Shown piece by piece: positions 1 through 64,000 of a DNA stretch of 64,000 nt. A model generated the notes under the pieces. It worked only from the letters and a program-made list of their open reading frames with translations, was not told the origin of the DNA and ran no database searches. The position numbers were made by a program, and so were the translations under genes. Within the stretch, counting starts at the first letter, position 1, and the number at the start of each line of letters is the position of its first letter. The DNA is from an uncultured Aliarcobacter sp. (lineage in GTDB: Bacteria > Campylobacterota > Campylobacteria > Campylobacterales > Arcobacteraceae), in NCBI GenBank assembly GCA_963664305.2, contig CAXXLV010000002.1, positions 320,001 to 384,000 of the forward strand, given 5' to 3'.

Positions 1-8
1 AGTACATT

Positions 9-854
9 ATGAATAAAAATAAAATATTAGTCTTAAGTGATCTTAAGGATTTTACTAAAATTGTTGCTCAAAAAGCTATTTTTTTAGCAAAAGAATATAA
101 AAATGAAATAGATGTACTTCATGTGGAAGATGAATCTTTTTTAAAATTTTTTAAAGAAAAAACAGAGTGTTCATTAAATAATAGTAAAGAGATTTTAAAA
201 TCAATTTATAACAATGAAGCAAAAGTTTTTTCAAAATGTGGTAATTTTATAAAAACAGTAAAAGAGCATATTTCCAAAAATGATATTTCATTGATTATTG
301 TAGGGTTCAAAAGAGAAAGAACTTTGTTGGAAGATATTTTTAATGGTTCAAATCTAAGTTCAATTATTAGAAAAGTGGAATTACCTGTTTTGGTTGTAAA
401 AACAGAAGATGAACCAATATATAAAAATATTTTAATACCTACTGATTTATCAAAGGCTTCAAAAAAAAATATAGAGTATTTAACAACAATGTTTCCTGAG
501 TCAAATTTTTATATTGAACACTATTACAAAGTTTTTTTTGAAGATAGAGTTAAATTATATGGATTTAATGATGATGAAGCACATGACTTTGTAGATTTTT
601 ATGAGGAAGAGGCTAAAAAAGATTTAGATAAATTTGTTAAAAGTTTAAAAATACCAAAAGAGATAAAATTATTTGTTAAAGCTAAAAAATATGTAGATAT
701 GAAATCAATGGTTGAGGAATCTATTGAATATAAAACAATTGATTTATTAAGTCTTTCTGTTGGGACAAGTTTGAGCATTTTTTCTTTTGATTTATTAGAA
801 CATTCAACAAAAGATGTAATTATCTATAGAATAGATGAGGACAGTATAGAATAA
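9..854 (+). CDS. Universal stress protein, tandem Usp domains
   Basis: KILVLSDL start, GS...IIRKVELPVLVVK, then second domain YKNILIPTDLS. Confidence 0.85.
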   Translation: MNKNKILVLSDLKDFTKIVAQKAIFLAKEYKNEIDVLHVEDESFLKFFKEKTECSLNNSKEILKSIYNNEAKVFSKCGNFIKTVKEHISKNDISLIIVGFKRERTLLEDIFNGSNLSSIIRKVELPVLVVKTEDEPIYKNILIPTDLSKASKKNIEYLTTMFPESNFYIEHYYKVFFEDRVKLYGFNDDEAHDFVDFYEEEAKKDLDKFVKSLKIPKEIKLFVKAKKYVDMKSMVEESIEYKTIDLLSLSVGTSLSIFSFDLLEHSTKDVIIYRIDEDSIE

Positions 855-860
855 AAAACA

Positions 861-886
861 AGCATAAAAATTATTGATTTTATGCT
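861..886 (+). terminator. Stem-loop after usp
   Basis: agcataaaa / ttttatgct inverted repeat just after the stop; AT-rich and weak. Confidence 0.45.
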
Positions 887-985
887 AAAACAAAACAAAT
901 ATTGCTTTTTATTTTATATTTTTCTATTTACAGTCAAGTTATATTATAGTTACAAATTTAAAAATAGAAAGCAAGAAAGGATTTT

Positions 986-2440
986 ATGGCATCTATTGAA
1001 TTTTATTTATTAATTACTGCATTTTTGATGCTTTTAAGCGTATTTGCAAGTAAATTATCAAGTAAATATGGAATACCTTCACTATTTATATTTTTAGGAC
1101 TAGGAATGCTTGCTGGTTCAGATGGAATTTTAGGTATTTATTTTGATAATGTTGAATTAGCTCAAAACATAGGAACTTTAGCTTTAATATTTATTTTATT
1201 TGGTGGTGGTTTAGATACTGCATGGAAAAGTATAAAACCTGTTTTAAAAGATGGTTTGATTTTAGCAACACTTGGAGTATTTTTAACAGCATTTTTTGCA
1301 GCAATTTGTGTTTACTATATACTTCATTTTACTTTTTTAGAATCTTTACTTGTTGGAGCGATTATTTCTTCAACAGACGCAGCAGCAGTTTTTGCAATAT
1401 TAAGAGCAAAAGGGATTTCTTTAAAAAAGAGACTTACTCCACTTTTAGAACTAGAATCAGGAAGTAATGACCCAATGGCAATTTTTTTAACAGTTGCTAT
1501 TTTACAAATATTGATGTTACCAGAAAGTTCAAGTGTTACAGAATGGATTTTTAAATTTTTTCTACAATTTATAATTGGAGGTATTCTTGGTTATATTTTT
1601 GGAATATTATTACCTTCAATATTAAATAGAATTCATTTGAGTTTTTATGGACTTTATCCTGTTTTTACTATTGGTTGGATTTTATTTTTATTTTCAAGTG
1701 CTTCTTTATTAGAAGGAAATGGATTTTTAGCTGTTTATATTGCTGGAATTGTTGCAAATACAAAAGAGTTTGTACATAAGAAAAATTTAATTGGTTTTCA
1801 TGAAGGTTTATCATGGATTATGCAAATTACAGTTTTCTTGGCTCTTGGTCTTTTAGTTTTTCCTTCAGAACTTCCTGATGTAATGATTTCAGGTTTAGTA
1901 ATTGCTTTTTGGTTAATGTTTGTAGCAAGACCAGCTGGAGTTTTTATAAGTACAAGTTTTAGTTCATTTTCTTTTAAAGAAAAAGCTTTTATTTCATGGG
2001 TTGGATTAAGAGGTGCTGTTCCTATTATTTTGGCTACATATCCATATTTACAAGGATTTGAAAAATCAAATTTGATTTTTAATATTGTATTTTTTATTGT
2101 TTTATTTTCAATTTTGATACAAGGAACAACTCTTCCTCTTATGGCAAAGTGGTTAAAAGTTGAATCAAAAAGTAAAGATTTTAAACCTGAAAATGTTTTG
2201 GCTTCACCTCTGTTTTATCATACATTAAAACAATTTTATATTGAAGAGAATTCAAAGGTTATTGGTTTGAGTATTGTTGAGTTAAATTTACCAGCTGATT
2301 TTTTAATTCTTCTAATAAAAAGAGAGAATGATTATATAAAACCAACTGGTTCTACAATACTTGAAGAGAATGATATGTTACTTATTCAATGTAATAGTGA
2401 GAATAGATATAAAAAAGTTTTAAAAAGATTTAAAAGTTAA
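986..2440 (+). CDS. nhaP2: K+/H+ antiporter (CPA1, NhaP2/CvrA type) with C-terminal TrkA-C domain
   Basis: SSTDAAAVF, LELESGSNDPMA, WVGLRGAVPIILA motifs; many TM helices. Confidence 0.9.
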   Translation: MASIEFYLLITAFLMLLSVFASKLSSKYGIPSLFIFLGLGMLAGSDGILGIYFDNVELAQNIGTLALIFILFGGGLDTAWKSIKPVLKDGLILATLGVFLTAFFAAICVYYILHFTFLESLLVGAIISSTDAAAVFAILRAKGISLKKRLTPLLELESGSNDPMAIFLTVAILQILMLPESSSVTEWIFKFFLQFIIGGILGYIFGILLPSILNRIHLSFYGLYPVFTIGWILFLFSSASLLEGNGFLAVYIAGIVANTKEFVHKKNLIGFHEGLSWIMQITVFLALGLLVFPSELPDVMISGLVIAFWLMFVARPAGVFISTSFSSFSFKEKAFISWVGLRGAVPIILATYPYLQGFEKSNLIFNIVFFIVLFSILIQGTTLPLMAKWLKVESKSKDFKPENVLASPLFYHTLKQFYIEENSKVIGLSIVELNLPADFLILLIKRENDYIKPTGSTILEENDMLLIQCNSENRYKKVLKRFKS

Positions 2441-2490
2441 ACATTTTGAATTTTAAAAAGAGTTATAATTAACAAAAAAGAAGGAAGATT

Positions 2491-2838
2491 ATGTACTGTA
2501 AAAATTCTCAAAATTATGAGTCAACTTGTATCCCAAAAACTGTAAATGCTTCAATTGCAGTTTTATCTCCAAAAGAAGATAAAGATTTCATAGTTAGAAA
2601 AGTAACTTTAGCAAAAGATGGTTCGATGCCAAATCATACAAATGAAATTCAACATCAACAATATGTTTTAAAAGGTGAAGCAAAAGTTGTTGTTGGTGGA
2701 GAAGAGTATCATGCAAAAGCTGGAGATTTTATCTATATTCCAGCTGGTGTATCTCACTATTATGAAGCTTGTTATGGTAGTGAATATGAGTTCTTATGTA
2801 TGATTACAACTAAAGAAGATAAAATCACTATGTTATAA
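2491..2838 (+). CDS. Cupin domain protein
   Basis: HTNEIQHQQYVLKG...GDFIYIPAGVSH cupin motifs. Confidence 0.85.
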   Translation: MYCKNSQNYESTCIPKTVNASIAVLSPKEDKDFIVRKVTLAKDGSMPNHTNEIQHQQYVLKGEAKVVVGGEEYHAKAGDFIYIPAGVSHYYEACYGSEYEFLCMITTKEDKITML

Positions 2839-2860
2839 AAGATAGGCTTTTGCCTATCTT
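2839..2860. terminator. Bidirectional intrinsic terminator
   Basis: aagataggc-tttt-gcctatctt hairpin between convergent genes, overlapping the minus-strand stop codon. Confidence 0.75.
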
Positions 2861-3207
2861 GTTAAATAGTTGTATTCTTCTTTTATTTTAGTCAATTTAT
2901 CTAACATAGTTTTATCCCCACTATAAAGACAATCGTTTGCAAAAAAGCTTGGATTTATGTCATAAATCATAAGTAATATAGCTTTTTCTTCATTTTCATT
3001 CAGAAATTTTTCATCTATACTGATTAGACCGTAATTCTTTTTAGAACTTATCCATTCTTGTTTTAAATTTAGGTCATAATCAATTGATTCTATGTCAAAA
3101 GTAATTTTAGTTATTAGATGGTTTGATTTATATTTAATTTTAAAAATTCTTTGTATTTTTTGTTTAAAATTGTTTGTATAAATATAGGAAAATTCAAAAT
3201 TCTTCAT
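2854..3207 (-). CDS. Hypothetical protein
   Basis: 117-aa ORF with agagg SD; no recognised motif. Confidence 0.6.
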   Translation of the reverse strand: MKNFEFSYIYTNNFKQKIQRIFKIKYKSNHLITKITFDIESIDYDLNLKQEWISSKKNYGLISIDEKFLNENEEKAILLMIYDINPSFFANDCLYSGDKTMLDKLTKIKEEYNYLTR

Positions 3208-3317
3208 AATACCTCTTGTTTAGGTTTTTACTATTCTATCTAAAGCTGGTTAAATATGATGAAATATCTTTGAAATAAACTAAAATATAATAAAATAAGT
3301 CCTATACGAAACTTATT

Positions 3318-3569
3318 TTAGAATTCTTCCTCATCATCTGTGTCACAACAATAAATACATTTTTCATCAAAGAAAGAATATTCATCATAACAATAAAATT
3401 TATGGCAACTTTCACATTTGAAACAATCATGCTCTTTTGATAAAACTTGTTCAAGTTTATCTTCACTTATGTTGTTTACTCTTGCGTATTCTTCAAAAAG
3501 TTCAATTACATTTTCATTTTCATCAGATTTTAGCTCTTTTGCCAAATCTTCTAAAGTATCTATATCCAT
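3318..3569 (-). CDS. Small acidic Cys-rich protein (possible Zn-binding)
   Basis: CFKCESCH...CIYCC; agagga SD. Confidence 0.65.
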   Translation of the reverse strand: MDIDTLEDLAKELKSDENENVIELFEEYARVNNISEDKLEQVLSKEHDCFKCESCHKFYCYDEYSFFDEKCIYCCDTDDEEEF

Positions 3570-3579
3570 ATTTTCCTCT

Positions 3580-3771
3580 TTATTTTAATAAGTCATCTCT
3601 CATTTTTGTAATATCAATAACGAGTCTTTCTTTCATATCTTTTGTTATTGATGGATTTGCTTCAAAAACTTGATTTATTAGATTCTCAAATTCATCAGTT
3701 GTTAATTCTTTAGTTTCAGCAATTAGCTTAAAAAATAACAATCTAATTTTTTCATATTGGTTTTCTTGCAT
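3580..3771 (-). CDS. Small hypothetical protein
   Basis: 63-aa ORF, aaagga SD, 10 nt upstream of the next ORF. Confidence 0.65.
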   Translation of the reverse strand: MQENQYEKIRLLFFKLIAETKELTTDEFENLINQVFEANPSITKDMKERLVIDITKMRDDLLK

Positions 3772-3911
3772 ACTTCATTCCTTTTTAACAAACGCGTATT
3801 ATCTCAAAAAAATATTAGAAAAAAATAAAAGCCCCAATATAAACTTTTCCTTTACCACTGTTATGTTATAATTCGCGCCAATAATTAAAACAAATAAGGT
3901 CTTCAAAATAT

Positions 3912-5387
3912 ATGGATAAATCACAAATCAAAACACAAAAATTTATTATCAAATACTTCACTGAAATTATGATAAAAGGTACGACAGCAAAAAGACAAAT
4001 GATATCTCAGGTTTATAATAATCTAGTATCTTTATTATCAAAAATTTCAACTGATATAAAAATAAAAAAGTTTTTTGACAAGGTAGAAGTAATTTGTCCC
4101 ATAGAAGTAGTTGATTTAGTTCGAACAAAATTACTTGATACTCCAGGAATTGAGCAAATTTTAGAAGCAATTCAGTTTGATAACATGACAACTTTAGATG
4201 AAATAAAAGAAAAAGTAAATGAAGTTATGAAAGATGAAATCATCGGTAAAACTTATGTAGTAAGAGCAAAAAGAACTGGAACACAAGAGTTTAAATCAAT
4301 GGATATTGAAAAAACTGTTGGTGGATATATGCTTGCTATGAATGAAGGAAAAACAAAAGGTGTTGCTTTAAAAAATGCAGAAGTTACTATCAATGTAGAA
4401 CTTGAACACACACAATTAAATATAATCACTCAGAAACATTTAGGTTTAAGAGGTTTTCCTATTGGTACTCAAGGAAGTGTATTATCTTTAATGTCTGGGG
4501 GATTTGACTCAACAGTTGCTTCATATTTAACAATGAAAAGAGGAATAAAAACTCACTTTATTTTCTTTAATCTTGGTGGATTAGCTCATGAAATTGGAGT
4601 AAAACAAGTAGCATATTATCTTTGGAATAAATTTGGAAGTTCTCATAGAGTTTCATTTATTAGTGTTCCTTTTGATGATGTTGTAACTGAGATTTTTAAA
4701 AGTGTGAGTCAACCTTATATGGGAGTTATGTTAAAAAGATTAATGTTACTTGCTAGTGAAAAAATAGCAAATAGTATGGGAATAGATGCTTTAGTTACAG
4801 GTGAAAGTGTAGCACAAGTTTCGAGTCAAACATTAAGAAATCTAGCATTAATTGACCAATGCACAAATAAACTTGTTTTACGACCACTTGCAATGATGAG
4901 TAAACCAGATATTATTGATATTGCTTATAAAATAGGAACAAGAAGATTTGCAGAGTCTATGCCTGAATATTGTGGTGTTATTTCAAAAAATCCAGTAACT
5001 CATGGAAGTTATGAAAGAATGGAAAAAGAGGCAAATGCTTTTGATTATTCTATTTTAGATGAGTCTGTTAAAAAATCTGTATTTGTAAATGTAGATGAAA
5101 TAGACCAAGATGTAAATGAAATAGGGCAAATGGAGATAGTTACAGATTTAAACAGTGGTGATTATACAGTTATAGATATTAGACAAACTCCTGATTGTAT
5201 AGAAACTTCTTGTGAAACTTTAAAAATTCCATTTTATGAGTTAAAAAATGAGTTAAAAAAGCTACCTCAAGATAAAACTTATTTATTCTATTGTGATAAA
5301 GGAATAATGAGTCAATTACATGCACAATATCTAAGAGATAGTGAAGGTTATACAAATATCAAAGTTTATAGACCAGAGAGTAAATAA
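3912..5387 (+). CDS. thiI: tRNA 4-thiouridine synthase with THUMP and rhodanese domains
   Basis: PP-loop SGGFDS, GESVAQVSSQT, MPEYCG, rhodanese YCDKGIMS. Confidence 0.95.
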   Translation: MDKSQIKTQKFIIKYFTEIMIKGTTAKRQMISQVYNNLVSLLSKISTDIKIKKFFDKVEVICPIEVVDLVRTKLLDTPGIEQILEAIQFDNMTTLDEIKEKVNEVMKDEIIGKTYVVRAKRTGTQEFKSMDIEKTVGGYMLAMNEGKTKGVALKNAEVTINVELEHTQLNIITQKHLGLRGFPIGTQGSVLSLMSGGFDSTVASYLTMKRGIKTHFIFFNLGGLAHEIGVKQVAYYLWNKFGSSHRVSFISVPFDDVVTEIFKSVSQPYMGVMLKRLMLLASEKIANSMGIDALVTGESVAQVSSQTLRNLALIDQCTNKLVLRPLAMMSKPDIIDIAYKIGTRRFAESMPEYCGVISKNPVTHGSYERMEKEANAFDYSILDESVKKSVFVNVDEIDQDVNEIGQMEIVTDLNSGDYTVIDIRQTPDCIETSCETLKIPFYELKNELKKLPQDKTYLFYCDKGIMSQLHAQYLRDSEGYTNIKVYRPESK

Positions 5388-5779
5388 TGAAAAAGTTTTT
5401 AATAGCACTTTTTACAACATTTTGTTTATCAACAAGTTTAGTTTTTGCAAATCCAATTATAGACAAAGCATATCATAACAAACAAAGTGATGTTCAGGTT
5501 CAAGGAAGTGGAAAAGTTGTTAAAATATTAAGTGATGATAATAATGGAAGTCGTCATCAAAGATTTATTTTAAAACTATCTTCAAATTTGACAATTTTAG
5601 TTGCACATAATATTGATTTATCAAATAAAATAAAAGATTTGAGAGTTGGTGATAGTGTTGAATTTTATGGTGAATATGAATGGAATAATAAAGGTGGAGT
5701 AATTCATTGGACTCATCATGACCCAAGAAAAAAACACAAAGATGGTTGGTTGAAGCATAAAGGAAAAATTTATCAATAA
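5387..5779 (+). CDS. DUF3465-family exported protein
   Basis: Signal peptide; GSRHQRFIL, AHNIDL, GEYEWN..GGVIHWTHHDP. Confidence 0.85.
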   Translation: MKKFLIALFTTFCLSTSLVFANPIIDKAYHNKQSDVQVQGSGKVVKILSDDNNGSRHQRFILKLSSNLTILVAHNIDLSNKIKDLRVGDSVEFYGEYEWNNKGGVIHWTHHDPRKKHKDGWLKHKGKIYQ

Positions 5780-5819
5780 AATTTGGTAAAATATTATTTA
5801 GTTATTAAAAAGGGGAAAT

Positions 5820-7670
5820 ATGAAAAAGCTTGTCTTGGGTGTAGTAGCTATTTTGGTAGTTATTATTGCTGTAGTAGTTGGATTTAAAATAAAATCTGAT
5901 AGTTTTATAAATGCAAAAATTGAAGAGTTAAATAGTAATGGTTTTGTGGTTAAACATCAACAAACATCTAATTATTTAAAAACAAATGGTAATGGTCAAA
6001 TTGAAGTTGTTTATCCAGATAAAGTTACTTCTTATCTATTTGCTAAGATAAAAGATGATGAGTTAAGAAAAACTTTAGAAAAACAATATAATCTTCTTGA
6101 TACAGTAGAAAAAGTAGAAATTTTTGAGGGAATTACTTTTGATTATGATTTTGCTATTAATAATCTAAGTTTTGATGTAAACGCTAATGTATATTTATCT
6201 GCATTATCTAAAAAAGCTATGTATACTCTAACTCAAGAAGCAACAAATATTCCATCAAGTAAATGGTTAGTAGATTTCTTAAAAGATAAAAAACTAAAAA
6301 TCAGTATTGATAAAAATGCAAATTATAAACTAGCAGACATTGATACAGTTATTCCAAATTTAATGTTCTTCACTCTTAGAGGTTTAGAAGGAAATAGTAA
6401 GAATATGAAATTGGCTTTAGTAAAAATATCTGGTACAGAAAAATCAGATAAAGACTTTTTCCAATTAAATGATTTAAATCTTGATTATGATTTTGATGAT
6501 AAAAAAGAAGTTTCAAATGCAACTATTAAAAATATTGAGTTCCAAGATTATGATAATTCATTTAATGTAAAAAATATTTTAATAAGTTCAAATACAATAA
6601 AAGACGATGTTAATATCTCAGGAAAAAGTGGAATAGCTTTTGATGAGGTTAATGTAAAAAAATATGGTGAAGAAGTTGCAAATCTTAAAAAAACATCTTT
6701 AAATTTTGTTGTTGATAAATTACCAATAAAAAAATTAGATGAAATAACAAGTTATTTAGAAAATGAAAACTATCAAGATTATTTAAAAACATTGTTCCAA
6801 AGTGGTATATCAGTATCTTCAAATGGAAGTGCGACAAATTATATGGTTAAAGGTCAAAAAATATTTGATACTTTAAAATATGATTTATCTTTAGGATTAA
6901 ATAAAAATGGTTCAATTGAAGATGCAAAAAATATTAAAGATATTTTTGAAACTATCAAGTTAGTTATTAATTTAGATAATGAAACAGCACAAAATCTAAA
7001 AAATCTTTTAAATCTAAAACAACCTGATTCTCAAATAGATTTTATAGATGGACAAGATAATCTAAAAAAATTTGAAGCAGAGTTAAAAACTGATGGTGTT
7101 TATGTAAATGGTAAAAAAGTATTAGATGAAAAAGAGTTAGACCTTCCAAAGAAAAAAAGTTTTGATGATTCTCAATATTTAGGACAAAACACAAATGGTA
7201 AAGGTGTATTCTATGATTATGAATTAATTGGAAAAGACCTTTTAAAAGTGACTTTTAGATATATCCCTGATATGAATACAATTACAAGTGGTGGAATATC
7301 TGTATCTTTCCCTGAGTTAAAAGACGCAACTAGAATAAAAAAACATACAACAAATAGTTTTGATAAAATCAATTTTTATGATGCTGGAAGTGAAATCTGG
7401 AATGGTGGATTAGAAAAAAATATAATTTCATCATATTTATTAGTTGAAGGTTGGGATGAAAACTGGACAGATCCTACTATTGAAAAAGAGTTTAGTTTAG
7501 AAATTGATGTAAAAGATTTAGATGTTTTACAAATCAATTTAAGAGCAGGTGCTTTAAATGACTCAAATAATGGTGAAAAAGCATCAGAGATTGTTCCAGT
7601 TGATGGAGAATTAGATCAACAAAATTATCCTATCCAAATAGCTGACATTGAAATTTATAATCTAAAATAA
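5820..7670 (+). CDS. Membrane-anchored periplasmic protein, YdgA/DUF945-like, with an extra C-terminal domain
   Basis: N-terminal anchor, beta-rich body ending VYVNGK, then ~170 further aa. Confidence 0.5.
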   Translation: MKKLVLGVVAILVVIIAVVVGFKIKSDSFINAKIEELNSNGFVVKHQQTSNYLKTNGNGQIEVVYPDKVTSYLFAKIKDDELRKTLEKQYNLLDTVEKVEIFEGITFDYDFAINNLSFDVNANVYLSALSKKAMYTLTQEATNIPSSKWLVDFLKDKKLKISIDKNANYKLADIDTVIPNLMFFTLRGLEGNSKNMKLALVKISGTEKSDKDFFQLNDLNLDYDFDDKKEVSNATIKNIEFQDYDNSFNVKNILISSNTIKDDVNISGKSGIAFDEVNVKKYGEEVANLKKTSLNFVVDKLPIKKLDEITSYLENENYQDYLKTLFQSGISVSSNGSATNYMVKGQKIFDTLKYDLSLGLNKNGSIEDAKNIKDIFETIKLVINLDNETAQNLKNLLNLKQPDSQIDFIDGQDNLKKFEAELKTDGVYVNGKKVLDEKELDLPKKKSFDDSQYLGQNTNGKGVFYDYELIGKDLLKVTFRYIPDMNTITSGGISVSFPELKDATRIKKHTTNSFDKINFYDAGSEIWNGGLEKNIISSYLLVEGWDENWTDPTIEKEFSLEIDVKDLDVLQINLRAGALNDSNNGEKASEIVPVDGELDQQNYPIQIADIEIYNLK

Positions 7671-7677
7671 TAAAAAG

Positions 7678-7703
7678 ATATTAAGGTTTTTTAACCTTAA
7701 TAT
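7678..7703. terminator. Bidirectional terminator
   Basis: atattaaggtt-tttt-aaccttaatat 11-bp stem between convergent genes. Confidence 0.75.
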
Positions 7704-8168
7704 TTAAAATACAAATAGAAATAGATACATAAAAATACCCATAATTGAACTTACTGTTAAAGCAAAAAATATAGCTTTAGCAATTTTTCTATGTTTTTTT
7801 CCATTAAAATGATGATTTATATAATCTTTATAAGATGAAATAAATAAAAATAACCAACCACCTACAGCTGCAATTGCTATTAAAATATGTATTACTAAAA
7901 AAATTATCATAAAGTCATAAGAGATATTACTATATTTTGAATACTCTTCAAAACCACCTGTAATTCTAACTCCAATTTCAAAAATAACAATTATAAATAA
8001 AGATATACCTAAGATTATTGCTTGTGAAATTAGATGTTTTTCATACATCTTTTTTTTTGCAAGATAAATGCTAAAAGCTAACAAAAATGGAAGTATTGCA
8101 AAATAAACTGTTGCTAAATCTAAATAAAATGGAGCTTGTGTTCCTAAAAAACCTTCTGTAAAAAACAT
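7704..8168 (-). CDS. DUF420-family membrane protein
   Basis: 4 TM helices with conserved His residues (EKH, VIHIL, KHRK). Confidence 0.75.
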   Translation of the reverse strand: MFFTEGFLGTQAPFYLDLATVYFAILPFLLAFSIYLAKKKMYEKHLISQAIILGISLFIIVIFEIGVRITGGFEEYSKYSNISYDFMIIFLVIHILIAIAAVGGWLFLFISSYKDYINHHFNGKKHRKIAKAIFFALTVSSIMGIFMYLFLFVF

Positions 8169-8471
8169 CTATTTTAACTTTTTAGGAGGATTTTTCATTA
8201 TAACTTTTTCAATTAAAATAAATCCAAATGGAATAAGTGAATAAACAAAAAGTTGGAATCCTAAAAATTTCCATTTATATTTTTTCATAACCATATATAA
8301 GGCAATACAAAATAGAATAAATAAAATACCATGAGTCATTCCAGCAACTTTTACTGCTATTGGATAACCACCAAAATATTTTAAAGGCATTGCTATAAAT
8401 ACTAAGATTAAATATGAAAGACCTTCTACAAATGAAATCACTCTAAATCTAGTAAAAGTATCGTTTGTCAT
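8169..8471 (-). CDS. DUF3817-family membrane protein
   Basis: FRVISFVEGLSYL...MPLKY...GMTHG...SLIPFG. Confidence 0.85.
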   Translation of the reverse strand: MTNDTFTRFRVISFVEGLSYLILVFIAMPLKYFGGYPIAVKVAGMTHGILFILFCIALYMVMKKYKWKFLGFQLFVYSLIPFGFILIEKVIMKNPPKKLK

Positions 8472-8553
8472 GATTCTCCTTTTTTAAAAGATGTAGTATA
8501 GTGAACTTTGGTTTATGAAAGGTTAATATAGCGACATTATGTTACAATCGCGA

Positions 8554-10062
8554 ATGAAAAAAATTATACTTACAACATTAAACGCGAGATATTCTCACAC
8601 ATCTTTAGCTTTGAGATATTTATATGCAAATTTAAAAGAATTTAAAGAAGAAGCTAAAATTTTAGAGTTTGTTATAAACTCATCAAATCAAACAATAGCA
8701 GAACAAATACTTGAACATAAACCAAAGATAGTTGGAATTGCTGTTTATATTTGGAATGCAAGTGATGTTGCTGAACTTGTACAAACTATTAAAAAAGTAT
8801 CACCTGAAACGATAGTTGTTCTTGGAGGTCCTGAGGTTAGTTATACTCCTTTACGAGTAAATTTTGATATGGCTGATTATATAATCACAGGTGAGGGAGA
8901 AATAAGTTTTTACAATTTGTGTTTTGATATTTTAAATGGAAATTGTAAAGAAACAAGAGTTATAAATTCACCAAAAGTTGATTTAGAAAATATTGTTCTA
9001 CCATATGATGACTATACAGATTTTGATATCAAAAATAGACATATATATGTGGAAATGGCAAGAGGTTGTCCTTTTGAGTGTGAGTTTTGTTTATCATCAA
9101 TTGATTCAAAAATGAGATATTTATCAATTGAAGTTTTTTTAGAACAAATTGATAAATTATGGCAAAGAGGTGCAAGAAATTTCAAATTTATTGATAGAAC
9201 TTTTAATATCAAAATCTCTTATGCAAAAGCTATTTTAAACTATTTTTTAGAAAAAGAAGAAGAGTATTTTTTACACTTTGAAGTAATACCTGATAATTTC
9301 CCTGAAGAATTAAGAGAGTTAATCAAACAGTTTAAAGCTGGAAGTTTACAACTTGAAGTTGGTATTCAAACTCTAAATTTAGATGTTGCAAAAGAGATTC
9401 ATAGAAATCTAAGAATTGATAAAATAAAAGACAATCTAAAGTTTTTATCAACGGAAACACATGCTCATATGCATATAGATTTGATTATTGGGCTTCCAAG
9501 TGAAACTATTGAGAGTTTTGGGAAAAATCTTGATTTACTTTATACCCTTTCAACTGGTGAAATTCAAGTTGGAATTTTGAAGAAGTTATCAGGAACAACG
9601 CTAGATAGACATGACAAAATTTATGGAATGGTTTATAGTGATTTACCTCCTTATGATATTTTAAAAAATGATTTAATCGATTTTTCACAAATGCAAGAGA
9701 TGAAAAGATTTGCTAGATTTTGGGATATTGTTTACAATAGTGGAAATTTCCAAAAAACAACAGCTTTACTTTTTGAAGATGGAAAAGTTTTTGAAAATTT
9801 TTATGATTTAAGTAAGTGGCTTTATAGAAGAAGTGAATCTACTTATAAAATCTCACTTGATAGAATGGCTGAGTTTTTATTTGAATATATGAGTGCAAAA
9901 TTTGATAAAGAAAAAATTGCAAATATAATTTTGGAAGATGTTATGAAAGTAGGGGGAAGAAAAATTCCACCATTTTTAAAGAAAATTATTCCCGAAAACT
10001 ATGATTTTGCTCAAAAAGATGTATCAAAAGCAAATAAAAGGCAAGAGTTAAGAAAAGGATAA
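8554..10062 (+). CDS. B12-binding domain radical SAM protein
   Basis: LNARYSHTSLAL, VLGGPEVS, RGCPFECEFC (CxxxCxxC); start placed at MKKIIL. Confidence 0.9.
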   Translation: MKKIILTTLNARYSHTSLALRYLYANLKEFKEEAKILEFVINSSNQTIAEQILEHKPKIVGIAVYIWNASDVAELVQTIKKVSPETIVVLGGPEVSYTPLRVNFDMADYIITGEGEISFYNLCFDILNGNCKETRVINSPKVDLENIVLPYDDYTDFDIKNRHIYVEMARGCPFECEFCLSSIDSKMRYLSIEVFLEQIDKLWQRGARNFKFIDRTFNIKISYAKAILNYFLEKEEEYFLHFEVIPDNFPEELRELIKQFKAGSLQLEVGIQTLNLDVAKEIHRNLRIDKIKDNLKFLSTETHAHMHIDLIIGLPSETIESFGKNLDLLYTLSTGEIQVGILKKLSGTTLDRHDKIYGMVYSDLPPYDILKNDLIDFSQMQEMKRFARFWDIVYNSGNFQKTTALLFEDGKVFENFYDLSKWLYRRSESTYKISLDRMAEFLFEYMSAKFDKEKIANIILEDVMKVGGRKIPPFLKKIIPENYDFAQKDVSKANKRQELRKG

Positions 10063-10146
10063 TCTTTTATTCTTTGAATTAAAAAAGAGTTTTTTTTGAG
10101 TTATTTGTTTTATATAATTTAGTAAATTATATAAAAAGGCTAGTAT

Positions 10147-10929
10147 ATGTATACAAAGTTGATGAATGAATCTTTGAAAACTCTTATTGAAAATAGACAG
10201 GCTTTATTTAAAGCTTTAATTATTCCTTTAATCTTTTTACTTATTATAAATATTTTTTTCCCAAAATTAATTATGTTAGATGGAAAATTAGTATTCGCAA
10301 ATGATGCTGAAAAATATATTGCAATTTTATTTTTTTTACTTTCTTTTATTGTAAATTTATCAATTGCTATTTCTGTACATAGAATAATTTTAATAAACGA
10401 TAATATTTCACCATGGAATAGTGTAAAAACAACAAAAAGAGAATGGAAGTTTTTTTATAGGTCATCACTTCTTGGGATTATTTCTATTATAGCCTTTTTA
10501 ATAATCTTCTTTTTCTCAACAGCATTGTTTAATATGTTTATGGGAAAGCTCTCAGTAGTTTTTGCAACTATTCTTTCTTCTACAGTTACTTTAATTATTT
10601 TGAGTAGATTTTCTATGATTCTTCCTGCTGTTGCAATTGATGAAAAAATGGATTTTTATGATACTTGGACTTTAACAAAAAATTATAAATTTTTATCTAT
10701 GTTTATGGTAATTATTTTTCCAATTTTAATTTCTATTTTAATAGCCGTTGTTTATGGTTTAATTATAAAATTTCTTACAGGTATTTCTCCTCATTTCGAA
10801 ATCTTATATGTATTATTAAATCTTTTTATTACAACATTAGTTATTAGTTGTTTATCTGTTACATACTCATATATAAAAGAACAAACAAATAAAGATATGA
10901 TAGAAAACTTTGAAAAAATTGATAGTTAG
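10147..10929 (+). CDS. Integral membrane protein
   Basis: ~6 TM helices; AISVHRIIL, SRFSMILPAVAID. Confidence 0.75.
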   Translation: MYTKLMNESLKTLIENRQALFKALIIPLIFLLIINIFFPKLIMLDGKLVFANDAEKYIAILFFLLSFIVNLSIAISVHRIILINDNISPWNSVKTTKREWKFFYRSSLLGIISIIAFLIIFFFSTALFNMFMGKLSVVFATILSSTVTLIILSRFSMILPAVAIDEKMDFYDTWTLTKNYKFLSMFMVIIFPILISILIAVVYGLIIKFLTGISPHFEILYVLLNLFITTLVISCLSVTYSYIKEQTNKDMIENFEKIDS

Positions 10930-10953
10930 TTTTTGAAAAAGTATTTTTTAGCT

Positions 10954-10987
10954 AAGATAATCTTATGAATTACAATAAGATTATCTT
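10954..10987. terminator. Hairpin between convergent genes
   Basis: aagataatcttat / ataagattatctt 13-bp stem. Confidence 0.6.
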
Positions 10988-11022
10988 CACTTTACTGATG
11001 TTATATATCTTAGCAGATATTA

Positions 11023-12135
11023 TTAAGAGTTACTTTTTTTAAATTTTGAAAAGATATTTGAAATAAATGGAACTATTAAAACAACAACATAACCTACAAT
11101 CGCCCCTAAAACAATCTCACTTAAAAATCCTCCAAGAGGAATAGCTTTTAAAATCTCATCAAATGAGTGTAAAATATGTGTTTCGTGAGAGATAATTCCT
11201 CCTCCAACAGCAAGCATAGCAATCGTTCCTAAAATACCAATAGTTTTTATGATATAAGGCATTGATTTTACAAATCCATCACCAATAGTTTTTAATATTG
11301 CACTTTTTTTCTCTTGTAAATAAAATCCTATATCATCAAGTTTTATAATAAATGCAACAATCCCATATACAAAGATTGTTGTTAAAATCCCAACAAGAAA
11401 TAAAACAGAAACTTTTGTTAAAAAATCAGTATTTTCTATCAAACTAAGACTTATAACTATAATTTCAAAAGATAAAATAAAGTCAGTTTTTACTGCACTT
11501 TTTACTTTTGCATCTTCTAATTTTTCACTTGAAAGTTCTTTTATAGTCTCTTTAACATCATCTACTTCATGATGATTTCCAAATTTTTCTAAGATACTTT
11601 CAACCCCTTCATAAGCTAGATAGGCTCCCCCTAAAATTAAAATAGGACCAATAAGCCAAGGAGAGATATAACTTAAAAGTAAAACAACAGGAATAATGAT
11701 AAATTTATTTTTAAAACTTCCAAGTGCAATTTTATAAACAATAGGAAGTTCTCTAAGTGCTGCTTTTCTTTTTGCTTCAAGAATTGCTAAATTTCTAATA
11801 TTTTCAAGTTCAGCTAAAATCTTTTTTTGTTCATTAACATCAAGTTTTTCAATATTTTCTTTAAACTCTTCAACAGATTTTGCTTTTTCTAACTCTTTTT
11901 TCAAAATATCAGAAGTTGTTTCATTTGTAAAATTTGCAATAGCAGCTAAGTCATCAACTAAAAGACCACTAGATTTTACACTTGCAAGTTTTGTGTAAGT
12001 CGCAATATCATCAAACAGCAATCCTATATCATCGAGTGATGTTGCTAAACTTTTGGCAGTTGTTGCCATAGTTTTTCCAGCAAGTGAACTTATATCATCT
12101 GCTAAAACTGATAAATAGCCTAATATTCCAGCCAA
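11023..12135 (-). CDS. DUF808 (YedI-like) membrane protein with N-terminal insertion
   Basis: LFDDIA, RELPIV..IALGS.KNK, YEGVE, TDFILSFEI, IIKLDD, GTIAML.VGGGI. Confidence 0.85.
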   Translation of the reverse strand: MAGILGYLSVLADDISSLAGKTMATTAKSLATSLDDIGLLFDDIATYTKLASVKSSGLLVDDLAAIANFTNETTSDILKKELEKAKSVEEFKENIEKLDVNEQKKILAELENIRNLAILEAKRKAALRELPIVYKIALGSFKNKFIIIPVVLLLSYISPWLIGPILILGGAYLAYEGVESILEKFGNHHEVDDVKETIKELSSEKLEDAKVKSAVKTDFILSFEIIVISLSLIENTDFLTKVSVLFLVGILTTIFVYGIVAFIIKLDDIGFYLQEKKSAILKTIGDGFVKSMPYIIKTIGILGTIAMLAVGGGIISHETHILHSFDEILKAIPLGGFLSEIVLGAIVGYVVVLIVPFISNIFSKFKKSNS

Positions 12136-12262
12136 TTATAATCCTTCAAAATAATTTAATATGTAATGATATTTAATAGTTACTTAGAAAGATTTTTTAT
12201 TAAAAAATTTATTTGTATATTTTTTAAACACTAAAACTATTCAATAAAGATTAATTTTTATT

Positions 12263-12268
12263 TATAAT
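12263..12268 (+). promoter_or_regulatory. sigma70 -10 box of the guanidine operon
   Basis: TATAAT ~50 nt upstream of the aptamer, followed by agaggc/gcctct hairpin (12287-12304) at the predicted 5' end. Confidence 0.55.
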
Positions 12269-12316
12269 TACTTTATCAAACATGTTAGAGGCAATTTCGC
12301 CTCTTGAAGAACTGCA

Positions 12317-12410
12317 AAGATGGCTAGGGTTCCGAACTTTTTAAGTTGACTGGTCCGAGAGCTATCGACTCTTAAATTAGAGTTACACGGAGGGATAAAA
12401 GCCCGGGAGG
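12317..12410 (+). ncRNA. Guanidine-I (ykkC-yxkD) riboswitch aptamer
   Basis: P1 gatggct/agctatc with CTAGGGTTCCG and CTGGTCCGAG; P2 gactct/agagtt; 3' ACACGGAGGGATAAAAGCCCGGGAG; upstream of guanidine catabolic genes. Confidence 0.95.
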
Positions 12411-12440
12411 TGAAAACCTCTTACGTGTTTAATTTTATTT
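12405..12440 (+). terminator. Riboswitch expression platform (terminator-like hairpin overlapping aptamer 3' end)
   Basis: gggaggt-gaaa-acctctt followed by a T-rich tract; mutually exclusive with the ligand-bound P3 tail. Confidence 0.6.
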
Positions 12441-12451
12441 AGGAGTAATAC

Positions 12452-13528
12452 ATGAAACTTTCGATTTCAAAAATCTTTAAACTATTGTCATTGGCTGTTC
12501 TATTTTTAGGATTAACATCAACTTCGCTTTTTGCTGGAACAAAAAAAGATTTCAAAGTTGCTTGGAGTATCTATGTTGGTTGGATGCCTTGGGATGTTAT
12601 CGAATCTCAAAAAATCATGGATAAATGGGCTAAAAAATATGGAATTAATGTGCAAATAGTTCAAATAAATGATTATATAGAATCAATCAATCAATATAGT
12701 TCAGGTGAATTTGATGGTTGTGTAATGGCAAATACTGATGCATTAGGAATTCCTGCTGCTGGTGGAGTTGATTCAACTGCTTTAATCATTGGAGATTATT
12801 CAAACGGAAATGATGCTGTTATTTCTAAAACTGCAAAATCAATCAAAGATTTAAAAGGAACAAATATAAACCTTGTTGAGTTATCAATTTCTCACTATTT
12901 ATTAGCTCGAGCTTTAGAAAAAAATGGAATGAGTGAAAAAGATATAAAAGTTGTAAATACAAGTGATGCTGATATGGTTTCTGCTTATGCAACTGCTGAT
13001 GTTACAAGTGTTGTTACTTGGAAACCACAAGTGAGTGAAATTCAAAAAATGCCAAAAGCAAATACTATTTTTGATAGTTCAAAAATTCCTGGTGAGATTA
13101 TAGATTTAATGGTAGCTAACACTCAAACTTTAAAAGAAAATCCAGAATTTGGAAAAGCATTAGTTGGTGCTTGGTATGAAATGATGACTTTAATGACTTC
13201 TAACTCAAAAGAATCAATCGAAGCTAAAACAATTATGGCAAAGGCTTCTGGAACGGATTTAGCTGGATTTGAAGACCAATTAAAAACTACAAATATGTAT
13301 TACACACCAGCAGAAGCTGTAAAATTTAACAATAGTGATGAAATAGTAAAAACTATGGAGTTTGTTGCTAAATTCTCTTTTGACCATGGTTTATATGGTG
13401 AGGGTGCTAGTGATTATGGATTTGTAGGAATTGAGTTTCCAAATGGAAAAGTTATTGGAGATAAAGGAAATATCAAACTTAGATTTGATGATACATATAT
13501 GAAAATGGCACTAGAGGGAAAACTTTAA
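12452..13528 (+). CDS. ABC substrate-binding protein, urea-carboxylase-associated family (probably guanidine)
   Basis: Signal peptide; AWSIYVGWMPW, NDYIESINQY, DYSNGND, LVELSISHYLL; first gene under the riboswitch. Confidence 0.9.
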   Translation: MKLSISKIFKLLSLAVLFLGLTSTSLFAGTKKDFKVAWSIYVGWMPWDVIESQKIMDKWAKKYGINVQIVQINDYIESINQYSSGEFDGCVMANTDALGIPAAGGVDSTALIIGDYSNGNDAVISKTAKSIKDLKGTNINLVELSISHYLLARALEKNGMSEKDIKVVNTSDADMVSAYATADVTSVVTWKPQVSEIQKMPKANTIFDSSKIPGEIIDLMVANTQTLKENPEFGKALVGAWYEMMTLMTSNSKESIEAKTIMAKASGTDLAGFEDQLKTTNMYYTPAEAVKFNNSDEIVKTMEFVAKFSFDHGLYGEGASDYGFVGIEFPNGKVIGDKGNIKLRFDDTYMKMALEGKL

Positions 13529-13543
13529 TTTTTAGGAAAAAAT

Positions 13544-14356
13544 ATGAAAAGGTTAATAAATGAAATTCCATCAAAAACAACAAATATTTTTTTGGGATTA
13601 TTACCTTTTCTATTAATAGTGATAGTTTATATAGGTTCTTCAAATGCTAGACTTGCTGAAAATCCAAATGATAAACTATTGCCATCAATAGAAAAATGTA
13701 TTGAAAGTATGAGTAAATTGGCTTTTGAAGAGGATAAAAGAACTGGAAGTTATATCCTTTATGATGACACAGTTTCAAGTTTAAAAAGATTGGCTTTAGG
13801 TGTAGGAATTAGTGCAGTTATTGCTTTAGTTGTTGGTATTTCAATTGGAGTTATTCCTATGATTACTTCAACTTTATCGCCACTTATTTGGTTTTTTTCA
13901 CTGATTCCAACAATGGCAATTTTACCGATACTTTTTATAGTATTTGGTTTAGGTGAGATTTCAAAAGTAGTTTTGATTATCTTAGGAATTACACCAATTA
14001 TGATAAGAGATATTTATCAAAGAGTAAGAGAAATACCAAGTGAACAAATCATAAAAGTTCAAACTTTGGGAGCTAATACTTGGCAAATAATAACAAGAGT
14101 TGTAACTCCTCAAATATTTCCAAGATTGATTGATTCTATTAGATTGACTTTAGGAACTGCTTGGATATTTTTGATTTCAGCTGAAGCAATAGCTGCAACT
14201 GAGGGTTTAGGTTATAGAATATTTTTAGTACGAAGATATTTAGCTATGGATGTGATTTTACCTTATGTTGTATGGATTACACTTTTAGCATTTTTAATAG
14301 ATTTTGTTTTAAGACAATTTAATCAAAAACTATTTCCTTGGTTTGGAAAGGAGTGA
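13544..14356 (+). CDS. ABC permease (NitT/TauT type)
   Basis: EAA-like loop, AWIFLISAEAIA..GLGYRIFLVRRY. Confidence 0.9.
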   Translation: MKRLINEIPSKTTNIFLGLLPFLLIVIVYIGSSNARLAENPNDKLLPSIEKCIESMSKLAFEEDKRTGSYILYDDTVSSLKRLALGVGISAVIALVVGISIGVIPMITSTLSPLIWFFSLIPTMAILPILFIVFGLGEISKVVLIILGITPIMIRDIYQRVREIPSEQIIKVQTLGANTWQIITRVVTPQIFPRLIDSIRLTLGTAWIFLISAEAIAATEGLGYRIFLVRRYLAMDVILPYVVWITLLAFLIDFVLRQFNQKLFPWFGKE

Positions 14357-14358
14357 TT

Positions 14359-15096
14359 ATGGGATTAATTAAAGCAAAAAATATTTGGAAAAATTACGGT
14401 GATAATATAATCTTAGAAAAATTAAATTTTTCTATGAATAGTGGCGAGTTTTGTACTTTAGTTGGACCATCTGGTTGTGGTAAAAGTACATTTTTAAGAA
14501 TGTTATTAGGAATTGAACAACCCTCACGAGGTGAGTTGTTTTTTGAAGATAAAGAGTATCCAAAAGAGCCAAGTGATGATAGAGGAATAGTGTTTCAAAG
14601 ATATTCAACACTAAATCACTTAAATGTGATTGATAATGTAATTATTGGTTTAGAGTTCAAAAAGTCGCCATTTCTTGGGAAACTTTTTGGAAAAGCAAAA
14701 AAAGAGGCTTATGAAAAAGCTGATGAGATTTTAAAGGCAGTTGGTTTATATCACTCAAGAACTAAATATCCATATGAGTTAAGTGGTGGAATGAAACAAA
14801 GATTATCAATCGCTCAATCACTTGTAAAAGAGCCAAAACTTCTACTTTTAGATGAGCCATTTGGTGCACTTGACCCTGGAATTAGTAAAGATATGCATGA
14901 ATTACTTTTGGATATTCATTCAAAACTAAATTTTGGAGTTGTGATGGTAACTCATGATATTAGTGAAGCTTTTAAATTAGGAACAAGAGTTTTGGTATTT
15001 GACAAAATAAAAGTTGACGAGGATTTTCCAAATAGATATGGGTCAACAATTGTAAATGATATAGATTCAAGTAAGGAAAGAAAAAATGAGAAGTAA
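14359..15096 (+). CDS. ABC ATP-binding protein (NitT/TauT type)
   Basis: GPSGCGKST, LSGGMKQR, LLLDEPFGALD; start after aggag SD. Confidence 0.92.
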   Translation: MGLIKAKNIWKNYGDNIILEKLNFSMNSGEFCTLVGPSGCGKSTFLRMLLGIEQPSRGELFFEDKEYPKEPSDDRGIVFQRYSTLNHLNVIDNVIIGLEFKKSPFLGKLFGKAKKEAYEKADEILKAVGLYHSRTKYPYELSGGMKQRLSIAQSLVKEPKLLLLDEPFGALDPGISKDMHELLLDIHSKLNFGVVMVTHDISEAFKLGTRVLVFDKIKVDEDFPNRYGSTIVNDIDSSKERKNEK

Positions 15097-15805
15097 TAAA
15101 GTGGTTTTAAATGAAATTTTCCCTTCAAGTGTAAAATGGTCAAAAATCATTAAAAGAGGGCAAACAATACAACTAAAAGCAAAAGGTGAAAATGCAAGTT
15201 TAAGTGCTATGTTTTACAACGCTTCAAATGTAGCAGAAAGATTTAATAGTGCAGATACAGTAAAAATCCAATGGAATGCATTTTTAGGAAAAGAAAAAGT
15301 TCTGTTTTCTGAAATGGGTAGAGTTTTATTTGCAATTACGGAAGATTCTACTGATGGTTTATTTGATATTTTAGGTGGAATTTCAAATGAAAGAGTTATC
15401 AAAGAGAATTTTGGAGGAGAAGCAACTTATCAAAGTTGTAGAAATGGTTACTATAAAAGTGATAAAGAAAACTTTTTAATAGAGCTTGGAAAATATGGAA
15501 TGACAAAAAAAGATTTAATTCCAGCACTAAATCTATTTAGAAAAGTAGATGTAAAAGATGGTTCAAAACTTGTATTAAGTGATAGAAAAGCAAAGAAAGA
15601 TGATGTTATAGAATTAACAGCACACATGGATGTTTTACTTGTATTATCAAATACACCTCACGCTATGGATAAAAGTGGAGTTTATGAGCCAAGTGATATT
15701 GAAATTACTATTTTTGATAGTGTTGAATTTAAAGATGAAGATTATAAAAACTATAGTGATGAAGCTAAAAGAGGCTTTATAAATACAAATAGATATTTTG
15801 TGTAA
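15086..15805 (+). CDS. cgdA: Carboxyguanidine deiminase subunit A (DUF1989)
   Basis: ERFNSADTVKIQW, LFSEMGRVL, SNTPH; paired with cgdB. Confidence 0.85.
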   Translation: MRSNKVVLNEIFPSSVKWSKIIKRGQTIQLKAKGENASLSAMFYNASNVAERFNSADTVKIQWNAFLGKEKVLFSEMGRVLFAITEDSTDGLFDILGGISNERVIKENFGGEATYQSCRNGYYKSDKENFLIELGKYGMTKKDLIPALNLFRKVDVKDGSKLVLSDRKAKKDDVIELTAHMDVLLVLSNTPHAMDKSGVYEPSDIEITIFDSVEFKDEDYKNYSDEAKRGFINTNRYFV

Positions 15806-15815
15806 GGATTAAAAG

Positions 15816-16436
15816 ATGTCAAAAAATATAGAAAATGCAATTTATAATGAAAAATTACCATCAGGTCTTCCATGGGCAGGTGTTATTAAAAAAGGGCAAA
15901 CTTTCAGAATTGTTGATTTAGAAGGTTGTCAAGCAGTAGATACACTTTTTTACAATAACGATAATTACAATGATAGATATAGTGCAAATGATACTATTAG
16001 AGAACAAGGAAGTATTTTTATTACTACTGGAACAAAACTTATTTCAATAGATGATAATGTGTTAATGGAAATTACAGAAGATACTTGTGGAAATCACGAT
16101 ACTTTAGGTGGACATTGTAGTGCTGAAAGTAATAGTGTTAGATTTGGTTTAGATAAAAAATATATGCATTCTTGTAGAGATAATTACTTAACAATTGCGG
16201 CACAACTTGAAATGAGTCCAAAAGATATTACAAATAATATTAACTTTTTTATGAATGTACCAGTTGAAGAAAATGGACATTTAGCAATAGTTGATGGTAT
16301 CTCAAAACCAGGTGATTATGTGGAAATGGTAGCACATATGGATACATTAGTTTTAATTTCAAATTGTCCACAATTAAACAATCCATGTAATGGATATAAC
16401 CCAACTCCAATACAATTAATTATTTGGGACAAATAG
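15816..16436 (+). CDS. cgdB: Carboxyguanidine deiminase subunit B (DUF1989)
   Basis: DLEGCQAVD, HDTLGGHCSAESN, HSCRDN, NFFMNVPV, SNCPQLNNPCN. Confidence 0.9.
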   Translation: MSKNIENAIYNEKLPSGLPWAGVIKKGQTFRIVDLEGCQAVDTLFYNNDNYNDRYSANDTIREQGSIFITTGTKLISIDDNVLMEITEDTCGNHDTLGGHCSAESNSVRFGLDKKYMHSCRDNYLTIAAQLEMSPKDITNNINFFMNVPVEENGHLAIVDGISKPGDYVEMVAHMDTLVLISNCPQLNNPCNGYNPTPIQLIIWDK

Positions 16437-16468
16437 TTAGTTAAAAGCCCAAAAGAGCTAATTCTTTT

Positions 16469-16513
16469 TATCTTATTAGACGACTTATAAGATATATTCA
16501 TACGGGACGGCCC
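16469..16513 (+). ncRNA. Guanidine-II (mini-ykkC) riboswitch, operon-internal
   Basis: Two hairpins with G-C closed ACGR tetraloops: tatcttattag-ACGA-cttataagata and ggg-ACGG-ccc, 9-nt linker, 13 nt before the aagga SD of the carboxylase. Confidence 0.85.
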
Positions 16514-16537
16514 CAAATTATACTTCAAGGATATAAA

Positions 16538-19500
16538 GTGTTTAAAAGAGTATTAATTGCAAATAGAGCTGAGATTGCAAATAGAGTAATTAGAACTTTA
16601 AAAAAGATGGGTATTGAGTCAGTTGCGATTTATAGTGAGGCAGATAAACATGCTTCATTTGTACGAAATGCAAATATAAGTGTACAACTTCATGGAACTA
16701 CACTAGAAGAGACTTACCTAAACTATAAAAAAATTATTGAGATTTGTAAAGAGTATAATGTTGATGCTATTCATCCAGGATATGGGTTTTTAAGTGAAAA
16801 TGTAAATTTTGTAAAAGAGTGTGAAAAAAATGGAATTATATTTATTGGTCCCACTTCTAAACAGATAGAAGATTTTGGATTAAAACATACAGCACGAGAT
16901 ATTGCAAAAGCAAATAATGTACCATTGTTAGAGGGAAGTGAACTTCTTACTAGTTTAGAAATGGCAAAAGAAGTTGCAAACACTATTTATTATCCAGTTA
17001 TGTTAAAAAGTACTGCAGGTGGTGGTGGAATAGGAATGAAACTTTGCTTTAATGAAGAAGAGTTAGTTCAAGCTTATGAAAGTGTTATAAAACTTGCTAC
17101 TTCAAACTTTAGTAATGGTGGAGTTTTTTTAGAAAAATATATCGAAACTGCACGTCATATTGAAGTTCAAATCTTTGGTGATGGAAATGGGAATGTTAAA
17201 ACTTTAGGTGAGAGAGATTGTTCAATTCAAAGAAGAAATCAAAAAGTTATAGAAGAAACACCAGCACCAAATATTAGTGATGAGTTAAGAAAAGAGTTAT
17301 TTGAAGCTTCAAAAAAACTAGCACTTGCAGTAAATTATAAAAGTGCTGGAACTGTTGAGTATATCTATGATACAAAAACAAATAAGTTTTACTTTCTAGA
17401 AGTTAATACAAGATTACAAGTTGAACATGGAATTACTGAAGAGGTATGTGGGGTTGATTTAGTTGAGTGGATGATAAGAATTGCATATGGTGATAACAAA
17501 CCACTACTTGATTATATTCATAATCCAAAAGGTCATGCAATACAACTAAGAGTTTATGCAGAAGATGCAAGTAAAAATTTCCAACCAAGTACTGGACTAA
17601 TTACAAAAGTTGAGTTTCCAAAAGATTTAAGAATAGATACATGGATTGAAGATGGATGTGAGGTAAGTCCATTTTATGACCCACTTTTAGCAAAACTTAT
17701 TTCTTATGGAAAAAATAGAGAAGAAAATTTAGAAAAACTACAAGAGGTTTTAAAAACTTCAAAAATCTATGGAATTGAATCAAATCTATCATATTTAGAA
17801 GCAATTTTAAAACAAGATTTTTTTAAAAATTCAAGCTTTTACACAAAAGTATTAGAGAAGTTAGAATACAAACCTTTTAAAGTTGATATTTTAAAATCAG
17901 GAACAATGACATCAATCCAAGATTATCCTGCACGTCAAAACTTCTGGGCAGTTGGTATTCCACCATCTGGAGCTATGGACAATCTAACACCAAGACTTTT
18001 AAATCATTTACTAAAAAATGATGAAAAAGCTGCTTTTATAGAGATGACTTTTATGGGAGCTACTTTTAAATTTAGAAATTCTACAACTATTTCTTTTGGT
18101 GGAGCAGATATGCAAGCAACATTAAATGGAAATAGTGTAGAGATGTATAAAGCTATAAATGTAAAAGAAAACGATGTTTTAGAGTTTAAAAAAGTTATTG
18201 GAAATGGAAATAGAACATATTTAGCTATCAAAGGTGGTTTTGATGTTGCTTCATATCTAGGAAGCTCTTCAACATTTACTTTAGGTGAGTTTGGAGGACA
18301 CTCAGGACGTGCGCTTAAAGCTGGTGACGTGTTAAACTATTTTGAAACTAAAGATGAGGTTTATGAAGAGCTTGCAAATAAAATAAATTTAGTAAATGAG
18401 TGGGAAATTGGTGTTGTTTATGGTCCTCATGGAAGCCCAGATTTCTTTACAACTGAAGATATAAAAGAGTTTTTTGCTACTTCTTGGGAAGTTCACTTTA
18501 ACTCAAGTAGAACAGGAGTTAGATTAATAGGACCAACTCCAAAATGGGCAAGAAATGATGGAGGAGAAGCTGGACTTCATCCTTCAAATATCCATGACAA
18601 TGCTTACGCTTTTGGAACAATAGATTTTACAGGAGATATGCCAGTAATATTAGGACCTGATGGTCCAAGTCTTGGAGGATTTGTTTGTCCTGCAACAATT
18701 ATCTCTTGTGAATTACATAAAATTGGTCAGCTTAAAACTGGTGATAAAATAAAGTTTAAACCTCTTTGTTTAGAAAACGCAGATTTGATGAATTTAGCTT
18801 TTGAAAAAGCAATTAAAGCAAATGAAGTTTTACCAAATTTGGCTGATTTTATTATTGATTTTGATGAAGAAAAAGCAACGCCAATTATAAAAACTTTTAA
18901 TTATAAAGAGTTAGATTTAGATATTGTTATTAGAAGTGCTGGAAATGAGTTTGTATTAGTTGAAGCTGGAGAGTTAAAACTTGATATTGAATTAAGATTT
19001 TTTATTCATGCTCTAATGACTTATATTGAAGAGAAAAATTTAACTTCAATCATTGATTTAACTCCAGGTATTAGAAGTTTACAAATCCATTTTAACTCTT
19101 TAGAGATAGATAGAAGTGAGATTTTAAAACTTGTAGAAGAAGCGATAAATTCTTTAAAAGATATTGAAAATTTAGAAGTAGAATCACGAACAGTTTATTT
19201 ACCACTTTCTTGGAATGACCCATCAATCCAATTAGCAATTGATAAATATCAACAAGGAGTACGACCAAATGCACCTTGGTGTCCTTCAAATATTGAGTTT
19301 ATTAGAAGAATAAATGGACTTAAAGATGTTGATGAAGTACAAAGAATTATTTTAGATGCGTCCTATTTAGTTATGGGATTAGGAGATGTTTATTTAGGAG
19401 CTCCTGTTGCTACTCCACTAAATCCAGCTCATAGAATGGTTACAACAAAATATAATCCAGCAAGAACTTGGACAGCTCAAAATTCTGTTGGAATTGGTGG

Positions 19501-20134
19501 AGCTTATATGTGTGTTTATGGTATGGAAGGACCAGGAGGTTATCAACTTTTTGGAAGAACTTTACAAATGTGGAACACATATAGAAGTACAAATGAGTTT
19601 ACAAAACCTTGGTTATTAAGATTCTTTGACCAAGTTCGGTTTTATTTAGTTTCAAGTGATGAGTTACATGATATTAGAGAGAAGTTTTTATATGGAAAAT
19701 ATCCTTTAAAAATTGAAAATGGAACATTTAAACTAAAAGAGTATAAAGAGTTTTTAGAAAACAACAAAAAAGAGCATACAAGTTTCCAATCAATGCGAAA
19801 ACAAGCTTTTGAAGATGAAAGATTGATGTGGAAAGAAAAAGGACTTGATAAATTTAATGTTCAAGCTGATGTTATTGAAGTAAAAAATGAGATTGTTTTA
19901 AATGAGAATGAAGAAGCCGTTGAATCTATCATGTCTGGAAATATTTGGAAAATTGAAGTTAAAGAGGGAGATAAAGTAAAAGCTGGTGAAGTTTTAGTTA
20001 TTTTAGAATCAATGAAAATGGAAGTTGATATTGAAACAAATATTAGTGGAACGGTTGAAAAAATTCTTTTTAAAGAGGGTGATAATATAAATTCTGGTGA
20101 TGTTTTAGTAATCATCAAAAAGGATGAAAAATGA
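16538..20134 (+). CDS. uca: Urea/guanidine carboxylase (biotin-dependent)
   Basis: Biotin carboxylase (ANRAEIA, HPGYGFLSEN, GGGGIGM), CT domain (HPSNIHD, KYNPART), biotinyl ESMKME; GTG start. Confidence 0.95.
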   Translation: MFKRVLIANRAEIANRVIRTLKKMGIESVAIYSEADKHASFVRNANISVQLHGTTLEETYLNYKKIIEICKEYNVDAIHPGYGFLSENVNFVKECEKNGIIFIGPTSKQIEDFGLKHTARDIAKANNVPLLEGSELLTSLEMAKEVANTIYYPVMLKSTAGGGGIGMKLCFNEEELVQAYESVIKLATSNFSNGGVFLEKYIETARHIEVQIFGDGNGNVKTLGERDCSIQRRNQKVIEETPAPNISDELRKELFEASKKLALAVNYKSAGTVEYIYDTKTNKFYFLEVNTRLQVEHGITEEVCGVDLVEWMIRIAYGDNKPLLDYIHNPKGHAIQLRVYAEDASKNFQPSTGLITKVEFPKDLRIDTWIEDGCEVSPFYDPLLAKLISYGKNREENLEKLQEVLKTSKIYGIESNLSYLEAILKQDFFKNSSFYTKVLEKLEYKPFKVDILKSGTMTSIQDYPARQNFWAVGIPPSGAMDNLTPRLLNHLLKNDEKAAFIEMTFMGATFKFRNSTTISFGGADMQATLNGNSVEMYKAINVKENDVLEFKKVIGNGNRTYLAIKGGFDVASYLGSSSTFTLGEFGGHSGRALKAGDVLNYFETKDEVYEELANKINLVNEWEIGVVYGPHGSPDFFTTEDIKEFFATSWEVHFNSSRTGVRLIGPTPKWARNDGGEAGLHPSNIHDNAYAFGTIDFTGDMPVILGPDGPSLGGFVCPATIISCELHKIGQLKTGDKIKFKPLCLENADLMNLAFEKAIKANEVLPNLADFIIDFDEEKATPIIKTFNYKELDLDIVIRSAGNEFVLVEAGELKLDIELRFFIHALMTYIEEKNLTSIIDLTPGIRSLQIHFNSLEIDRSEILKLVEEAINSLKDIENLEVESRTVYLPLSWNDPSIQLAIDKYQQGVRPNAPWCPSNIEFIRRINGLKDVDEVQRIILDASYLVMGLGDVYLGAPVATPLNPAHRMVTTKYNPARTWTAQNSVGIGGAYMCVYGMEGPGGYQLFGRTLQMWNTYRSTNEFTKPWLLRFFDQVRFYLVSSDELHDIREKFLYGKYPLKIENGTFKLKEYKEFLENNKKEHTSFQSMRKQAFEDERLMWKEKGLDKFNVQADVIEVKNEIVLNENEEAVESIMSGNIWKIEVKEGDKVKAGEVLVILESMKMEVDIETNISGTVEKILFKEGDNINSGDVLVIIKKDEK

Positions 20135-21459
20135 ATTTAAATATTAAAGATTTAAGAGCAAAATATTTAAGTGGTGAAGTTACAGTAAAAGAAGTAATTT
20201 TATCTATTTTTGAAAAAATTGAGCAAACAAGAGATTCTAATATTTGGATTTATACTTTAACTGAAGATGAAATAAGTTTTTATTTAAAAAATTTAGAAAA
20301 TAAAAATATAGAGGATTTACCACTTTATGGTATTCCTTTTGCTATAAAAGATAATATTGATTTAGTAAATATTCCTACAACAGCTGCTTGTCCTGAATTT
20401 TCTTATACTCCAAAAAAATCAGCTTTTGTGGTTGAAAAGTTAATCCAAGCTGGAGCTATTCCAATTGGAAAAACAAATCTTGACCAATTTGCAACAGGAC
20501 TTGTGGGAACACGAAGTCCTTATGGAGAGTGTAGAAATTCAATAAACAAAGAGTATATCTCTGGTGGTTCAAGCTCAGGAAGTGCAGTTGCAGTAGCACT
20601 TGAAATGGCTAGTTTTTCACTTGGAACTGATACTGCTGGAAGTGGAAGAGTTCCAGCTGCTTTTAATAATCTAATAGGATTAAAAGCTACAAAAGGAGTT
20701 ATTAGTACAAGTGGTGTAGTTCCTGCTTGTAGAAGTTTGGACTGTGTGACGGTTTTTGCAAAAGATTTAAGTTCGATAGAAGAGGTATTTAAAGTTGCAA
20801 ATGCTTATGATGAAGAGGATATTTATAGTAGACATTATGAAAAAGTAGAGTTTGAAGAAAAAGCAAAATTTTCTTTTGCTATTCCAAAAAAAGAGCAATT
20901 AAAATTCTTTGGTGATGAGGAATCAAAAAATCTATTTGAAGAAGCTATTAAAAAGTTTGAAAGTCTAGGTGGAAAGGCTTTTGAAATTGATTATGAACCA
21001 TTTAATGAAAGTGCAAACTTACTTTATAGTGGACCTTGGGTAACGGAGAGATTTATAGCTATAAAAGAGGTTATTACAAAAACTTCAGATGTTGTTGAGC
21101 AAACAGTTAGAAAAATCATAAGTGGTGGAGAAAATATAAATGCTATCAACTATTTTGAATCAGAATATATCTTGAAAAAGAATAGAAAAAAAGCTGAAAA
21201 GTTGTTTGAAGAGTTTGATTTTATGTTAACACCAACAACAGGAACAATTTATAAAATAGAAGAAGTAAACAACAATCCAATAGAACTTAATACAAATCTT
21301 GGATATTACACAAATTATATGAATCTACTTGATTTATCTGCAATTGCAGTTCCTGCTGGAAATAGAGTAAATGGTTTGCCTTTTGGAGTTACGGTTGTAG
21401 CAAAAAACTTTGAAGAAGAAAAACTATTAAGTTATGCTTCAAAATATCTAGGAGTTTAA
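20131..21459 (+). CDS. atzF: Allophanate hydrolase, amidase domain
   Basis: FAIKDNID, GKTNLDQFATGLVGTRSPY, GGSSSGSA, GTDTAGSGRVPA. Confidence 0.95.
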   Translation: MNLNIKDLRAKYLSGEVTVKEVILSIFEKIEQTRDSNIWIYTLTEDEISFYLKNLENKNIEDLPLYGIPFAIKDNIDLVNIPTTAACPEFSYTPKKSAFVVEKLIQAGAIPIGKTNLDQFATGLVGTRSPYGECRNSINKEYISGGSSSGSAVAVALEMASFSLGTDTAGSGRVPAAFNNLIGLKATKGVISTSGVVPACRSLDCVTVFAKDLSSIEEVFKVANAYDEEDIYSRHYEKVEFEEKAKFSFAIPKKEQLKFFGDEESKNLFEEAIKKFESLGGKAFEIDYEPFNESANLLYSGPWVTERFIAIKEVITKTSDVVEQTVRKIISGGENINAINYFESEYILKKNRKKAEKLFEEFDFMLTPTTGTIYKIEEVNNNPIELNTNLGYYTNYMNLLDLSAIAVPAGNRVNGLPFGVTVVAKNFEEEKLLSYASKYLGV

Positions 21460-21460
21460 A

Positions 21461-21862
21461 ATGAATGAAAATGAGATTTTAATCGGTGTTTGTGGAGCTC
21501 ATATGAGTGGATTGCCTTTAAATTGGCAATTAATAGATTTAGAAGCTACTTTTGTAAAAAAATGTAAAACAAAAAAAGGTTATAGACTTTTTTTACTTGA
21601 AAATAAAACTCCTATTAGACCTGGTATGATTTATGATAGTTCTGTTAAAAGTCAATTAGAACTTGAAGTTTGGTCTATGAATGTGGAAAACTTTGGAAAG
21701 TTTATGAAACAAATAGCAAGTCCACTTGGAATAGGAACAGTATTTTTAGAAGATGAAAGTAGTGTTTATGGCTTTTTATGTGAAGCAGATTATGTAAAAA
21801 ACTCAAAAGAGATAACAAGTTTAGGAAGCTGGAGAAACTTCTTATGTCAGCAACAACAATAG
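21461..21862 (+). CDS. Allophanate hydrolase C-terminal (GGCT-like) domain as a separate gene
   Basis: VCGAHMSGLPLNWQL, YRLF, RPGM, EVW, PLGIGTV, GFLCE, GSWR. Confidence 0.9.
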   Translation: MNENEILIGVCGAHMSGLPLNWQLIDLEATFVKKCKTKKGYRLFLLENKTPIRPGMIYDSSVKSQLELEVWSMNVENFGKFMKQIASPLGIGTVFLEDESSVYGFLCEADYVKNSKEITSLGSWRNFLCQQQQ

Positions 21863-22170
21863 CTTGGATTTATCTTTTTATAGCTGGACTTCTTGAAGCT
21901 TTTTGGGCAATTGGTTTGAAATATAGTGAAGGCTTTTCAAAACCAATTCCTACTATTTTGACTTTATGTTTGGTAGTTTCAAGTTTTTTTCTTCTTTCAA
22001 AAGCTATGAAAGTATTACCAGTTAGTTTTGCTTATGCAATTTGGTGTGCAATAGGAATAGTTAGTTTGGTTTTAATAGAGTATTTTTATCTAAATGGTGT
22101 TTTGAATTTTCAAAAAATCATCTCTATACTTTTTATTTTGATTGGAATTGTAGGTTTAAAAATATCATAG
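21844..22170 (+). CDS. gdx: SMR-family transporter, Gdx/SugE-like
   Basis: WIYLFIAGLLEAFWAIGLKYSEGF, AYAIW, GIVGLK; last gene of the guanidine operon. Confidence 0.8.
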   Translation: MSATTIAWIYLFIAGLLEAFWAIGLKYSEGFSKPIPTILTLCLVVSSFFLLSKAMKVLPVSFAYAIWCAIGIVSLVLIEYFYLNGVLNFQKIISILFILIGIVGLKIS

Positions 22171-22230
22171 TATTAAGAAGATGCACTTAAAGCTTTATAT
22201 ATAATACGAAAAAAATATAAAGAGATTGAT

Positions 22231-23466
22231 TTGAATGATATTTATGATTGTATAGTTATTGGTGGTGGACCTGCTGGAATTTTAGCCAGTATTAGTTGTG
22301 CTAGTGAAAAGAACTCCGTTTTACTTCTTGAAAAACTTCCAAAAATTGCAGCTAAACTAAAAGCTACTGGTGGAGGAAAATGTAATCTTACAAACACTCT
22401 TTCAACTGAAGAATTTATGGCAAAATTTGGTAAAAATGGTCGTTTTATGAGCCATGCAATAGATACTTTTAATGCAACAGATTTAAGAGATTTTTTTGCT
22501 AAAATTGGAGTTGAAACAATCGCCCGAGATGGATTTAGAGTATTTCCTGTAAATCATAGTTCAAGTATAATTTTAAGTGCATTAGATGAAGAGTTAGAAA
22601 GAGTTGGAGTGGAAGTTGAGTGTTCAGTTGCTATTGAAACTATAAAAAAAGAAGAAGATATTTTTATCATTATTTCAAAAGATAAAATCTACAAATCAAA
22701 AAATATCATCATAGCAACTGGAGGTTTGGGTTATCCAATCTTAGGAGCAACTGGTGATGGATATATTTATGCTAAAGATTTTGGTCATAAAATCACTTCA
22801 ACTCATCCTGCTATGATGCCACTTATTACAAAAGAAAAAAACTTCGCTTCATGTAAAGCTGATACAATCGCAAAAGCTATATTAAAAGTAAATATTCCAA
22901 AATACAAAAACTTAAAACTTGTTGGTGATTTGATTTTTACAAAAGAGGGTTTACGAGGTCCAGTTATTTTGGATTTTGCTAGAGAAATTACTCCTATTTT
23001 AGAAAAACACAATGAAGTTCCACTTTTGATAAACTTTTTAAAAGGTAAAAATGAAGAAGAGATTTTTACTCACTTAAAAAATGAAATAGCAAAAAATCCA
23101 ACAAATACTATCTTAGAAAATTTAGAAACTCTACTTGCAACTGGTGTAGCAACTGAGATTTTAAATATTTGTGAAATAGAAACAAGTTTAAGATTTAAAC
23201 AAATAGAAGGAATTAAAAGAGAAAAATTAGTTAAAACATTAGCTTGGACACCTTTTACAATTGTAGGACATGAAGGTTTTAAAAATGCCATGATAACAAG
23301 AGGTGGAGTTGAACTAAAAGAGATTGATTCAAAAACAATGCAAAGTAAAATAATAGATGGTTTGTACTTTTGTGGGGAAGTTGTAAATATAGATGGACCA
23401 TGTGGTGGATATAATCTTCAATGGTCTTTTTCAAGTGGCTTTTTAGCAGGAAAATTAAGAAAATAA
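22231..23466 (+). CDS. HI0933/YhiN-family flavoprotein
   Basis: GGGPAG, TGGGKCNLTN, ATGG..YP..GATGDG, GPCGGYNLQ. Confidence 0.92.
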   Translation: MNDIYDCIVIGGGPAGILASISCASEKNSVLLLEKLPKIAAKLKATGGGKCNLTNTLSTEEFMAKFGKNGRFMSHAIDTFNATDLRDFFAKIGVETIARDGFRVFPVNHSSSIILSALDEELERVGVEVECSVAIETIKKEEDIFIIISKDKIYKSKNIIIATGGLGYPILGATGDGYIYAKDFGHKITSTHPAMMPLITKEKNFASCKADTIAKAILKVNIPKYKNLKLVGDLIFTKEGLRGPVILDFAREITPILEKHNEVPLLINFLKGKNEEEIFTHLKNEIAKNPTNTILENLETLLATGVATEILNICEIETSLRFKQIEGIKREKLVKTLAWTPFTIVGHEGFKNAMITRGGVELKEIDSKTMQSKIIDGLYFCGEVVNIDGPCGGYNLQWSFSSGFLAGKLRK

Positions 23467-24260
23467 TGGAAAATTTATCTAAAAAAGAGATTGAAAATGC
23501 AACTGTTTTTTTAGATTTATCTCAAATAGTTTATTTTGATAAAATTGAAAAAATTACAGAAGAGATAAAAACAAAATATGCTTATGATGAAGTATATTTT
23601 TTCGATAAAAAAAATCATAAAAGAGTTTCTAATAATCTTTTTAAAAAGATATTTTTTAAACTACGTTCAAACTACGATTTAATTGATTTACAATTTATTG
23701 TAAGTATAAAAAAAATGAATGAGAATGAAAAGGGAGAAATTTCTATTATATTTAGAGGAAGTCAAGAAAAAGAAGATTGGCTTACAAATCTTAGTTTAAA
23801 ATATGTATCTCATAACAAATTCAAAAAATGTGTTCATTCTGGATTTTACAGAAGTTTTAAAATATTTAGAAAATCAGTTAAATCAAAAAAAGTTGATAAA
23901 GAGATAGATTTTTTAGAGGATATAAACTCAATAAATGAAAATTATAAACTTACTTTATCAGGACATAGTTTGGGTGGAGCTATTGCCACAATTGTAGGAT
24001 GTTATTTTATTGATAAAGGAATAAATAAAGATAATCTTTCAATTTTTACTTTTGGCGCACCTCCTATTGCTAAAAAAGAGTTTTGTGATTATTATGAAGA
24101 TAATTTAAATATCTTTCGTTTTGTAAATAAAGAAGACCCTGTACCAAATATTTCAAAACTTACAAAACTAAAACATATAGGAAAAACTATTTTGTTAAAT
24201 ACAAAAGAGGTAAACTTTCATTCTTTGAATGATTATAAAAAGATATTAAAAAATTTATAA
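23466..24260 (+). CDS. Class 3 lipase family protein
   Basis: IIFRGS..EDW, VHSGF, GHSLGGA, TFGAP, DPVP, C-terminal His; TAATG-coupled start. Confidence 0.85.
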   Translation: MENLSKKEIENATVFLDLSQIVYFDKIEKITEEIKTKYAYDEVYFFDKKNHKRVSNNLFKKIFFKLRSNYDLIDLQFIVSIKKMNENEKGEISIIFRGSQEKEDWLTNLSLKYVSHNKFKKCVHSGFYRSFKIFRKSVKSKKVDKEIDFLEDINSINENYKLTLSGHSLGGAIATIVGCYFIDKGINKDNLSIFTFGAPPIAKKEFCDYYEDNLNIFRFVNKEDPVPNISKLTKLKHIGKTILLNTKEVNFHSLNDYKKILKNL

Positions 24261-24270
24261 AAGGTTATAT

Positions 24271-25107
24271 ATGAAATTTGATATTAAACAATATATTTTA
24301 ATAGTTTTAGGAGCATTCTTCTTATCTTTTGGGACAGTTTCTTTTTTATCACCAAATGAGATAATTACTGGTGGTGGAGTAGGAATTTCATTATTATTAC
24401 ATAGTTTATTTCCCTCAATTACTTTAGGTATTATTATGGCATTAGTAAGTGTTCCATTTTTGGTATTGTCATATATTTATTATGGGAAATATTACTTATT
24501 TAAAACTTTTATAGTTGTAATTCTTCTATCAACTTTTACAGATGTTTTAAAAGAGTTTTTTCAAATAAAAGCTATAACACATGACATTTTATTGGCTGCA
24601 ATTTTTGGAGGAATTTTTATAGGTTTAGGTGTTGGTTTAATTATCAAAGGAAGAGCATCAACTGGAAGTACTTCTGTTGTAGGAGAAATAGTAGCTAAAA
24701 AAACAAAATATAAAGCAGCAGAAGTTTTACTTGCAATTGATGCAACAATTATGTTTGCTTCAATATTTGTTTATAACGATATTGAAAAGTCTTTATATAG
24801 TACATTAAGCGTATATGTTGGAATTAGAGTTATTGATATGATATTAACTGGACGTCCATCTAAAAAAATAGTTAATATTGTTTCAAATAATGTAGAAATA
24901 TTAAAAGAACAAATTAGAGAAAAGATAGAAGAACATGGAACTATAATGAAAGGAATAGGGCTTCATCAACATCAAGATAAAACAGTGATTTTTGTAACAG
25001 TTGAAGCTTCTAAAATAGACCTTTTAAAAAATCTGATAAGAGAATATGATCCAGATGCATTTATGATTATAACTGAGGCTTCGGAGTTTTTAGGTAGAGG
25101 AAATTAA
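24271..25107 (+). CDS. YitT-family membrane protein
   Basis: ITGG..GI, AAIFGG...G.G, ASTG, C-terminal DPDAF (DUF2179). Confidence 0.88.
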   Translation: MKFDIKQYILIVLGAFFLSFGTVSFLSPNEIITGGGVGISLLLHSLFPSITLGIIMALVSVPFLVLSYIYYGKYYLFKTFIVVILLSTFTDVLKEFFQIKAITHDILLAAIFGGIFIGLGVGLIIKGRASTGSTSVVGEIVAKKTKYKAAEVLLAIDATIMFASIFVYNDIEKSLYSTLSVYVGIRVIDMILTGRPSKKIVNIVSNNVEILKEQIREKIEEHGTIMKGIGLHQHQDKTVIFVTVEASKIDLLKNLIREYDPDAFMIITEASEFLGRGN

Positions 25108-25119
25108 TTGGGACAAGTT

Positions 25120-27093
25120 TTAAAAACTTGTCCACTCATCTTCATCATTTGAAGTTGCTTTTATCTCATTTTGAGGTTTTTTTGCAGGAACTTCTTGTTT
25201 TTTAATTGTAGGTTTTTTAATATTTATTACAGGTGCATTTGACTTTGTATCATCTAATGTTTTTGCTTTAACATCTTCTTTCCCAATAAATTCTTTAGCA
25301 TTAGCATTTGAAAGTACTAATTTTGCAATAGTATCAGTTTGAACAGCAACACTATATGTTTGTGATGCAATTTGTGCATTTTGTTGTGTTTGTTGGTCAA
25401 GTGATGTGATAGCATGATTTATTTGTTCAATTCCAGCTAGTTGTTCTTTACTTGAAGATTCAACTCCTTTGATTAAATCAATAGTTTGAATAATACTTTC
25501 ATTTAAAGCTTTATAACCACTTATCATATCTTCTGAAATTCTTTTCCCTTGGTCAGCTTTTTTTGTAGCATTTTCAACTAAGTCTTTAATCTCTTTAGCT
25601 GCTTCTGCACTTCTACTTGCAAGGTTTCTAACTTCTTGAGCAACAACAGCAAATCCTTTTCCAGCTTCACCTGCAGTTGCAGCTTCAACGGCTGCATTTA
25701 GAGATAAAATATTTGTTTGGAAAGCTATTTGGTCGATAACTGTAATAGCTTCATTAATTGCATTTACTTCTCTATCAATTTCATTCATAGCTTCTGTAGT
25801 TTGACTTGCAAGTGTTTGACCTTGTGATACAGAACTTGTAACACTAGAAGCTAATTTAGACATTTGAACAATATTGTCTGTGTTATTTGAAATATTACTT
25901 GAAATCTCTTCAACAGCAGCTGCAGTCTCTTCTAGTGCAACAGCAGCTTCATTTGAATTTCTATTTAGAGTATCAACATTTTTAAGTAAGATATGACTAC
26001 TATCGCCTAATGTTAAACCATTTGATTTATTTTCAACAAGCATTTCATTTATGATATCAGCTAAGTTATTTAATCCAACAGTAACTCCACTATTACACCC
26101 TTTAATTCTATGCGTAAAGTCAAGTTTTGCATATCTTTCTAGTGCATAAGAGATATCATTGATATTTGTACAAACTCTTAGTTGTAAGCTATACATCATT
26201 TCATTGATATGAATTCTAAGTTTTTCCATACTTTCAGATTCAACTTTGTTATCAAGCCTTTTATTTAAAAATCCATTTTTTACAACTTGAGCCATCTCAT
26301 TTATTTCAGCTAGGAATTTATTGTCTGAATCAATAGTTGTTTTTGTTTTTCTAATATTCTCATTTACAACTTTTGCCATATTTCCAAATTCATCGTTTGA
26401 GCTATCATCTAACATTTCAACAGATGAATTTTCTTTGTTTACATAACCAAAAAAGCTTAATAAACCTTTTTGAAAATTGTTTAAAGAGTTGATTAGCTGA
26501 TTTGATAATAAAACAGAGAAAGTAACAAAAAATAAAATAGATATTACGGCAATAATAACTAAAACACTATCCATCGTTTCATCAGCTGAAATTTTCAATT
26601 TTATAGCATTCTCATTTATGTCAGATAATTTTTTTTCAAGTTTTAAACCAACTTCAACCATCTCTTTTATGATAGTTTTTATTTCTTCATTTTCTTTTAA
26701 AATATCGTTATTATATTCACTGATTTTTTTAGCATAAAATTTATCAAAACTACTAATATAATTTTTAGATAAATCTAAAATTTCATCAGATAATTGAATA
26801 TTTTCTTTCTCAACTAATTGAGGTTTTAAAGCTTTAACATATTCATCAAACTTTTTAAAGTCATCCCTTACGCTTTGAGCACTTTGTTCAGTTGGAGTTC
26901 TTAAAAACTGATAAACTGAAATACGACCTTTTAAAAGTTGTTGTATAAATAAGTCAGTTTGGGAAGCTACATTTATTCTTCCATTTGCAACACCATTGAA
27001 ATAACTATAAACGGCAGCAGACACAATAACAATAATGATAAATGTTATTGGTAACAGTAACAGTTTCTTTTTTGTAGAGAAATTTTTTAACAC
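25120..27093 (-). CDS. Methyl-accepting chemotaxis protein
   Basis: Two TM helices, [38 protein letters not shown]-terminal pentapeptide EWTSF. Confidence 0.95.
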
Positions 27094-27214
27094 AAGAAGC
27101 CCTTTGAAGAAAAAATAAAATAATCAAGCAATTTATAAAAAACAAACATAAAGTTAGCTTAAATGGTAAAGAAAAATTTATGATTTTAATTAAAAAAATT
27201 TATGGGATAATATT

Positions 27215-27859
27215 TTATTTTTGAAAAAATAATTGATTTAAAATACTTATTTGTTCTTCTTTTGTGTAGTTAAATTTGAATTCATACTCTTTTAAATAAA
27301 AAAAGAAATTATCTTCATCTATTCCTTTGTATTTTCTCAAATTTGTTTCAAGATATTTCCAAAATTCATTTAGTTTTGTTTGATGAGAGTTTTTAGAGTG
27401 AATTTTATACCAATTTAGATATTGGATAAATCCATCTTCCATATCAAAAGCACGATTTCCAATTTTTGGCATCAAAAGAGTATATACTTTTTCATTTGAG
27501 TAAAAACCTATAATATTTACAGCTTCACTAAGAGATTTTCTTTTTTTCTTTTTTTCTCTTTCTTTTATATAATAAAACTCTTCATATTCTGTATAATCTT
27601 TTATTGAACTATGATACTCTTCTTCTAAAAAAACAGCTATTTTTTTTCTAAATAAATCAAATCTATCTTTTATTGTTTTGTAGTTTAATTCTAATTCTTT
27701 CGAAGTTTCAAGAGCATTTTTATCTTCACAAAACTCTTTTATTATTATCTTATCTTTTTCTATTTTTTTTAGTGATAATTTTTTTGCACAAGTTTTGCAT
27801 TTGATATAATCATCAGCAAGAAGATAAAATGTTGTATTGTTACAGTTTGGGCAAATCAT
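27215..27859 (-). CDS. IS1595-transposase-derived protein, catalytic core degenerate
   Basis: CPNC...CKTC Zn ribbon, HTH-like segment, C-terminal FW..L...L.KYKGI....F..YLKE.EFKFN. Confidence 0.7.
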   Translation of the reverse strand: MICPNCNNTTFYLLADDYIKCKTCAKKLSLKKIEKDKIIIKEFCEDKNALETSKELELNYKTIKDRFDLFRKKIAVFLEEEYHSSIKDYTEYEEFYYIKEREKKKKRKSLSEAVNIIGFYSNEKVYTLLMPKIGNRAFDMEDGFIQYLNWYKIHSKNSHQTKLNEFWKYLETNLRKYKGIDEDNFFFYLKEYEFKFNYTKEEQISILNQLFFQK

Positions 27860-27975
27860 GGTTTTATTTTAGCATTTTAATATTATAAATTGGTATTAAA
27901 GGATTGATAATTGCATAGTTTAAACAATAAGAGTAATATACTTTTAAATAAAAAAATAATGAAAGGTTGAAAAAA

Positions 27976-28368
27976 GTGAAAATAGCAATTCCAGTAAAAG
28001 ATGAGAATTTGACATTTTTTAGCAATGCAGGACATACTCCAAAATTTGCTATATACGAATTGACTGGTTCAGGTATGTTTAAATCTTTTAAACTAAATTC
28101 AATAATAGTAAATCCAAGAACTGATATTGACCATGACCATGCAGAAGAAGACCACGTTTGTGACCATGGGCATGATGATGAAGAACATATAAAAGAACAC
28201 AATAAAATGGGAATTGCATTAAAAGATTGTAATTACATAGTTGTTAAAAAAGCATGTAAAAATACTGCAAACTCTTTTACTTCTGTTGGGATAAAACTTG
28301 TTAAATATAGTGGTGAAGCACTAGATGTAAATACTATATTAAAAGAGACATCATCTTCATTTAAATAA
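27976..28368 (+). CDS. NifB/NifX-family protein with His-rich insert
   Basis: (M)KIAIPVKD, GHTPKFAIY, LKDC; GTG start after aaagg. Confidence 0.75.
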   Translation: MKIAIPVKDENLTFFSNAGHTPKFAIYELTGSGMFKSFKLNSIIVNPRTDIDHDHAEEDHVCDHGHDDEEHIKEHNKMGIALKDCNYIVVKKACKNTANSFTSVGIKLVKYSGEALDVNTILKETSSSFK

Positions 28369-28495
28369 AAAAATCTTGTTCTATAAATATATAAGTGATA
28401 CAAAATTGTCAGATGTAATTTAGACTTTTTGAGTTAAACTATCTAAAATGAATAAATATTCACTATAAATAGTTTAAAACAAAAAGGAAAAATAT

Positions 28496-29320
28496 ATGTG
28501 TAAAGATTGCGGTTGTACAATAGCAGGAAGTGAACATCATCACCACCATCACCATGATGACCATGAACACGGAATTGTTCATGACCATGACCATCCACAT
28601 GATAATACAACTTGGAGTGCTACACATCAAGCAGCACATGAAACACTTCATCATAACCCTCAACTAAATGATGCAAAAACAATCTCAGTTATTCAAAAAA
28701 TTTTAGATAAAAATGACCATGAAGCAGCTCACAATAGAGCTCATTTTGATAACCACAAAGTTTTAGGAATAAATCTTATGAGTAGTCCTGGAAGTGGAAA
28801 AACAACACTTTTAGAAAATATTGCTGATATGGTAGATTTTAAATTTGCAGTTGTTGAGGGTGACTTAGAAACTTCAAGAGATGCAGATAGACTTAAAGCA
28901 AAAGGAATAAATGCAGTTCAAATACAAACAGGAAGTGCTTGTCATTTAGATGCATTTATGGTTCATAAAGGACTTCATGATATTCCACTTGATGATTTAG
29001 ATGTATGTTTTGTGGAAAATGTAGGAAATCTAGTATGTCCAGCATCTTATGATGTGGGAACTCACTTAAATATCGTATTAGTTTCAGTTCCTGAAGGAGA
29101 AGATAAGATAGCAAAATATCCAGTTATGTTTAGAAGTGCTGATTTAATACTTATTACAAAAACAGATTTACTTCCATACTTTGATTATGATATTGAAAAA
29201 GAGAAGATGGAAGCTAGAAAACTAAAACCAAATGTGGATATTTTAGAAGTAAATATCAAAGATAAACAATCACTTCAAAATGTAATTGATTGGATTAATT
29301 TCAAAAGAAAGATGAGATAA
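28496..29320 (+). CDS. hypB: Hydrogenase nickel-incorporation GTPase
   Basis: MCKDCGC, His-rich tract, SSPGSGKTT, CHLDA, ENVGNLVCPA. Confidence 0.97.
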   Translation: MCKDCGCTIAGSEHHHHHHHDDHEHGIVHDHDHPHDNTTWSATHQAAHETLHHNPQLNDAKTISVIQKILDKNDHEAAHNRAHFDNHKVLGINLMSSPGSGKTTLLENIADMVDFKFAVVEGDLETSRDADRLKAKGINAVQIQTGSACHLDAFMVHKGLHDIPLDDLDVCFVENVGNLVCPASYDVGTHLNIVLVSVPEGEDKIAKYPVMFRSADLILITKTDLLPYFDYDIEKEKMEARKLKPNVDILEVNIKDKQSLQNVIDWINFKRKMR

Positions 29321-29326
29321 AAGTAT

Positions 29327-29608
29327 ATGTGTTTATCAATACCTTCAAAAATTAAAAGTATAGATACAGAAATGAATACTTGCGTAGTTGATACTATGGG
29401 AGTTGAAAGAAGTGCTAGTTTAGATTTAATAGACCAAGATGTAAAAATTGGGGATTATGTTTTAATTCATATTGGTTTTGCTATGAATAAAATAGATGAA
29501 GAGGATGCTTTAGAGTCTTTAAAAGTCTATCAAGAAATCATAGATAAGATGGAAGAAAATGACCGACTTGCAGCCATTGAAGAAGCTGAAAATTGCCCAA
29601 ATAGGTAA
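29327..29608 (+). CDS. hypC: Hydrogenase maturation chaperone
   Basis: MCLSIP, GDYVLIHIGFA. Confidence 0.97.
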   Translation: MCLSIPSKIKSIDTEMNTCVVDTMGVERSASLDLIDQDVKIGDYVLIHIGFAMNKIDEEDALESLKVYQEIIDKMEENDRLAAIEEAENCPNR

Positions 29609-29611
29609 GTT

Positions 29612-30736
29612 ATGGAAAAAGAGTTACAACTAAAAGATTTATATGATGGTTTTAGAGATGCAAAAGTTATAAAAGCATATAAAAAACTAATAGATGAAGA
29701 TTTAAAAGATTATGATGGAACAATAAATATCATGGAAGTTTGTGGAGGACACACTCATACTATTATGAAGTATGGAATACCACAACTTTTAAATAAAAAA
29801 ATAAATTTTATCCATGGTCCTGGCTGTCCTGTTTGTGTTATGCCAAAAGATAGAATAGATAGTGCTTATGAGTTAAGTTTACAAAAAGATGTAATACTTG
29901 TAACCCTTGGAGATATGATAAAAGTTCCAGGAAGTAAGGGAAGTTTACAAAAAGCAAGAAGTGAAGGTGCTGATGTAAGATTTGTTTATTCTCCTATGGA
30001 TTGTTTGAAAATTGCAGATGAGAACAAAGATAAAACAGTAGTATTTTTTGCAATAGGTTTTGAAACAACAACTCCAATGACTTGTGCTTTAATGGAACAA
30101 GTTATAAAACAAGATATAAAAAATATTCTGTTTCATATAAATCATATAACAGTACCTGAAGTAATGCGTGTATTAGTACAAAATAGTGATTGTAAAATAA
30201 ATGCTTTTTTAGGACCATCACATGTTAGCGTAATAAGTGGAAGTAAAATATATGAAGAGTTTCCACGAGATTATAATAAACCAGTTGTTGTAAGTGGATT
30301 TGAACCAGTAGATGTTATGCAAAGTATCTCTATGATTGTAAAACAGTTCAAAGAAAAAAGGGCTGATTTAGAAGTGGAGTATAAAAGACTTGTTTCTTAT
30401 GAGGGAAATCTAAAAGCTCAAGAACTTATAAATAAATACTTCAAAAAAGTTCCTTTCAAATTTAGAGGAGTGGGTGAGGTAGAAGATAGTGGTTATGAAC
30501 TAAAAGATGAGTTTGATAAATACAACGCAAAAATAGTTTATAAAGATATATTACCAACACAAGAAGTAAAAGAGAACAAAGCTTGTAAATGTCCTGAGAT
30601 TTTAATGGGAGTTGCAAAACCAACTGATTGTAAAATCTTTGGAAATGTATGTACTCCAACAAACCCTGTTGGTTCTTGTATGGTTAGTAGTGAAGGTGCT
30701 TGTAGTGCTTATTATAAATATGGGAATTTGTTGTAA
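29612..30736 (+). CDS. hypD: Hydrogenase maturation protein
   Basis: MEVCGGHTH, GPGCPVC, GFETT, CMVSSEGAC. Confidence 0.97.
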   Translation: MEKELQLKDLYDGFRDAKVIKAYKKLIDEDLKDYDGTINIMEVCGGHTHTIMKYGIPQLLNKKINFIHGPGCPVCVMPKDRIDSAYELSLQKDVILVTLGDMIKVPGSKGSLQKARSEGADVRFVYSPMDCLKIADENKDKTVVFFAIGFETTTPMTCALMEQVIKQDIKNILFHINHITVPEVMRVLVQNSDCKINAFLGPSHVSVISGSKIYEEFPRDYNKPVVVSGFEPVDVMQSISMIVKQFKEKRADLEVEYKRLVSYEGNLKAQELINKYFKKVPFKFRGVGEVEDSGYELKDEFDKYNAKIVYKDILPTQEVKENKACKCPEILMGVAKPTDCKIFGNVCTPTNPVGSCMVSSEGACSAYYKYGNLL

Positions 30737-31951
30737 ATGAGGAATGATAATCAAGATTTATTAATTTCATATTTAGATTATGAATTTAGTCAATTAAACT
30801 TGTATTTAACAGAAAAACAATTAAATAGTATTTCTAAACAATTAGTTACACCAAATCTAAATTCTATAAATTTTAGTTTTACAAAAGAACAATTGTTAAA
30901 TACAAAATATTCTAAAGAAGAAGATACGGTTGAAGATGTTTTAAATATATTAAGAAATAAAGAACAACAATTAGAAAAATTTATTAATTTATCTGATGAT
31001 GAAAGAGGAGAATATAGTACTTCTTTAGCTAAAAGAATTGCTAAAGAAAGATTATCTTTTTTATATAAAAATATTCCTAATTATTTCATTGAATTAAAAA
31101 ATGCTAATTATATGGTAAAAGAGAATGTAGATAAGATATGGGGACAAGCATTAGATTTATTTGAATTATTAATAAATACAGCTATAGATATAACTACACA
31201 TTTTGATGTATCAAAACTAGAATACTTTAATGAGAATATTGATTTGTATGATGCTTTACAAAGATTACAAGGAAGAGCTTGTTTATTATCAAATGAAATA
31301 TTAGTACTTTTAAGAGCAGGTTTTGCAGATGGTGCATATGCTAGATGTAGAACATTATATGAAACAATGGTAATAAGTTGTTTTATAGCTGATAATGGAA
31401 ATGAAACTGCTAAAAGATATTTAGATTATAGTATTGTTAATGGCTTAAATGAAGCAAGACTGTTTACTAAATATAATGAGATATTTGAAGATGACATGAA
31501 TGATGAAGAAATTGAAGAATTAGAAAAAGAAGTAGATAAGTTAAAACAACAATATAGTGAACAATTTATTAAGGGTGATTATAATTGGGCATTAAATATA
31601 ATTCAACCTAAAAATGGAAAGAAAATTCAATTTTGGGAAATAGAAGCCAAAGTTGATTTTAAAAATATGAAATCATTTCATAAATCATCAAGTAATAATA
31701 TACATTCCGCTTCTTCTAGTTTATATTTTCATAGAGCTTTACATAATGCAGATTCACATAAAATTCTTATGGGTGCAAGTGATTTAGGAATAGGAATTCC
31801 TTGTGAATTAGCTTCTTACTTCATTAATATTGCTACTTCAAATTTAATATTATATAAAGCAGAAAAAATTGAACATCTAATAGAAATATCTTTATTGAAT
31901 CTACTAAGAGAAGATTTACAAAAGTGTTTAGATAAAATTGAAGTAAATTAA
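30737..31951 (+). CDS. DUF5677-like helical protein
   Basis: LLRAGFADGAYARCRTLYE (RxxxE), YNWA, SSNNIH motifs. Confidence 0.65.
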   Translation: MRNDNQDLLISYLDYEFSQLNLYLTEKQLNSISKQLVTPNLNSINFSFTKEQLLNTKYSKEEDTVEDVLNILRNKEQQLEKFINLSDDERGEYSTSLAKRIAKERLSFLYKNIPNYFIELKNANYMVKENVDKIWGQALDLFELLINTAIDITTHFDVSKLEYFNENIDLYDALQRLQGRACLLSNEILVLLRAGFADGAYARCRTLYETMVISCFIADNGNETAKRYLDYSIVNGLNEARLFTKYNEIFEDDMNDEEIEELEKEVDKLKQQYSEQFIKGDYNWALNIIQPKNGKKIQFWEIEAKVDFKNMKSFHKSSSNNIHSASSSLYFHRALHNADSHKILMGASDLGIGIPCELASYFINIATSNLILYKAEKIEHLIEISLLNLLREDLQKCLDKIEVN

Positions 31952-31961
31952 GGAAATAAAA

Positions 31962-32810
31962 ATGAAAAAACTAGCATTCATTGGCGTTGGTGTTATGGGA
32001 AAATCTATGGTTTCAAATCTTTTAAAAAAGGGTTTTGAAGTTAGTATTTATGCAAGAAACAAAGCTAAAGTAGAAGAAACTATAAAAGAGGGTGCTATTT
32101 TTTGCCAAACTATAAAAGAATGTGTACAAAATAAAGATGCAGTTATCACAATAGTTGGTTATCCAAAAGATGTGGAAGAGGTATATTTTTCAGAAGATGG
32201 GATTATAAACAGTGCTTCACAAAATTCATATTTAATAGATATGACAACAACAACTCCAACACTTTCAGTAAAAATATATGAAGAAGCAAAAAAGAAAAAT
32301 CTAAAAGCTTTAGATGCTCCAGTATCTGGTGGAGATATTGGAGCAAAAAATGCAACTCTTTCTATTATGGTAGGTGGAGAACAAGAAGATTTTGAAGCTT
32401 GTAAAGAAATCTTTGAAGCAATGGGTAAAACAATCATCTATGCTGGAAAAGCTGGAAGTGGACAACATACAAAGATGGCAAATCAAATTGCAATTGCTGG
32501 AGTTATGGCAGGAATTAGTGAAGCCATAGCATATGGAAAGAAAGCAGGTCTAGATATACCAACTATGTTAGCAAGTATAAGTAATGGAGCAGCTCAAAGT
32601 TTTCACCTTACAAATAATGCACCTAAAATGTATAAAAGAGAGTTTGAGCCAGGCTTTTATATAAAACATATGGTAAAAGATTTAAAAATTGCATCACTAG
32701 AGATGCCAAATCTAAAAGTATTAAAAGATGTGTTAGAGATGTATGAAACACTTGAAGAAAATGGTGATGGTGATTTAGGAACTCAAGCTATTTGTAAATA
32801 TTATGAATAA
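31962..32810 (+). CDS. NAD(P)-dependent beta-hydroxyacid dehydrogenase (3-hydroxyisobutyrate DH family)
   Basis: FIGVGVMG, LDAPVSGG, GSGQHTKMANQ. Confidence 0.9.
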   Translation: MKKLAFIGVGVMGKSMVSNLLKKGFEVSIYARNKAKVEETIKEGAIFCQTIKECVQNKDAVITIVGYPKDVEEVYFSEDGIINSASQNSYLIDMTTTTPTLSVKIYEEAKKKNLKALDAPVSGGDIGAKNATLSIMVGGEQEDFEACKEIFEAMGKTIIYAGKAGSGQHTKMANQIAIAGVMAGISEAIAYGKKAGLDIPTMLASISNGAAQSFHLTNNAPKMYKREFEPGFYIKHMVKDLKIASLEMPNLKVLKDVLEMYETLEENGDGDLGTQAICKYYE

Positions 32811-32819
32811 AGGTCATTT

Positions 32820-33176
32820 ATGGATATAGAAAAAATAAAACAAAGAATACAAAAGTTTAGTGACGATAGAAATTGGGAAAGCTTCCATAATCCAAAAAAT
32901 CTAGTTATGGCTTTAAGTGGAGAAGTAGGTGAATTAAACGAGATTTTCCAATGGCTAAACTTTGAAGAGTCAATGAATTTACCTGAGGATGTAAAAGAAC
33001 ATACAAAAGAAGAAGTTGCAGATATTGCTATTTATCTTTTTAGAATTTGTATGAAGTTAGATATAAACCTTGAAGAAGCCATATTAAATAAGATGACAAA
33101 AAATGAAGCTAAATATCCAGTTGAAACATCTCAAGGTGGAAGTAAAAAATATAGTAAGAGTAGGGAAAACAAATAG
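32820..33176 (+). CDS. MazG-like nucleotide pyrophosphohydrolase (dCTPase type)
   Basis: RNWESFHNPKNL, GEVGELNEIFQW, EEVAD, KMTKNEAKYP. Confidence 0.9.
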   Translation: MDIEKIKQRIQKFSDDRNWESFHNPKNLVMALSGEVGELNEIFQWLNFEESMNLPEDVKEHTKEEVADIAIYLFRICMKLDINLEEAILNKMTKNEAKYPVETSQGGSKKYSKSRENK

Positions 33177-34175
33177 ATGACAAAAACAATTACATTAGCC
33201 CAAGGAAATGGCGGAGCTGAAAACAATGAACTAATAACTAAAGTATTTTACAATGCTTTTAAAAATGAAATATTAGAAAAAAGTGAAGATGCAGCTATTA
33301 TAGAAAATGGTAAGTTAGCATTTAGTACAGACTCTTTTACAGTTAGTCCACTTTTTTTCAATGGAGCAAATATAGGAAAACTTGCTATTTGTGGAACTTG
33401 TAATGACTTGAGCATGATGGGTGCAAAGCCAAAATATCTTACTTGTTCAGTTATTATAGAAGAGGGCTTTGAAGTAGAGCAACTTGAACTTATAGTAAAC
33501 TCTATGAAAGAAGAGTTAGCAAAAAATGAAGCGATTATTGTAAGTGGAGATACAAAGGTAGTACCAAAGGGAGCTGTTGATAAAATCTTTATAAATACAA
33601 CGGGTATTGGAGAGGTAATATATAGTGGAATTAGTTCAAATAGTATTACTGAAAATGACTTGATATTAGTTAGTCGTGATATTGGAGCACATGGAGCTAC
33701 AATATTTACTGCACGTGAAGGTATGGATATGCACTCAAATTTAAAAAGTGATTGTAACTCTTTATACCCTCAAGTAAAAGCACTTATCGATAGTGGAGTT
33801 AAAATAACAGCTCTTAGAGATGCCACAAGAGGTGGAGTGAGTGCTGTGTTAAACGAGTGGGCAAAACAATCAAATATCTGTATAGAAGTAGAAGAAGAAA
33901 ATATTCCAGTTAGCGATGAGGTTAAGGGAATTTGTGAAATGTTAGGATTTGAAGCTACAAATCTAGCAAATGAAGGAACATTTGTACTAGCAATTTCAAA
34001 AGAAGATGCAGCTCGTACAATAGAAATTTTACATAAATTTCCTGAAGCTTCAAATGCTTGTATTATCGGAAAAGTAACACAACAATATCCACAAAAAGTT
34101 ATTTTAAATAGTTCTTGGGGAACAAAAAGATTTTTAGATACACCAACTGGTGAACTTCTTCCAAGGATTTGCTAG
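33177..34175 (+). CDS. hypE: Hydrogenase maturation carbamoyl dehydratase
   Basis: STDSFTV, GDTKV, RDATRGG, ANEG, C-terminal PRIC. Confidence 0.97.
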   Translation: MTKTITLAQGNGGAENNELITKVFYNAFKNEILEKSEDAAIIENGKLAFSTDSFTVSPLFFNGANIGKLAICGTCNDLSMMGAKPKYLTCSVIIEEGFEVEQLELIVNSMKEELAKNEAIIVSGDTKVVPKGAVDKIFINTTGIGEVIYSGISSNSITENDLILVSRDIGAHGATIFTAREGMDMHSNLKSDCNSLYPQVKALIDSGVKITALRDATRGGVSAVLNEWAKQSNICIEVEEENIPVSDEVKGICEMLGFEATNLANEGTFVLAISKEDAARTIEILHKFPEASNACIIGKVTQQYPQKVILNSSWGTKRFLDTPTGELLPRIC

Positions 34176-34516
34176 TGCACGAATATAGTATAGTTCAATC
34201 TTTATTAGAGAGTTGTGAAGAACATGCAAGGGCAAATAAAGCAAAAAAAGTTACAAAAGTAGTTGTAAAAATTGGAGTTTTAAGTGGAGTTGAGCCAGAT
34301 TTACTCCAAACTGCTTTTGATACTTTTAAAGAACAAACAGTCTGCCATGATGCTTTATTTGTCATAAATGTCCAGAAAATAGAGATTTTATGCCTTGATT
34401 GTAATACAAAATCAACTTTAGAAAAACATGAGTTTTCTTGCCCCAAATGCCAAAGTGTAAATATAAAAGTAACTGATGGAGAAGATATGTATCTGATGAG
34501 TTTGGAGATGGATTAG
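34175..34516 (+). CDS. hypA: Hydrogenase nickel chaperone
   Basis: GTG start overlapping hypE TAG gives MHE; CLDC and CPKC. Confidence 0.95.
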   Translation: MHEYSIVQSLLESCEEHARANKAKKVTKVVVKIGVLSGVEPDLLQTAFDTFKEQTVCHDALFVINVQKIEILCLDCNTKSTLEKHEFSCPKCQSVNIKVTDGEDMYLMSLEMD

Positions 34517-34578
34517 GTTTATATTTATTGATTGTTAATTTATTTTAATTATAATTCATTTTTATAAAATATTTAGGA

Positions 34579-35001
34579 ATGATATATATGTTATTGATGA
34601 AGTTAGAATCAAAAGAGAAGTTCTCTTTTTTACAATTAGCTCACTATTTGGCAAGAATTGATAATAAATTTGGAGAAAGAGAAGAAGAGATTATTTCTGA
34701 GTATTGTACAGAAATGGGAATTGAAAATTTAGATTCTTTTGATATGGAGAATTTTAGTTTAGATAAAATTTTAAATGATTTTAAATCTGAAAGAAGTAAA
34801 AGAATTGTAATTTTAGAATTAATGATTTTAATTCATATTGACCATAGTTTTAATATAAATGAACAAATATTGATGGAAAAGATATCAAAAAATTTTGGTA
34901 TAGATTTAGATGATGTAAATGACTATTCTCAATGGGGAAAATCAGTTGCTATGTTGTACGAAGTTGCAAAAATATTTATAAATGAGAAAAAAAAGGTTTA
35001 A
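34579..35001 (+). CDS. TerB-like protein
   Basis: LARIDN.F..REE.II and second repeat IDHSF...EQ; true start may be 34588. Confidence 0.6.
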   Translation: MIYMLLMKLESKEKFSFLQLAHYLARIDNKFGEREEEIISEYCTEMGIENLDSFDMENFSLDKILNDFKSERSKRIVILELMILIHIDHSFNINEQILMEKISKNFGIDLDDVNDYSQWGKSVAMLYEVAKIFINEKKKV

Positions 35002-35051
35002 TAACAATTTTTTAAACTAAAATAATAAGAAATTTTGGATAAAATCTTATT

Positions 35052-35252
35052 ATGGAAATAATAGAAACATTAAATAGTAAAATTGATAAATTAATTCACG
35101 ACTATGATAAGATAAAGCTTGAAAATCAAGCATTAATTCAGCAATTAGAAAATTTAAAAAATGAAAACGATGAATTAGTGCGAAATAATCAAGATATGTT
35201 TTTAAGAATTGACAGTACATTGACATTAATAAAGGCACAAAAGGGTGAATAG
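35052..35252 (+). CDS. ZapB-like coiled-coil protein
   Basis: LNSKIDKLI...LKNEN heptads; paired with next gene. Confidence 0.55.
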   Translation: MEIIETLNSKIDKLIHDYDKIKLENQALIQQLENLKNENDELVRNNQDMFLRIDSTLTLIKAQKGE

Positions 35253-35454
35253 AGAAGTTACTTTTCATATAAACAATATGGCTTATACTGTAAATGTTGA
35301 TGATAATATATATAAAGAACTAAGTAAATATTTGGATTTAAGTAAAAATAATGATACGAAAGATTTATTGATTGCTTATCTTCATTTATCTCAAGAATAT
35401 CATCTTTTTAAAAAAGATGTTGAAGATATAACTAATAAACTAGCAAGGTTTTAA
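35245..35454 (+). CDS. ZapA-like small protein
   Basis: VTFHINNMAYTV beta-hairpin followed by helices; follows ZapB-like gene. Confidence 0.45.
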   Translation: MNREVTFHINNMAYTVNVDDNIYKELSKYLDLSKNNDTKDLLIAYLHLSQEYHLFKKDVEDITNKLARF

Positions 35455-35455
35455 A

Positions 35456-35884
35456 ATCAAAAGTTTTTCTTTATTAGAGATTATTATAGCAATAGTATTA
35501 ATAGCTATAATAGGCTCTTTTGCTATTCCAAAATTTACACAAATAAATGATAAAACGTATCTTTCAACTCTAAAATCTCAATTTTCACTAATTCAAGTAG
35601 GAATAACTAAACAAAAAAGTAAAAATGTACTTTTATCAAATTCTGAAGATTTAATCTCTTTAGATGATGCTTCAATAGATAAAAAAAATGAAGAGCTTTT
35701 TTCAAAAGTTATAGATTTTTCTATAGTTTCAACAAATTCAAATGAAAAAAAACTTGGAAGTTGGTCAAAACTTTCATCAAAAAATTATACTTTTTATTTA
35801 CCTTCAAATTCTGTTTTATTTGCTTTTGAAAATGGAAGTTTTGTTTGTAAAAGTGAAGAGAATATTTGTAAAGAGGTAGAATAG
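35456..35884 (+). CDS. Prepilin/pseudopilin-type protein (absent from ORF track; ATC at the start position)
   Basis: Manual translation (I/M)KSFSLLEIIIAIVLIAIIGSFAIPKF...FVCKSEENICKEVE*, 142 codons, TAG overlaps priA GTG. Confidence 0.85.
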   Translation: MKSFSLLEIIIAIVLIAIIGSFAIPKFTQINDKTYLSTLKSQFSLIQVGITKQKSKNVLLSNSEDLISLDDASIDKKNEELFSKVIDFSIVSTNSNEKKLGSWSKLSSKNYTFYLPSNSVLFAFENGSFVCKSEENICKEVE

Positions 35885-37731
35885 TGTATTTTTATGAAGT
35901 TGCAATTTTAAGGTCACCTTTAAATAATTTAACATATCAAAGTGAAAATAAAATTGAAATTGGAACAAAGGTTCTAATAAAACTAAGACAAAGAAAAGTT
36001 TTAGATGAAGCCGTAATCATAAAAGAAGTTGAAGAACCAACTTTTAAATGTACAGATATAAACGAAATTACAAATGAATTTTATGATGAAAAAATGCTTC
36101 AAATTTCATCTTTTGTTTCTCAATATTATGTTTGCTCACTTGGTGAAGCTTTAAGTGTTTATAATGCTTTTGATAAAAGTATAAATAAAATTGAAATAGA
36201 AGAAAAATTTGATAGTAAAATAGTTTTATCAAGCCTTCAAGAAAAAGCAAAAGAGTTTTTAAAAGAAAAAAAACAAGCACTTTTATTTGCAAATACAGGT
36301 GCTGGAAAAACAGAAATTTATATAAAAATCATTGAAGAACATCTAAATAATCAAAAACAAGCAGTTTTATTAATGCCTGAAATTTCTTTGACTCCACAAA
36401 TGCAAAAAAGATTAGAAAAAGTTTTTGGAAAAAGTGTAGCTATTTGGCACTCAAAAATTACTAAAAAAAAGAAAGTAGAGATTTTAAAAGGTCTACAAGA
36501 AGGAACTATAAAACTAATAGCAGGTGCTAGGTCTGCACTTTTTTTACCATATTCAAATCTTGGAGTAATTGTTGTAGATGAAGAGAATGATGACTCATAT
36601 AAAAGTGATTCAAAACCAAGATTTCACACAAAAGATTTAGCAATTTATATAGCAAAAAAATTTGATTTACAACTTGTTCTTGGAAGTGCAACTGTAAGTA
36701 CAAGTTCTTTTTATAAAATCCCATTTTTTAGACTTGATGAGACTTATCACAAAACAAAAAAACTATATAGTTTTGAAGATAGTGATGCAAATTTATCTTC
36801 AAAAGTTATAGATAAAATAGATAAAACGTTAAAAAGTAATAATCAAGTAATTGTATTTTTACCTACAAGAGCAAATTTTAAATATCAGATTTGTACAACT
36901 TGTGGAAAATCTGTAGAGTGTCCTTTTTGTTCTGTTTCTATGAGTTTACATAAAAATGATTTGGCTTTGAAATGCCATTATTGTGGATATACTCAAAAAA
37001 TTCCAGATTCATGTCCATCTTGTAATAATGGAATTATTCATAATCTAAGAGTTGGAACTGCTCAAATTGAAGAGGAGTTAAAACTAATATTTCCTGCTAA
37101 AACAATTAAAAGATTTGATAGGGATGAGATAAAAACTGATAATCAATTAAAAACAGTTTTAAATGATTTTAATGACGGAAAAATAGATATTCTTGTTGGA
37201 ACTCAAATGCTTTCAAAAGGTCATGATTATCACAATGTAAAACTTGCTGTTGTTTTAGGAATTGATTCTGTTTTAAATATGAATTCATATAAAGCAAGGG
37301 AAAAGGCTCTCTCACTACTTATTCAAATAGCAGGACGAAGTGGAAGAAGTGGTGAAGGTGAAGTAATAATTCAAACAAAAAATCAAGATTTTTTTAATCA
37401 CTACTTAAATGAGTCAAACTATTTAGAGTTTTTAGAAGAAGAACTTGAATTTAGAAAAGATTTTTATCCACCATTTTTAAAACTTGCAAAGGTGATGTTT
37501 TCTCACTCAAATGGTCTTAAAGTTAAAGATGAAATGGATTCTTATGTAAAACTTTTTAAAGAAAATAAAGATATTGAAGTTGTAGGTTTTGGACAAAGTC
37601 CTATTTTTAAAATGTCAAATAAATATAGATATGAGATACTTTTACGTTCTTCAAATATAAAAGCATTATTACAAGCTCTACATTCTATACAAACCCCCAA
37701 TGCAACTATTGATATGGATACAATTTACTAA
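35884..37731 (+). CDS. priA: Primosomal protein N'
   Basis: TGAGKTEIY, MPEISLTPQM, VVDEE, four CxxC motifs, GTQMLSKG, QIAGRSGR. Confidence 0.95.
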   Translation: MYFYEVAILRSPLNNLTYQSENKIEIGTKVLIKLRQRKVLDEAVIIKEVEEPTFKCTDINEITNEFYDEKMLQISSFVSQYYVCSLGEALSVYNAFDKSINKIEIEEKFDSKIVLSSLQEKAKEFLKEKKQALLFANTGAGKTEIYIKIIEEHLNNQKQAVLLMPEISLTPQMQKRLEKVFGKSVAIWHSKITKKKKVEILKGLQEGTIKLIAGARSALFLPYSNLGVIVVDEENDDSYKSDSKPRFHTKDLAIYIAKKFDLQLVLGSATVSTSSFYKIPFFRLDETYHKTKKLYSFEDSDANLSSKVIDKIDKTLKSNNQVIVFLPTRANFKYQICTTCGKSVECPFCSVSMSLHKNDLALKCHYCGYTQKIPDSCPSCNNGIIHNLRVGTAQIEEELKLIFPAKTIKRFDRDEIKTDNQLKTVLNDFNDGKIDILVGTQMLSKGHDYHNVKLAVVLGIDSVLNMNSYKAREKALSLLIQIAGRSGRSGEGEVIIQTKNQDFFNHYLNESNYLEFLEEELEFRKDFYPPFLKLAKVMFSHSNGLKVKDEMDSYVKLFKENKDIEVVGFGQSPIFKMSNKYRYEILLRSSNIKALLQALHSIQTPNATIDMDTIY

Positions 37732-37791
37732 TTAACCTTATATTAGTCAACTTTATTGTAAAATACACCAAAAAATTTAATAGGAGAACTA

Positions 37792-38979
37792 ATGGCTTAT
37801 ACAAAAGATGAATTTAAACAATTAGTAGATGATATTCAATCACAACCTTGGTACAAAAATCCAATCGGATTTGGTATTGCAAAAGTTGATAGAGGACAAA
37901 TAAATAAAGATAAAATACTACAAGCGACTTTCCCTGTAATAAATTGGAATGAGAATTTTGGAAGTGCAGCAGTATTATTAAACGCTTTAAAAGTTGCTGG
38001 AGTTGATGTTGATACATCAAAATCAGAATTAGTATGCAAAATTTCAGATGAATTTTTAACTTCTTGTATTGAAGCTTTTAGACCATTTATTCCAGAAGCA
38101 AAAGGTGATGCACATAAAAATGTTCAAGTTGTTTCAACATTAGCATCTTTACCAATAGATTCAGGATTAACAGCTGATGATTATAGAGTTGTATTTATTT
38201 TTGAAGATGCAGCACCTGAATCAACAGAAGCTGTATATTTAAAACTTTATGCACTTTCAACTGGAAAAGCAGCATTAAGAAGTCTTAATTTAAATGGTGC
38301 ATTTGGTAAATTACACAACTGCGCTTGGATTGGAAATCAACCAATTGAATTAGATTGGTTAAGAGCAAATGAGATTGTATTAAAACTTTCAGGAAAATAT
38401 CCAAATATTGATTTTGTTGATAAATTCCCAAGATTCTTACAACACATTATTCCTGCAGATAATACAAGAATCTTAGAGTCTTCAAAAGTTAGAATGGGAG
38501 CACAATTAGCTGCTGGAACTACAGTTATGCCAGGTGCTGCTTATATCAACTTCAATGCTGGAACTTTAGGTTCAGTTATGGTTGAAGGAAGAATTTCTTC
38601 TTCAGCAGTTGTTGGAGCTGGATCTGATGTTGGTGGAGGAGCTTCAATTTTAGGAGTTTTATCTGGAACTGATGGTGTGCCTGTAACTATTGGAGAAAAC
38701 ACACTTTTAGGAGCAAACTCTTGTACTGGAACAACTATCGGTGATGGTTGTATTTTAGATGCAGGTGTTACAATCCTTCCAGGAACAAAAATCGCATTAT
38801 CTGATAAAGCTGTTGAGCAATTAAAAGAGATAAATCCAGGTAAAGAGATTTCTAATGTTATGAAAGGTAGCGATTTTATCGGAGTAAATGGAGTTCACTT
38901 TAGAGTTAACTCAAGTACTGGTCAAACTATTGCTATGAGAAGTACAAGAGAAGTTAAGTTAAACGCTGATTTACACTAA
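37792..38979 (+). CDS. dapD: Tetrahydrodipicolinate N-succinyltransferase
   Basis: VDKFPR, RMGA.LA.GTTVM, NFNAGT, VEGRISS, DVGGGASILG. Confidence 0.93.
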   Translation: MAYTKDEFKQLVDDIQSQPWYKNPIGFGIAKVDRGQINKDKILQATFPVINWNENFGSAAVLLNALKVAGVDVDTSKSELVCKISDEFLTSCIEAFRPFIPEAKGDAHKNVQVVSTLASLPIDSGLTADDYRVVFIFEDAAPESTEAVYLKLYALSTGKAALRSLNLNGAFGKLHNCAWIGNQPIELDWLRANEIVLKLSGKYPNIDFVDKFPRFLQHIIPADNTRILESSKVRMGAQLAAGTTVMPGAAYINFNAGTLGSVMVEGRISSSAVVGAGSDVGGGASILGVLSGTDGVPVTIGENTLLGANSCTGTTIGDGCILDAGVTILPGTKIALSDKAVEQLKEINPGKEISNVMKGSDFIGVNGVHFRVNSSTGQTIAMRSTREVKLNADLH

Positions 38980-39000
38980 TCTTTTATTTTATATTTTTAA

Positions 39001-39035
39001 AAAGGCAAGGAACATTTTGTTTCTTGCCTTTTTTT
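39001..39035 (+). terminator. Rho-independent terminator
   Basis: aaaggcaag...cttgccttt stem followed by a T run. Confidence 0.85.
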
Positions 39036-39098
39036 ATGTCTAAAAAATAAGTATAATGAACTATTGAAGAAATAAAAATCTATCTAAAGGAAAATATT

Positions 39099-40700
39099 AT
39101 GGGTAGGGGAAAAAAAACAAGTACAATAAATACAAAAGTTTATTTAGTTGGAAGTGGAATATCTTCTCTTGCAAGTGCTGTATATCTTATCAAAGATGCA
39201 AATGTTAAACCTAATAATATTTTTATTTTAGAACAGAGTGATATTTCTGGTGGTGCTTGTGATGGAGCAGGGGACGAAGTGGACGGTTTTGTTATTCGTG
39301 GTGGAAGAATGCACGAAGAACATTATAATTGTTATTGGGATTTACTTTCAAATATTCCTTCATATGATGACCCAAATATTTCTGTTAAAGATGAAACTTT
39401 TGAGTTTAATAAAAGATTTGTTTCCAATGCACAAGCAAGGTTATTAAGAAAAGGTCAAAAAATTGATGTATCAAGTTACGGATTATCTTTAGTTGACCAA
39501 GCAGATTTATTAAAACTTCTTTTTACTCCTGAAACGATGTTAGATACTTTAAAAATCGAAGAGTGGTTTGGTGCTGATTTTTTCAAAACAAATTTTTGGT
39601 ATATTTGGTCAACAACATTTGCATTTCAAAAATATAGTAGTTTAATTGAGTGTAGAAGATATATGAAAAGATTTATTCATTTAGTTGATGGTTTAAATAG
39701 ACTAGGTGGAATAATGAGAACAAAATACAATCAATATCACTCTGTTATTTTACCAATCAAAAGATATTTAATTAATTTAGGTGTAAATTTTGAAATGAAT
39801 ACACAAGTTGTTGATATTGATTTTTCTATAGAAGAAGAGAAAAAAAGTGCAACAACTTTACATATATTAAGAGATAATCAAAAAGAAAAAATAGAGTTAG
39901 ATGATGAATCTTTTGTTTTTATAACAAATGGTTCAATAACTGATAGTTCAGACCAAGGAAGCTGGACAAAAGCACCAATTTTAAAAGATAAATCAAGTTC
40001 GACTTCTTGGAAACTTTGGGAAAAGATAGCTAAAAAAGATTCTTCTTTTGGTAATCCTTCAGTTTTTTGTGACCATGTTGATTTACAAAAATGGTATTCT
40101 TTTACTGCTACTTTAAAAGATAGTACTTTTCATGATTATATGGAAAACTTTTCAGGAAATGTAGATGGAACAGGAGGTTTAGTAACAATGATTGATTCAA
40201 ATTGGTTAATGTCAATTGTAATTGCTAGACAACCACATTTCCCAAATCAATCAAAAGATGTAAAAGTATTTTGGGGTTATGGTTTATTTCCTGATAAAGA
40301 AGGTAATTTTATTAAGAAAAAGATGTCTGATTGTAATGGAAAAGAGATTTTAGAAGAACTTTTTTATCATTTAAATATTCAAGATATTATGAATCCGATT
40401 ATAAAAGATGGAAAAATAAATTGTATACCTATTTCTATGCCATTTATTGATAGTCTGTTTATGCCAAGAAGTTTGGGTGATAGACCAAAAGTTATACCTT
40501 CAAATGCAACTAATTTTGCTTTTTTAGGACAATTTACAGAAGTTGAAGATGATTGTGTTTTTACTGTTGAATATTCAGTACGAACAGCCCAAATGGCTGT
40601 TTATGGTATATTTAAAACCAATAAAGAGGTAATTCCAGTTTATGATTCAATTCATAATCCAAAATATTTGTTAAAAGCCATTAAAAGTTTTAGCTCTTAA
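39099..40700 (+). CDS. ohyA: Oleate hydratase (MCRA family)
   Basis: GSGISSLASA, RGGRM, KTNFW, TTFAFQ, TKYNQY, TGGLVT..DSNW, VFTVEYSVRTA. Confidence 0.9.
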   Translation: MGRGKKTSTINTKVYLVGSGISSLASAVYLIKDANVKPNNIFILEQSDISGGACDGAGDEVDGFVIRGGRMHEEHYNCYWDLLSNIPSYDDPNISVKDETFEFNKRFVSNAQARLLRKGQKIDVSSYGLSLVDQADLLKLLFTPETMLDTLKIEEWFGADFFKTNFWYIWSTTFAFQKYSSLIECRRYMKRFIHLVDGLNRLGGIMRTKYNQYHSVILPIKRYLINLGVNFEMNTQVVDIDFSIEEEKKSATTLHILRDNQKEKIELDDESFVFITNGSITDSSDQGSWTKAPILKDKSSSTSWKLWEKIAKKDSSFGNPSVFCDHVDLQKWYSFTATLKDSTFHDYMENFSGNVDGTGGLVTMIDSNWLMSIVIARQPHFPNQSKDVKVFWGYGLFPDKEGNFIKKKMSDCNGKEILEELFYHLNIQDIMNPIIKDGKINCIPISMPFIDSLFMPRSLGDRPKVIPSNATNFAFLGQFTEVEDDCVFTVEYSVRTAQMAVYGIFKTNKEVIPVYDSIHNPKYLLKAIKSFSS

Positions 40701-40713
40701 AAAATAAGAGCTA
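40691..40713 (+). terminator. Hairpin over the ohyA stop
   Basis: tagctctta / taagagcta. Confidence 0.45.
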
Positions 40714-40795
40714 TTATGTTAACTCTAATCAACATATAACCACATATATCGTATAATCCCATCCTTAAAAAATATAATACAATAAAAGAAGAATT

Positions 40796-42583
40796 ATGAT
40801 AGAACTTGTAAATATATCAAAAAGTTACCCAACAAATGACCTTTACAGCAATTTAGATTTAAGATTAAATGCTGGAAATAAAGTAGGTTTAGTTGGAAGA
40901 AATGGAAGTGGAAAATCTACACTTTTTAAATTGATTTTAGGTGAAGAACAACCAGATAGTGGTGAAATAGCACTTCCAAAAAACTATAAAATTGGTGCTT
41001 TAAAGCAATATTTTGATTTTACTGAAAAGACTTTGTTGGAAGAGACAGCTCTTGCTTTAGGTGAAGATGATAAATATAACATCTATAAAGCTGAAAAGAT
41101 TTTATTTGGACTTGGATTTACAGAAAGTGATTTAGAAAAAGCTCCAAAAGAGTTTTCAGGTGGTTATCAAATTAGAATAAACTTAGCAAAACTTCTTTTA
41201 ACAGAACCAAATATGCTTTTACTTGATGAGCCAACAAACTACTTAGATATTTTATCTATTAGATGGTTAAAAGCATTTTTAAAATCTTTTGAGGGAGAAG
41301 TGATTCTTATCACTCACGATAGAGATTTCATGGATAGTGTTTGTACACATACAATGGGAATTATTAGAAAAAGTGCTTTTATGGTTCAAGGAAGTACACA
41401 TAAATTCTATGAATTATTAGCAAGTAATGAAGAACACTATGAAAAACAAAAAATAGCTCAAGAGAAAAAAATCAAAGAACTTGAAGAGTTTATTGCTAAA
41501 AACAAAGCAAGAGCTGCAACTGCAACACTGGCTCAATCAAAAGTAAAAATTCTAGAAAAAATGGAAGTTATGGAAGATTTACAATATGATTCAAGTTTAG
41601 AATTTAACTTTAACTATAAAGATACAGCAGCTAAATTCTTACTTGAAGTTAAAGATGTAAGTTTTGGATATTCACCTAATAATATTTTATTTAAAGATAT
41701 CTCTTTTGCATTAAGTAAAGGTGAAACACTAGGAATCATCGGGAAAAATGGTAAAGGTAAATCAACTTTACTAAATGTAATTGCAGGAGAATTAAAAGCT
41801 TTAACTGGAACTATTGATTATCATACAAGTACAGTTTTTGGACACTTTGGGCAAACAAATATTTCTCATTTAAATAAAAACAACACTATTATGGATGAGA
41901 TTCACTCTACAAATGTAAAACTTCCAGAGTCAACTATTCGAGGAATTGCTGGATTAATGATGTTCAGTGGTGATAGTGCTAAAAAGAAAATTTCACTTTT
42001 ATCTGGGGGAGAAAAAAGTAGGGTAATGCTTGGAAAAATCATAGCAAAAGATGTAAATTTACTTTTCCTAGATGAGCCTACAAACCACCTTGATATGGAT
42101 TCTATTGATGCACTTACAACTGCAATTAAAGAATTTGAAGGTTCTTGTATTATCGTAACACACAGTGAAGATTTATTAAGAGCAGTTTGTGATAGATTGA
42201 TTGTATTTACAAATGATGGAGCTGATTATTTCAATGGAACTTATGATGAGTTTTTAGAAAAAATTGGTTGGGAAGAAGATGAAACTGTTGAAAAGAAAAA
42301 AGTTGAAAAACCAAAAGTAAATAAAAAAGAGAGCAAAAAATTAAGAGCTGCTATTGTTTCAGAAAAAAGTAAAGCAACAGCACCACTTAAAAAAGAGATT
42401 CAAGATTTAGAAGAACAAATAGAAAAACTTGAAGATGCACTAGAAGACGCAAGAGTTAAACTTTCAAGAGATATTCCAAAAATTGAAAAAGAGATTGAAC
42501 AAAAATTTGAATTATTACAAGCAACTCAATTTAAACTTGATGATATGAATAAAGAGTTTGAAAGAAGAATGAACGAGGTTTAA
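40796..42583 (+). CDS. ABC-F family ATPase
   Basis: Two NBDs (GRNGSGKST, GKNGKGKST; LDEPTN twice), no TM helices. Confidence 0.93.
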   Translation: MIELVNISKSYPTNDLYSNLDLRLNAGNKVGLVGRNGSGKSTLFKLILGEEQPDSGEIALPKNYKIGALKQYFDFTEKTLLEETALALGEDDKYNIYKAEKILFGLGFTESDLEKAPKEFSGGYQIRINLAKLLLTEPNMLLLDEPTNYLDILSIRWLKAFLKSFEGEVILITHDRDFMDSVCTHTMGIIRKSAFMVQGSTHKFYELLASNEEHYEKQKIAQEKKIKELEEFIAKNKARAATATLAQSKVKILEKMEVMEDLQYDSSLEFNFNYKDTAAKFLLEVKDVSFGYSPNNILFKDISFALSKGETLGIIGKNGKGKSTLLNVIAGELKALTGTIDYHTSTVFGHFGQTNISHLNKNNTIMDEIHSTNVKLPESTIRGIAGLMMFSGDSAKKKISLLSGGEKSRVMLGKIIAKDVNLLFLDEPTNHLDMDSIDALTTAIKEFEGSCIIVTHSEDLLRAVCDRLIVFTNDGADYFNGTYDEFLEKIGWEEDETVEKKKVEKPKVNKKESKKLRAAIVSEKSKATAPLKKEIQDLEEQIEKLEDALEDARVKLSRDIPKIEKEIEQKFELLQATQFKLDDMNKEFERRMNEV

Positions 42584-43458
42584 GCTAATAATAGCTTAAA
42601 GCTCTTCGGAGTAAATAGTCTTAAAGAATCACTTTTTAGTGATTTTAACTCACTTGAAAATCCATTTTTACTAAAGATTACAAAGATATCTACATTTAGA
42701 CCTGCACCTTTACAATCATCTATTAGTTTATTTAATTCATTTTTTTTGATTTTAGAGTTTATATATTTGCAATTACCTGCAATAATTTTTCCACTTGTTG
42801 TTTTTGCAACTAAATCTATTTCTCTTTTCTCATCCCAATATTTTCCAAACTGTTTTATTGGGTCTTCACTTAATAAATCTCTGATAAATTCCATTGATAG
42901 TTCTTCAAATACAAAGTTTCCAAATTCAGCTTGTTTATTTTCAAAAAGAGTATAAAATTCTTCATAATTTTTCTCTTTTATACCTTTATAAATAGGAGAA
43001 ACAAAAGCAAACCAAAACCTTAAAAAAGGTGTAGTAAATAGAAGTTTTCTAGCAACTTTATCATCACCTCTTTTATTTGCTAAGTGATGTTGAGATGATT
43101 CAACTTCAATTATTCCTCTTTCTACTAATTTTTCAACACATTTAGAACCCTCTTCAAAACTTACAAATGCTCTTTTAAAAGATGAATTAGTTCTTCTATC
43201 ACCTTGAGCTATTCCTGTTAAAACAGCATGGTCAACTTTATAACCACCCGTTAAACTATGAATTTCATTTCTTAATTGTAAATAGTTATTTAAAATATGT
43301 TCTTCTATTAGTTCAAGTAATGGTTTTGTTGTATCTATTTTTATATCATAACCACCAAATACTATAAAGTATTGAACAGCTCTTTCCATATCTGTGATGT
43401 TGTTTTCTTTACAAAAAATTTTAAATTGATTTTTTGTTGATTGGTCTATTAAAATTAT
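42580..43458 (-). CDS. DUF234-domain protein (PD-(D/E)xK-like C-terminus)
   Basis: PFLRFWF.FV, FEEL, YWD..REIDLV, GNCKY, FSKNGFS; frame open to ATA at 43458, first ATG at 43389. Confidence 0.8.
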   Translation of the reverse strand: MILIDQSTKNQFKIFCKENNITDMERAVQYFIVFGGYDIKIDTTKPLLELIEEHILNNYLQLRNEIHSLTGGYKVDHAVLTGIAQGDRRTNSSFKRAFVSFEEGSKCVEKLVERGIIEVESSQHHLANKRGDDKVARKLLFTTPFLRFWFAFVSPIYKGIKEKNYEEFYTLFENKQAEFGNFVFEELSMEFIRDLLSEDPIKQFGKYWDEKREIDLVAKTTSGKIIAGNCKYINSKIKKNELNKLIDDCKGAGLNVDIFVIFSKNGFSSELKSLKSDSLRLFTPKSFKLLLA

Positions 43459-43467
43459 GGTAAATCC

Positions 43468-43920
43468 TTATTCTTTATTATATTTTTGCAAAAAAGCATT
43501 AAATGAATTTGCAAATTGTTGGGCATCTTTTTGACTAAAAGGAGCTGGACCTTTTGTCATTTCTCCACTATCTCTTATTTCTTGCATCAAATTTCTAATT
43601 GCAAGATACTGTTTTATATTATCTTGTGTATAAGTTGCACCTCTATGGTCAATTGCATGAGCATTTTTTTGTATAGTTCTATCTGCTAGTGGAATATCTG
43701 CCGTTATTACAAGGTCATTTTCTTCTAACATTTCAACTATTTTATCATCAGCTTCATCTTGTTTTGTATCAACAATGATATAACTAATATGTTTAGAAAT
43801 ACCTATATTGATTTTTTTATTTGCAATTACAATAGTATCTATTTTTTGTTTTTCAATTGCCCTTAATACAATTGGTTTTAACAAATTTGGAAAAGCATCG
43901 CCATCTATAAAAAGTCTCAT
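43468..43920 (-). CDS. yaiI: YaiI/YqxD (DUF188) family protein
   Basis: IDGDAFP, DEADD.I, DLVITADIPLA. Confidence 0.92.
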   Translation of the reverse strand: MRLFIDGDAFPNLLKPIVLRAIEKQKIDTIVIANKKINIGISKHISYIIVDTKQDEADDKIVEMLEENDLVITADIPLADRTIQKNAHAIDHRGATYTQDNIKQYLAIRNLMQEIRDSGEMTKGPAPFSQKDAQQFANSFNAFLQKYNKE

Positions 43921-45236
43921 ATTTTAAATAAATCTTTTGGATCAATATGAGAAGAGTCTTTTGTTACTTGGAACATCAAACTATCATCAACCCTTCCAAC
44001 AACATATCCTTGTTTTATCCATTTTCCAACAACAAGTGTTGGAGAGATTTCATCTAAATGAGAATAAATAGTGTGTAATCCACCTTCATGTTGAATAATT
44101 ACTACATTATCAAGCATACCTGCATTTTTTTTAGCATAAACAACTTTTCCATTTAATACAGAAACAACTTTTGATTGAGGTTCTGTACTTTTTAAAACAA
44201 TAGATTCATTAAATAGTTTAATTTTATAAATAGGGTCATAATATGTTCCAAAATTTTTTACTACTTTAAATGATTTTAATGGTGCAATACTTTTGGCACC
44301 AGTATATCTTACTATTTTAATACCATCAGTAGAAGAACCAATTTTTCTTACATCAAGATTTAGATTTTTTGCATATTTTTGATTTCTTACTTCTGATGTT
44401 TGAATTTCAGTATCATCTTGTGCTACTTCTTCTTGAGCTGATGAATTTTTGTTCTTGTTATTCATAAGAGCTTGAAGTTTTTGTTTTCTCTCTTCCTCTT
44501 CCCTTGCTGCAATTTTTTTATCTTCTTCTTCTTTTAAGATATTTAATTCAGAAAGTAAGCTTTTTAAAGATTCTTGTTGCTTAACAACTTTATTTAACTC
44601 AACTTGATAAGCTTTATGTTGTTCTTCAAGACTAGATAATGAACTAGAATGTTTTTGTTTTAAACTTGTTAATTTATCTTTTGTTTTTTGTCTATCTTCA
44701 ATGTATGAAGAGATTTTTTCAATATCTTTTTGATTGTTTTTCGTATTGTTATAAACTAAGTTATATGTACTATTTAACTTTGTAACTTTATCTTTTGAAT
44801 GTTCTGATAATAGTGTATAAATCTCATTATCAACCAACTCTTGTAAAGAGTTTTCAGAAGCTAGTTTTAGAGCCATAGAAATTGAAAACTCTTCAATAAT
44901 TGTATCAACTATTTGTTCTTCACTTGAACTTTTTTCTTTTATTAATTGAGTTGATTTTGATTGTAACTCTTCTAATTTTGTTTTAGAATCTTCAAGTAGC
45001 TTTTGATGTTGTTCAATATCATCATTTACTTGTTTTATATCTTTTTCAATATTCATTATATTTGTATTTTGAGCTTCAATTTTATCTGCAAGTTCTTTTA
45101 TTTTTAGGTTTGTTGTCTCTTCTTTTTGTGTTGTATCGTTTAATATTTCTTTGTTTTGTTTAATTTTTTTGTCAATATTAGAAGCTGCAAAAATTAAATT
45201 GCTTGTTAAAAATAAAATAAAAAATATCTTAGTCAT
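43917..45236 (-). CDS. envC: EnvC-like murein hydrolase activator (coiled coil + degenerate M23)
   Basis: Long coiled coil, GKVVYA...VIIQH..GLHTIYSHL; follows ftsEX. Confidence 0.85.
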   Translation of the reverse strand: MTKIFFILFLTSNLIFAASNIDKKIKQNKEILNDTTQKEETTNLKIKELADKIEAQNTNIMNIEKDIKQVNDDIEQHQKLLEDSKTKLEELQSKSTQLIKEKSSSEEQIVDTIIEEFSISMALKLASENSLQELVDNEIYTLLSEHSKDKVTKLNSTYNLVYNNTKNNQKDIEKISSYIEDRQKTKDKLTSLKQKHSSSLSSLEEQHKAYQVELNKVVKQQESLKSLLSELNILKEEEDKKIAAREEEERKQKLQALMNNKNKNSSAQEEVAQDDTEIQTSEVRNQKYAKNLNLDVRKIGSSTDGIKIVRYTGAKSIAPLKSFKVVKNFGTYYDPIYKIKLFNESIVLKSTEPQSKVVSVLNGKVVYAKKNAGMLDNVVIIQHEGGLHTIYSHLDEISPTLVVGKWIKQGYVVGRVDDSLMFQVTKDSSHIDPKDLFKI

Positions 45237-46047
45237 TTGTAATCTTATATTTTAATAATACTCCAAAAATTGTGAAAATAGAGATACAAAAAGATAATAA
45301 AAATATCTTTAATAACTCTAAAGGTAAATTTATTTGTATATCTATAATATCGTGTAATTCTAAAGGAAATAAAACTTCCATATTGTTTGAAACATAAAAT
45401 AAAAAACCAGTTGTAATTAAAAAGGCTAAAAATGAACTTAATAGTGCATAATTTAATATTGATGATGCACTATATAAAATAGAAGCACCATGTAGCCTTA
45501 AAATTGATATTTTTATATGTTGTTCATGGAACCATAATTTTATCTGTTTTGCAATAATGATTATTGCAAAAAGTGTAATAATAAAAAATAGTATAAATGA
45601 AACACTATTTAATAAAAGAAGTAACAGATATACTTGGTTATGGTTTTTATAAAAAACTTCAACTTTTTTTATATTTTTATTTTTCAACAAAGTTTGTTTT
45701 ATCTCTTCTAATTCACTACTTGTTGGAAATATTTCCAAATAAATTTGATAAAAATTAGGAAGTTTTTGTTTTAATAATTCAATTGAATTATCAGATAAAT
45801 TTGTTTTTATATTATCGATAATTTTATCATTTGGTAAAGCTTGAATTCTTTCTACTTTTATTCCTGCAAGTTCATTTATATTATCTTTTTCTATTGGATT
45901 AGTTGTAACAACAACAATAGAATAATCTCTAGAAATTTGTGTTTTGTAATTTTCAACTACATTATTTATTAATAGATAAATAGAAAATGCAATTAGCATA
46001 GATAATAATGGAATTAAAAAAGCTAGTATGTTTTTAAGAAACTTCAT
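45229..46047 (-). CDS. ftsX: Cell-division permease
   Basis: 4 TM helices, ILRLHGA, downstream of ftsE; start at MKFLK. Confidence 0.8.
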   Translation of the reverse strand: MKFLKNILAFLIPLLSMLIAFSIYLLINNVVENYKTQISRDYSIVVVTTNPIEKDNINELAGIKVERIQALPNDKIIDNIKTNLSDNSIELLKQKLPNFYQIYLEIFPTSSELEEIKQTLLKNKNIKKVEVFYKNHNQVYLLLLLLNSVSFILFFIITLFAIIIIAKQIKLWFHEQHIKISILRLHGASILYSASSILNYALLSSFLAFLITTGFLFYVSNNMEVLFPLELHDIIDIQINLPLELLKIFLLSFCISIFTIFGVLLKYKITND

Positions 46048-46696
46048 AAATAATTCCATCCTCAATAGATAGTTGTCTAAATTTAATTCCTAGATTTTTA
46101 GGAACTCTATGAGTTACAACTACTACTGTAATTCCTAATTGTTCATTTGCACCTTTTAACAAATTCCATACAACTTCAGCTGAATAATCATCAAGATTTC
46201 CTGTTGGTTCATCTGCAATTATGATTTTTGGATTATGAGCAAGTGCACGCGCAACAGCAACTCTTTGTTGTTCTCCACCACTTAATTCATTTGGATAATA
46301 TCCAGCTCGATGAGTAAGTCTGACATGAGCTAAAAGTTTATTCGCTTGATCTCTTGAAACTTCATGTGAATATCCATTTATTTTAAGTGGTATCATAATA
46401 TTTTCTTCAATAGTAAATTCATTTACAAGTTTATAATCTTGAAAAATAATACCAATATCTTTTCTAAGAAGTCTTAGTTTTTTACCTTTTATTCCAAAAA
46501 CTTCTTGGTTTTCAATTCTTAAGCTTCCATGCTTAAGAGGAATATCACCATAAAATGATTTTAATAAAGTTGATTTTCCACTACCTGAGTTTCCACCAAT
46601 AAAGATGAACTCTTTAGGTTTAATAGTAAAATTTCCTTTTTTTATTATATATTTATTATCATCATAAGTTAGGTAAATATTCTTAGCTTCTATCAT
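46034..46696 (-). CDS. ftsE: Cell-division ATP-binding protein
   Basis: GNSGSGKST, IGIIFQDYKL, LSGGEQQR, ADEPTGNLD. Confidence 0.92.
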   Translation of the reverse strand: MIEAKNIYLTYDDNKYIIKKGNFTIKPKEFIFIGGNSGSGKSTLLKSFYGDIPLKHGSLRIENQEVFGIKGKKLRLLRKDIGIIFQDYKLVNEFTIEENIMIPLKINGYSHEVSRDQANKLLAHVRLTHRAGYYPNELSGGEQQRVAVARALAHNPKIIIADEPTGNLDDYSAEVVWNLLKGANEQLGITVVVVTHRVPKNLGIKFRQLSIEDGIIYEVS

Positions 46697-47886
46697 TTAC
46701 TTAAAATCTCTTTTAATTTTTTATGTGCATTTATATTTGAACTTGTAGGAAGAGGATTTCCTTGATAATAAGCAATATTTCCATCTTCTACAAGTAGATA
46801 CTTTGTAACTGGTCTATCAAAATTTCCCATAGTGATTTTTATTAATCCTGAATTATCTTTATTTTCAAGTGTATAAATCTCTTCAACATGAATAAAGTAA
46901 CCATTTTCAATAAGTGACTTTGTTGGAATATTTTTTATTGTTTTGTCAAAGTCAATTTTGAAATCAAATGAAAAATCATAATCCAAGTTTATATTTTCAT
47001 CTTCATTCCAAGCTTCTAAAACTACATCATAGATATTTTTACCTTGTTTTTTCCATCTATCTTCATATTTACTAGAAACTGCTAAATCTTTATTTATATC
47101 AATTGTAATTCTTCCTTTTGGAAGATTTGTTAAAACTTGCGTACAAAAATCAAAATATTTTCTACTATCTGTTCTAAGTTCTAAAGTTCCACCAATTTTT
47201 AAAACTCTTAATGCTTCATTTACAAACTCATTTGAATAAATTCTTCTATGAGGTTTTTTATCCCAAGGTACAGGGAAATGAACAAAGATTTTTCCTACTT
47301 TATTTGATTCAATAAATTCCATAAATAATCTTGCATCATAATTTACAACTAAAACATTTGTAATACCTTGAATTTCAAGTTGTTTTAAAAGTTGTTCGAT
47401 TGATGGATAGTGAATTTCAAGACCAATAAATTGAACATTTGGATTTGTTTTTGCTTGATGTAAAAGATGTCTTCCACTTCCAAAACCAATCTCAATTTGA
47501 ATCTCTTTATCTGTTTTAAAATCGCTAACAAAATAGTTGATATCTTTTAGATATTCGTGTTTAGTCTCTTTTTTTACTTGAAGATTATTTGTATTTGAAA
47601 ATAATACATTTGCTTCATTTAGATTTACATAAGCATTTAAAGCATTTTTTACAAGAGTTACTGGTGATAATCTTGTAACTTTATCTGCTTTTATCATAAA
47701 GTTTTCATCTTTTGGTTTTAAAGATAATAAAAATTCTTTTCCTTGATTTGTAACAGCTACTCTATATTCTGTTTTTCTTTCTTTTTGAGTAAAGTTATAT
47801 GACTTTGCTATAAACTTAAACTCTACACCATCTTTTGCTGATGGTGTATTAATTAACTCTTTTCTTTCAAATACGATATGTGGCAT
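46693..47886 (-). CDS. trmB: tRNA (guanine-N7)-methyltransferase
   Basis: EIGFGSG, HFPVPWDKKPHRR, LRTD, SKYE. Confidence 0.95.
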   Translation of the reverse strand: MPHIVFERKELINTPSAKDGVEFKFIAKSYNFTQKERKTEYRVAVTNQGKEFLLSLKPKDENFMIKADKVTRLSPVTLVKNALNAYVNLNEANVLFSNTNNLQVKKETKHEYLKDINYFVSDFKTDKEIQIEIGFGSGRHLLHQAKTNPNVQFIGLEIHYPSIEQLLKQLEIQGITNVLVVNYDARLFMEFIESNKVGKIFVHFPVPWDKKPHRRIYSNEFVNEALRVLKIGGTLELRTDSRKYFDFCTQVLTNLPKGRITIDINKDLAVSSKYEDRWKKQGKNIYDVVLEAWNEDENINLDYDFSFDFKIDFDKTIKNIPTKSLIENGYFIHVEEIYTLENKDNSGLIKITMGNFDRPVTKYLLVEDGNIAYYQGNPLPTSSNINAHKKLKEILSK

Positions 47887-47899
47887 TTATTCTTTCTTA

Positions 47900-49180
47900 T
47901 TATTTTGAATTTGTTTTTGGAATTGTTAATGATGCTTCATTTGTTTTTTCAGATACTAATCCAAACTCATCATTTGCTTGAACTGTATATTTATATTCAA
48001 CTCCACTTACAATATCTGTATCTTCAAATCTTGTATCACTAATATTATTAAATGTTACTTCTTTATATTCAAAGAAATTTTGTTTAATTTTTTTCACAAC
48101 ATTGTATGATATAGCTCTACTATCTCCAGCTTTCCAGTTTAAAATAGCTCTATTATCTTGAATTTGTGCAAGTGTTAATACTGGTTTTGCAGGTTTTGGT
48201 AAACTTATTCCTTTTGTAGGATTTACGTCAAAAGAACTCTCTAAACCATCTTTTCCTACAGCAATAATTTTATAGTAATAAACTCTTCCATCATCATCTG
48301 TTTTATCTGTAAATTCAAGAACATTAGCATTTACAGTTCCAACTTTTTTATATCCAAAAGATGTGTAAACACTTCTGTGAATATCATATTTTATTATATC
48401 TTGTGTTGGTGAAGCATCCCAAGCTAAAAATATTTTTTTAGGAATATTATTTGATGCTCTTACATTTGATGGTCCACTTGGAAGAGGTTTTGTTTTTGCA
48501 ACAACTGGTTTTGAAGTTGCAGACTCAACATCATTAAATGTAAATGCTTTTACTCTATATTTGTAAGCTGTATTATTTTCTAAACCTGTATCAATATATT
48601 CAACTGATAATCTTTGGTTTATAGTTTTTAAATAAATCCATTCATTTAGTGTTGTATTAAATTTCTCAATTCTATAGTATTGAACTCTTGGGTCTGGATG
48701 TGGTCTCCAAATTATTTTTATTCTATTTGGTAAATCAGAAATTGCTTGAACGAACTCAACAGCAGGAAGTCTTTGTAATGTTTGAACTATATACGCATCT
48801 GTTGTTGGAGATTCACTACCATCTGCTAATCTTGCAGATATTTGGTAAGCGTATTTTGTATTTGGCTCTAAATCTTTATCAACATAGTGAGTAGCATATC
48901 TGTTATCAATAGATTTTATAAGTCTTAAAGTTTTTCCATCTTTTTGTAAATCCATTCGATAAAAGTTATAACCTACAACTTTTGGGTCATTTGATCTTTG
49001 CCATTCAAATCCAATTGAAGTCATATCAGGAATTGATTTTATAGAATTAAAATCTACAGTTTCAACTGAGTTATTAATTTTTGGTTTTGTTGGTGTATTT
49101 AAATTGTCAAATATGTTAGTACAACCACTAAATAGAAAAAGTAAAACTGTTAATGATGTAACTTTCATCAATTTTATCAT
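47900..49180 (-). CDS. Fibronectin type III repeat lipoprotein (FlpA-like)
   Basis: Lipobox FSGC; four FN3 repeats (W...Y...D..LE.NT.Y.Y); Campylobacter-like synteny. Confidence 0.88.
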   Translation of the reverse strand: MIKLMKVTSLTVLLFLFSGCTNIFDNLNTPTKPKINNSVETVDFNSIKSIPDMTSIGFEWQRSNDPKVVGYNFYRMDLQKDGKTLRLIKSIDNRYATHYVDKDLEPNTKYAYQISARLADGSESPTTDAYIVQTLQRLPAVEFVQAISDLPNRIKIIWRPHPDPRVQYYRIEKFNTTLNEWIYLKTINQRLSVEYIDTGLENNTAYKYRVKAFTFNDVESATSKPVVAKTKPLPSGPSNVRASNNIPKKIFLAWDASPTQDIIKYDIHRSVYTSFGYKKVGTVNANVLEFTDKTDDDGRVYYYKIIAVGKDGLESSFDVNPTKGISLPKPAKPVLTLAQIQDNRAILNWKAGDSRAISYNVVKKIKQNFFEYKEVTFNNISDTRFEDTDIVSGVEYKYTVQANDEFGLVSEKTNEASLTIPKTNSK

Positions 49181-50114
49181 CAATATTCTCCTTTTGGAAA
49201 TTGTTATTTAAAAAATTATTTATGTCTTCTGGTAAATTTGCTTTGAAACTCATTTGCTTATTTGTTATAGGATGAGTTAAATAAAGATAATAAGCATGCA
49301 AATAAAATCTATTTATTTTATTTAATTCGCCCTTAAAACCATATAAATTATCTCCAAGTATATGCCTATTTATCGAACTTAAGTGAACTCTAATTTGATG
49401 AGTTCTTCCTGTGTATAATTTTGCTGCTATTAATTCAAATTTTTCATTATCACTTAATGCAATTTTTGAAAAAGCTGACTTTGCAAATCTTCCATTTTCT
49501 TCAATTGACATTTTTAATCTATTATTAGGATTTCTTGCAATATTTTTCTCAATAATTGTACTTTCTTTTAATGGCATATTAATAATTGCAAGATAATATC
49601 TTCCCATAGATTTATCTTCAAGTTGTTTTGATAAGCCAACATGTGCCTCATTTGTTTTAGCAACAACCATAACTCCACTTGTACCTTTATCTAATCTATG
49701 TACAATACCATGTCTCTCTTCACCACTAATTGTTGAAAGAGATATATTTTTTAATTTTAACCAATCAACTAAAGTTGCATCTTTTACACTTGGTGCATCA
49801 TGAACTGTAAGATTATATGGCTTATTAATAACAAGAATATAATCATCTTCATAAATTATTTCTACATCTTTATCTTCTAATGAATTAATAATAAATTCTT
49901 CATTTTTAACACTACTTAGTTCAGCTTCTGGAAAATGAACATCAACTATTTGATTTTCTTTTAATTTTAGCCCTGTTTTATTAACTATTTTTCCATTTAC
50001 TTTTACGTACTCTTTTTTTATTAATTGTTCAATTTGATTTCTTGAAGCTTCAATTTTTGAAGCTAAAAATTTATCTAGTCTATTTGTTTCAAAAACAATA
50101 AAATTTTTATCCAT
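49128..50114 (-). CDS. rluD: RluA/RluD pseudouridine synthase
   Basis: S4 domain RLDKFL, HRLDKGTSG, TGRTHQIRVH, LHA. Confidence 0.92.
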   Translation of the reverse strand: MDKNFIVFETNRLDKFLASKIEASRNQIEQLIKKEYVKVNGKIVNKTGLKLKENQIVDVHFPEAELSSVKNEEFIINSLEDKDVEIIYEDDYILVINKPYNLTVHDAPSVKDATLVDWLKLKNISLSTISGEERHGIVHRLDKGTSGVMVVAKTNEAHVGLSKQLEDKSMGRYYLAIINMPLKESTIIEKNIARNPNNRLKMSIEENGRFAKSAFSKIALSDNEKFELIAAKLYTGRTHQIRVHLSSINRHILGDNLYGFKGELNKINRFYLHAYYLYLTHPITNKQMSFKANLPEDINNFLNNNFQKENIDDKIDESYIINSFTFSI

Positions 50115-50133
50115 ATTTAGATACTCTTTCACT

Positions 50134-51240
50134 ATGCGTTTATTTGATAAAAGAATTATTTCACATTTTGATTATTTGTTAATAATATTTGTTTTACCTT
50201 TGATATTCTTATCATACCATTTAATTAGTGAAACAAACGAACTGTTAGCCAATAAACAATTGGTATATTTTACAATTTCGGTATTTGTATTTTTTTTAGT
50301 TTTTATGTTACCTATTAGAAAAAGACTAAGATTAATACCTGTTTTATATTGGATTGGAATTATATTACTAATTGCAGTTGAGTTAATAGGAATATCTAAG
50401 TTAGGTGCGAAAAGATGGATATATATTCCTGGAATTGGTACAACAATTCAGCCATCTGAGCTTATAAAGCCTGTATTTATTTTAATGTTAGGTTATTTAA
50501 TACAACATAAGCCACCACCTAAAAATGGTTATAATTTAAAAGATTTTATATATTTTTCATTTTATATATTATTACCATTTTTTTTAATTGCAATAGAACC
50601 TGATTTAGGAACTGCAATGGTTCTACTTTTTGTAGGATATGGAATATTATTTTTAATTGGTGTAAATTGGAAAATATGGGTAACAATACTTTTGGTAATT
50701 GGTATTTCTTCTCCATTTATTTATACCTATTTGATAAAAGATTATCAGAAAAAAAGAATTACAGATTTTATTTCTGAAAAACCAAGTTATCACGTACAAC
50801 AGTCAATTATTGCAATTGGTTCTGGAGGACTCACTGGAAAAGAGAGTGAAGAAGCTACTCAAACCCAATTAAAATTTTTGCCAATTGCAACAAGTGATTT
50901 TATTTTTGCATATTTTGTAGAAAGATATGGATTTTTAGGTGCTTTAGGATTAATATTTTTATATTTATTGATTATTTTACATCTATTATCAATGAATTAT
51001 TTTTTTAAAGATGATTTTGTTATTAGAGCTTTTGCCTCCGGGCTTGGACTTTTGATATTTTTTAATATGAGTATAAATATTTTGATGGTAATTGGTTTTG
51101 CACCAGTTGTTGGTCTTCCTCTACCATTATTCTCATATGGGGGAAGTTCTTTTATAAACTTTATTGTTACATTTGCAATATTAGAGAATTTATTAGCATT
51201 TAGATATATGAATTTATATAATTATGAAAGAAAGTTATAA
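50134..51240 (+). CDS. rodA: Rod shape-determining protein RodA
   Basis: GAKRWI, QPSE, EPDLGT, IAIGSGG, SDFIF, PLFSYGGSS. Confidence 0.93.
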   Translation: MRLFDKRIISHFDYLLIIFVLPLIFLSYHLISETNELLANKQLVYFTISVFVFFLVFMLPIRKRLRLIPVLYWIGIILLIAVELIGISKLGAKRWIYIPGIGTTIQPSELIKPVFILMLGYLIQHKPPPKNGYNLKDFIYFSFYILLPFFLIAIEPDLGTAMVLLFVGYGILFLIGVNWKIWVTILLVIGISSPFIYTYLIKDYQKKRITDFISEKPSYHVQQSIIAIGSGGLTGKESEEATQTQLKFLPIATSDFIFAYFVERYGFLGALGLIFLYLLIILHLLSMNYFFKDDFVIRAFASGLGLLIFFNMSINILMVIGFAPVVGLPLPLFSYGGSSFINFIVTFAILENLLAFRYMNLYNYERKL

Positions 51241-51271
51241 AAAGTAGATTTAAATAGAATGAAAATTCTAT

Positions 51272-51970
51272 TTAAACTCCTTGATGTTTTAGCAAACTAT
51301 TTACAATATCTAAATCATAAATTGATTCTCCACAATCCTCTTTTTTAGTTTTTATATCAAGTAATTCTTCATCATTTTCATTTGTATATTTATATGCAAG
51401 AATATAATCTTTTTTTAGAAGTTCTAAAGTAGTTTCACTTTCACAAAGAGAATCTTTTACTTGTTTTGTGAAAATATTTTTTGTTTTTTCATTACTTAAG
51501 TCAACTCCAAATAGAGTATATTTATAGAAAATACTTTTCCCATCTTTGTAAATGTCAATTAAAACACTATTTAAATCAACTTGAATAGGTAAATTCTTTT
51601 TGAAATCTTCAATATCTTTTTCAATATAATAATCTTCTAAAAAGTAGTATTTATATGTTTCGATAAAAAAAGCAAGAGAAAAAAATAGATTTAAAGTTAC
51701 AAGTGTTTTTGATGAAAATGACCAAAATTTTGAACCTTCATATTTACTTGCACTTTTAAAAGTAATAAAAAATATAAAAATTGAATATAGTAAAATTAAG
51801 AAATATACAAAAAATTCTAAATAAATATTTTCTTTGTCAGATTTAAATCCAATTTGCATAAATATTTCAATACAAATAGAAATAAAAATAAACCATAACC
51901 AAAAAACAACAATTAATGGAACATTCCCACTTATTAATTTATTTAAATAAATCCTACTTTTTTCTAACAT
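51272..51970 (-). CDS. Hypothetical membrane protein
   Basis: 3 N-terminal TM helices plus soluble domain (LPIQVD, two Cys). Confidence 0.7.
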   Translation of the reverse strand: MLEKSRIYLNKLISGNVPLIVVFWLWFIFISICIEIFMQIGFKSDKENIYLEFFVYFLILLYSIFIFFITFKSASKYEGSKFWSFSSKTLVTLNLFFSLAFFIETYKYYFLEDYYIEKDIEDFKKNLPIQVDLNSVLIDIYKDGKSIFYKYTLFGVDLSNEKTKNIFTKQVKDSLCESETTLELLKKDYILAYKYTNENDEELLDIKTKKEDCGESIYDLDIVNSLLKHQGV

Positions 51971-51978
51971 CTTTTTTC

Positions 51979-52749
51979 CTAAAATAATCTATAAAATACT
52001 TTAAATCTTAATTTTGTAGTAGTTGTTGGTTTTGGATAATCTTTATAGGCTATCTCAATTAATTCTAAAGTATATTCATCTAGAACTGCATAACTTGATG
52101 AATTTATAATCTTTAAACCAGTAATACTTCCATCTGGATGAAACATAAATTCAACAATATTTATTCCACCAATTTTAAGTTTAGCTGCAAGTTTTGGATA
52201 ACCTAATCTATCTAAAACTCTTTGGGTAATAACTTGAAAATTATTAAGATTTTTTTCTAAATATGCTTTTTGAACTTTTGTAAAAGTTTGATACTCTTCC
52301 CCATATAATTTTTCTAATTCATTTAATATCTCTTTATTTACGGGCTCTTTTTGTGATAAGAAATTTTCTAGAGTCTTTTCTTGTAAAGAATTTTCATTTT
52401 TTACAATTTGTTCTTTTAATAAATTATCTTGAAGTTTTTTCGCTTTTTCAAAATTTACTTCTTTTTTTCTTTCAACATTTTTTTCTATATTTTTAACTAA
52501 TTGTTTTTTCTCTTTAATAATTTCATTTTTAACTGGTTCTGTTTTTTTAACTTCAACAGGTTTTTCTACTGGTTCAATCTTTGTTTCAGCAATTTCTTGT
52601 TTTTTAATTTTGACAAATTTTACATCAGATTTTTTTTCTACAAGTTCATTATTTGAAGTGTTTTTTGTTAATTCTTCGTTCTTGTATTTCTTTAAAAAAA
52701 GTAAATGTAAAGATATTGAAATAATAAAAGCTAGGATAATAATTTTCAT
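51979..52749 (-). CDS. TonB C-terminal domain protein
   Basis: SISLH anchor, YP..A....IGG, DGSI, SSSYAVLD. Confidence 0.85.
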   Translation of the reverse strand: MKIIILAFIISISLHLLFLKKYKNEELTKNTSNNELVEKKSDVKFVKIKKQEIAETKIEPVEKPVEVKKTEPVKNEIIKEKKQLVKNIEKNVERKKEVNFEKAKKLQDNLLKEQIVKNENSLQEKTLENFLSQKEPVNKEILNELEKLYGEEYQTFTKVQKAYLEKNLNNFQVITQRVLDRLGYPKLAAKLKIGGINIVEFMFHPDGSITGLKIINSSSYAVLDEYTLELIEIAYKDYPKPTTTTKLRFKVFYRLF

Positions 52750-52800
52750 AAGCGGGATTATAGTACAATTCCGCTAATAAATGATTAATTAGGAATGTGA

Positions 52801-54084
52801 ATGTTTGAAAAATCAATAAAAGCTTATGAAGAAGCTTGTAAAGTGATTCCTGGAGGAGTAGATTCTCCTGTTCGTGCCTTCAAAAGTGTAGGCGGAACAC
52901 CACCTTTTATTCAAAAAGGAGAAGGAGCATATTTATATGATATAGATGGAAATAAATACTTAGATTTTGTTCAAAGTTGGGGACCTTTAATATTTGGTCA
53001 TTGTGATAAAGATATTGAAGAAGCTGTTATAAAAACTGTAAAAAATGGATTGTCATTTGGAGCACCAACAGAACTTGAAACACTATTAGCAAATGAAATT
53101 GTGGAAATGTATGATAATATCGACAAAGTTAGATTTGTAAGTTCTGGTACAGAAGCTACAATGTCTGCAATTAGATTAGCACGTGGTGTTACAGGTAAAA
53201 ATGATATCATCAAATTTGAAGGTTGTTATCATGGACATTCAGATTCTCTTTTAGTACAAGCAGGTTCTGGAATGGCAACATTTGGAGCACCAAGTAGTCC
53301 TGGAGTTCCAGCTGATTTAACAAAACATACTTTAGTTTGTGAATATAACAATATAGAAAACTTAAAAAAATGTTTTGAAGATAGTTCAGATATTGCTTGT
53401 ATTATTATTGAGCCAATTGCTGGAAATATGGGATTAGTTCCGGCAACTGAAGAATTCTTAGCAACTTGTAGAGAACTATGTGATAAATATGGTGCACTTC
53501 TGATTTTTGATGAAGTTATGTCAGGATTTAGAGCAAGTTTAAAAGGTGCAAGTGGAATTTTAAAAACTCAAGGTGATATTATCACATTTGGAAAAGTAAT
53601 AGGTGCTGGTATGCCAGTTGGTGCTTTTGCTGCAAGTAAAGAAATTATGGGACATTTATCACCTGAAGGTAAAGTTTATCAAGCTGGAACTTTAAGTGGC
53701 AATCCCGTTGCTATGGCTGCTGGATTAGTAAGTCTTAGAAAATTAAAAGCAAATTCAGAACTACTTTATGCTGATTTAAGTGCAAAAGCTAATAAATTAG
53801 TAAATGGTTTAAAAGATATAGCAACAAAATATAATATTCCTATGCAAGTAGATACAAGAGGAAGTATGTTTGGATTTTTCTTTTGTGAAAAAGCTCCAAA
53901 AAATTTTGCTGAAGTAGGGCTTTGTGATTTTAAAAGATTTGCAACATTTCATCATGAAATGTTAAAAAAAGGTTTTTATTTCGCTTGTTCTCAATACGAA
54001 ACTGGTTTTATTTGTACAACAATTACAAATGAAGATATAGATGCATGCTTAAATGCTGCAGATGAAATTATGCAAAAGTTGTAA
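52801..54084 (+). CDS. hemL: Glutamate-1-semialdehyde 2,1-aminomutase
   Basis: [41 protein letters not shown]. Confidence 0.97.
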
Positions 54085-54179
54085 GAACAACTAGTTATTC
54101 TCTTTAGAGTTTGTTTCTTTAACTTTGGCTTTGCCAAAGTGTTAAAAGAAGTTTAATATTAAAATAAAAAGGAAAAAAA

Positions 54180-54497
54180 ATGCCAACAATTAAAAATGTA
54201 GAATTAACAAAAAAAGCGAATATTTATTTCGATGGAAAAGTTACAAGTAGAAGTTTTGTAGACGAAAATGGAGTTAGAAAATCATTAGGTATTATGATGC
54301 CAGGTGAATATACTTTTGGAACAAATGAAGCAGAACATATGGAAATCATTGGTGGAAAAGTTGAAGTGTTAATTGCTTGTGGTGATAGTAATTGGGAAAC
54401 AATTGAAGCAGGTGGTTTCTTTGAAGTTCCTGCAAATTGTTCTTTTGATATTAAAGTATTAGAAATAACTGATTATTGTTGTACATATATTGGATAA
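54180..54497 (+). CDS. ppnP: Pyrimidine/purine nucleoside phosphorylase (DUF1255)
   Basis: ANIYFDGKVTSR, GIMMPGEYTFGT, DYCCTY. Confidence 0.9.
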   Translation: MPTIKNVELTKKANIYFDGKVTSRSFVDENGVRKSLGIMMPGEYTFGTNEAEHMEIIGGKVEVLIACGDSNWETIEAGGFFEVPANCSFDIKVLEITDYCCTYIG

Positions 54498-54500
54498 TTT

Positions 54501-54806
54501 ATGCAAGAAGAAATAGAAGAAAAACCAAAACACCAAGATAAAATAGCCGCTTTAGATAATCTATCTTTAGGTATTTCAATTGTTGCAGCTATATTAATTG
54601 GTTTTGGTATTGGATATGGTTTAAAACAATTAACTGGATATACTTGGACTTTATGGCTTGGTATTGCATGGGGAATATTTGCAGCTGGTTTAAATGTTTA
54701 TAAAGCATATAAAAGGGCTCAAAAAGTATATGAAGGATTAGAAAATGATCCAAGATATGCTCATAGAGCAAAATATGGAGATAAATCTTTTGATGATGAA
54801 GATTAA
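54501..54806 (+). CDS. AtpZ/AtpI-family membrane protein
   Basis: LSLGISIV.AILIG.GIG, W.LWLG..WG. Confidence 0.8.
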   Translation: MQEEIEEKPKHQDKIAALDNLSLGISIVAAILIGFGIGYGLKQLTGYTWTLWLGIAWGIFAAGLNVYKAYKRAQKVYEGLENDPRYAHRAKYGDKSFDDED

Positions 54807-55341
54807 TCAAGAGATTTTAAAATTTGCAAAGGTTTTTATATTTTTAGACCTTTGCATTTTTATTTATTCCCTAATTTTTCAAAATAAATTATGGCTTTTA
54901 AATACTCAAGTTGCTTTTTTCTCTTCTTTATTCATTACTATTGCTTCTTTTATTTCTTATAAAAGAAATATTCAAAATAGATTATCAAATTTAGATTTAT
55001 CGCAAACTTCTAAAAATGAAGATAGAGATAAAATAGATGAGATTGATGATCCTTATGATTTGTATACTGAATATGAAGAAGTTCCAGAATCAGAATTAAC
55101 GCCTGAAAAAATTAAAGAAATAATTAATGATGAAAAATCAAAAGTAAAAAGAAATACTTTTAAAAATACTTTATTTGCAACAGGTGGATTTTTATCTATA
55201 TATAGAGTTTTAGGTTATGGATTATTGATTTTTGGTTTTTTTGCTTTAAATAACAATAAAATATTTATACCTATTGCTTTTATTATCGGATTAGGAATCG
55301 TTCCTATTGGAGTTTTAATTTCAAAGCTAATAAAAAAATAG
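54793..55341 (+). CDS. Conserved hypothetical membrane protein
   Basis: TM helices flanking IDEIDDPYDLY; exact start uncertain. Confidence 0.7.
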   Translation: MMKINQEILKFAKVFIFLDLCIFIYSLIFQNKLWLLNTQVAFFSSLFITIASFISYKRNIQNRLSNLDLSQTSKNEDRDKIDEIDDPYDLYTEYEEVPESELTPEKIKEIINDEKSKVKRNTFKNTLFATGGFLSIYRVLGYGLLIFGFFALNNNKIFIPIAFIIGLGIVPIGVLISKLIKK

Positions 55342-55349
55342 CTTTGAAA

Positions 55350-56030
55350 TTATAAAATTAGTGGTAAATCTATTGTTACCTTATTATCATCTGCAGTTAA
55401 AATAAAAGAATGATTATCTTTTAAATCTATTTTCGAAAATTCATCACTCTCTTCAGAAGCAATTTCTATACTAATTAAAGAGTATTTTTTTCCATCAATT
55501 TTTATATATTCCCCAATTTTCAATAAAATTGAACAAGATACATTTTTTCTCTCACTAAATGCTTCAAAGATTTGATTTAATGTTTTTATAAATGCACTTG
55601 CATCAAGTTTAAATTCTGGAATAGATGGGTCATAATTCTTTGTAAAATTAATATTAGTTTTAATTTTACTAGTTGAAATAGCCAAATCTACCAATGTAAA
55701 AATATTTGTTGTATTAATATTTTTAATATTTAATTTTGATTCTTTTTTAACCATTGCACTTTTATAAAGTTTCATATGAATTTCATCTTCATTTTCATAC
55801 ATAACTGTAATTGCATAAAAAGTGTAATTTTTAATTGTTAAATCAATATATGAAGTCAATGCTCCAAATGTTTTTGGAGCATATGTTAATGCTAAGTCAA
55901 ATAATTCTTTAGGTTTAATTCTATTCAATAAAAACTGAGCTTCTGAATTAGAATATAATATTTTAGAACTAGATGAAAAAGAAAGTACTGGATTTAAATC
56001 CAGTTCAACCCATTCTTCAAAAAAACTCAT
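55350..56030 (-). CDS. Hypothetical protein (PAS-like N-terminus, degenerate kinase-like C-terminus)
   Basis: NPVLSF....ILYSNSEAQFLL; YDPSIPEF; coupled to rpoD. Confidence 0.6.
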   Translation of the reverse strand: MSFFEEWVELDLNPVLSFSSSSKILYSNSEAQFLLNRIKPKELFDLALTYAPKTFGALTSYIDLTIKNYTFYAITVMYENEDEIHMKLYKSAMVKKESKLNIKNINTTNIFTLVDLAISTSKIKTNINFTKNYDPSIPEFKLDASAFIKTLNQIFEAFSERKNVSCSILLKIGEYIKIDGKKYSLISIEIASEESDEFSKIDLKDNHSFILTADDNKVTIDLPLIL

Positions 56031-56033
56031 ATC

Positions 56034-57923
56034 TTAACTTTCAACATAATTTTTAAGATTTTTACCAACTTTTGGATGCTTTAATTTTTTAATAGCACTT
56101 GATTCGATTTGTCTAACTCTCTCTCTTGTTACAGAAAGTTCTTTTCCAATCTCTTCTAATGTTCTATCACTTGCATCTTCCATAAGACCAAATCTCATTC
56201 TGATAACAGCTTGTTCTCTTTCATTTAATTGACCTAAAATTTGATCAATTTGACCTTGTAAATCTTCTTTCATGATATTGTCAACTGGTGTTGGAGCTTT
56301 TTCATCAGGAACAAAATCTCCAAATTTACCATCATCATCACTTCCAATAGGAGCTTCTAGAGAAACTGGTTCTTTAGTGATTTTGATAACTTGTTTAACT
56401 TTATCAACAGGAAGTCCTACTTCTTTTGCGATTTCATCTACATCAGGCTCTCTTCCATTTTCTTGAATACCTTTTCTAATGATTTTATTAATTCTATTAA
56501 TAGTTTCAATCATATGAATTGGAATTCTAATAGTTCTTGCTTGGTCAGCAATTGCTCTAGAAATTGCTTGTCTAATCCACCATGTTGCATAAGTAGAGAA
56601 TTTATAACCTTTTTTATATTCAAACTTATCAACAGCTTTCATAAGGCCGATGTTTCCTTCTTGAATTAAATCAAGGAAAGGTAAACCTCTATTTGTATAT
56701 CTTTTTGCAATAGATACAACAAGTCTTAGGTTTGATTTTGCCATTCTTGTTTTAGAAGTATCAGTTATTTGTTTACCTCTTTTAATTTGTTCAAGAACGT
56801 CTTTTAACTCTTCAGGAGTTAAATCAAATCCACCTTTTGAAGCTTCTGCTGTTTGGAACAGTTTTTTAATTTCCATATATGTAGAAACCATTGTAGCTTC
56901 AGGAACCATAGATGTAATTTGTGCTTTTGATAAATTCACAATATTATCTAAAATCTTTTTGTGGTTTTTTAATAAAGTTTCGTTAAATAGAGGTAATTTA
57001 TACTCTAATCTTTTTAACTCACTGTCAAAACCAGTGTCAGATTTAAGTGCAGTTTCCATTGCTTTTACAATTTCAGTAATTAATTTAGATGTTGGACCTA
57101 AATCTAATAAAGCCTCTTTCAAAATTTTCTTTTTAAAAGCAACAGCTAAATTGAAAGTCATTTGATCTGTTTCATCATCAGATTTTGCAGTCTCTTTAAC
57201 TTGGAATTTAAGCCAGTCTTTTTTAGCTTTTTCTAAATTTTTAAATGCTTCGATAATTGTTTGAGCTCTTTTATCAAGCTTCTTTTGTTTTTTTCCACTG
57301 TTTTTTTCATCATCAGTATCTACACTATCTTCGTCATCTACATCTTCATCTAAATCTTCATCTAAATCTTCATCTTCTTCTTCACTTTCAGAGTCTTCAT
57401 CATCATCAAAGTTTTTAAATAATTCTTTAACTTTTCTTTCTCTGTTTACTAAAGGTTCTTTGTATTCTAAAATAAAATCAATTAGATATGGAACATAACA
57501 AATTGCATCAAGAATAATATCTTCACCAGTTTCGATTTTTTTAGAGATTTCAACTTCTTCTTCTTTTGTTAAAAGAGGAATTTGTCCCATTTCTCTAAGA
57601 TACATTCTTACAGGAGAATCTGATCTTGACCATTCAAGCAGCTCTTTGTTTTTTAATAAATCGTAAACGTCATCTTCGTTTTCAATTAATTTTTCTCTTA
57701 ATTCTTTTCTTTTTTTAGCCTCTTCAGCATTCATTCTTTTTGCTTGTTCTTGAGAACTAATTACAGTTACATTATATAATTGTATTAATGCTAAAAGTTT
57801 TTTGATATTTGGACCTGAAGGTGCTTTAGGAAAGATTTTAATAATTTTCTCATATGTAAGCACAGAGTCTTTATACTCTTTTACCAATTGCTCGATAGTT
57901 TTATTTATATCTTTTACGCTCAT
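56034..57923 (-). CDS. rpoD: RNA polymerase sigma-70 factor
   Basis: [54 protein letters not shown]. Confidence 0.98.
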
Positions 57924-58099
57924 TGTGTTAGGAAATCCTCTTTATTAAGATGGTCGGATATTATACCCAAATTAGTTAAACATCTTATTAAAAAAAATAG
58001 ATTTAAACAAATATTACTAAAAAATTGGTTAAAATGCATTTTTTTTGAAAATATTTATTTGATAGATTTAAAATCTATGTAAATACAAGGACATATATT

Positions 58100-58600
58100 A
58101 TGAGTAAAATTACTGGAAAAGTGTGGAATTTTGGAGCAAATATTGATACAGACGTTATCATTGCAGCTAGATATTTAAATAGTTCAGATCCTGAACATTT
58201 AGCAAAATATGTAATGGAAGATGCAGACCCTGAATTTCCAAAAAAATTACAAAGAGGTGATATAATCGTTGCTGGTGAAAATTTTGGATGTGGTTCAAGT
58301 AGAGAACATGCACCAATCGCATTAAAAGCTGCAGGTGTTGCTGCTGTTGTTGCACCTTCATTTGCTAGAATTTTTTATAGAAATGCATTTAATATGGGAT
58401 TACCAATATTTGAATTACCTGAGTCTTTAGAAATAAAAGAGGGTGAAGAAATCTCTATTGATTTAGATAAAGGTGAAATTACAAATAATACTACTAATAA
58501 AACATATAAATTTATTCCAATTCCTCCATTTATGCAAGAATTAATTGCAACTGGTGGATTAATTAATTATGCAAAAGCAGAAATGAAAAAGGCAAACTAA
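58100..58600 (+). CDS. leuD: 3-isopropylmalate dehydratase small subunit
   Basis: [19 protein letters not shown]; next to leuB. Confidence 0.93.
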
Positions 58601-58602
58601 AA

Positions 58603-59670
58603 ATGAAAAACTACAATATATCAATAATCAAAGGTGATGGTATAGGACCAGAAATCGTTGATGAGGCAATAAAAGTATTAAATGCAGTTGCAAAAAAATG
58701 TGATTTTGAATTAAGTTATAAAGAGTATTTAATGGGTGGTATCGCTATTGATACTACTGGTGTTCCATTACCTCAAGAGACAGTTGATGGAGTTTTAAAT
58801 TCTGATGCATGTTTATTTGGTGCAATTGGTGGAGAAAAATGGGATACACTTCCAAGAGAATTAAGACCAGAAACTGGATTATTAAAATTCAGAGAAGAGA
58901 TGGGTGTTTACGCAAACTTAAGACCTGCAATTATTTATGATGAATTAGTAAATGCATCAACTTTAAAACCTGAAGTAATTCAAGGCGTTGATATTATGAT
59001 TGTAAGAGAATTAATTGGTGGAATCTATTTTGGAAAACCAAGAGAAAATGATGGATTTAAAGCATTTAATACAATGGTTTATACAAAACCAGAAATTGTA
59101 AGAATTGGTAAAACAGCATTTGAACTTGCAATGAAAAGAGATAAAAGAGTTTGTTCTGTAGATAAAGCAAATGTTTTAGAAGTTTCTCAACTTTGGAGAG
59201 ATACTATGAATGAATTATCTAAAGATTATCCTGAAGTTGAATTAACTCATATGTATGTAGATAATGCAGCAATGCAACTTGTAAGAAATCCAAAACAATT
59301 TGATGTTATCGTAACTGGAAATATTTTTGGAGATATTCTTTCAGATACAGCTTCAATGGTAGTAGGTTCAATTGGATTACTTCCATCAGCTTCAACAGGA
59401 GATAAAACTGCAATTTATGAACCAATTCATGGTTCAGCACCAGATATTGCTGGACTTGGGATAGCAAATCCAATAGCAACAATAGTAAGTGCAGCAATGA
59501 TGTTAAAATACTCTTTAAATGAGATAAAAGCAGCAGATATGATAGAAGATGCAATAAAAGCAGCATTAAAAGATGGATATAGAACAAAAGATTTAGCAGC
59601 ATTTGATGCAAAAGAAGTATTAAATACTACTGCTATGGGTGATATTATTGTTAAATATATAAATAAATAA
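58603..59670 (+). CDS. leuB: 3-isopropylmalate dehydrogenase
   Basis: [40 protein letters not shown]. Confidence 0.97.
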
Positions 59671-59713
59671 TTTTTTATGATAGAATAGAAAATTATAATT
59701 TTAGGATTTAGAT

Positions 59714-60643
59714 ATGAATGAAAAAAAATATAGATTAGTTACTAGAAGTGATATGGATGGTTTAGTTTGTGGTACTTTACTTAAATATTTGAATATTATT
59801 GATGAAATAGCTTTTGTTCACCCAAAAGATATGCAAGATGGAAAAATTCAAATTACAAAAGATGATATAACAACAAATCTTCCATATGTTGATGGTGTAT
59901 ATTTAGCTTTTGATCATCATTTTAGTGAAACACTAAGAAATGAAAAAAAAGACAACCACATAATAAATCCTAATGCACCAAGTGCAGCACAAGTTGTTTA
60001 TGAATATTATGGAGGAGATGAAGTTTTCCCTGGATATTTTACAGCTATGATGAATGGTGCAAATAAAGCTGATTCTGCTGATTTTGATATTGATGATATA
60101 TTAAAACCAAGAGGTTGGGCATTACTAAGTTTCTTAATGGATTCAAGAACAGGTCTTGGAAGATTTAGAGATTTTAGAATTTCAAATTATCAATTAATGA
60201 TGGATTTAATTGAATATTGTGCAAGACATAATATTGATGAAATTTTAGATTTACCAGATATTAAAGAAAGAATTGATTTATACTTTAAATATGAAGAAGA
60301 TTTCAAAGAACAATTAAAAAGATGTACAAAAGTTGTAGGAAATCTTTTAATTATTGATTATAGAAATGAAGAGATTATTTATCCTGGAAATAGATTTATG
60401 GTTTATGCAATGCATCCAGAACAAAATATTTCTATTCATGTTGTTTGGGGTAAAGATAAACAAAATATTGTATTTAGTACTGGAAAATCAATTATCAATA
60501 AATCTTCAAATACAAATGTTGGTGAATTAATGCTTAAATACAATGGTGGTGGACATAAAGCTGCTGGCGGATGTCAAATTGATACAGATAAAGCAGAAGT
60601 TGTATTACAAGAATTAATTGCAAAAATAAATCAAGATGGATAA
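59714..60643 (+). CDS. DHH-family phosphoesterase (nanoRNase/exopolyphosphatase-like)
   Basis: RSDMDG, FDHH, GGGH motifs. Confidence 0.85.
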   Translation: MNEKKYRLVTRSDMDGLVCGTLLKYLNIIDEIAFVHPKDMQDGKIQITKDDITTNLPYVDGVYLAFDHHFSETLRNEKKDNHIINPNAPSAAQVVYEYYGGDEVFPGYFTAMMNGANKADSADFDIDDILKPRGWALLSFLMDSRTGLGRFRDFRISNYQLMMDLIEYCARHNIDEILDLPDIKERIDLYFKYEEDFKEQLKRCTKVVGNLLIIDYRNEEIIYPGNRFMVYAMHPEQNISIHVVWGKDKQNIVFSTGKSIINKSSNTNVGELMLKYNGGGHKAAGGCQIDTDKAEVVLQELIAKINQDG

Positions 60644-60652
60644 AAAAGAAGT

Positions 60653-61015
60653 TTAAAACTTCTTTTTTAGAATTTCATAAAAATTTTCAAAAGAGGGCAA
60701 ATCTAGTTTTGCTTCTCTTTGTTTTTTCCCCCACATTGGTTCTGGGAAAAATGAATCTTCTTTAAATCTTGCCATAACATGAAAATGAACATGAGGAACA
60801 TAGTTTCCAAAAGATGCAATATTTATTTTTTCAGGTTTAAAATAAGATAGCATCTCTTTTTCAATTAAATCTAAATATTTCCATATTTCTTGTTTTGTTT
60901 CAGTATTACATTCAGAAAACTCTTTTATTGGTTCATTTGTGAATATTTTTAACCATGGAATTTCAGATGGTTCAATTTCAATTTTTATTAAATCATTTTT
61001 AAAAAGCAGTGACAA
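60653..61015 (-). CDS. HIT-family protein
   Basis: KINIASFGNYVPHVHFH; TTG start after aaagga. Confidence 0.9.
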   Translation of the reverse strand: MSLLFKNDLIKIEIEPSEIPWLKIFTNEPIKEFSECNTETKQEIWKYLDLIEKEMLSYFKPEKINIASFGNYVPHVHFHVMARFKEDSFFPEPMWGKKQREAKLDLPSFENFYEILKKKF

Positions 61016-61276
61016 AATAAATCCTTTCTTTATCATAAATATTATGGAATATTATAATAAATATGATTAAATAGTTATTCCAAAACACATTCAACTTATT
61101 TTAAGTAAAAATTAATTATAATCCACTTCCATTTTTTCAATCATTGAGGAAGTTTTTATAAAATATACATGTTTTATTTTATAAAGAGTTGGTAAAAGCT
61201 TAAAGATGAGATATATTATTTTTTAAGGCTTTTTCCTGTTGAAAGTGGAAAAAAACACAAAGAAGAGGACAGGCTT

Positions 61277-61390
61277 ATGAAAGTAAGAGCTTCAGTAAAA
61301 AAAATGTGTGATAAATGTAAGGTTATCAAAAGAAGAGGTGTCGTAAGAGTAATCTGCGAAAACAAAAAACATAAACAAAGACAAGGATAA
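61277..61390 (+). CDS. rpmJ: 50S ribosomal protein L36 (too short for the ORF track)
   Basis: [37 protein letters not shown]. Confidence 0.98.
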
Positions 61391-61395
61391 GACAC

Positions 61396-61764
61396 ATGGC
61401 AAGAATCGCGGGTGTTGATTTACCAAATAAAAAGAGAATGGAATATGCTTTAACGTATATTTACGGAATCGGATTACATAACTCTAGACTAATTTTAGAT
61501 GCAGTTGGAATTGATTACAACAAAAGAGCATTTGAATTATCTGAAGACGAAGCAGCGACTATCAGAAAAGAAATCCAAGAAAACTACCTTGTAGAAGGGG
61601 ATTTAAGAAAAAAAGTTGCTATGGATATTAAAGCTTTAATGGATTTAGGTTCATACAGAGGTTTAAGACATAGAAAAGGTTTACCTTGTAGAGGGCAAAA
61701 GACTAAAACTAATGCTAGAACAAGAAAAGGTAAAAAGAAAACTGTTGGTGCAGCAACTAAATAA
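61396..61764 (+). CDS. rpsM: 30S ribosomal protein S13
   Basis: [34 protein letters not shown]. Confidence 0.98.
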
Positions 61765-61774
61765 GGGATTGTAG

Positions 61775-62167
61775 ATGGCAAAAAGAAAAGTTACTAGAAA
61801 AAAAATTGTAAGAAAAAATATTGCTGACGGTATCGTACATATTGCTGCAAGTTTTAACAATACAATGGTTACAGTTACAGATAATGCAGGAAACGCAATC
61901 GCATGGTCAAGTGCTGGAAACTTAGGATTCAAAGGTTCTAAAAAATCAACTCCATTCGCAGCACAAGCAGCTGTAGAAGATGCTATGAATAAAGCAATGG
62001 AACATGGTATTAAGAATGTAGGTATTAAAATTCAAGGACCAGGTTCAGGAAGAGATACAGCTGTTAAAGCAGTAGGTTCTATGGACGGAGTTAGAGTTAC
62101 TTGGTTAAAAGATGTTACACCATTACCACACAATGGTTGTAGACCTCCTAAAAGAAGAAGAGTGTAA
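61775..62167 (+). CDS. rpsK: 30S ribosomal protein S11
   Basis: [32 protein letters not shown]. Confidence 0.98.
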
Positions 62168-62177
62168 GGGGTAAATA

Positions 62178-62804
62178 ATGGCAAGATATAGAGGACCAGT
62201 AGAAAAAATCGAAAGAAGACTTGATGCGGATCTTGGATTAAAAGGTGAGAGAAGATTATCAGGTAAAAGTGCTTTAGAAAAAAGACCATTTGCTCCAGGA
62301 CAACACGGACAAAGAAGAGCTAAAATTTCTGAGTACGGATTACAATTAAGAGAAAAACAAAAAGCTAAATTTATGTACGGTGTTTCTGAAAAACAATTCA
62401 GAAAATACTTTAAAGAAGCTGCAAGAAGAGAAGGTAATACAGGGGCTAACCTAATTACTTTAATCGAACAAAGATTAGATAACGTTGTATTTAGAATGGG
62501 ATTTGCTACAACTAGAGCAAATGCAAGACAATTTACAACTCATGGACACGTTTTAGTAGATGGTAAAAAAGTTAATATTCCTTCTTACTTAGTAAAACCT
62601 GGACAAAAAATTGAAATTAAAGAAAAATCAAAAACTAATCCTCAAATCGTTAGAGCATTAGAATTAACAAATCAAACTGGAATGGTTGATTGGGTTAATG
62701 TTGATAAAGATAAAGTATTTGGAATTTTCACAAGAATACCAGCAAGAGAAGAAGTTGTTATCCCTGTTGAAGAGAGATTAATCGTAGAGTTATATTCTAA
62801 ATAA
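62178..62804 (+). CDS. rpsD: 30S ribosomal protein S4
   Basis: [34 protein letters not shown]. Confidence 0.98.
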
Positions 62805-62821
62805 TAAATAAAAGGTAGCTA

Positions 62822-63820
62822 ATGAAAAAATTTGCAGAAACTCCGTTTTTACCAACTGAAGTTGAAATAGAGGCTATCAGTGATAATGAGGCTAAAATAT
62901 CAGCATATCCATTTGAGGATGGTTTTGCAATTACTTTAGCACACCCTTTGAGAAGACTTTTATTAAGTTCTTCGGTTGGTTATGCACCAATTGCAGTAAA
63001 AATTGAAGGTGCTTCTCATGAGTTTGACTCATTAAGAGGTATGCTAGAAGATATAGCTATTTTTGTTATAAATTTAAAGAATATTAAGTTTAAAATAAAT
63101 GGTGATAAAGAACAAGTTGTAGTTGAGTATTCTTTCAACGGACCAAGAGAAATTAAAGGTGAAGATTTAATTAACTCTGATGTTGAAGTTGTTTCAAAAG
63201 ATACTCATTTAGCAACAATTAATAGTGACTGTAACTTAACATTCTCTGTGATTATTCAAAAAGGTATAGGATATATGCCATCTGAAGATATTAGAGATAT
63301 TGTTGGACCAGATTATATTCCAATTGATGCATTCTTTACACCTGTTAAAAAAGTGGTTTATGATATTGAAAAAATGTTAGTTGAAGATAATCCTAACTAT
63401 GAAAAAGCTGTATTTACAGTACAAACAAATGGACAAATTTCTCCAATTACTGCTTTTAAAGAAGCAGTTTCTGTAATGTACTCTCAAATGTCAGTTTTTA
63501 ACAAAGTATTTGATTTATCTGAAGTAACAGTAAGTGATTCTGGAGAAGAACCAGTTGAACTTAAAGAATTAGTTATCAAAATTGATGATTTAAATTTAAG
63601 TGCTAGAAGTTTCAACTCTTTAGATAGAGCTGGACTAAAGTATTTAGGTGAATTAGTACTTATGAGTGAAGTTGAAGTAAAAAATATTAAAAATCTTGGG
63701 AAAAAATCTTACGATGAGATTGCTGAAAAATTAGAATCTCTAGGTTACCCAGTTGAAAATACACTTCCAGAAAATGTTGCTTCTGCATTAAGAAGAAAAT
63801 TAGAGCAACTAAAAGCATAA
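62822..63820 (+). CDS. rpoA: RNA polymerase alpha subunit
   Basis: PFEDGFAITLAHPLRRLLLSS, HEF, LSARSFNSL, NLGKKS. Confidence 0.97.
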   Translation: MKKFAETPFLPTEVEIEAISDNEAKISAYPFEDGFAITLAHPLRRLLLSSSVGYAPIAVKIEGASHEFDSLRGMLEDIAIFVINLKNIKFKINGDKEQVVVEYSFNGPREIKGEDLINSDVEVVSKDTHLATINSDCNLTFSVIIQKGIGYMPSEDIRDIVGPDYIPIDAFFTPVKKVVYDIEKMLVEDNPNYEKAVFTVQTNGQISPITAFKEAVSVMYSQMSVFNKVFDLSEVTVSDSGEEPVELKELVIKIDDLNLSARSFNSLDRAGLKYLGELVLMSEVEVKNIKNLGKKSYDEIAEKLESLGYPVENTLPENVASALRRKLEQLKA

Positions 63821-63833
63821 TTAAGGGTTTAAT

Positions 63834-64000
63834 ATGAGACACAAGCATGGATATAGAAAGTTAAGTAGAACTTCTTCTCATAGAAAAGCATTGTTAAAAA
63901 ACATGGCAATTGCAATTATCGAAAGAGAAAAAATCGAAACAACTGTACCTAAAGCAAAAGAGTTAAAAAGATACATTGAAAGATTAGTTACAACTGCAAG
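63834..64000 (+). CDS. rplQ: 50S ribosomal protein L17 (cut by window end)
   Basis: [23 protein letters not shown]...[10 protein letters not shown]. Confidence 0.97.

Follow-up and report, generated by a model that had tools for sequence, protein, structure and literature searches.

Predicted class I and class II guanidine riboswitches in a guanidine carboxylase gene cluster of an uncultured Aliarcobacter follow a published two-switch layout

The closest described counterpart of the locus analyzed here is that of Vreelandella (Halomonas) boliviensis LC1 (Sinn et al., Nat Commun 2025; PMC12508155), where an ABC importer, cgdA/B, gca, and atzF form one cluster with two guanidine riboswitches, one of class I in the 5' UTR and another of class II within the cgdB-gca spacer. 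In that report, class I is proposed to act on transcription and class II on translation, the apparent KDs are 44 ± 9 and 93 ± 6 uM, respectively, and 'several other bacteria' are listed with class I at the head and class II between cgdB and gca. The paper stresses the difference in ligand specificity and leaves the combined control for further study; by its account, why one operon senses one ligand twice is experimentally open. Three enterobacteria have the same order of switches and genes according to a review (PMC12186494): guanidine-I is followed by the genes for the importer and carboxyguanidine deiminase and, immediately downstream, guanidine-II by those for the carboxylase and allophanate hydrolase. 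The guanidine-II elements of exporter genes (E. coli sugE and P. aeruginosa; Focht et al. 2023, PMC10351892) are described as two hairpins with G-C-closed ACGR loops and a short variable linker, just before the ribosome-binding site. Tandem riboswitches that work as logic gates (guanine-PRPP and tandem glycine; review PMC7266159) also use two sensing RNAs for one gene set.

The window (the whole 64,000-nt stretch of DNA analyzed, from an uncultured Aliarcobacter sp.) has a comparable cluster on the + strand, the strand of all features described below. The first three genes encode the substrate-binding protein (12452..13528; TIGR03427, 536 bits vs. a cut-off of 333.9), the permease (13544..14356; PF00528, with TauC/SsuC-like matches below their cut-offs), and the ATPase (14338..15096; PF00005) of an ABC importer. 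They are followed by genes for the two carboxyguanidine deiminase subunits, cgdA (UAAP1, DUF1989; 15086..15805; TIGR03425, 251 bits vs. 205.95; PF09347; function from the literature) and cgdB (UAAP2, DUF1989; 15816..16436; TIGR03424, 335 bits vs. 284.7). The next gene, uca/gca (16538..20134; TIGR02712, 1752 bits vs. 1303.85), encodes a biotin-dependent guanidine carboxylase that is annotated as a 'urea' carboxylase, and profile searches found its biotin carboxylase, carboxyltransferase, and biotinyl domains. The riboswitches, the cgdAB neighbors, and the literature suggest that its product prefers guanidine. Allophanate hydrolase is encoded by two separate ORFs, a split that is also kept in relatives. 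One holds the N-terminal amidase part (20131..21459; NF006043, 620.8 bits, profile positions 6-444 of 600; PF01425) and the other, in another frame and with its own SD, the C-terminal domain (21461..21862; PF21986 AH_C; NF006043 positions 469-598), so that the two jointly span the NF006043 profile. The last gene encodes a gdx/sugE-type SMR exporter (21844..22170; PF00893; SugE model NF008512 94.4 bits, below the cut-off of 126). With TIGR03427, TIGR03425, TIGR03424, TIGR02712, and NF006043 all above their curated cut-offs, every pathway gene (importer, CgdAB, Gca, and AtzF) was found.

These genes are closely packed. The 101-nt stretch between cgdB and uca (16437-16537) is the sole gap of more than 15 nt within the cluster. 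The atzF ATG lies over the uca stop codon (4-nt overlap), 1 nt separates the two atzF ORFs, and the gdx start overlaps the C-terminal atzF ORF by 19 nt. The family profiles bear out the gene order ABC-cgdA-cgdB-uca-atzF-atzF(C)-gdx, with abutting or overlapping distal ORFs, that had been proposed from the sequence alone. In contrast to V. boliviensis LC1 as published, the window has no mgdH/mgdL, its last gene is the gdx-type exporter, and its allophanate hydrolase is in two ORFs; moreover, the AU-rich class II element scores below the Rfam cut-off, and the window belongs to Campylobacterota rather than Gammaproteobacteria. The enterobacterial loci of the review (PMC12186494) are likewise from another phylum, and the likeness to them is one of published description, not of sequences.

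A guanidine-I aptamer (12313..12411) stands at the head of the cluster, ending 41 nt 5' of the importer gene. The RF00442 match is full length (model positions 1-107 of 107; 90.8 bits vs. a gathering score of 63) and is the only one in the whole 2.78-Mb genome, in agreement with the sequence-only reading, which had placed this aptamer here. The same element is found at the operon head in all eight relatives that have the head on the contig. The candidate expression platform (12405..12440) consists of a 7-pair hairpin (12405-12422; MFE fold) and a U-rich tail. This hairpin shares its first bases with the aptamer 3' end, and its arms are invariant in 9/9 loci. The MFE of the leader fold (12280-12455) gives a z of -3.77, and the SD (12441-12445) and ATG (12452) of the first importer gene are both outside the hairpin. 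The hairpin and the tail, as read from the sequence, probably form a ligand-sensitive terminator. Terminator-like, as in the earlier description of the platform, remains a fair label for the conserved hairpin and the U-rich tail, but a simple terminator scan does not call the hairpin; the U tract is interrupted.

A second hairpin of 6 pairs (12287..12304), present in both the MFE and centroid folds, lies 5' of the aptamer and has arms like those of the post-aptamer hairpin; its counterpart occurs in 9/9 aligned loci with changed arm letters. Further upstream, a -10-like box TATAAT (12263..12268), read from the sequence about 45 nt before the aptamer, may belong to the operon promoter. It was not listed by a consensus promoter scan, and the region has fewer promoter-like sites than shuffles do (38 vs. 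a mean of 52.9). RNA-library contigs from two studies end at ~12289-12338, a weak hint of a nearby transcript start.

The gap between cgdB and uca has a guanidine-II motif. The RF01068 match (16472-16514; 17.6 bits; E 0.27 in 401 nt) is below the gathering score of 32, a cut-off that is a search convention and no biological feature; at E<=10, it is the only match in the 2.78-Mb genome. Hairpin P1 (16469..16494) has 10 pairs, one U-U mismatch, and the loop ACGA (16480-16483). It is joined by a 9-nt linker (16495..16503) to hairpin P2 (16504..16513), which has a GGG/CCC stem of three pairs and the loop ACGG (16507-16510). Both loops are ACGR tetraloops closed by a G-C pair. Guanidine-II linkers are described as unstructured and of 'seven or more' nucleotides (PMC11423145), and the linker length here is in line with this description. 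As with the exporter-gene elements, the position is directly before a ribosome-binding site. Two GACGRC cores 12-42 nt apart occur once in the 64 kb, both strands considered, and in 0/100 shuffles. The uca start (16527..16540) comprises an SD (AAGGA, 16527-16531) and a GTG (16538), and the encoded N-terminus aligns with those of relatives. P2 ends 13 nt before this SD and 24 nt before the start codon.

Secondary-structure calculations found no helix that hides the uca ribosome site, and forcing P1 and P2 left the predicted opening energy of this site unchanged (mean difference 0.02 kcal/mol). The gap (16437-16537) folds no more stably than shuffles (z -0.10). The exporter elements in PMC10351892 are located in a 5' UTR, whereas the element in the window is located between two cistrons. 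Furthermore, the P0b tail-tail helix that is the platform in P. aeruginosa by that account is undetectable in the window, and the 5'-tail:3'-tail pairing of this model is unsupported among the 29 Campylobacterota loci with the motif (median z +0.53; 0/29 below -1.64).

In ten related loci, P1 and P2 are kept in 10/10, both loops are ACGR in 10/10, and RNAalifold independently predicts both hairpins from the alignment. Three P1 pairs are changed on both sides; the three G-C pairs of P2 are invariant in 10/10 loci and are uninformative on covariation. The P1/P2 cells are paired in 90% of cases, compared with 29-62% when the partners are slid, and the covariation score of the stems was reached by 0/500 shuffles. 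Rfam scans at the same position reach the cut-off in 4/6 loci (L048, L049, L052, and L062; 33.1-39.7 bits). Both predicted RNA elements are confirmed as real, and the guanidine-II motif that the sequence-only reading saw in the only sizeable internal gap stands, being unique in the genome and conserved with compensatory changes despite its score.

The distribution of this motif was surveyed in 80 public loci (~1 Mb), with a two-hairpin ACGR motif as the rule. Of the 34 Campylobacterota loci in which the uca start is included, 29 have the motif upstream of uca at a distance of 25-33 nt (counted from the C that closes the P2 loop up to the initial base of the uca match); the linkers in these 29 loci are 4-16 nt long, and P2 ends 19-28 nt before the start. 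Overall, 48 such motifs were found on the gene strand and six on the other strand. The importer head as well as the uca start is included in 43 loci, of which 33 have both riboswitch classes, five have class I only, and five have neither. The idea of double control of one cluster, with class I at the head and class II directly before the carboxylase, is upheld. The internal class II motif is always behind the importer genes. In Campylobacterota it precedes uca, in Alphaproteobacteria (Parvibaculum and Zavarzinia) it precedes cgdA, and three loci labeled as Helicobacteraceae/Sulfurimonadaceae have it at both places.

Taken together, the locus is very probably a standard guanidine carboxylase pathway operon, in a Campylobacterota genome of Arcobacteraceae type, with the published two-riboswitch design, in which class I would turn on transcription and class II translation. 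Guanidine-I in the 5' leader most likely acts by way of bound guanidine, which would keep the aptamer 3' end off the terminator-like hairpin and so let the polymerase enter the importer genes and cgdAB. At guanidine-II, 24 nt before the carboxylase GTG, the two ACGR-loop hairpins would kiss, each with a bound guanidinium ion, and most likely increase uca translation initiation. The atzF ORFs and gdx may be coupled to uca via their overlapping or abutting starts and stops. Because guanidine would be needed for the transcript and again for translation, the distal half of the operon is expected to have a steeper, AND-like response compared with the proximal half. The tandem logic-gate riboswitches differ from this arrangement in that they are side by side with one shared expression platform (PMC7266159), whereas in the window two classes for one ligand are separated by ~4 kb and presumably differ in the level at which they act.

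Several other explanations may be considered for the double control. In the circuit with two thresholds, an idea of the sequence-only reading, low guanidine would suffice for the more sensitive class I to turn on import and CgdAB, and the weaker, cooperative class II would release the costly carboxylase, hydrolase, and exporter only at clearly higher levels. The class II riboswitch is indeed cooperative with two ligands (Hill 1.4, as cited in PMC10351892), that of P. aeruginosa responds in the low millimolar range (PMC10351892), and the internal class II is behind the importer genes throughout the surveyed loci. However, in V. boliviensis (PMC12508155), the only operon that we found in print with both switches measured, the apparent KDs of 44 and 93 uM are only two-fold apart. 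Moreover, CgdAB acts after the carboxylase, such that making CgdAB first has no metabolic logic, and five Campylobacterota loci dispense with class II. We consider separate thresholds unlikely.

Somewhat more doubtful still is a division by ligand specificity, in which the head switch takes guanidine alone and class II admits substituted guanidines, for example methylguanidine, as well; the distal genes would then answer to a wider set of compounds. The V. boliviensis class II riboswitch has similar affinity for guanidine and methylguanidine (93 and 83 uM), while class I rejects methylguanidine (PMC12508155). In the window, however, profile searches found no methylguanidine-converting genes adjoining uca, and a distal switch is powerless unless the strict head switch passes the transcript.

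It is also improbable that the cluster comprises two independent transcription units, with a hairpin and U run after cgdB ending the first and with uca-atzF-gdx having its own promoter and riboswitch. A separate uca promoter was the case that the sequence-only reading had named as refuting its circuit, and the scan, the contigs, and the relatives gave it no support. A weak AU-rich hairpin of 5 pairs followed by U's (16452..16467) does end 1 nt before P1, with RNAalifold support and covariation in the alignment of ten close loci, and a hairpin next to P1 is often predicted among the 29 loci. Nonetheless, its energy is weak (median z -0.89, 9/29 below -1.64; z -0.24 in the window), no terminator was called by the scan, and the GC-richer relatives have no U run after it; we rejected it as a convincing terminator on these grounds. 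The space between this hairpin and P1 is too small for a promoter, and no promoter-like site stands out as an internal promoter for uca in a consensus promoter scan of the region. In the Arcobacteraceae relative L034, which has no guanidine-II, cgdB and uca are joined by a spacer of ~14 nt, too short to accommodate a promoter. The V. boliviensis cluster is handled as one operon in PMC12508155, with all its proteins rising together. Three RNA-library contigs bridge the cgdB-uca junction (X13, 15276-19947; X12, 16302-19981; X1, 15620-19329); this is a weak hint, as such libraries can hold DNA, and contigs cannot prove a single transcript. A single operon is suggested by the riboswitch gap as the only one of more than 15 nt, by the L034 spacer, and by the bridging contigs. 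Finally, it is extremely improbable that the gap hairpins are chance structures in AT-rich DNA, as the sub-cut-off Rfam score and shuffle-like fold stability could be taken to mean, given the sole genome match at the expected place, the core pattern in 0/100 shuffles, the compensatory changes, and the orthologous motifs above the Rfam cut-off.

The two-switch layout of the operon favored above has already been published, in V. boliviensis and 'several other bacteria' (PMC12508155) and in the enterobacteria of the review (PMC12186494), and the belief that this arrangement was undescribed has to be given up. The window is a correct, ordinary further example, with little weight as a discovery. 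What it adds is the extension of the two-switch design to Campylobacterota, where it is the rule (27 of the 32 loci with both regions have both switches). The AU-rich guanidine-II elements also fall below the Rfam cut-off (17.6 bits here; in ten scanned loci, 5 of 13 rule-found motifs reached it and eight were missed), indicating that automatic annotation under-counts them. The occurrence of guanidine-II 5' of uca in Campylobacterota (and, according to published work, in Gammaproteobacteria) and 5' of cgdA in Alphaproteobacteria, always behind the importer, may suggest that it is a movable module under selection rather than an accident of one lineage, which would imply a general two-tier design; this reading is tentative, and we hold it to be possible rather than likely. 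If so, the leader switch would license import, while catabolism and export would await a second, cooperative confirmation of intracellular guanidine, and the response to guanidine would be sharpened or delayed.

Family scans name the same parts for the operon as the sequence-only reading had: an importer (a TIGR03427 substrate-binding protein, a permease, and an ATPase), cgdA and cgdB (two DUF1989 proteins, UAAP1 and UAAP2), the carboxylase gene uca (TIGR02712), an allophanate hydrolase in two ORFs (20131–21459 and 21461–21862), and an SMR/SugE-type exporter (21844–22170). The gene positions were likewise borne out by ORF calls, in which the 101-nt cgdB-uca gap (16437–16537) is the sole internal gap longer than 15 nt, all other junctions being 15 nt or shorter or overlapping. 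The distal genes have their own Shine-Dalgarno sequences within the preceding ORFs, and their stops and starts overlap or abut, so that translational coupling of these genes to uca is plausible. The allophanate hydrolase is divided between an amidase ORF and a C-terminal-domain ORF in a different frame. This division is kept in all ten close loci and in 17 of the 22 Campylobacterota loci with both parts (frame offsets of 1 or 2), and in other phyla each of the 28 loci with both parts has a fused gene. The division appears to be a natural, stable split of the gene rather than a sequencing error. The operon thus opens with importer genes and closes with a gdx-type exporter for the same compound. 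Arcobacteraceae loci have this exporter, which is absent or located elsewhere in other lineages. Further 3′, the 60-nt gap between gdx and the next same-strand gene, an aminoacetone oxidase family member (22231–23466), contains a TATAAT (22199–22204); this gene probably has its own promoter.

At the operon head, a guanidine-I aptamer (12313–12411, + strand) matches its Rfam model over the full model length with 90.8 bits against a gathering score of 63. It is the sole above-threshold match of the Rfam scan over the whole window and has no second match in the 2.78-Mb genome. A conserved 7-pair hairpin (12405–12422) takes its first bases from the aptamer 3′ end and would compete with the aptamer as a terminator. 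We infer the level of action here; the leader fits the usual terminator competition because the hairpin shares these bases, is followed by a U-rich tail, and leaves the importer gene's ribosome site downstream, outside the hairpin. A simple terminator scan did not call this hairpin. Another hairpin lies 5′ of the aptamer (12287–12304), and its position is occupied in all nine aligned loci with arm letters changed. Since its arms resemble those of the terminator-like hairpin, the strands of the two could exchange partners around the aptamer, and it is possibly an extra part of the expression platform.

The cgdB-uca gap contains two small hairpins, P1 with an ACGA loop and P2 (GGG-ACGG-CCC). The Rfam scan upheld the class I element proposed in the sequence-only reading and left the class II element (guanidine-II, 16472–16514) below the cut-off, at 17.6 bits against a gathering score of 32. 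Despite this low score, the motif is beyond chance, because it is the only match to the class II model (RF01068) at E ≤ 10 across the whole genome and because paired GACGRC cores 12–42 nt apart occur a single time in the 64-kb window, counting both strands, and in none of 100 shuffles.

Among the 61 genomes searched, CgdB is present in 10, namely that of the window, 8 of 36 others in its genus, and 1 of 24 further genomes from the order, and the operon is thus patchy among relatives. Both guanidine-II hairpins precede the carboxylase start in all ten loci. When the ten sequences are aligned, both sides are changed in three P1 pairs, 90% of cells are paired versus 29–62% with slid partners, and the covariation score was reached by none of 500 shuffles; RNAalifold independently predicts P1 and P2. 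Guanidine-I stands at the operon head in all eight relatives having the head on the contig. The Rfam match, the unique genome hit, and conservation in relatives together confirm a guanidine operon with class I and class II elements. The ATPase and cgdA genes overlap in the window (15074–15091), and at this junction some relatives carry about 97–130 nt of spacer with a small hairpin (L024, 7881–7979; L027, 3695–3792). A check of this spacer in relatives, 97 nt long in some, found no further ACGR motif. One relative, G058, has an EamA-family transporter gene between uca and atzF (L031, 1901–2782, − strand).

For a wider survey, the CgdB alignment was scanned against one genome per species, yielding 80 loci. 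According to record titles, the closest belong to Arcobacteraceae and other Campylobacterota, and the more distant to Alphaproteobacteria, Verrucomicrobiota, Acidobacteriota, and Armatimonadota. A covariance model made from nine guanidine-I aptamers matched 50 sites, which are spread over 46 of the 80 loci and all lie on the gene strand. An ad hoc guanidine-II rule asked for two GACGRC cores 12–65 nt apart, with a minimum of three consecutive pairs or else five of six; in about 1 Mb it picked out 48 gene-strand motifs and 6 on the opposite strand. A check of ten loci with Rfam at its gathering threshold confirmed all 11 guanidine-I matches. Of 13 rule-found guanidine-II motifs in them, 5 reached the cut-off, four of these five being orthologous to the element in the window; counts beyond these ten loci depend on the ad hoc rules. 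Of the 37 Campylobacterota loci, 34 hold the uca start, 33 the importer head, and 32 both. Guanidine-II precedes uca in 29 of the 34, at 25–33 nt, measured from the C that closes the P2 loop to where the uca match begins, and guanidine-I is present in all 33 with the importer head. Both switches occur in 27 of the 32 and guanidine-I alone in five; the five loci without guanidine-II are four from Sulfuricurvum and one from Arcobacteraceae (L034). Across all survey loci with both regions (n = 43), 33 carry both classes, five carry class I alone, and five neither.

The arrangement varies among lineages. In Alphaproteobacteria (Parvibaculum and Zavarzinia), the internal guanidine-II follows the importer genes and precedes cgdA instead of uca. 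These loci are L065, L069, L071, L072, L075, L082, L083, L086, L094, and L099, with the motif about 180–240 nt before the cgdA match; that of L082 scores 41.4 bits and so reaches the Rfam cut-off. Three clusters labeled Helicobacteraceae/Sulfurimonadaceae (L048, L049, and L052) have three switches: a head guanidine-I, a guanidine-II-like motif preceding cgdA, and a guanidine-II preceding uca (Rfam 33–36 bits). In L048, these two motifs are at 6195–6227 and 9473–9515, and extra genes for a fatty-acid-desaturase-family membrane protein and a metallo-beta-lactamase-fold protein (7626–8633 and 8643–9425) lie between cgdB and guanidine-II. Four other loci (L044, L045, L054, and L060) have a second guanidine-I about 1.6 kb upstream of the operon head, before an additional gene.

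An internal promoter for uca found no support in a consensus scan of 11900–22600, where shuffles had more promoter-like sites than the real sequence; terminator-like sites numbered four against a shuffle mean of 3.1, and neither kind was found at either platform. Close to P1, ending 1 nt before it, is a weak hairpin that U's follow in AT-rich genera; a terminator role for it is unsupported, as it lacks U's outside those genera and is uncalled in the terminator scan. In at least L034, a cgdB-uca spacer of only about 14 nt (7615–7635) argues that uca relies on upstream transcription. Contigs from RNA-labeled libraries span the cgdB-uca junction, a weak hint of a joint transcript, as they come from relatives about 90–95% identical and the libraries may include DNA. 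They end near 12289–12338, just upstream of or inside the aptamer 5′ edge, although assembled contigs are uninformative on starts, ends, and levels; depth differences between the operon halves were left unused for this reason. Those of one relative have 128–130 extra letters at the ATPase-cgdA junction.

In the published class II model, as given in PMC10351892, ligand-bound loops kiss and thereby separate a P0b helix in which the 5′ tail pairs with the 3′ tail. Pairing of the 5′ tail ahead of P1 with the ribosome-site region into a P0-type helix, as in this Pseudomonas aeruginosa model, was unsupported: RNAduplex tail-tail energies gave a median z of +0.53 relative to shuffled tails, with none of 29 loci below −1.64. 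An alternative pairing, in which P1/P2 formation opens the ribosome site, also had no support from predicted accessibility in the 29 loci. Forcing P1 and P2 changed the opening energy by a mean of 0.02 kcal/mol, with changes above +0.5 in three loci and below −0.5 in three.

For the two-riboswitch gene order, a review that cites Sinn et al. 2021 (Mol Microbiol) places the carboxylase and allophanate hydrolase directly downstream, behind guanidine-II (PMC12186494). For Vreelandella boliviensis, PMC12508155 describes an operon with a class I riboswitch ahead and class II before gca, "like in several other bacteria," and reports that guanidine induces the entire operon. Apparent KDs for guanidine are 44 ± 9 μM for class I and 93 ± 6 μM for class II; class II also binds methylguanidine (83 μM) and class I does not (PMC12508155). 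A limited literature search, which does not establish absence, found no discussion of the two-threshold model, whereby low guanidine would switch on uptake and higher levels would release the carboxylase. The two-fold KD gap of the sole measured pair does not favor well-separated thresholds. The layout, which the sequence-only reading took to be undescribed, is already reported for V. boliviensis and other bacteria in PMC12508155, and its interpretation as dual control by two riboswitch classes agrees with these published operons of the same order. With class I at the head and class II before gca/uca as in V. boliviensis, the operon in the window is a further example of the published two-riboswitch layout.
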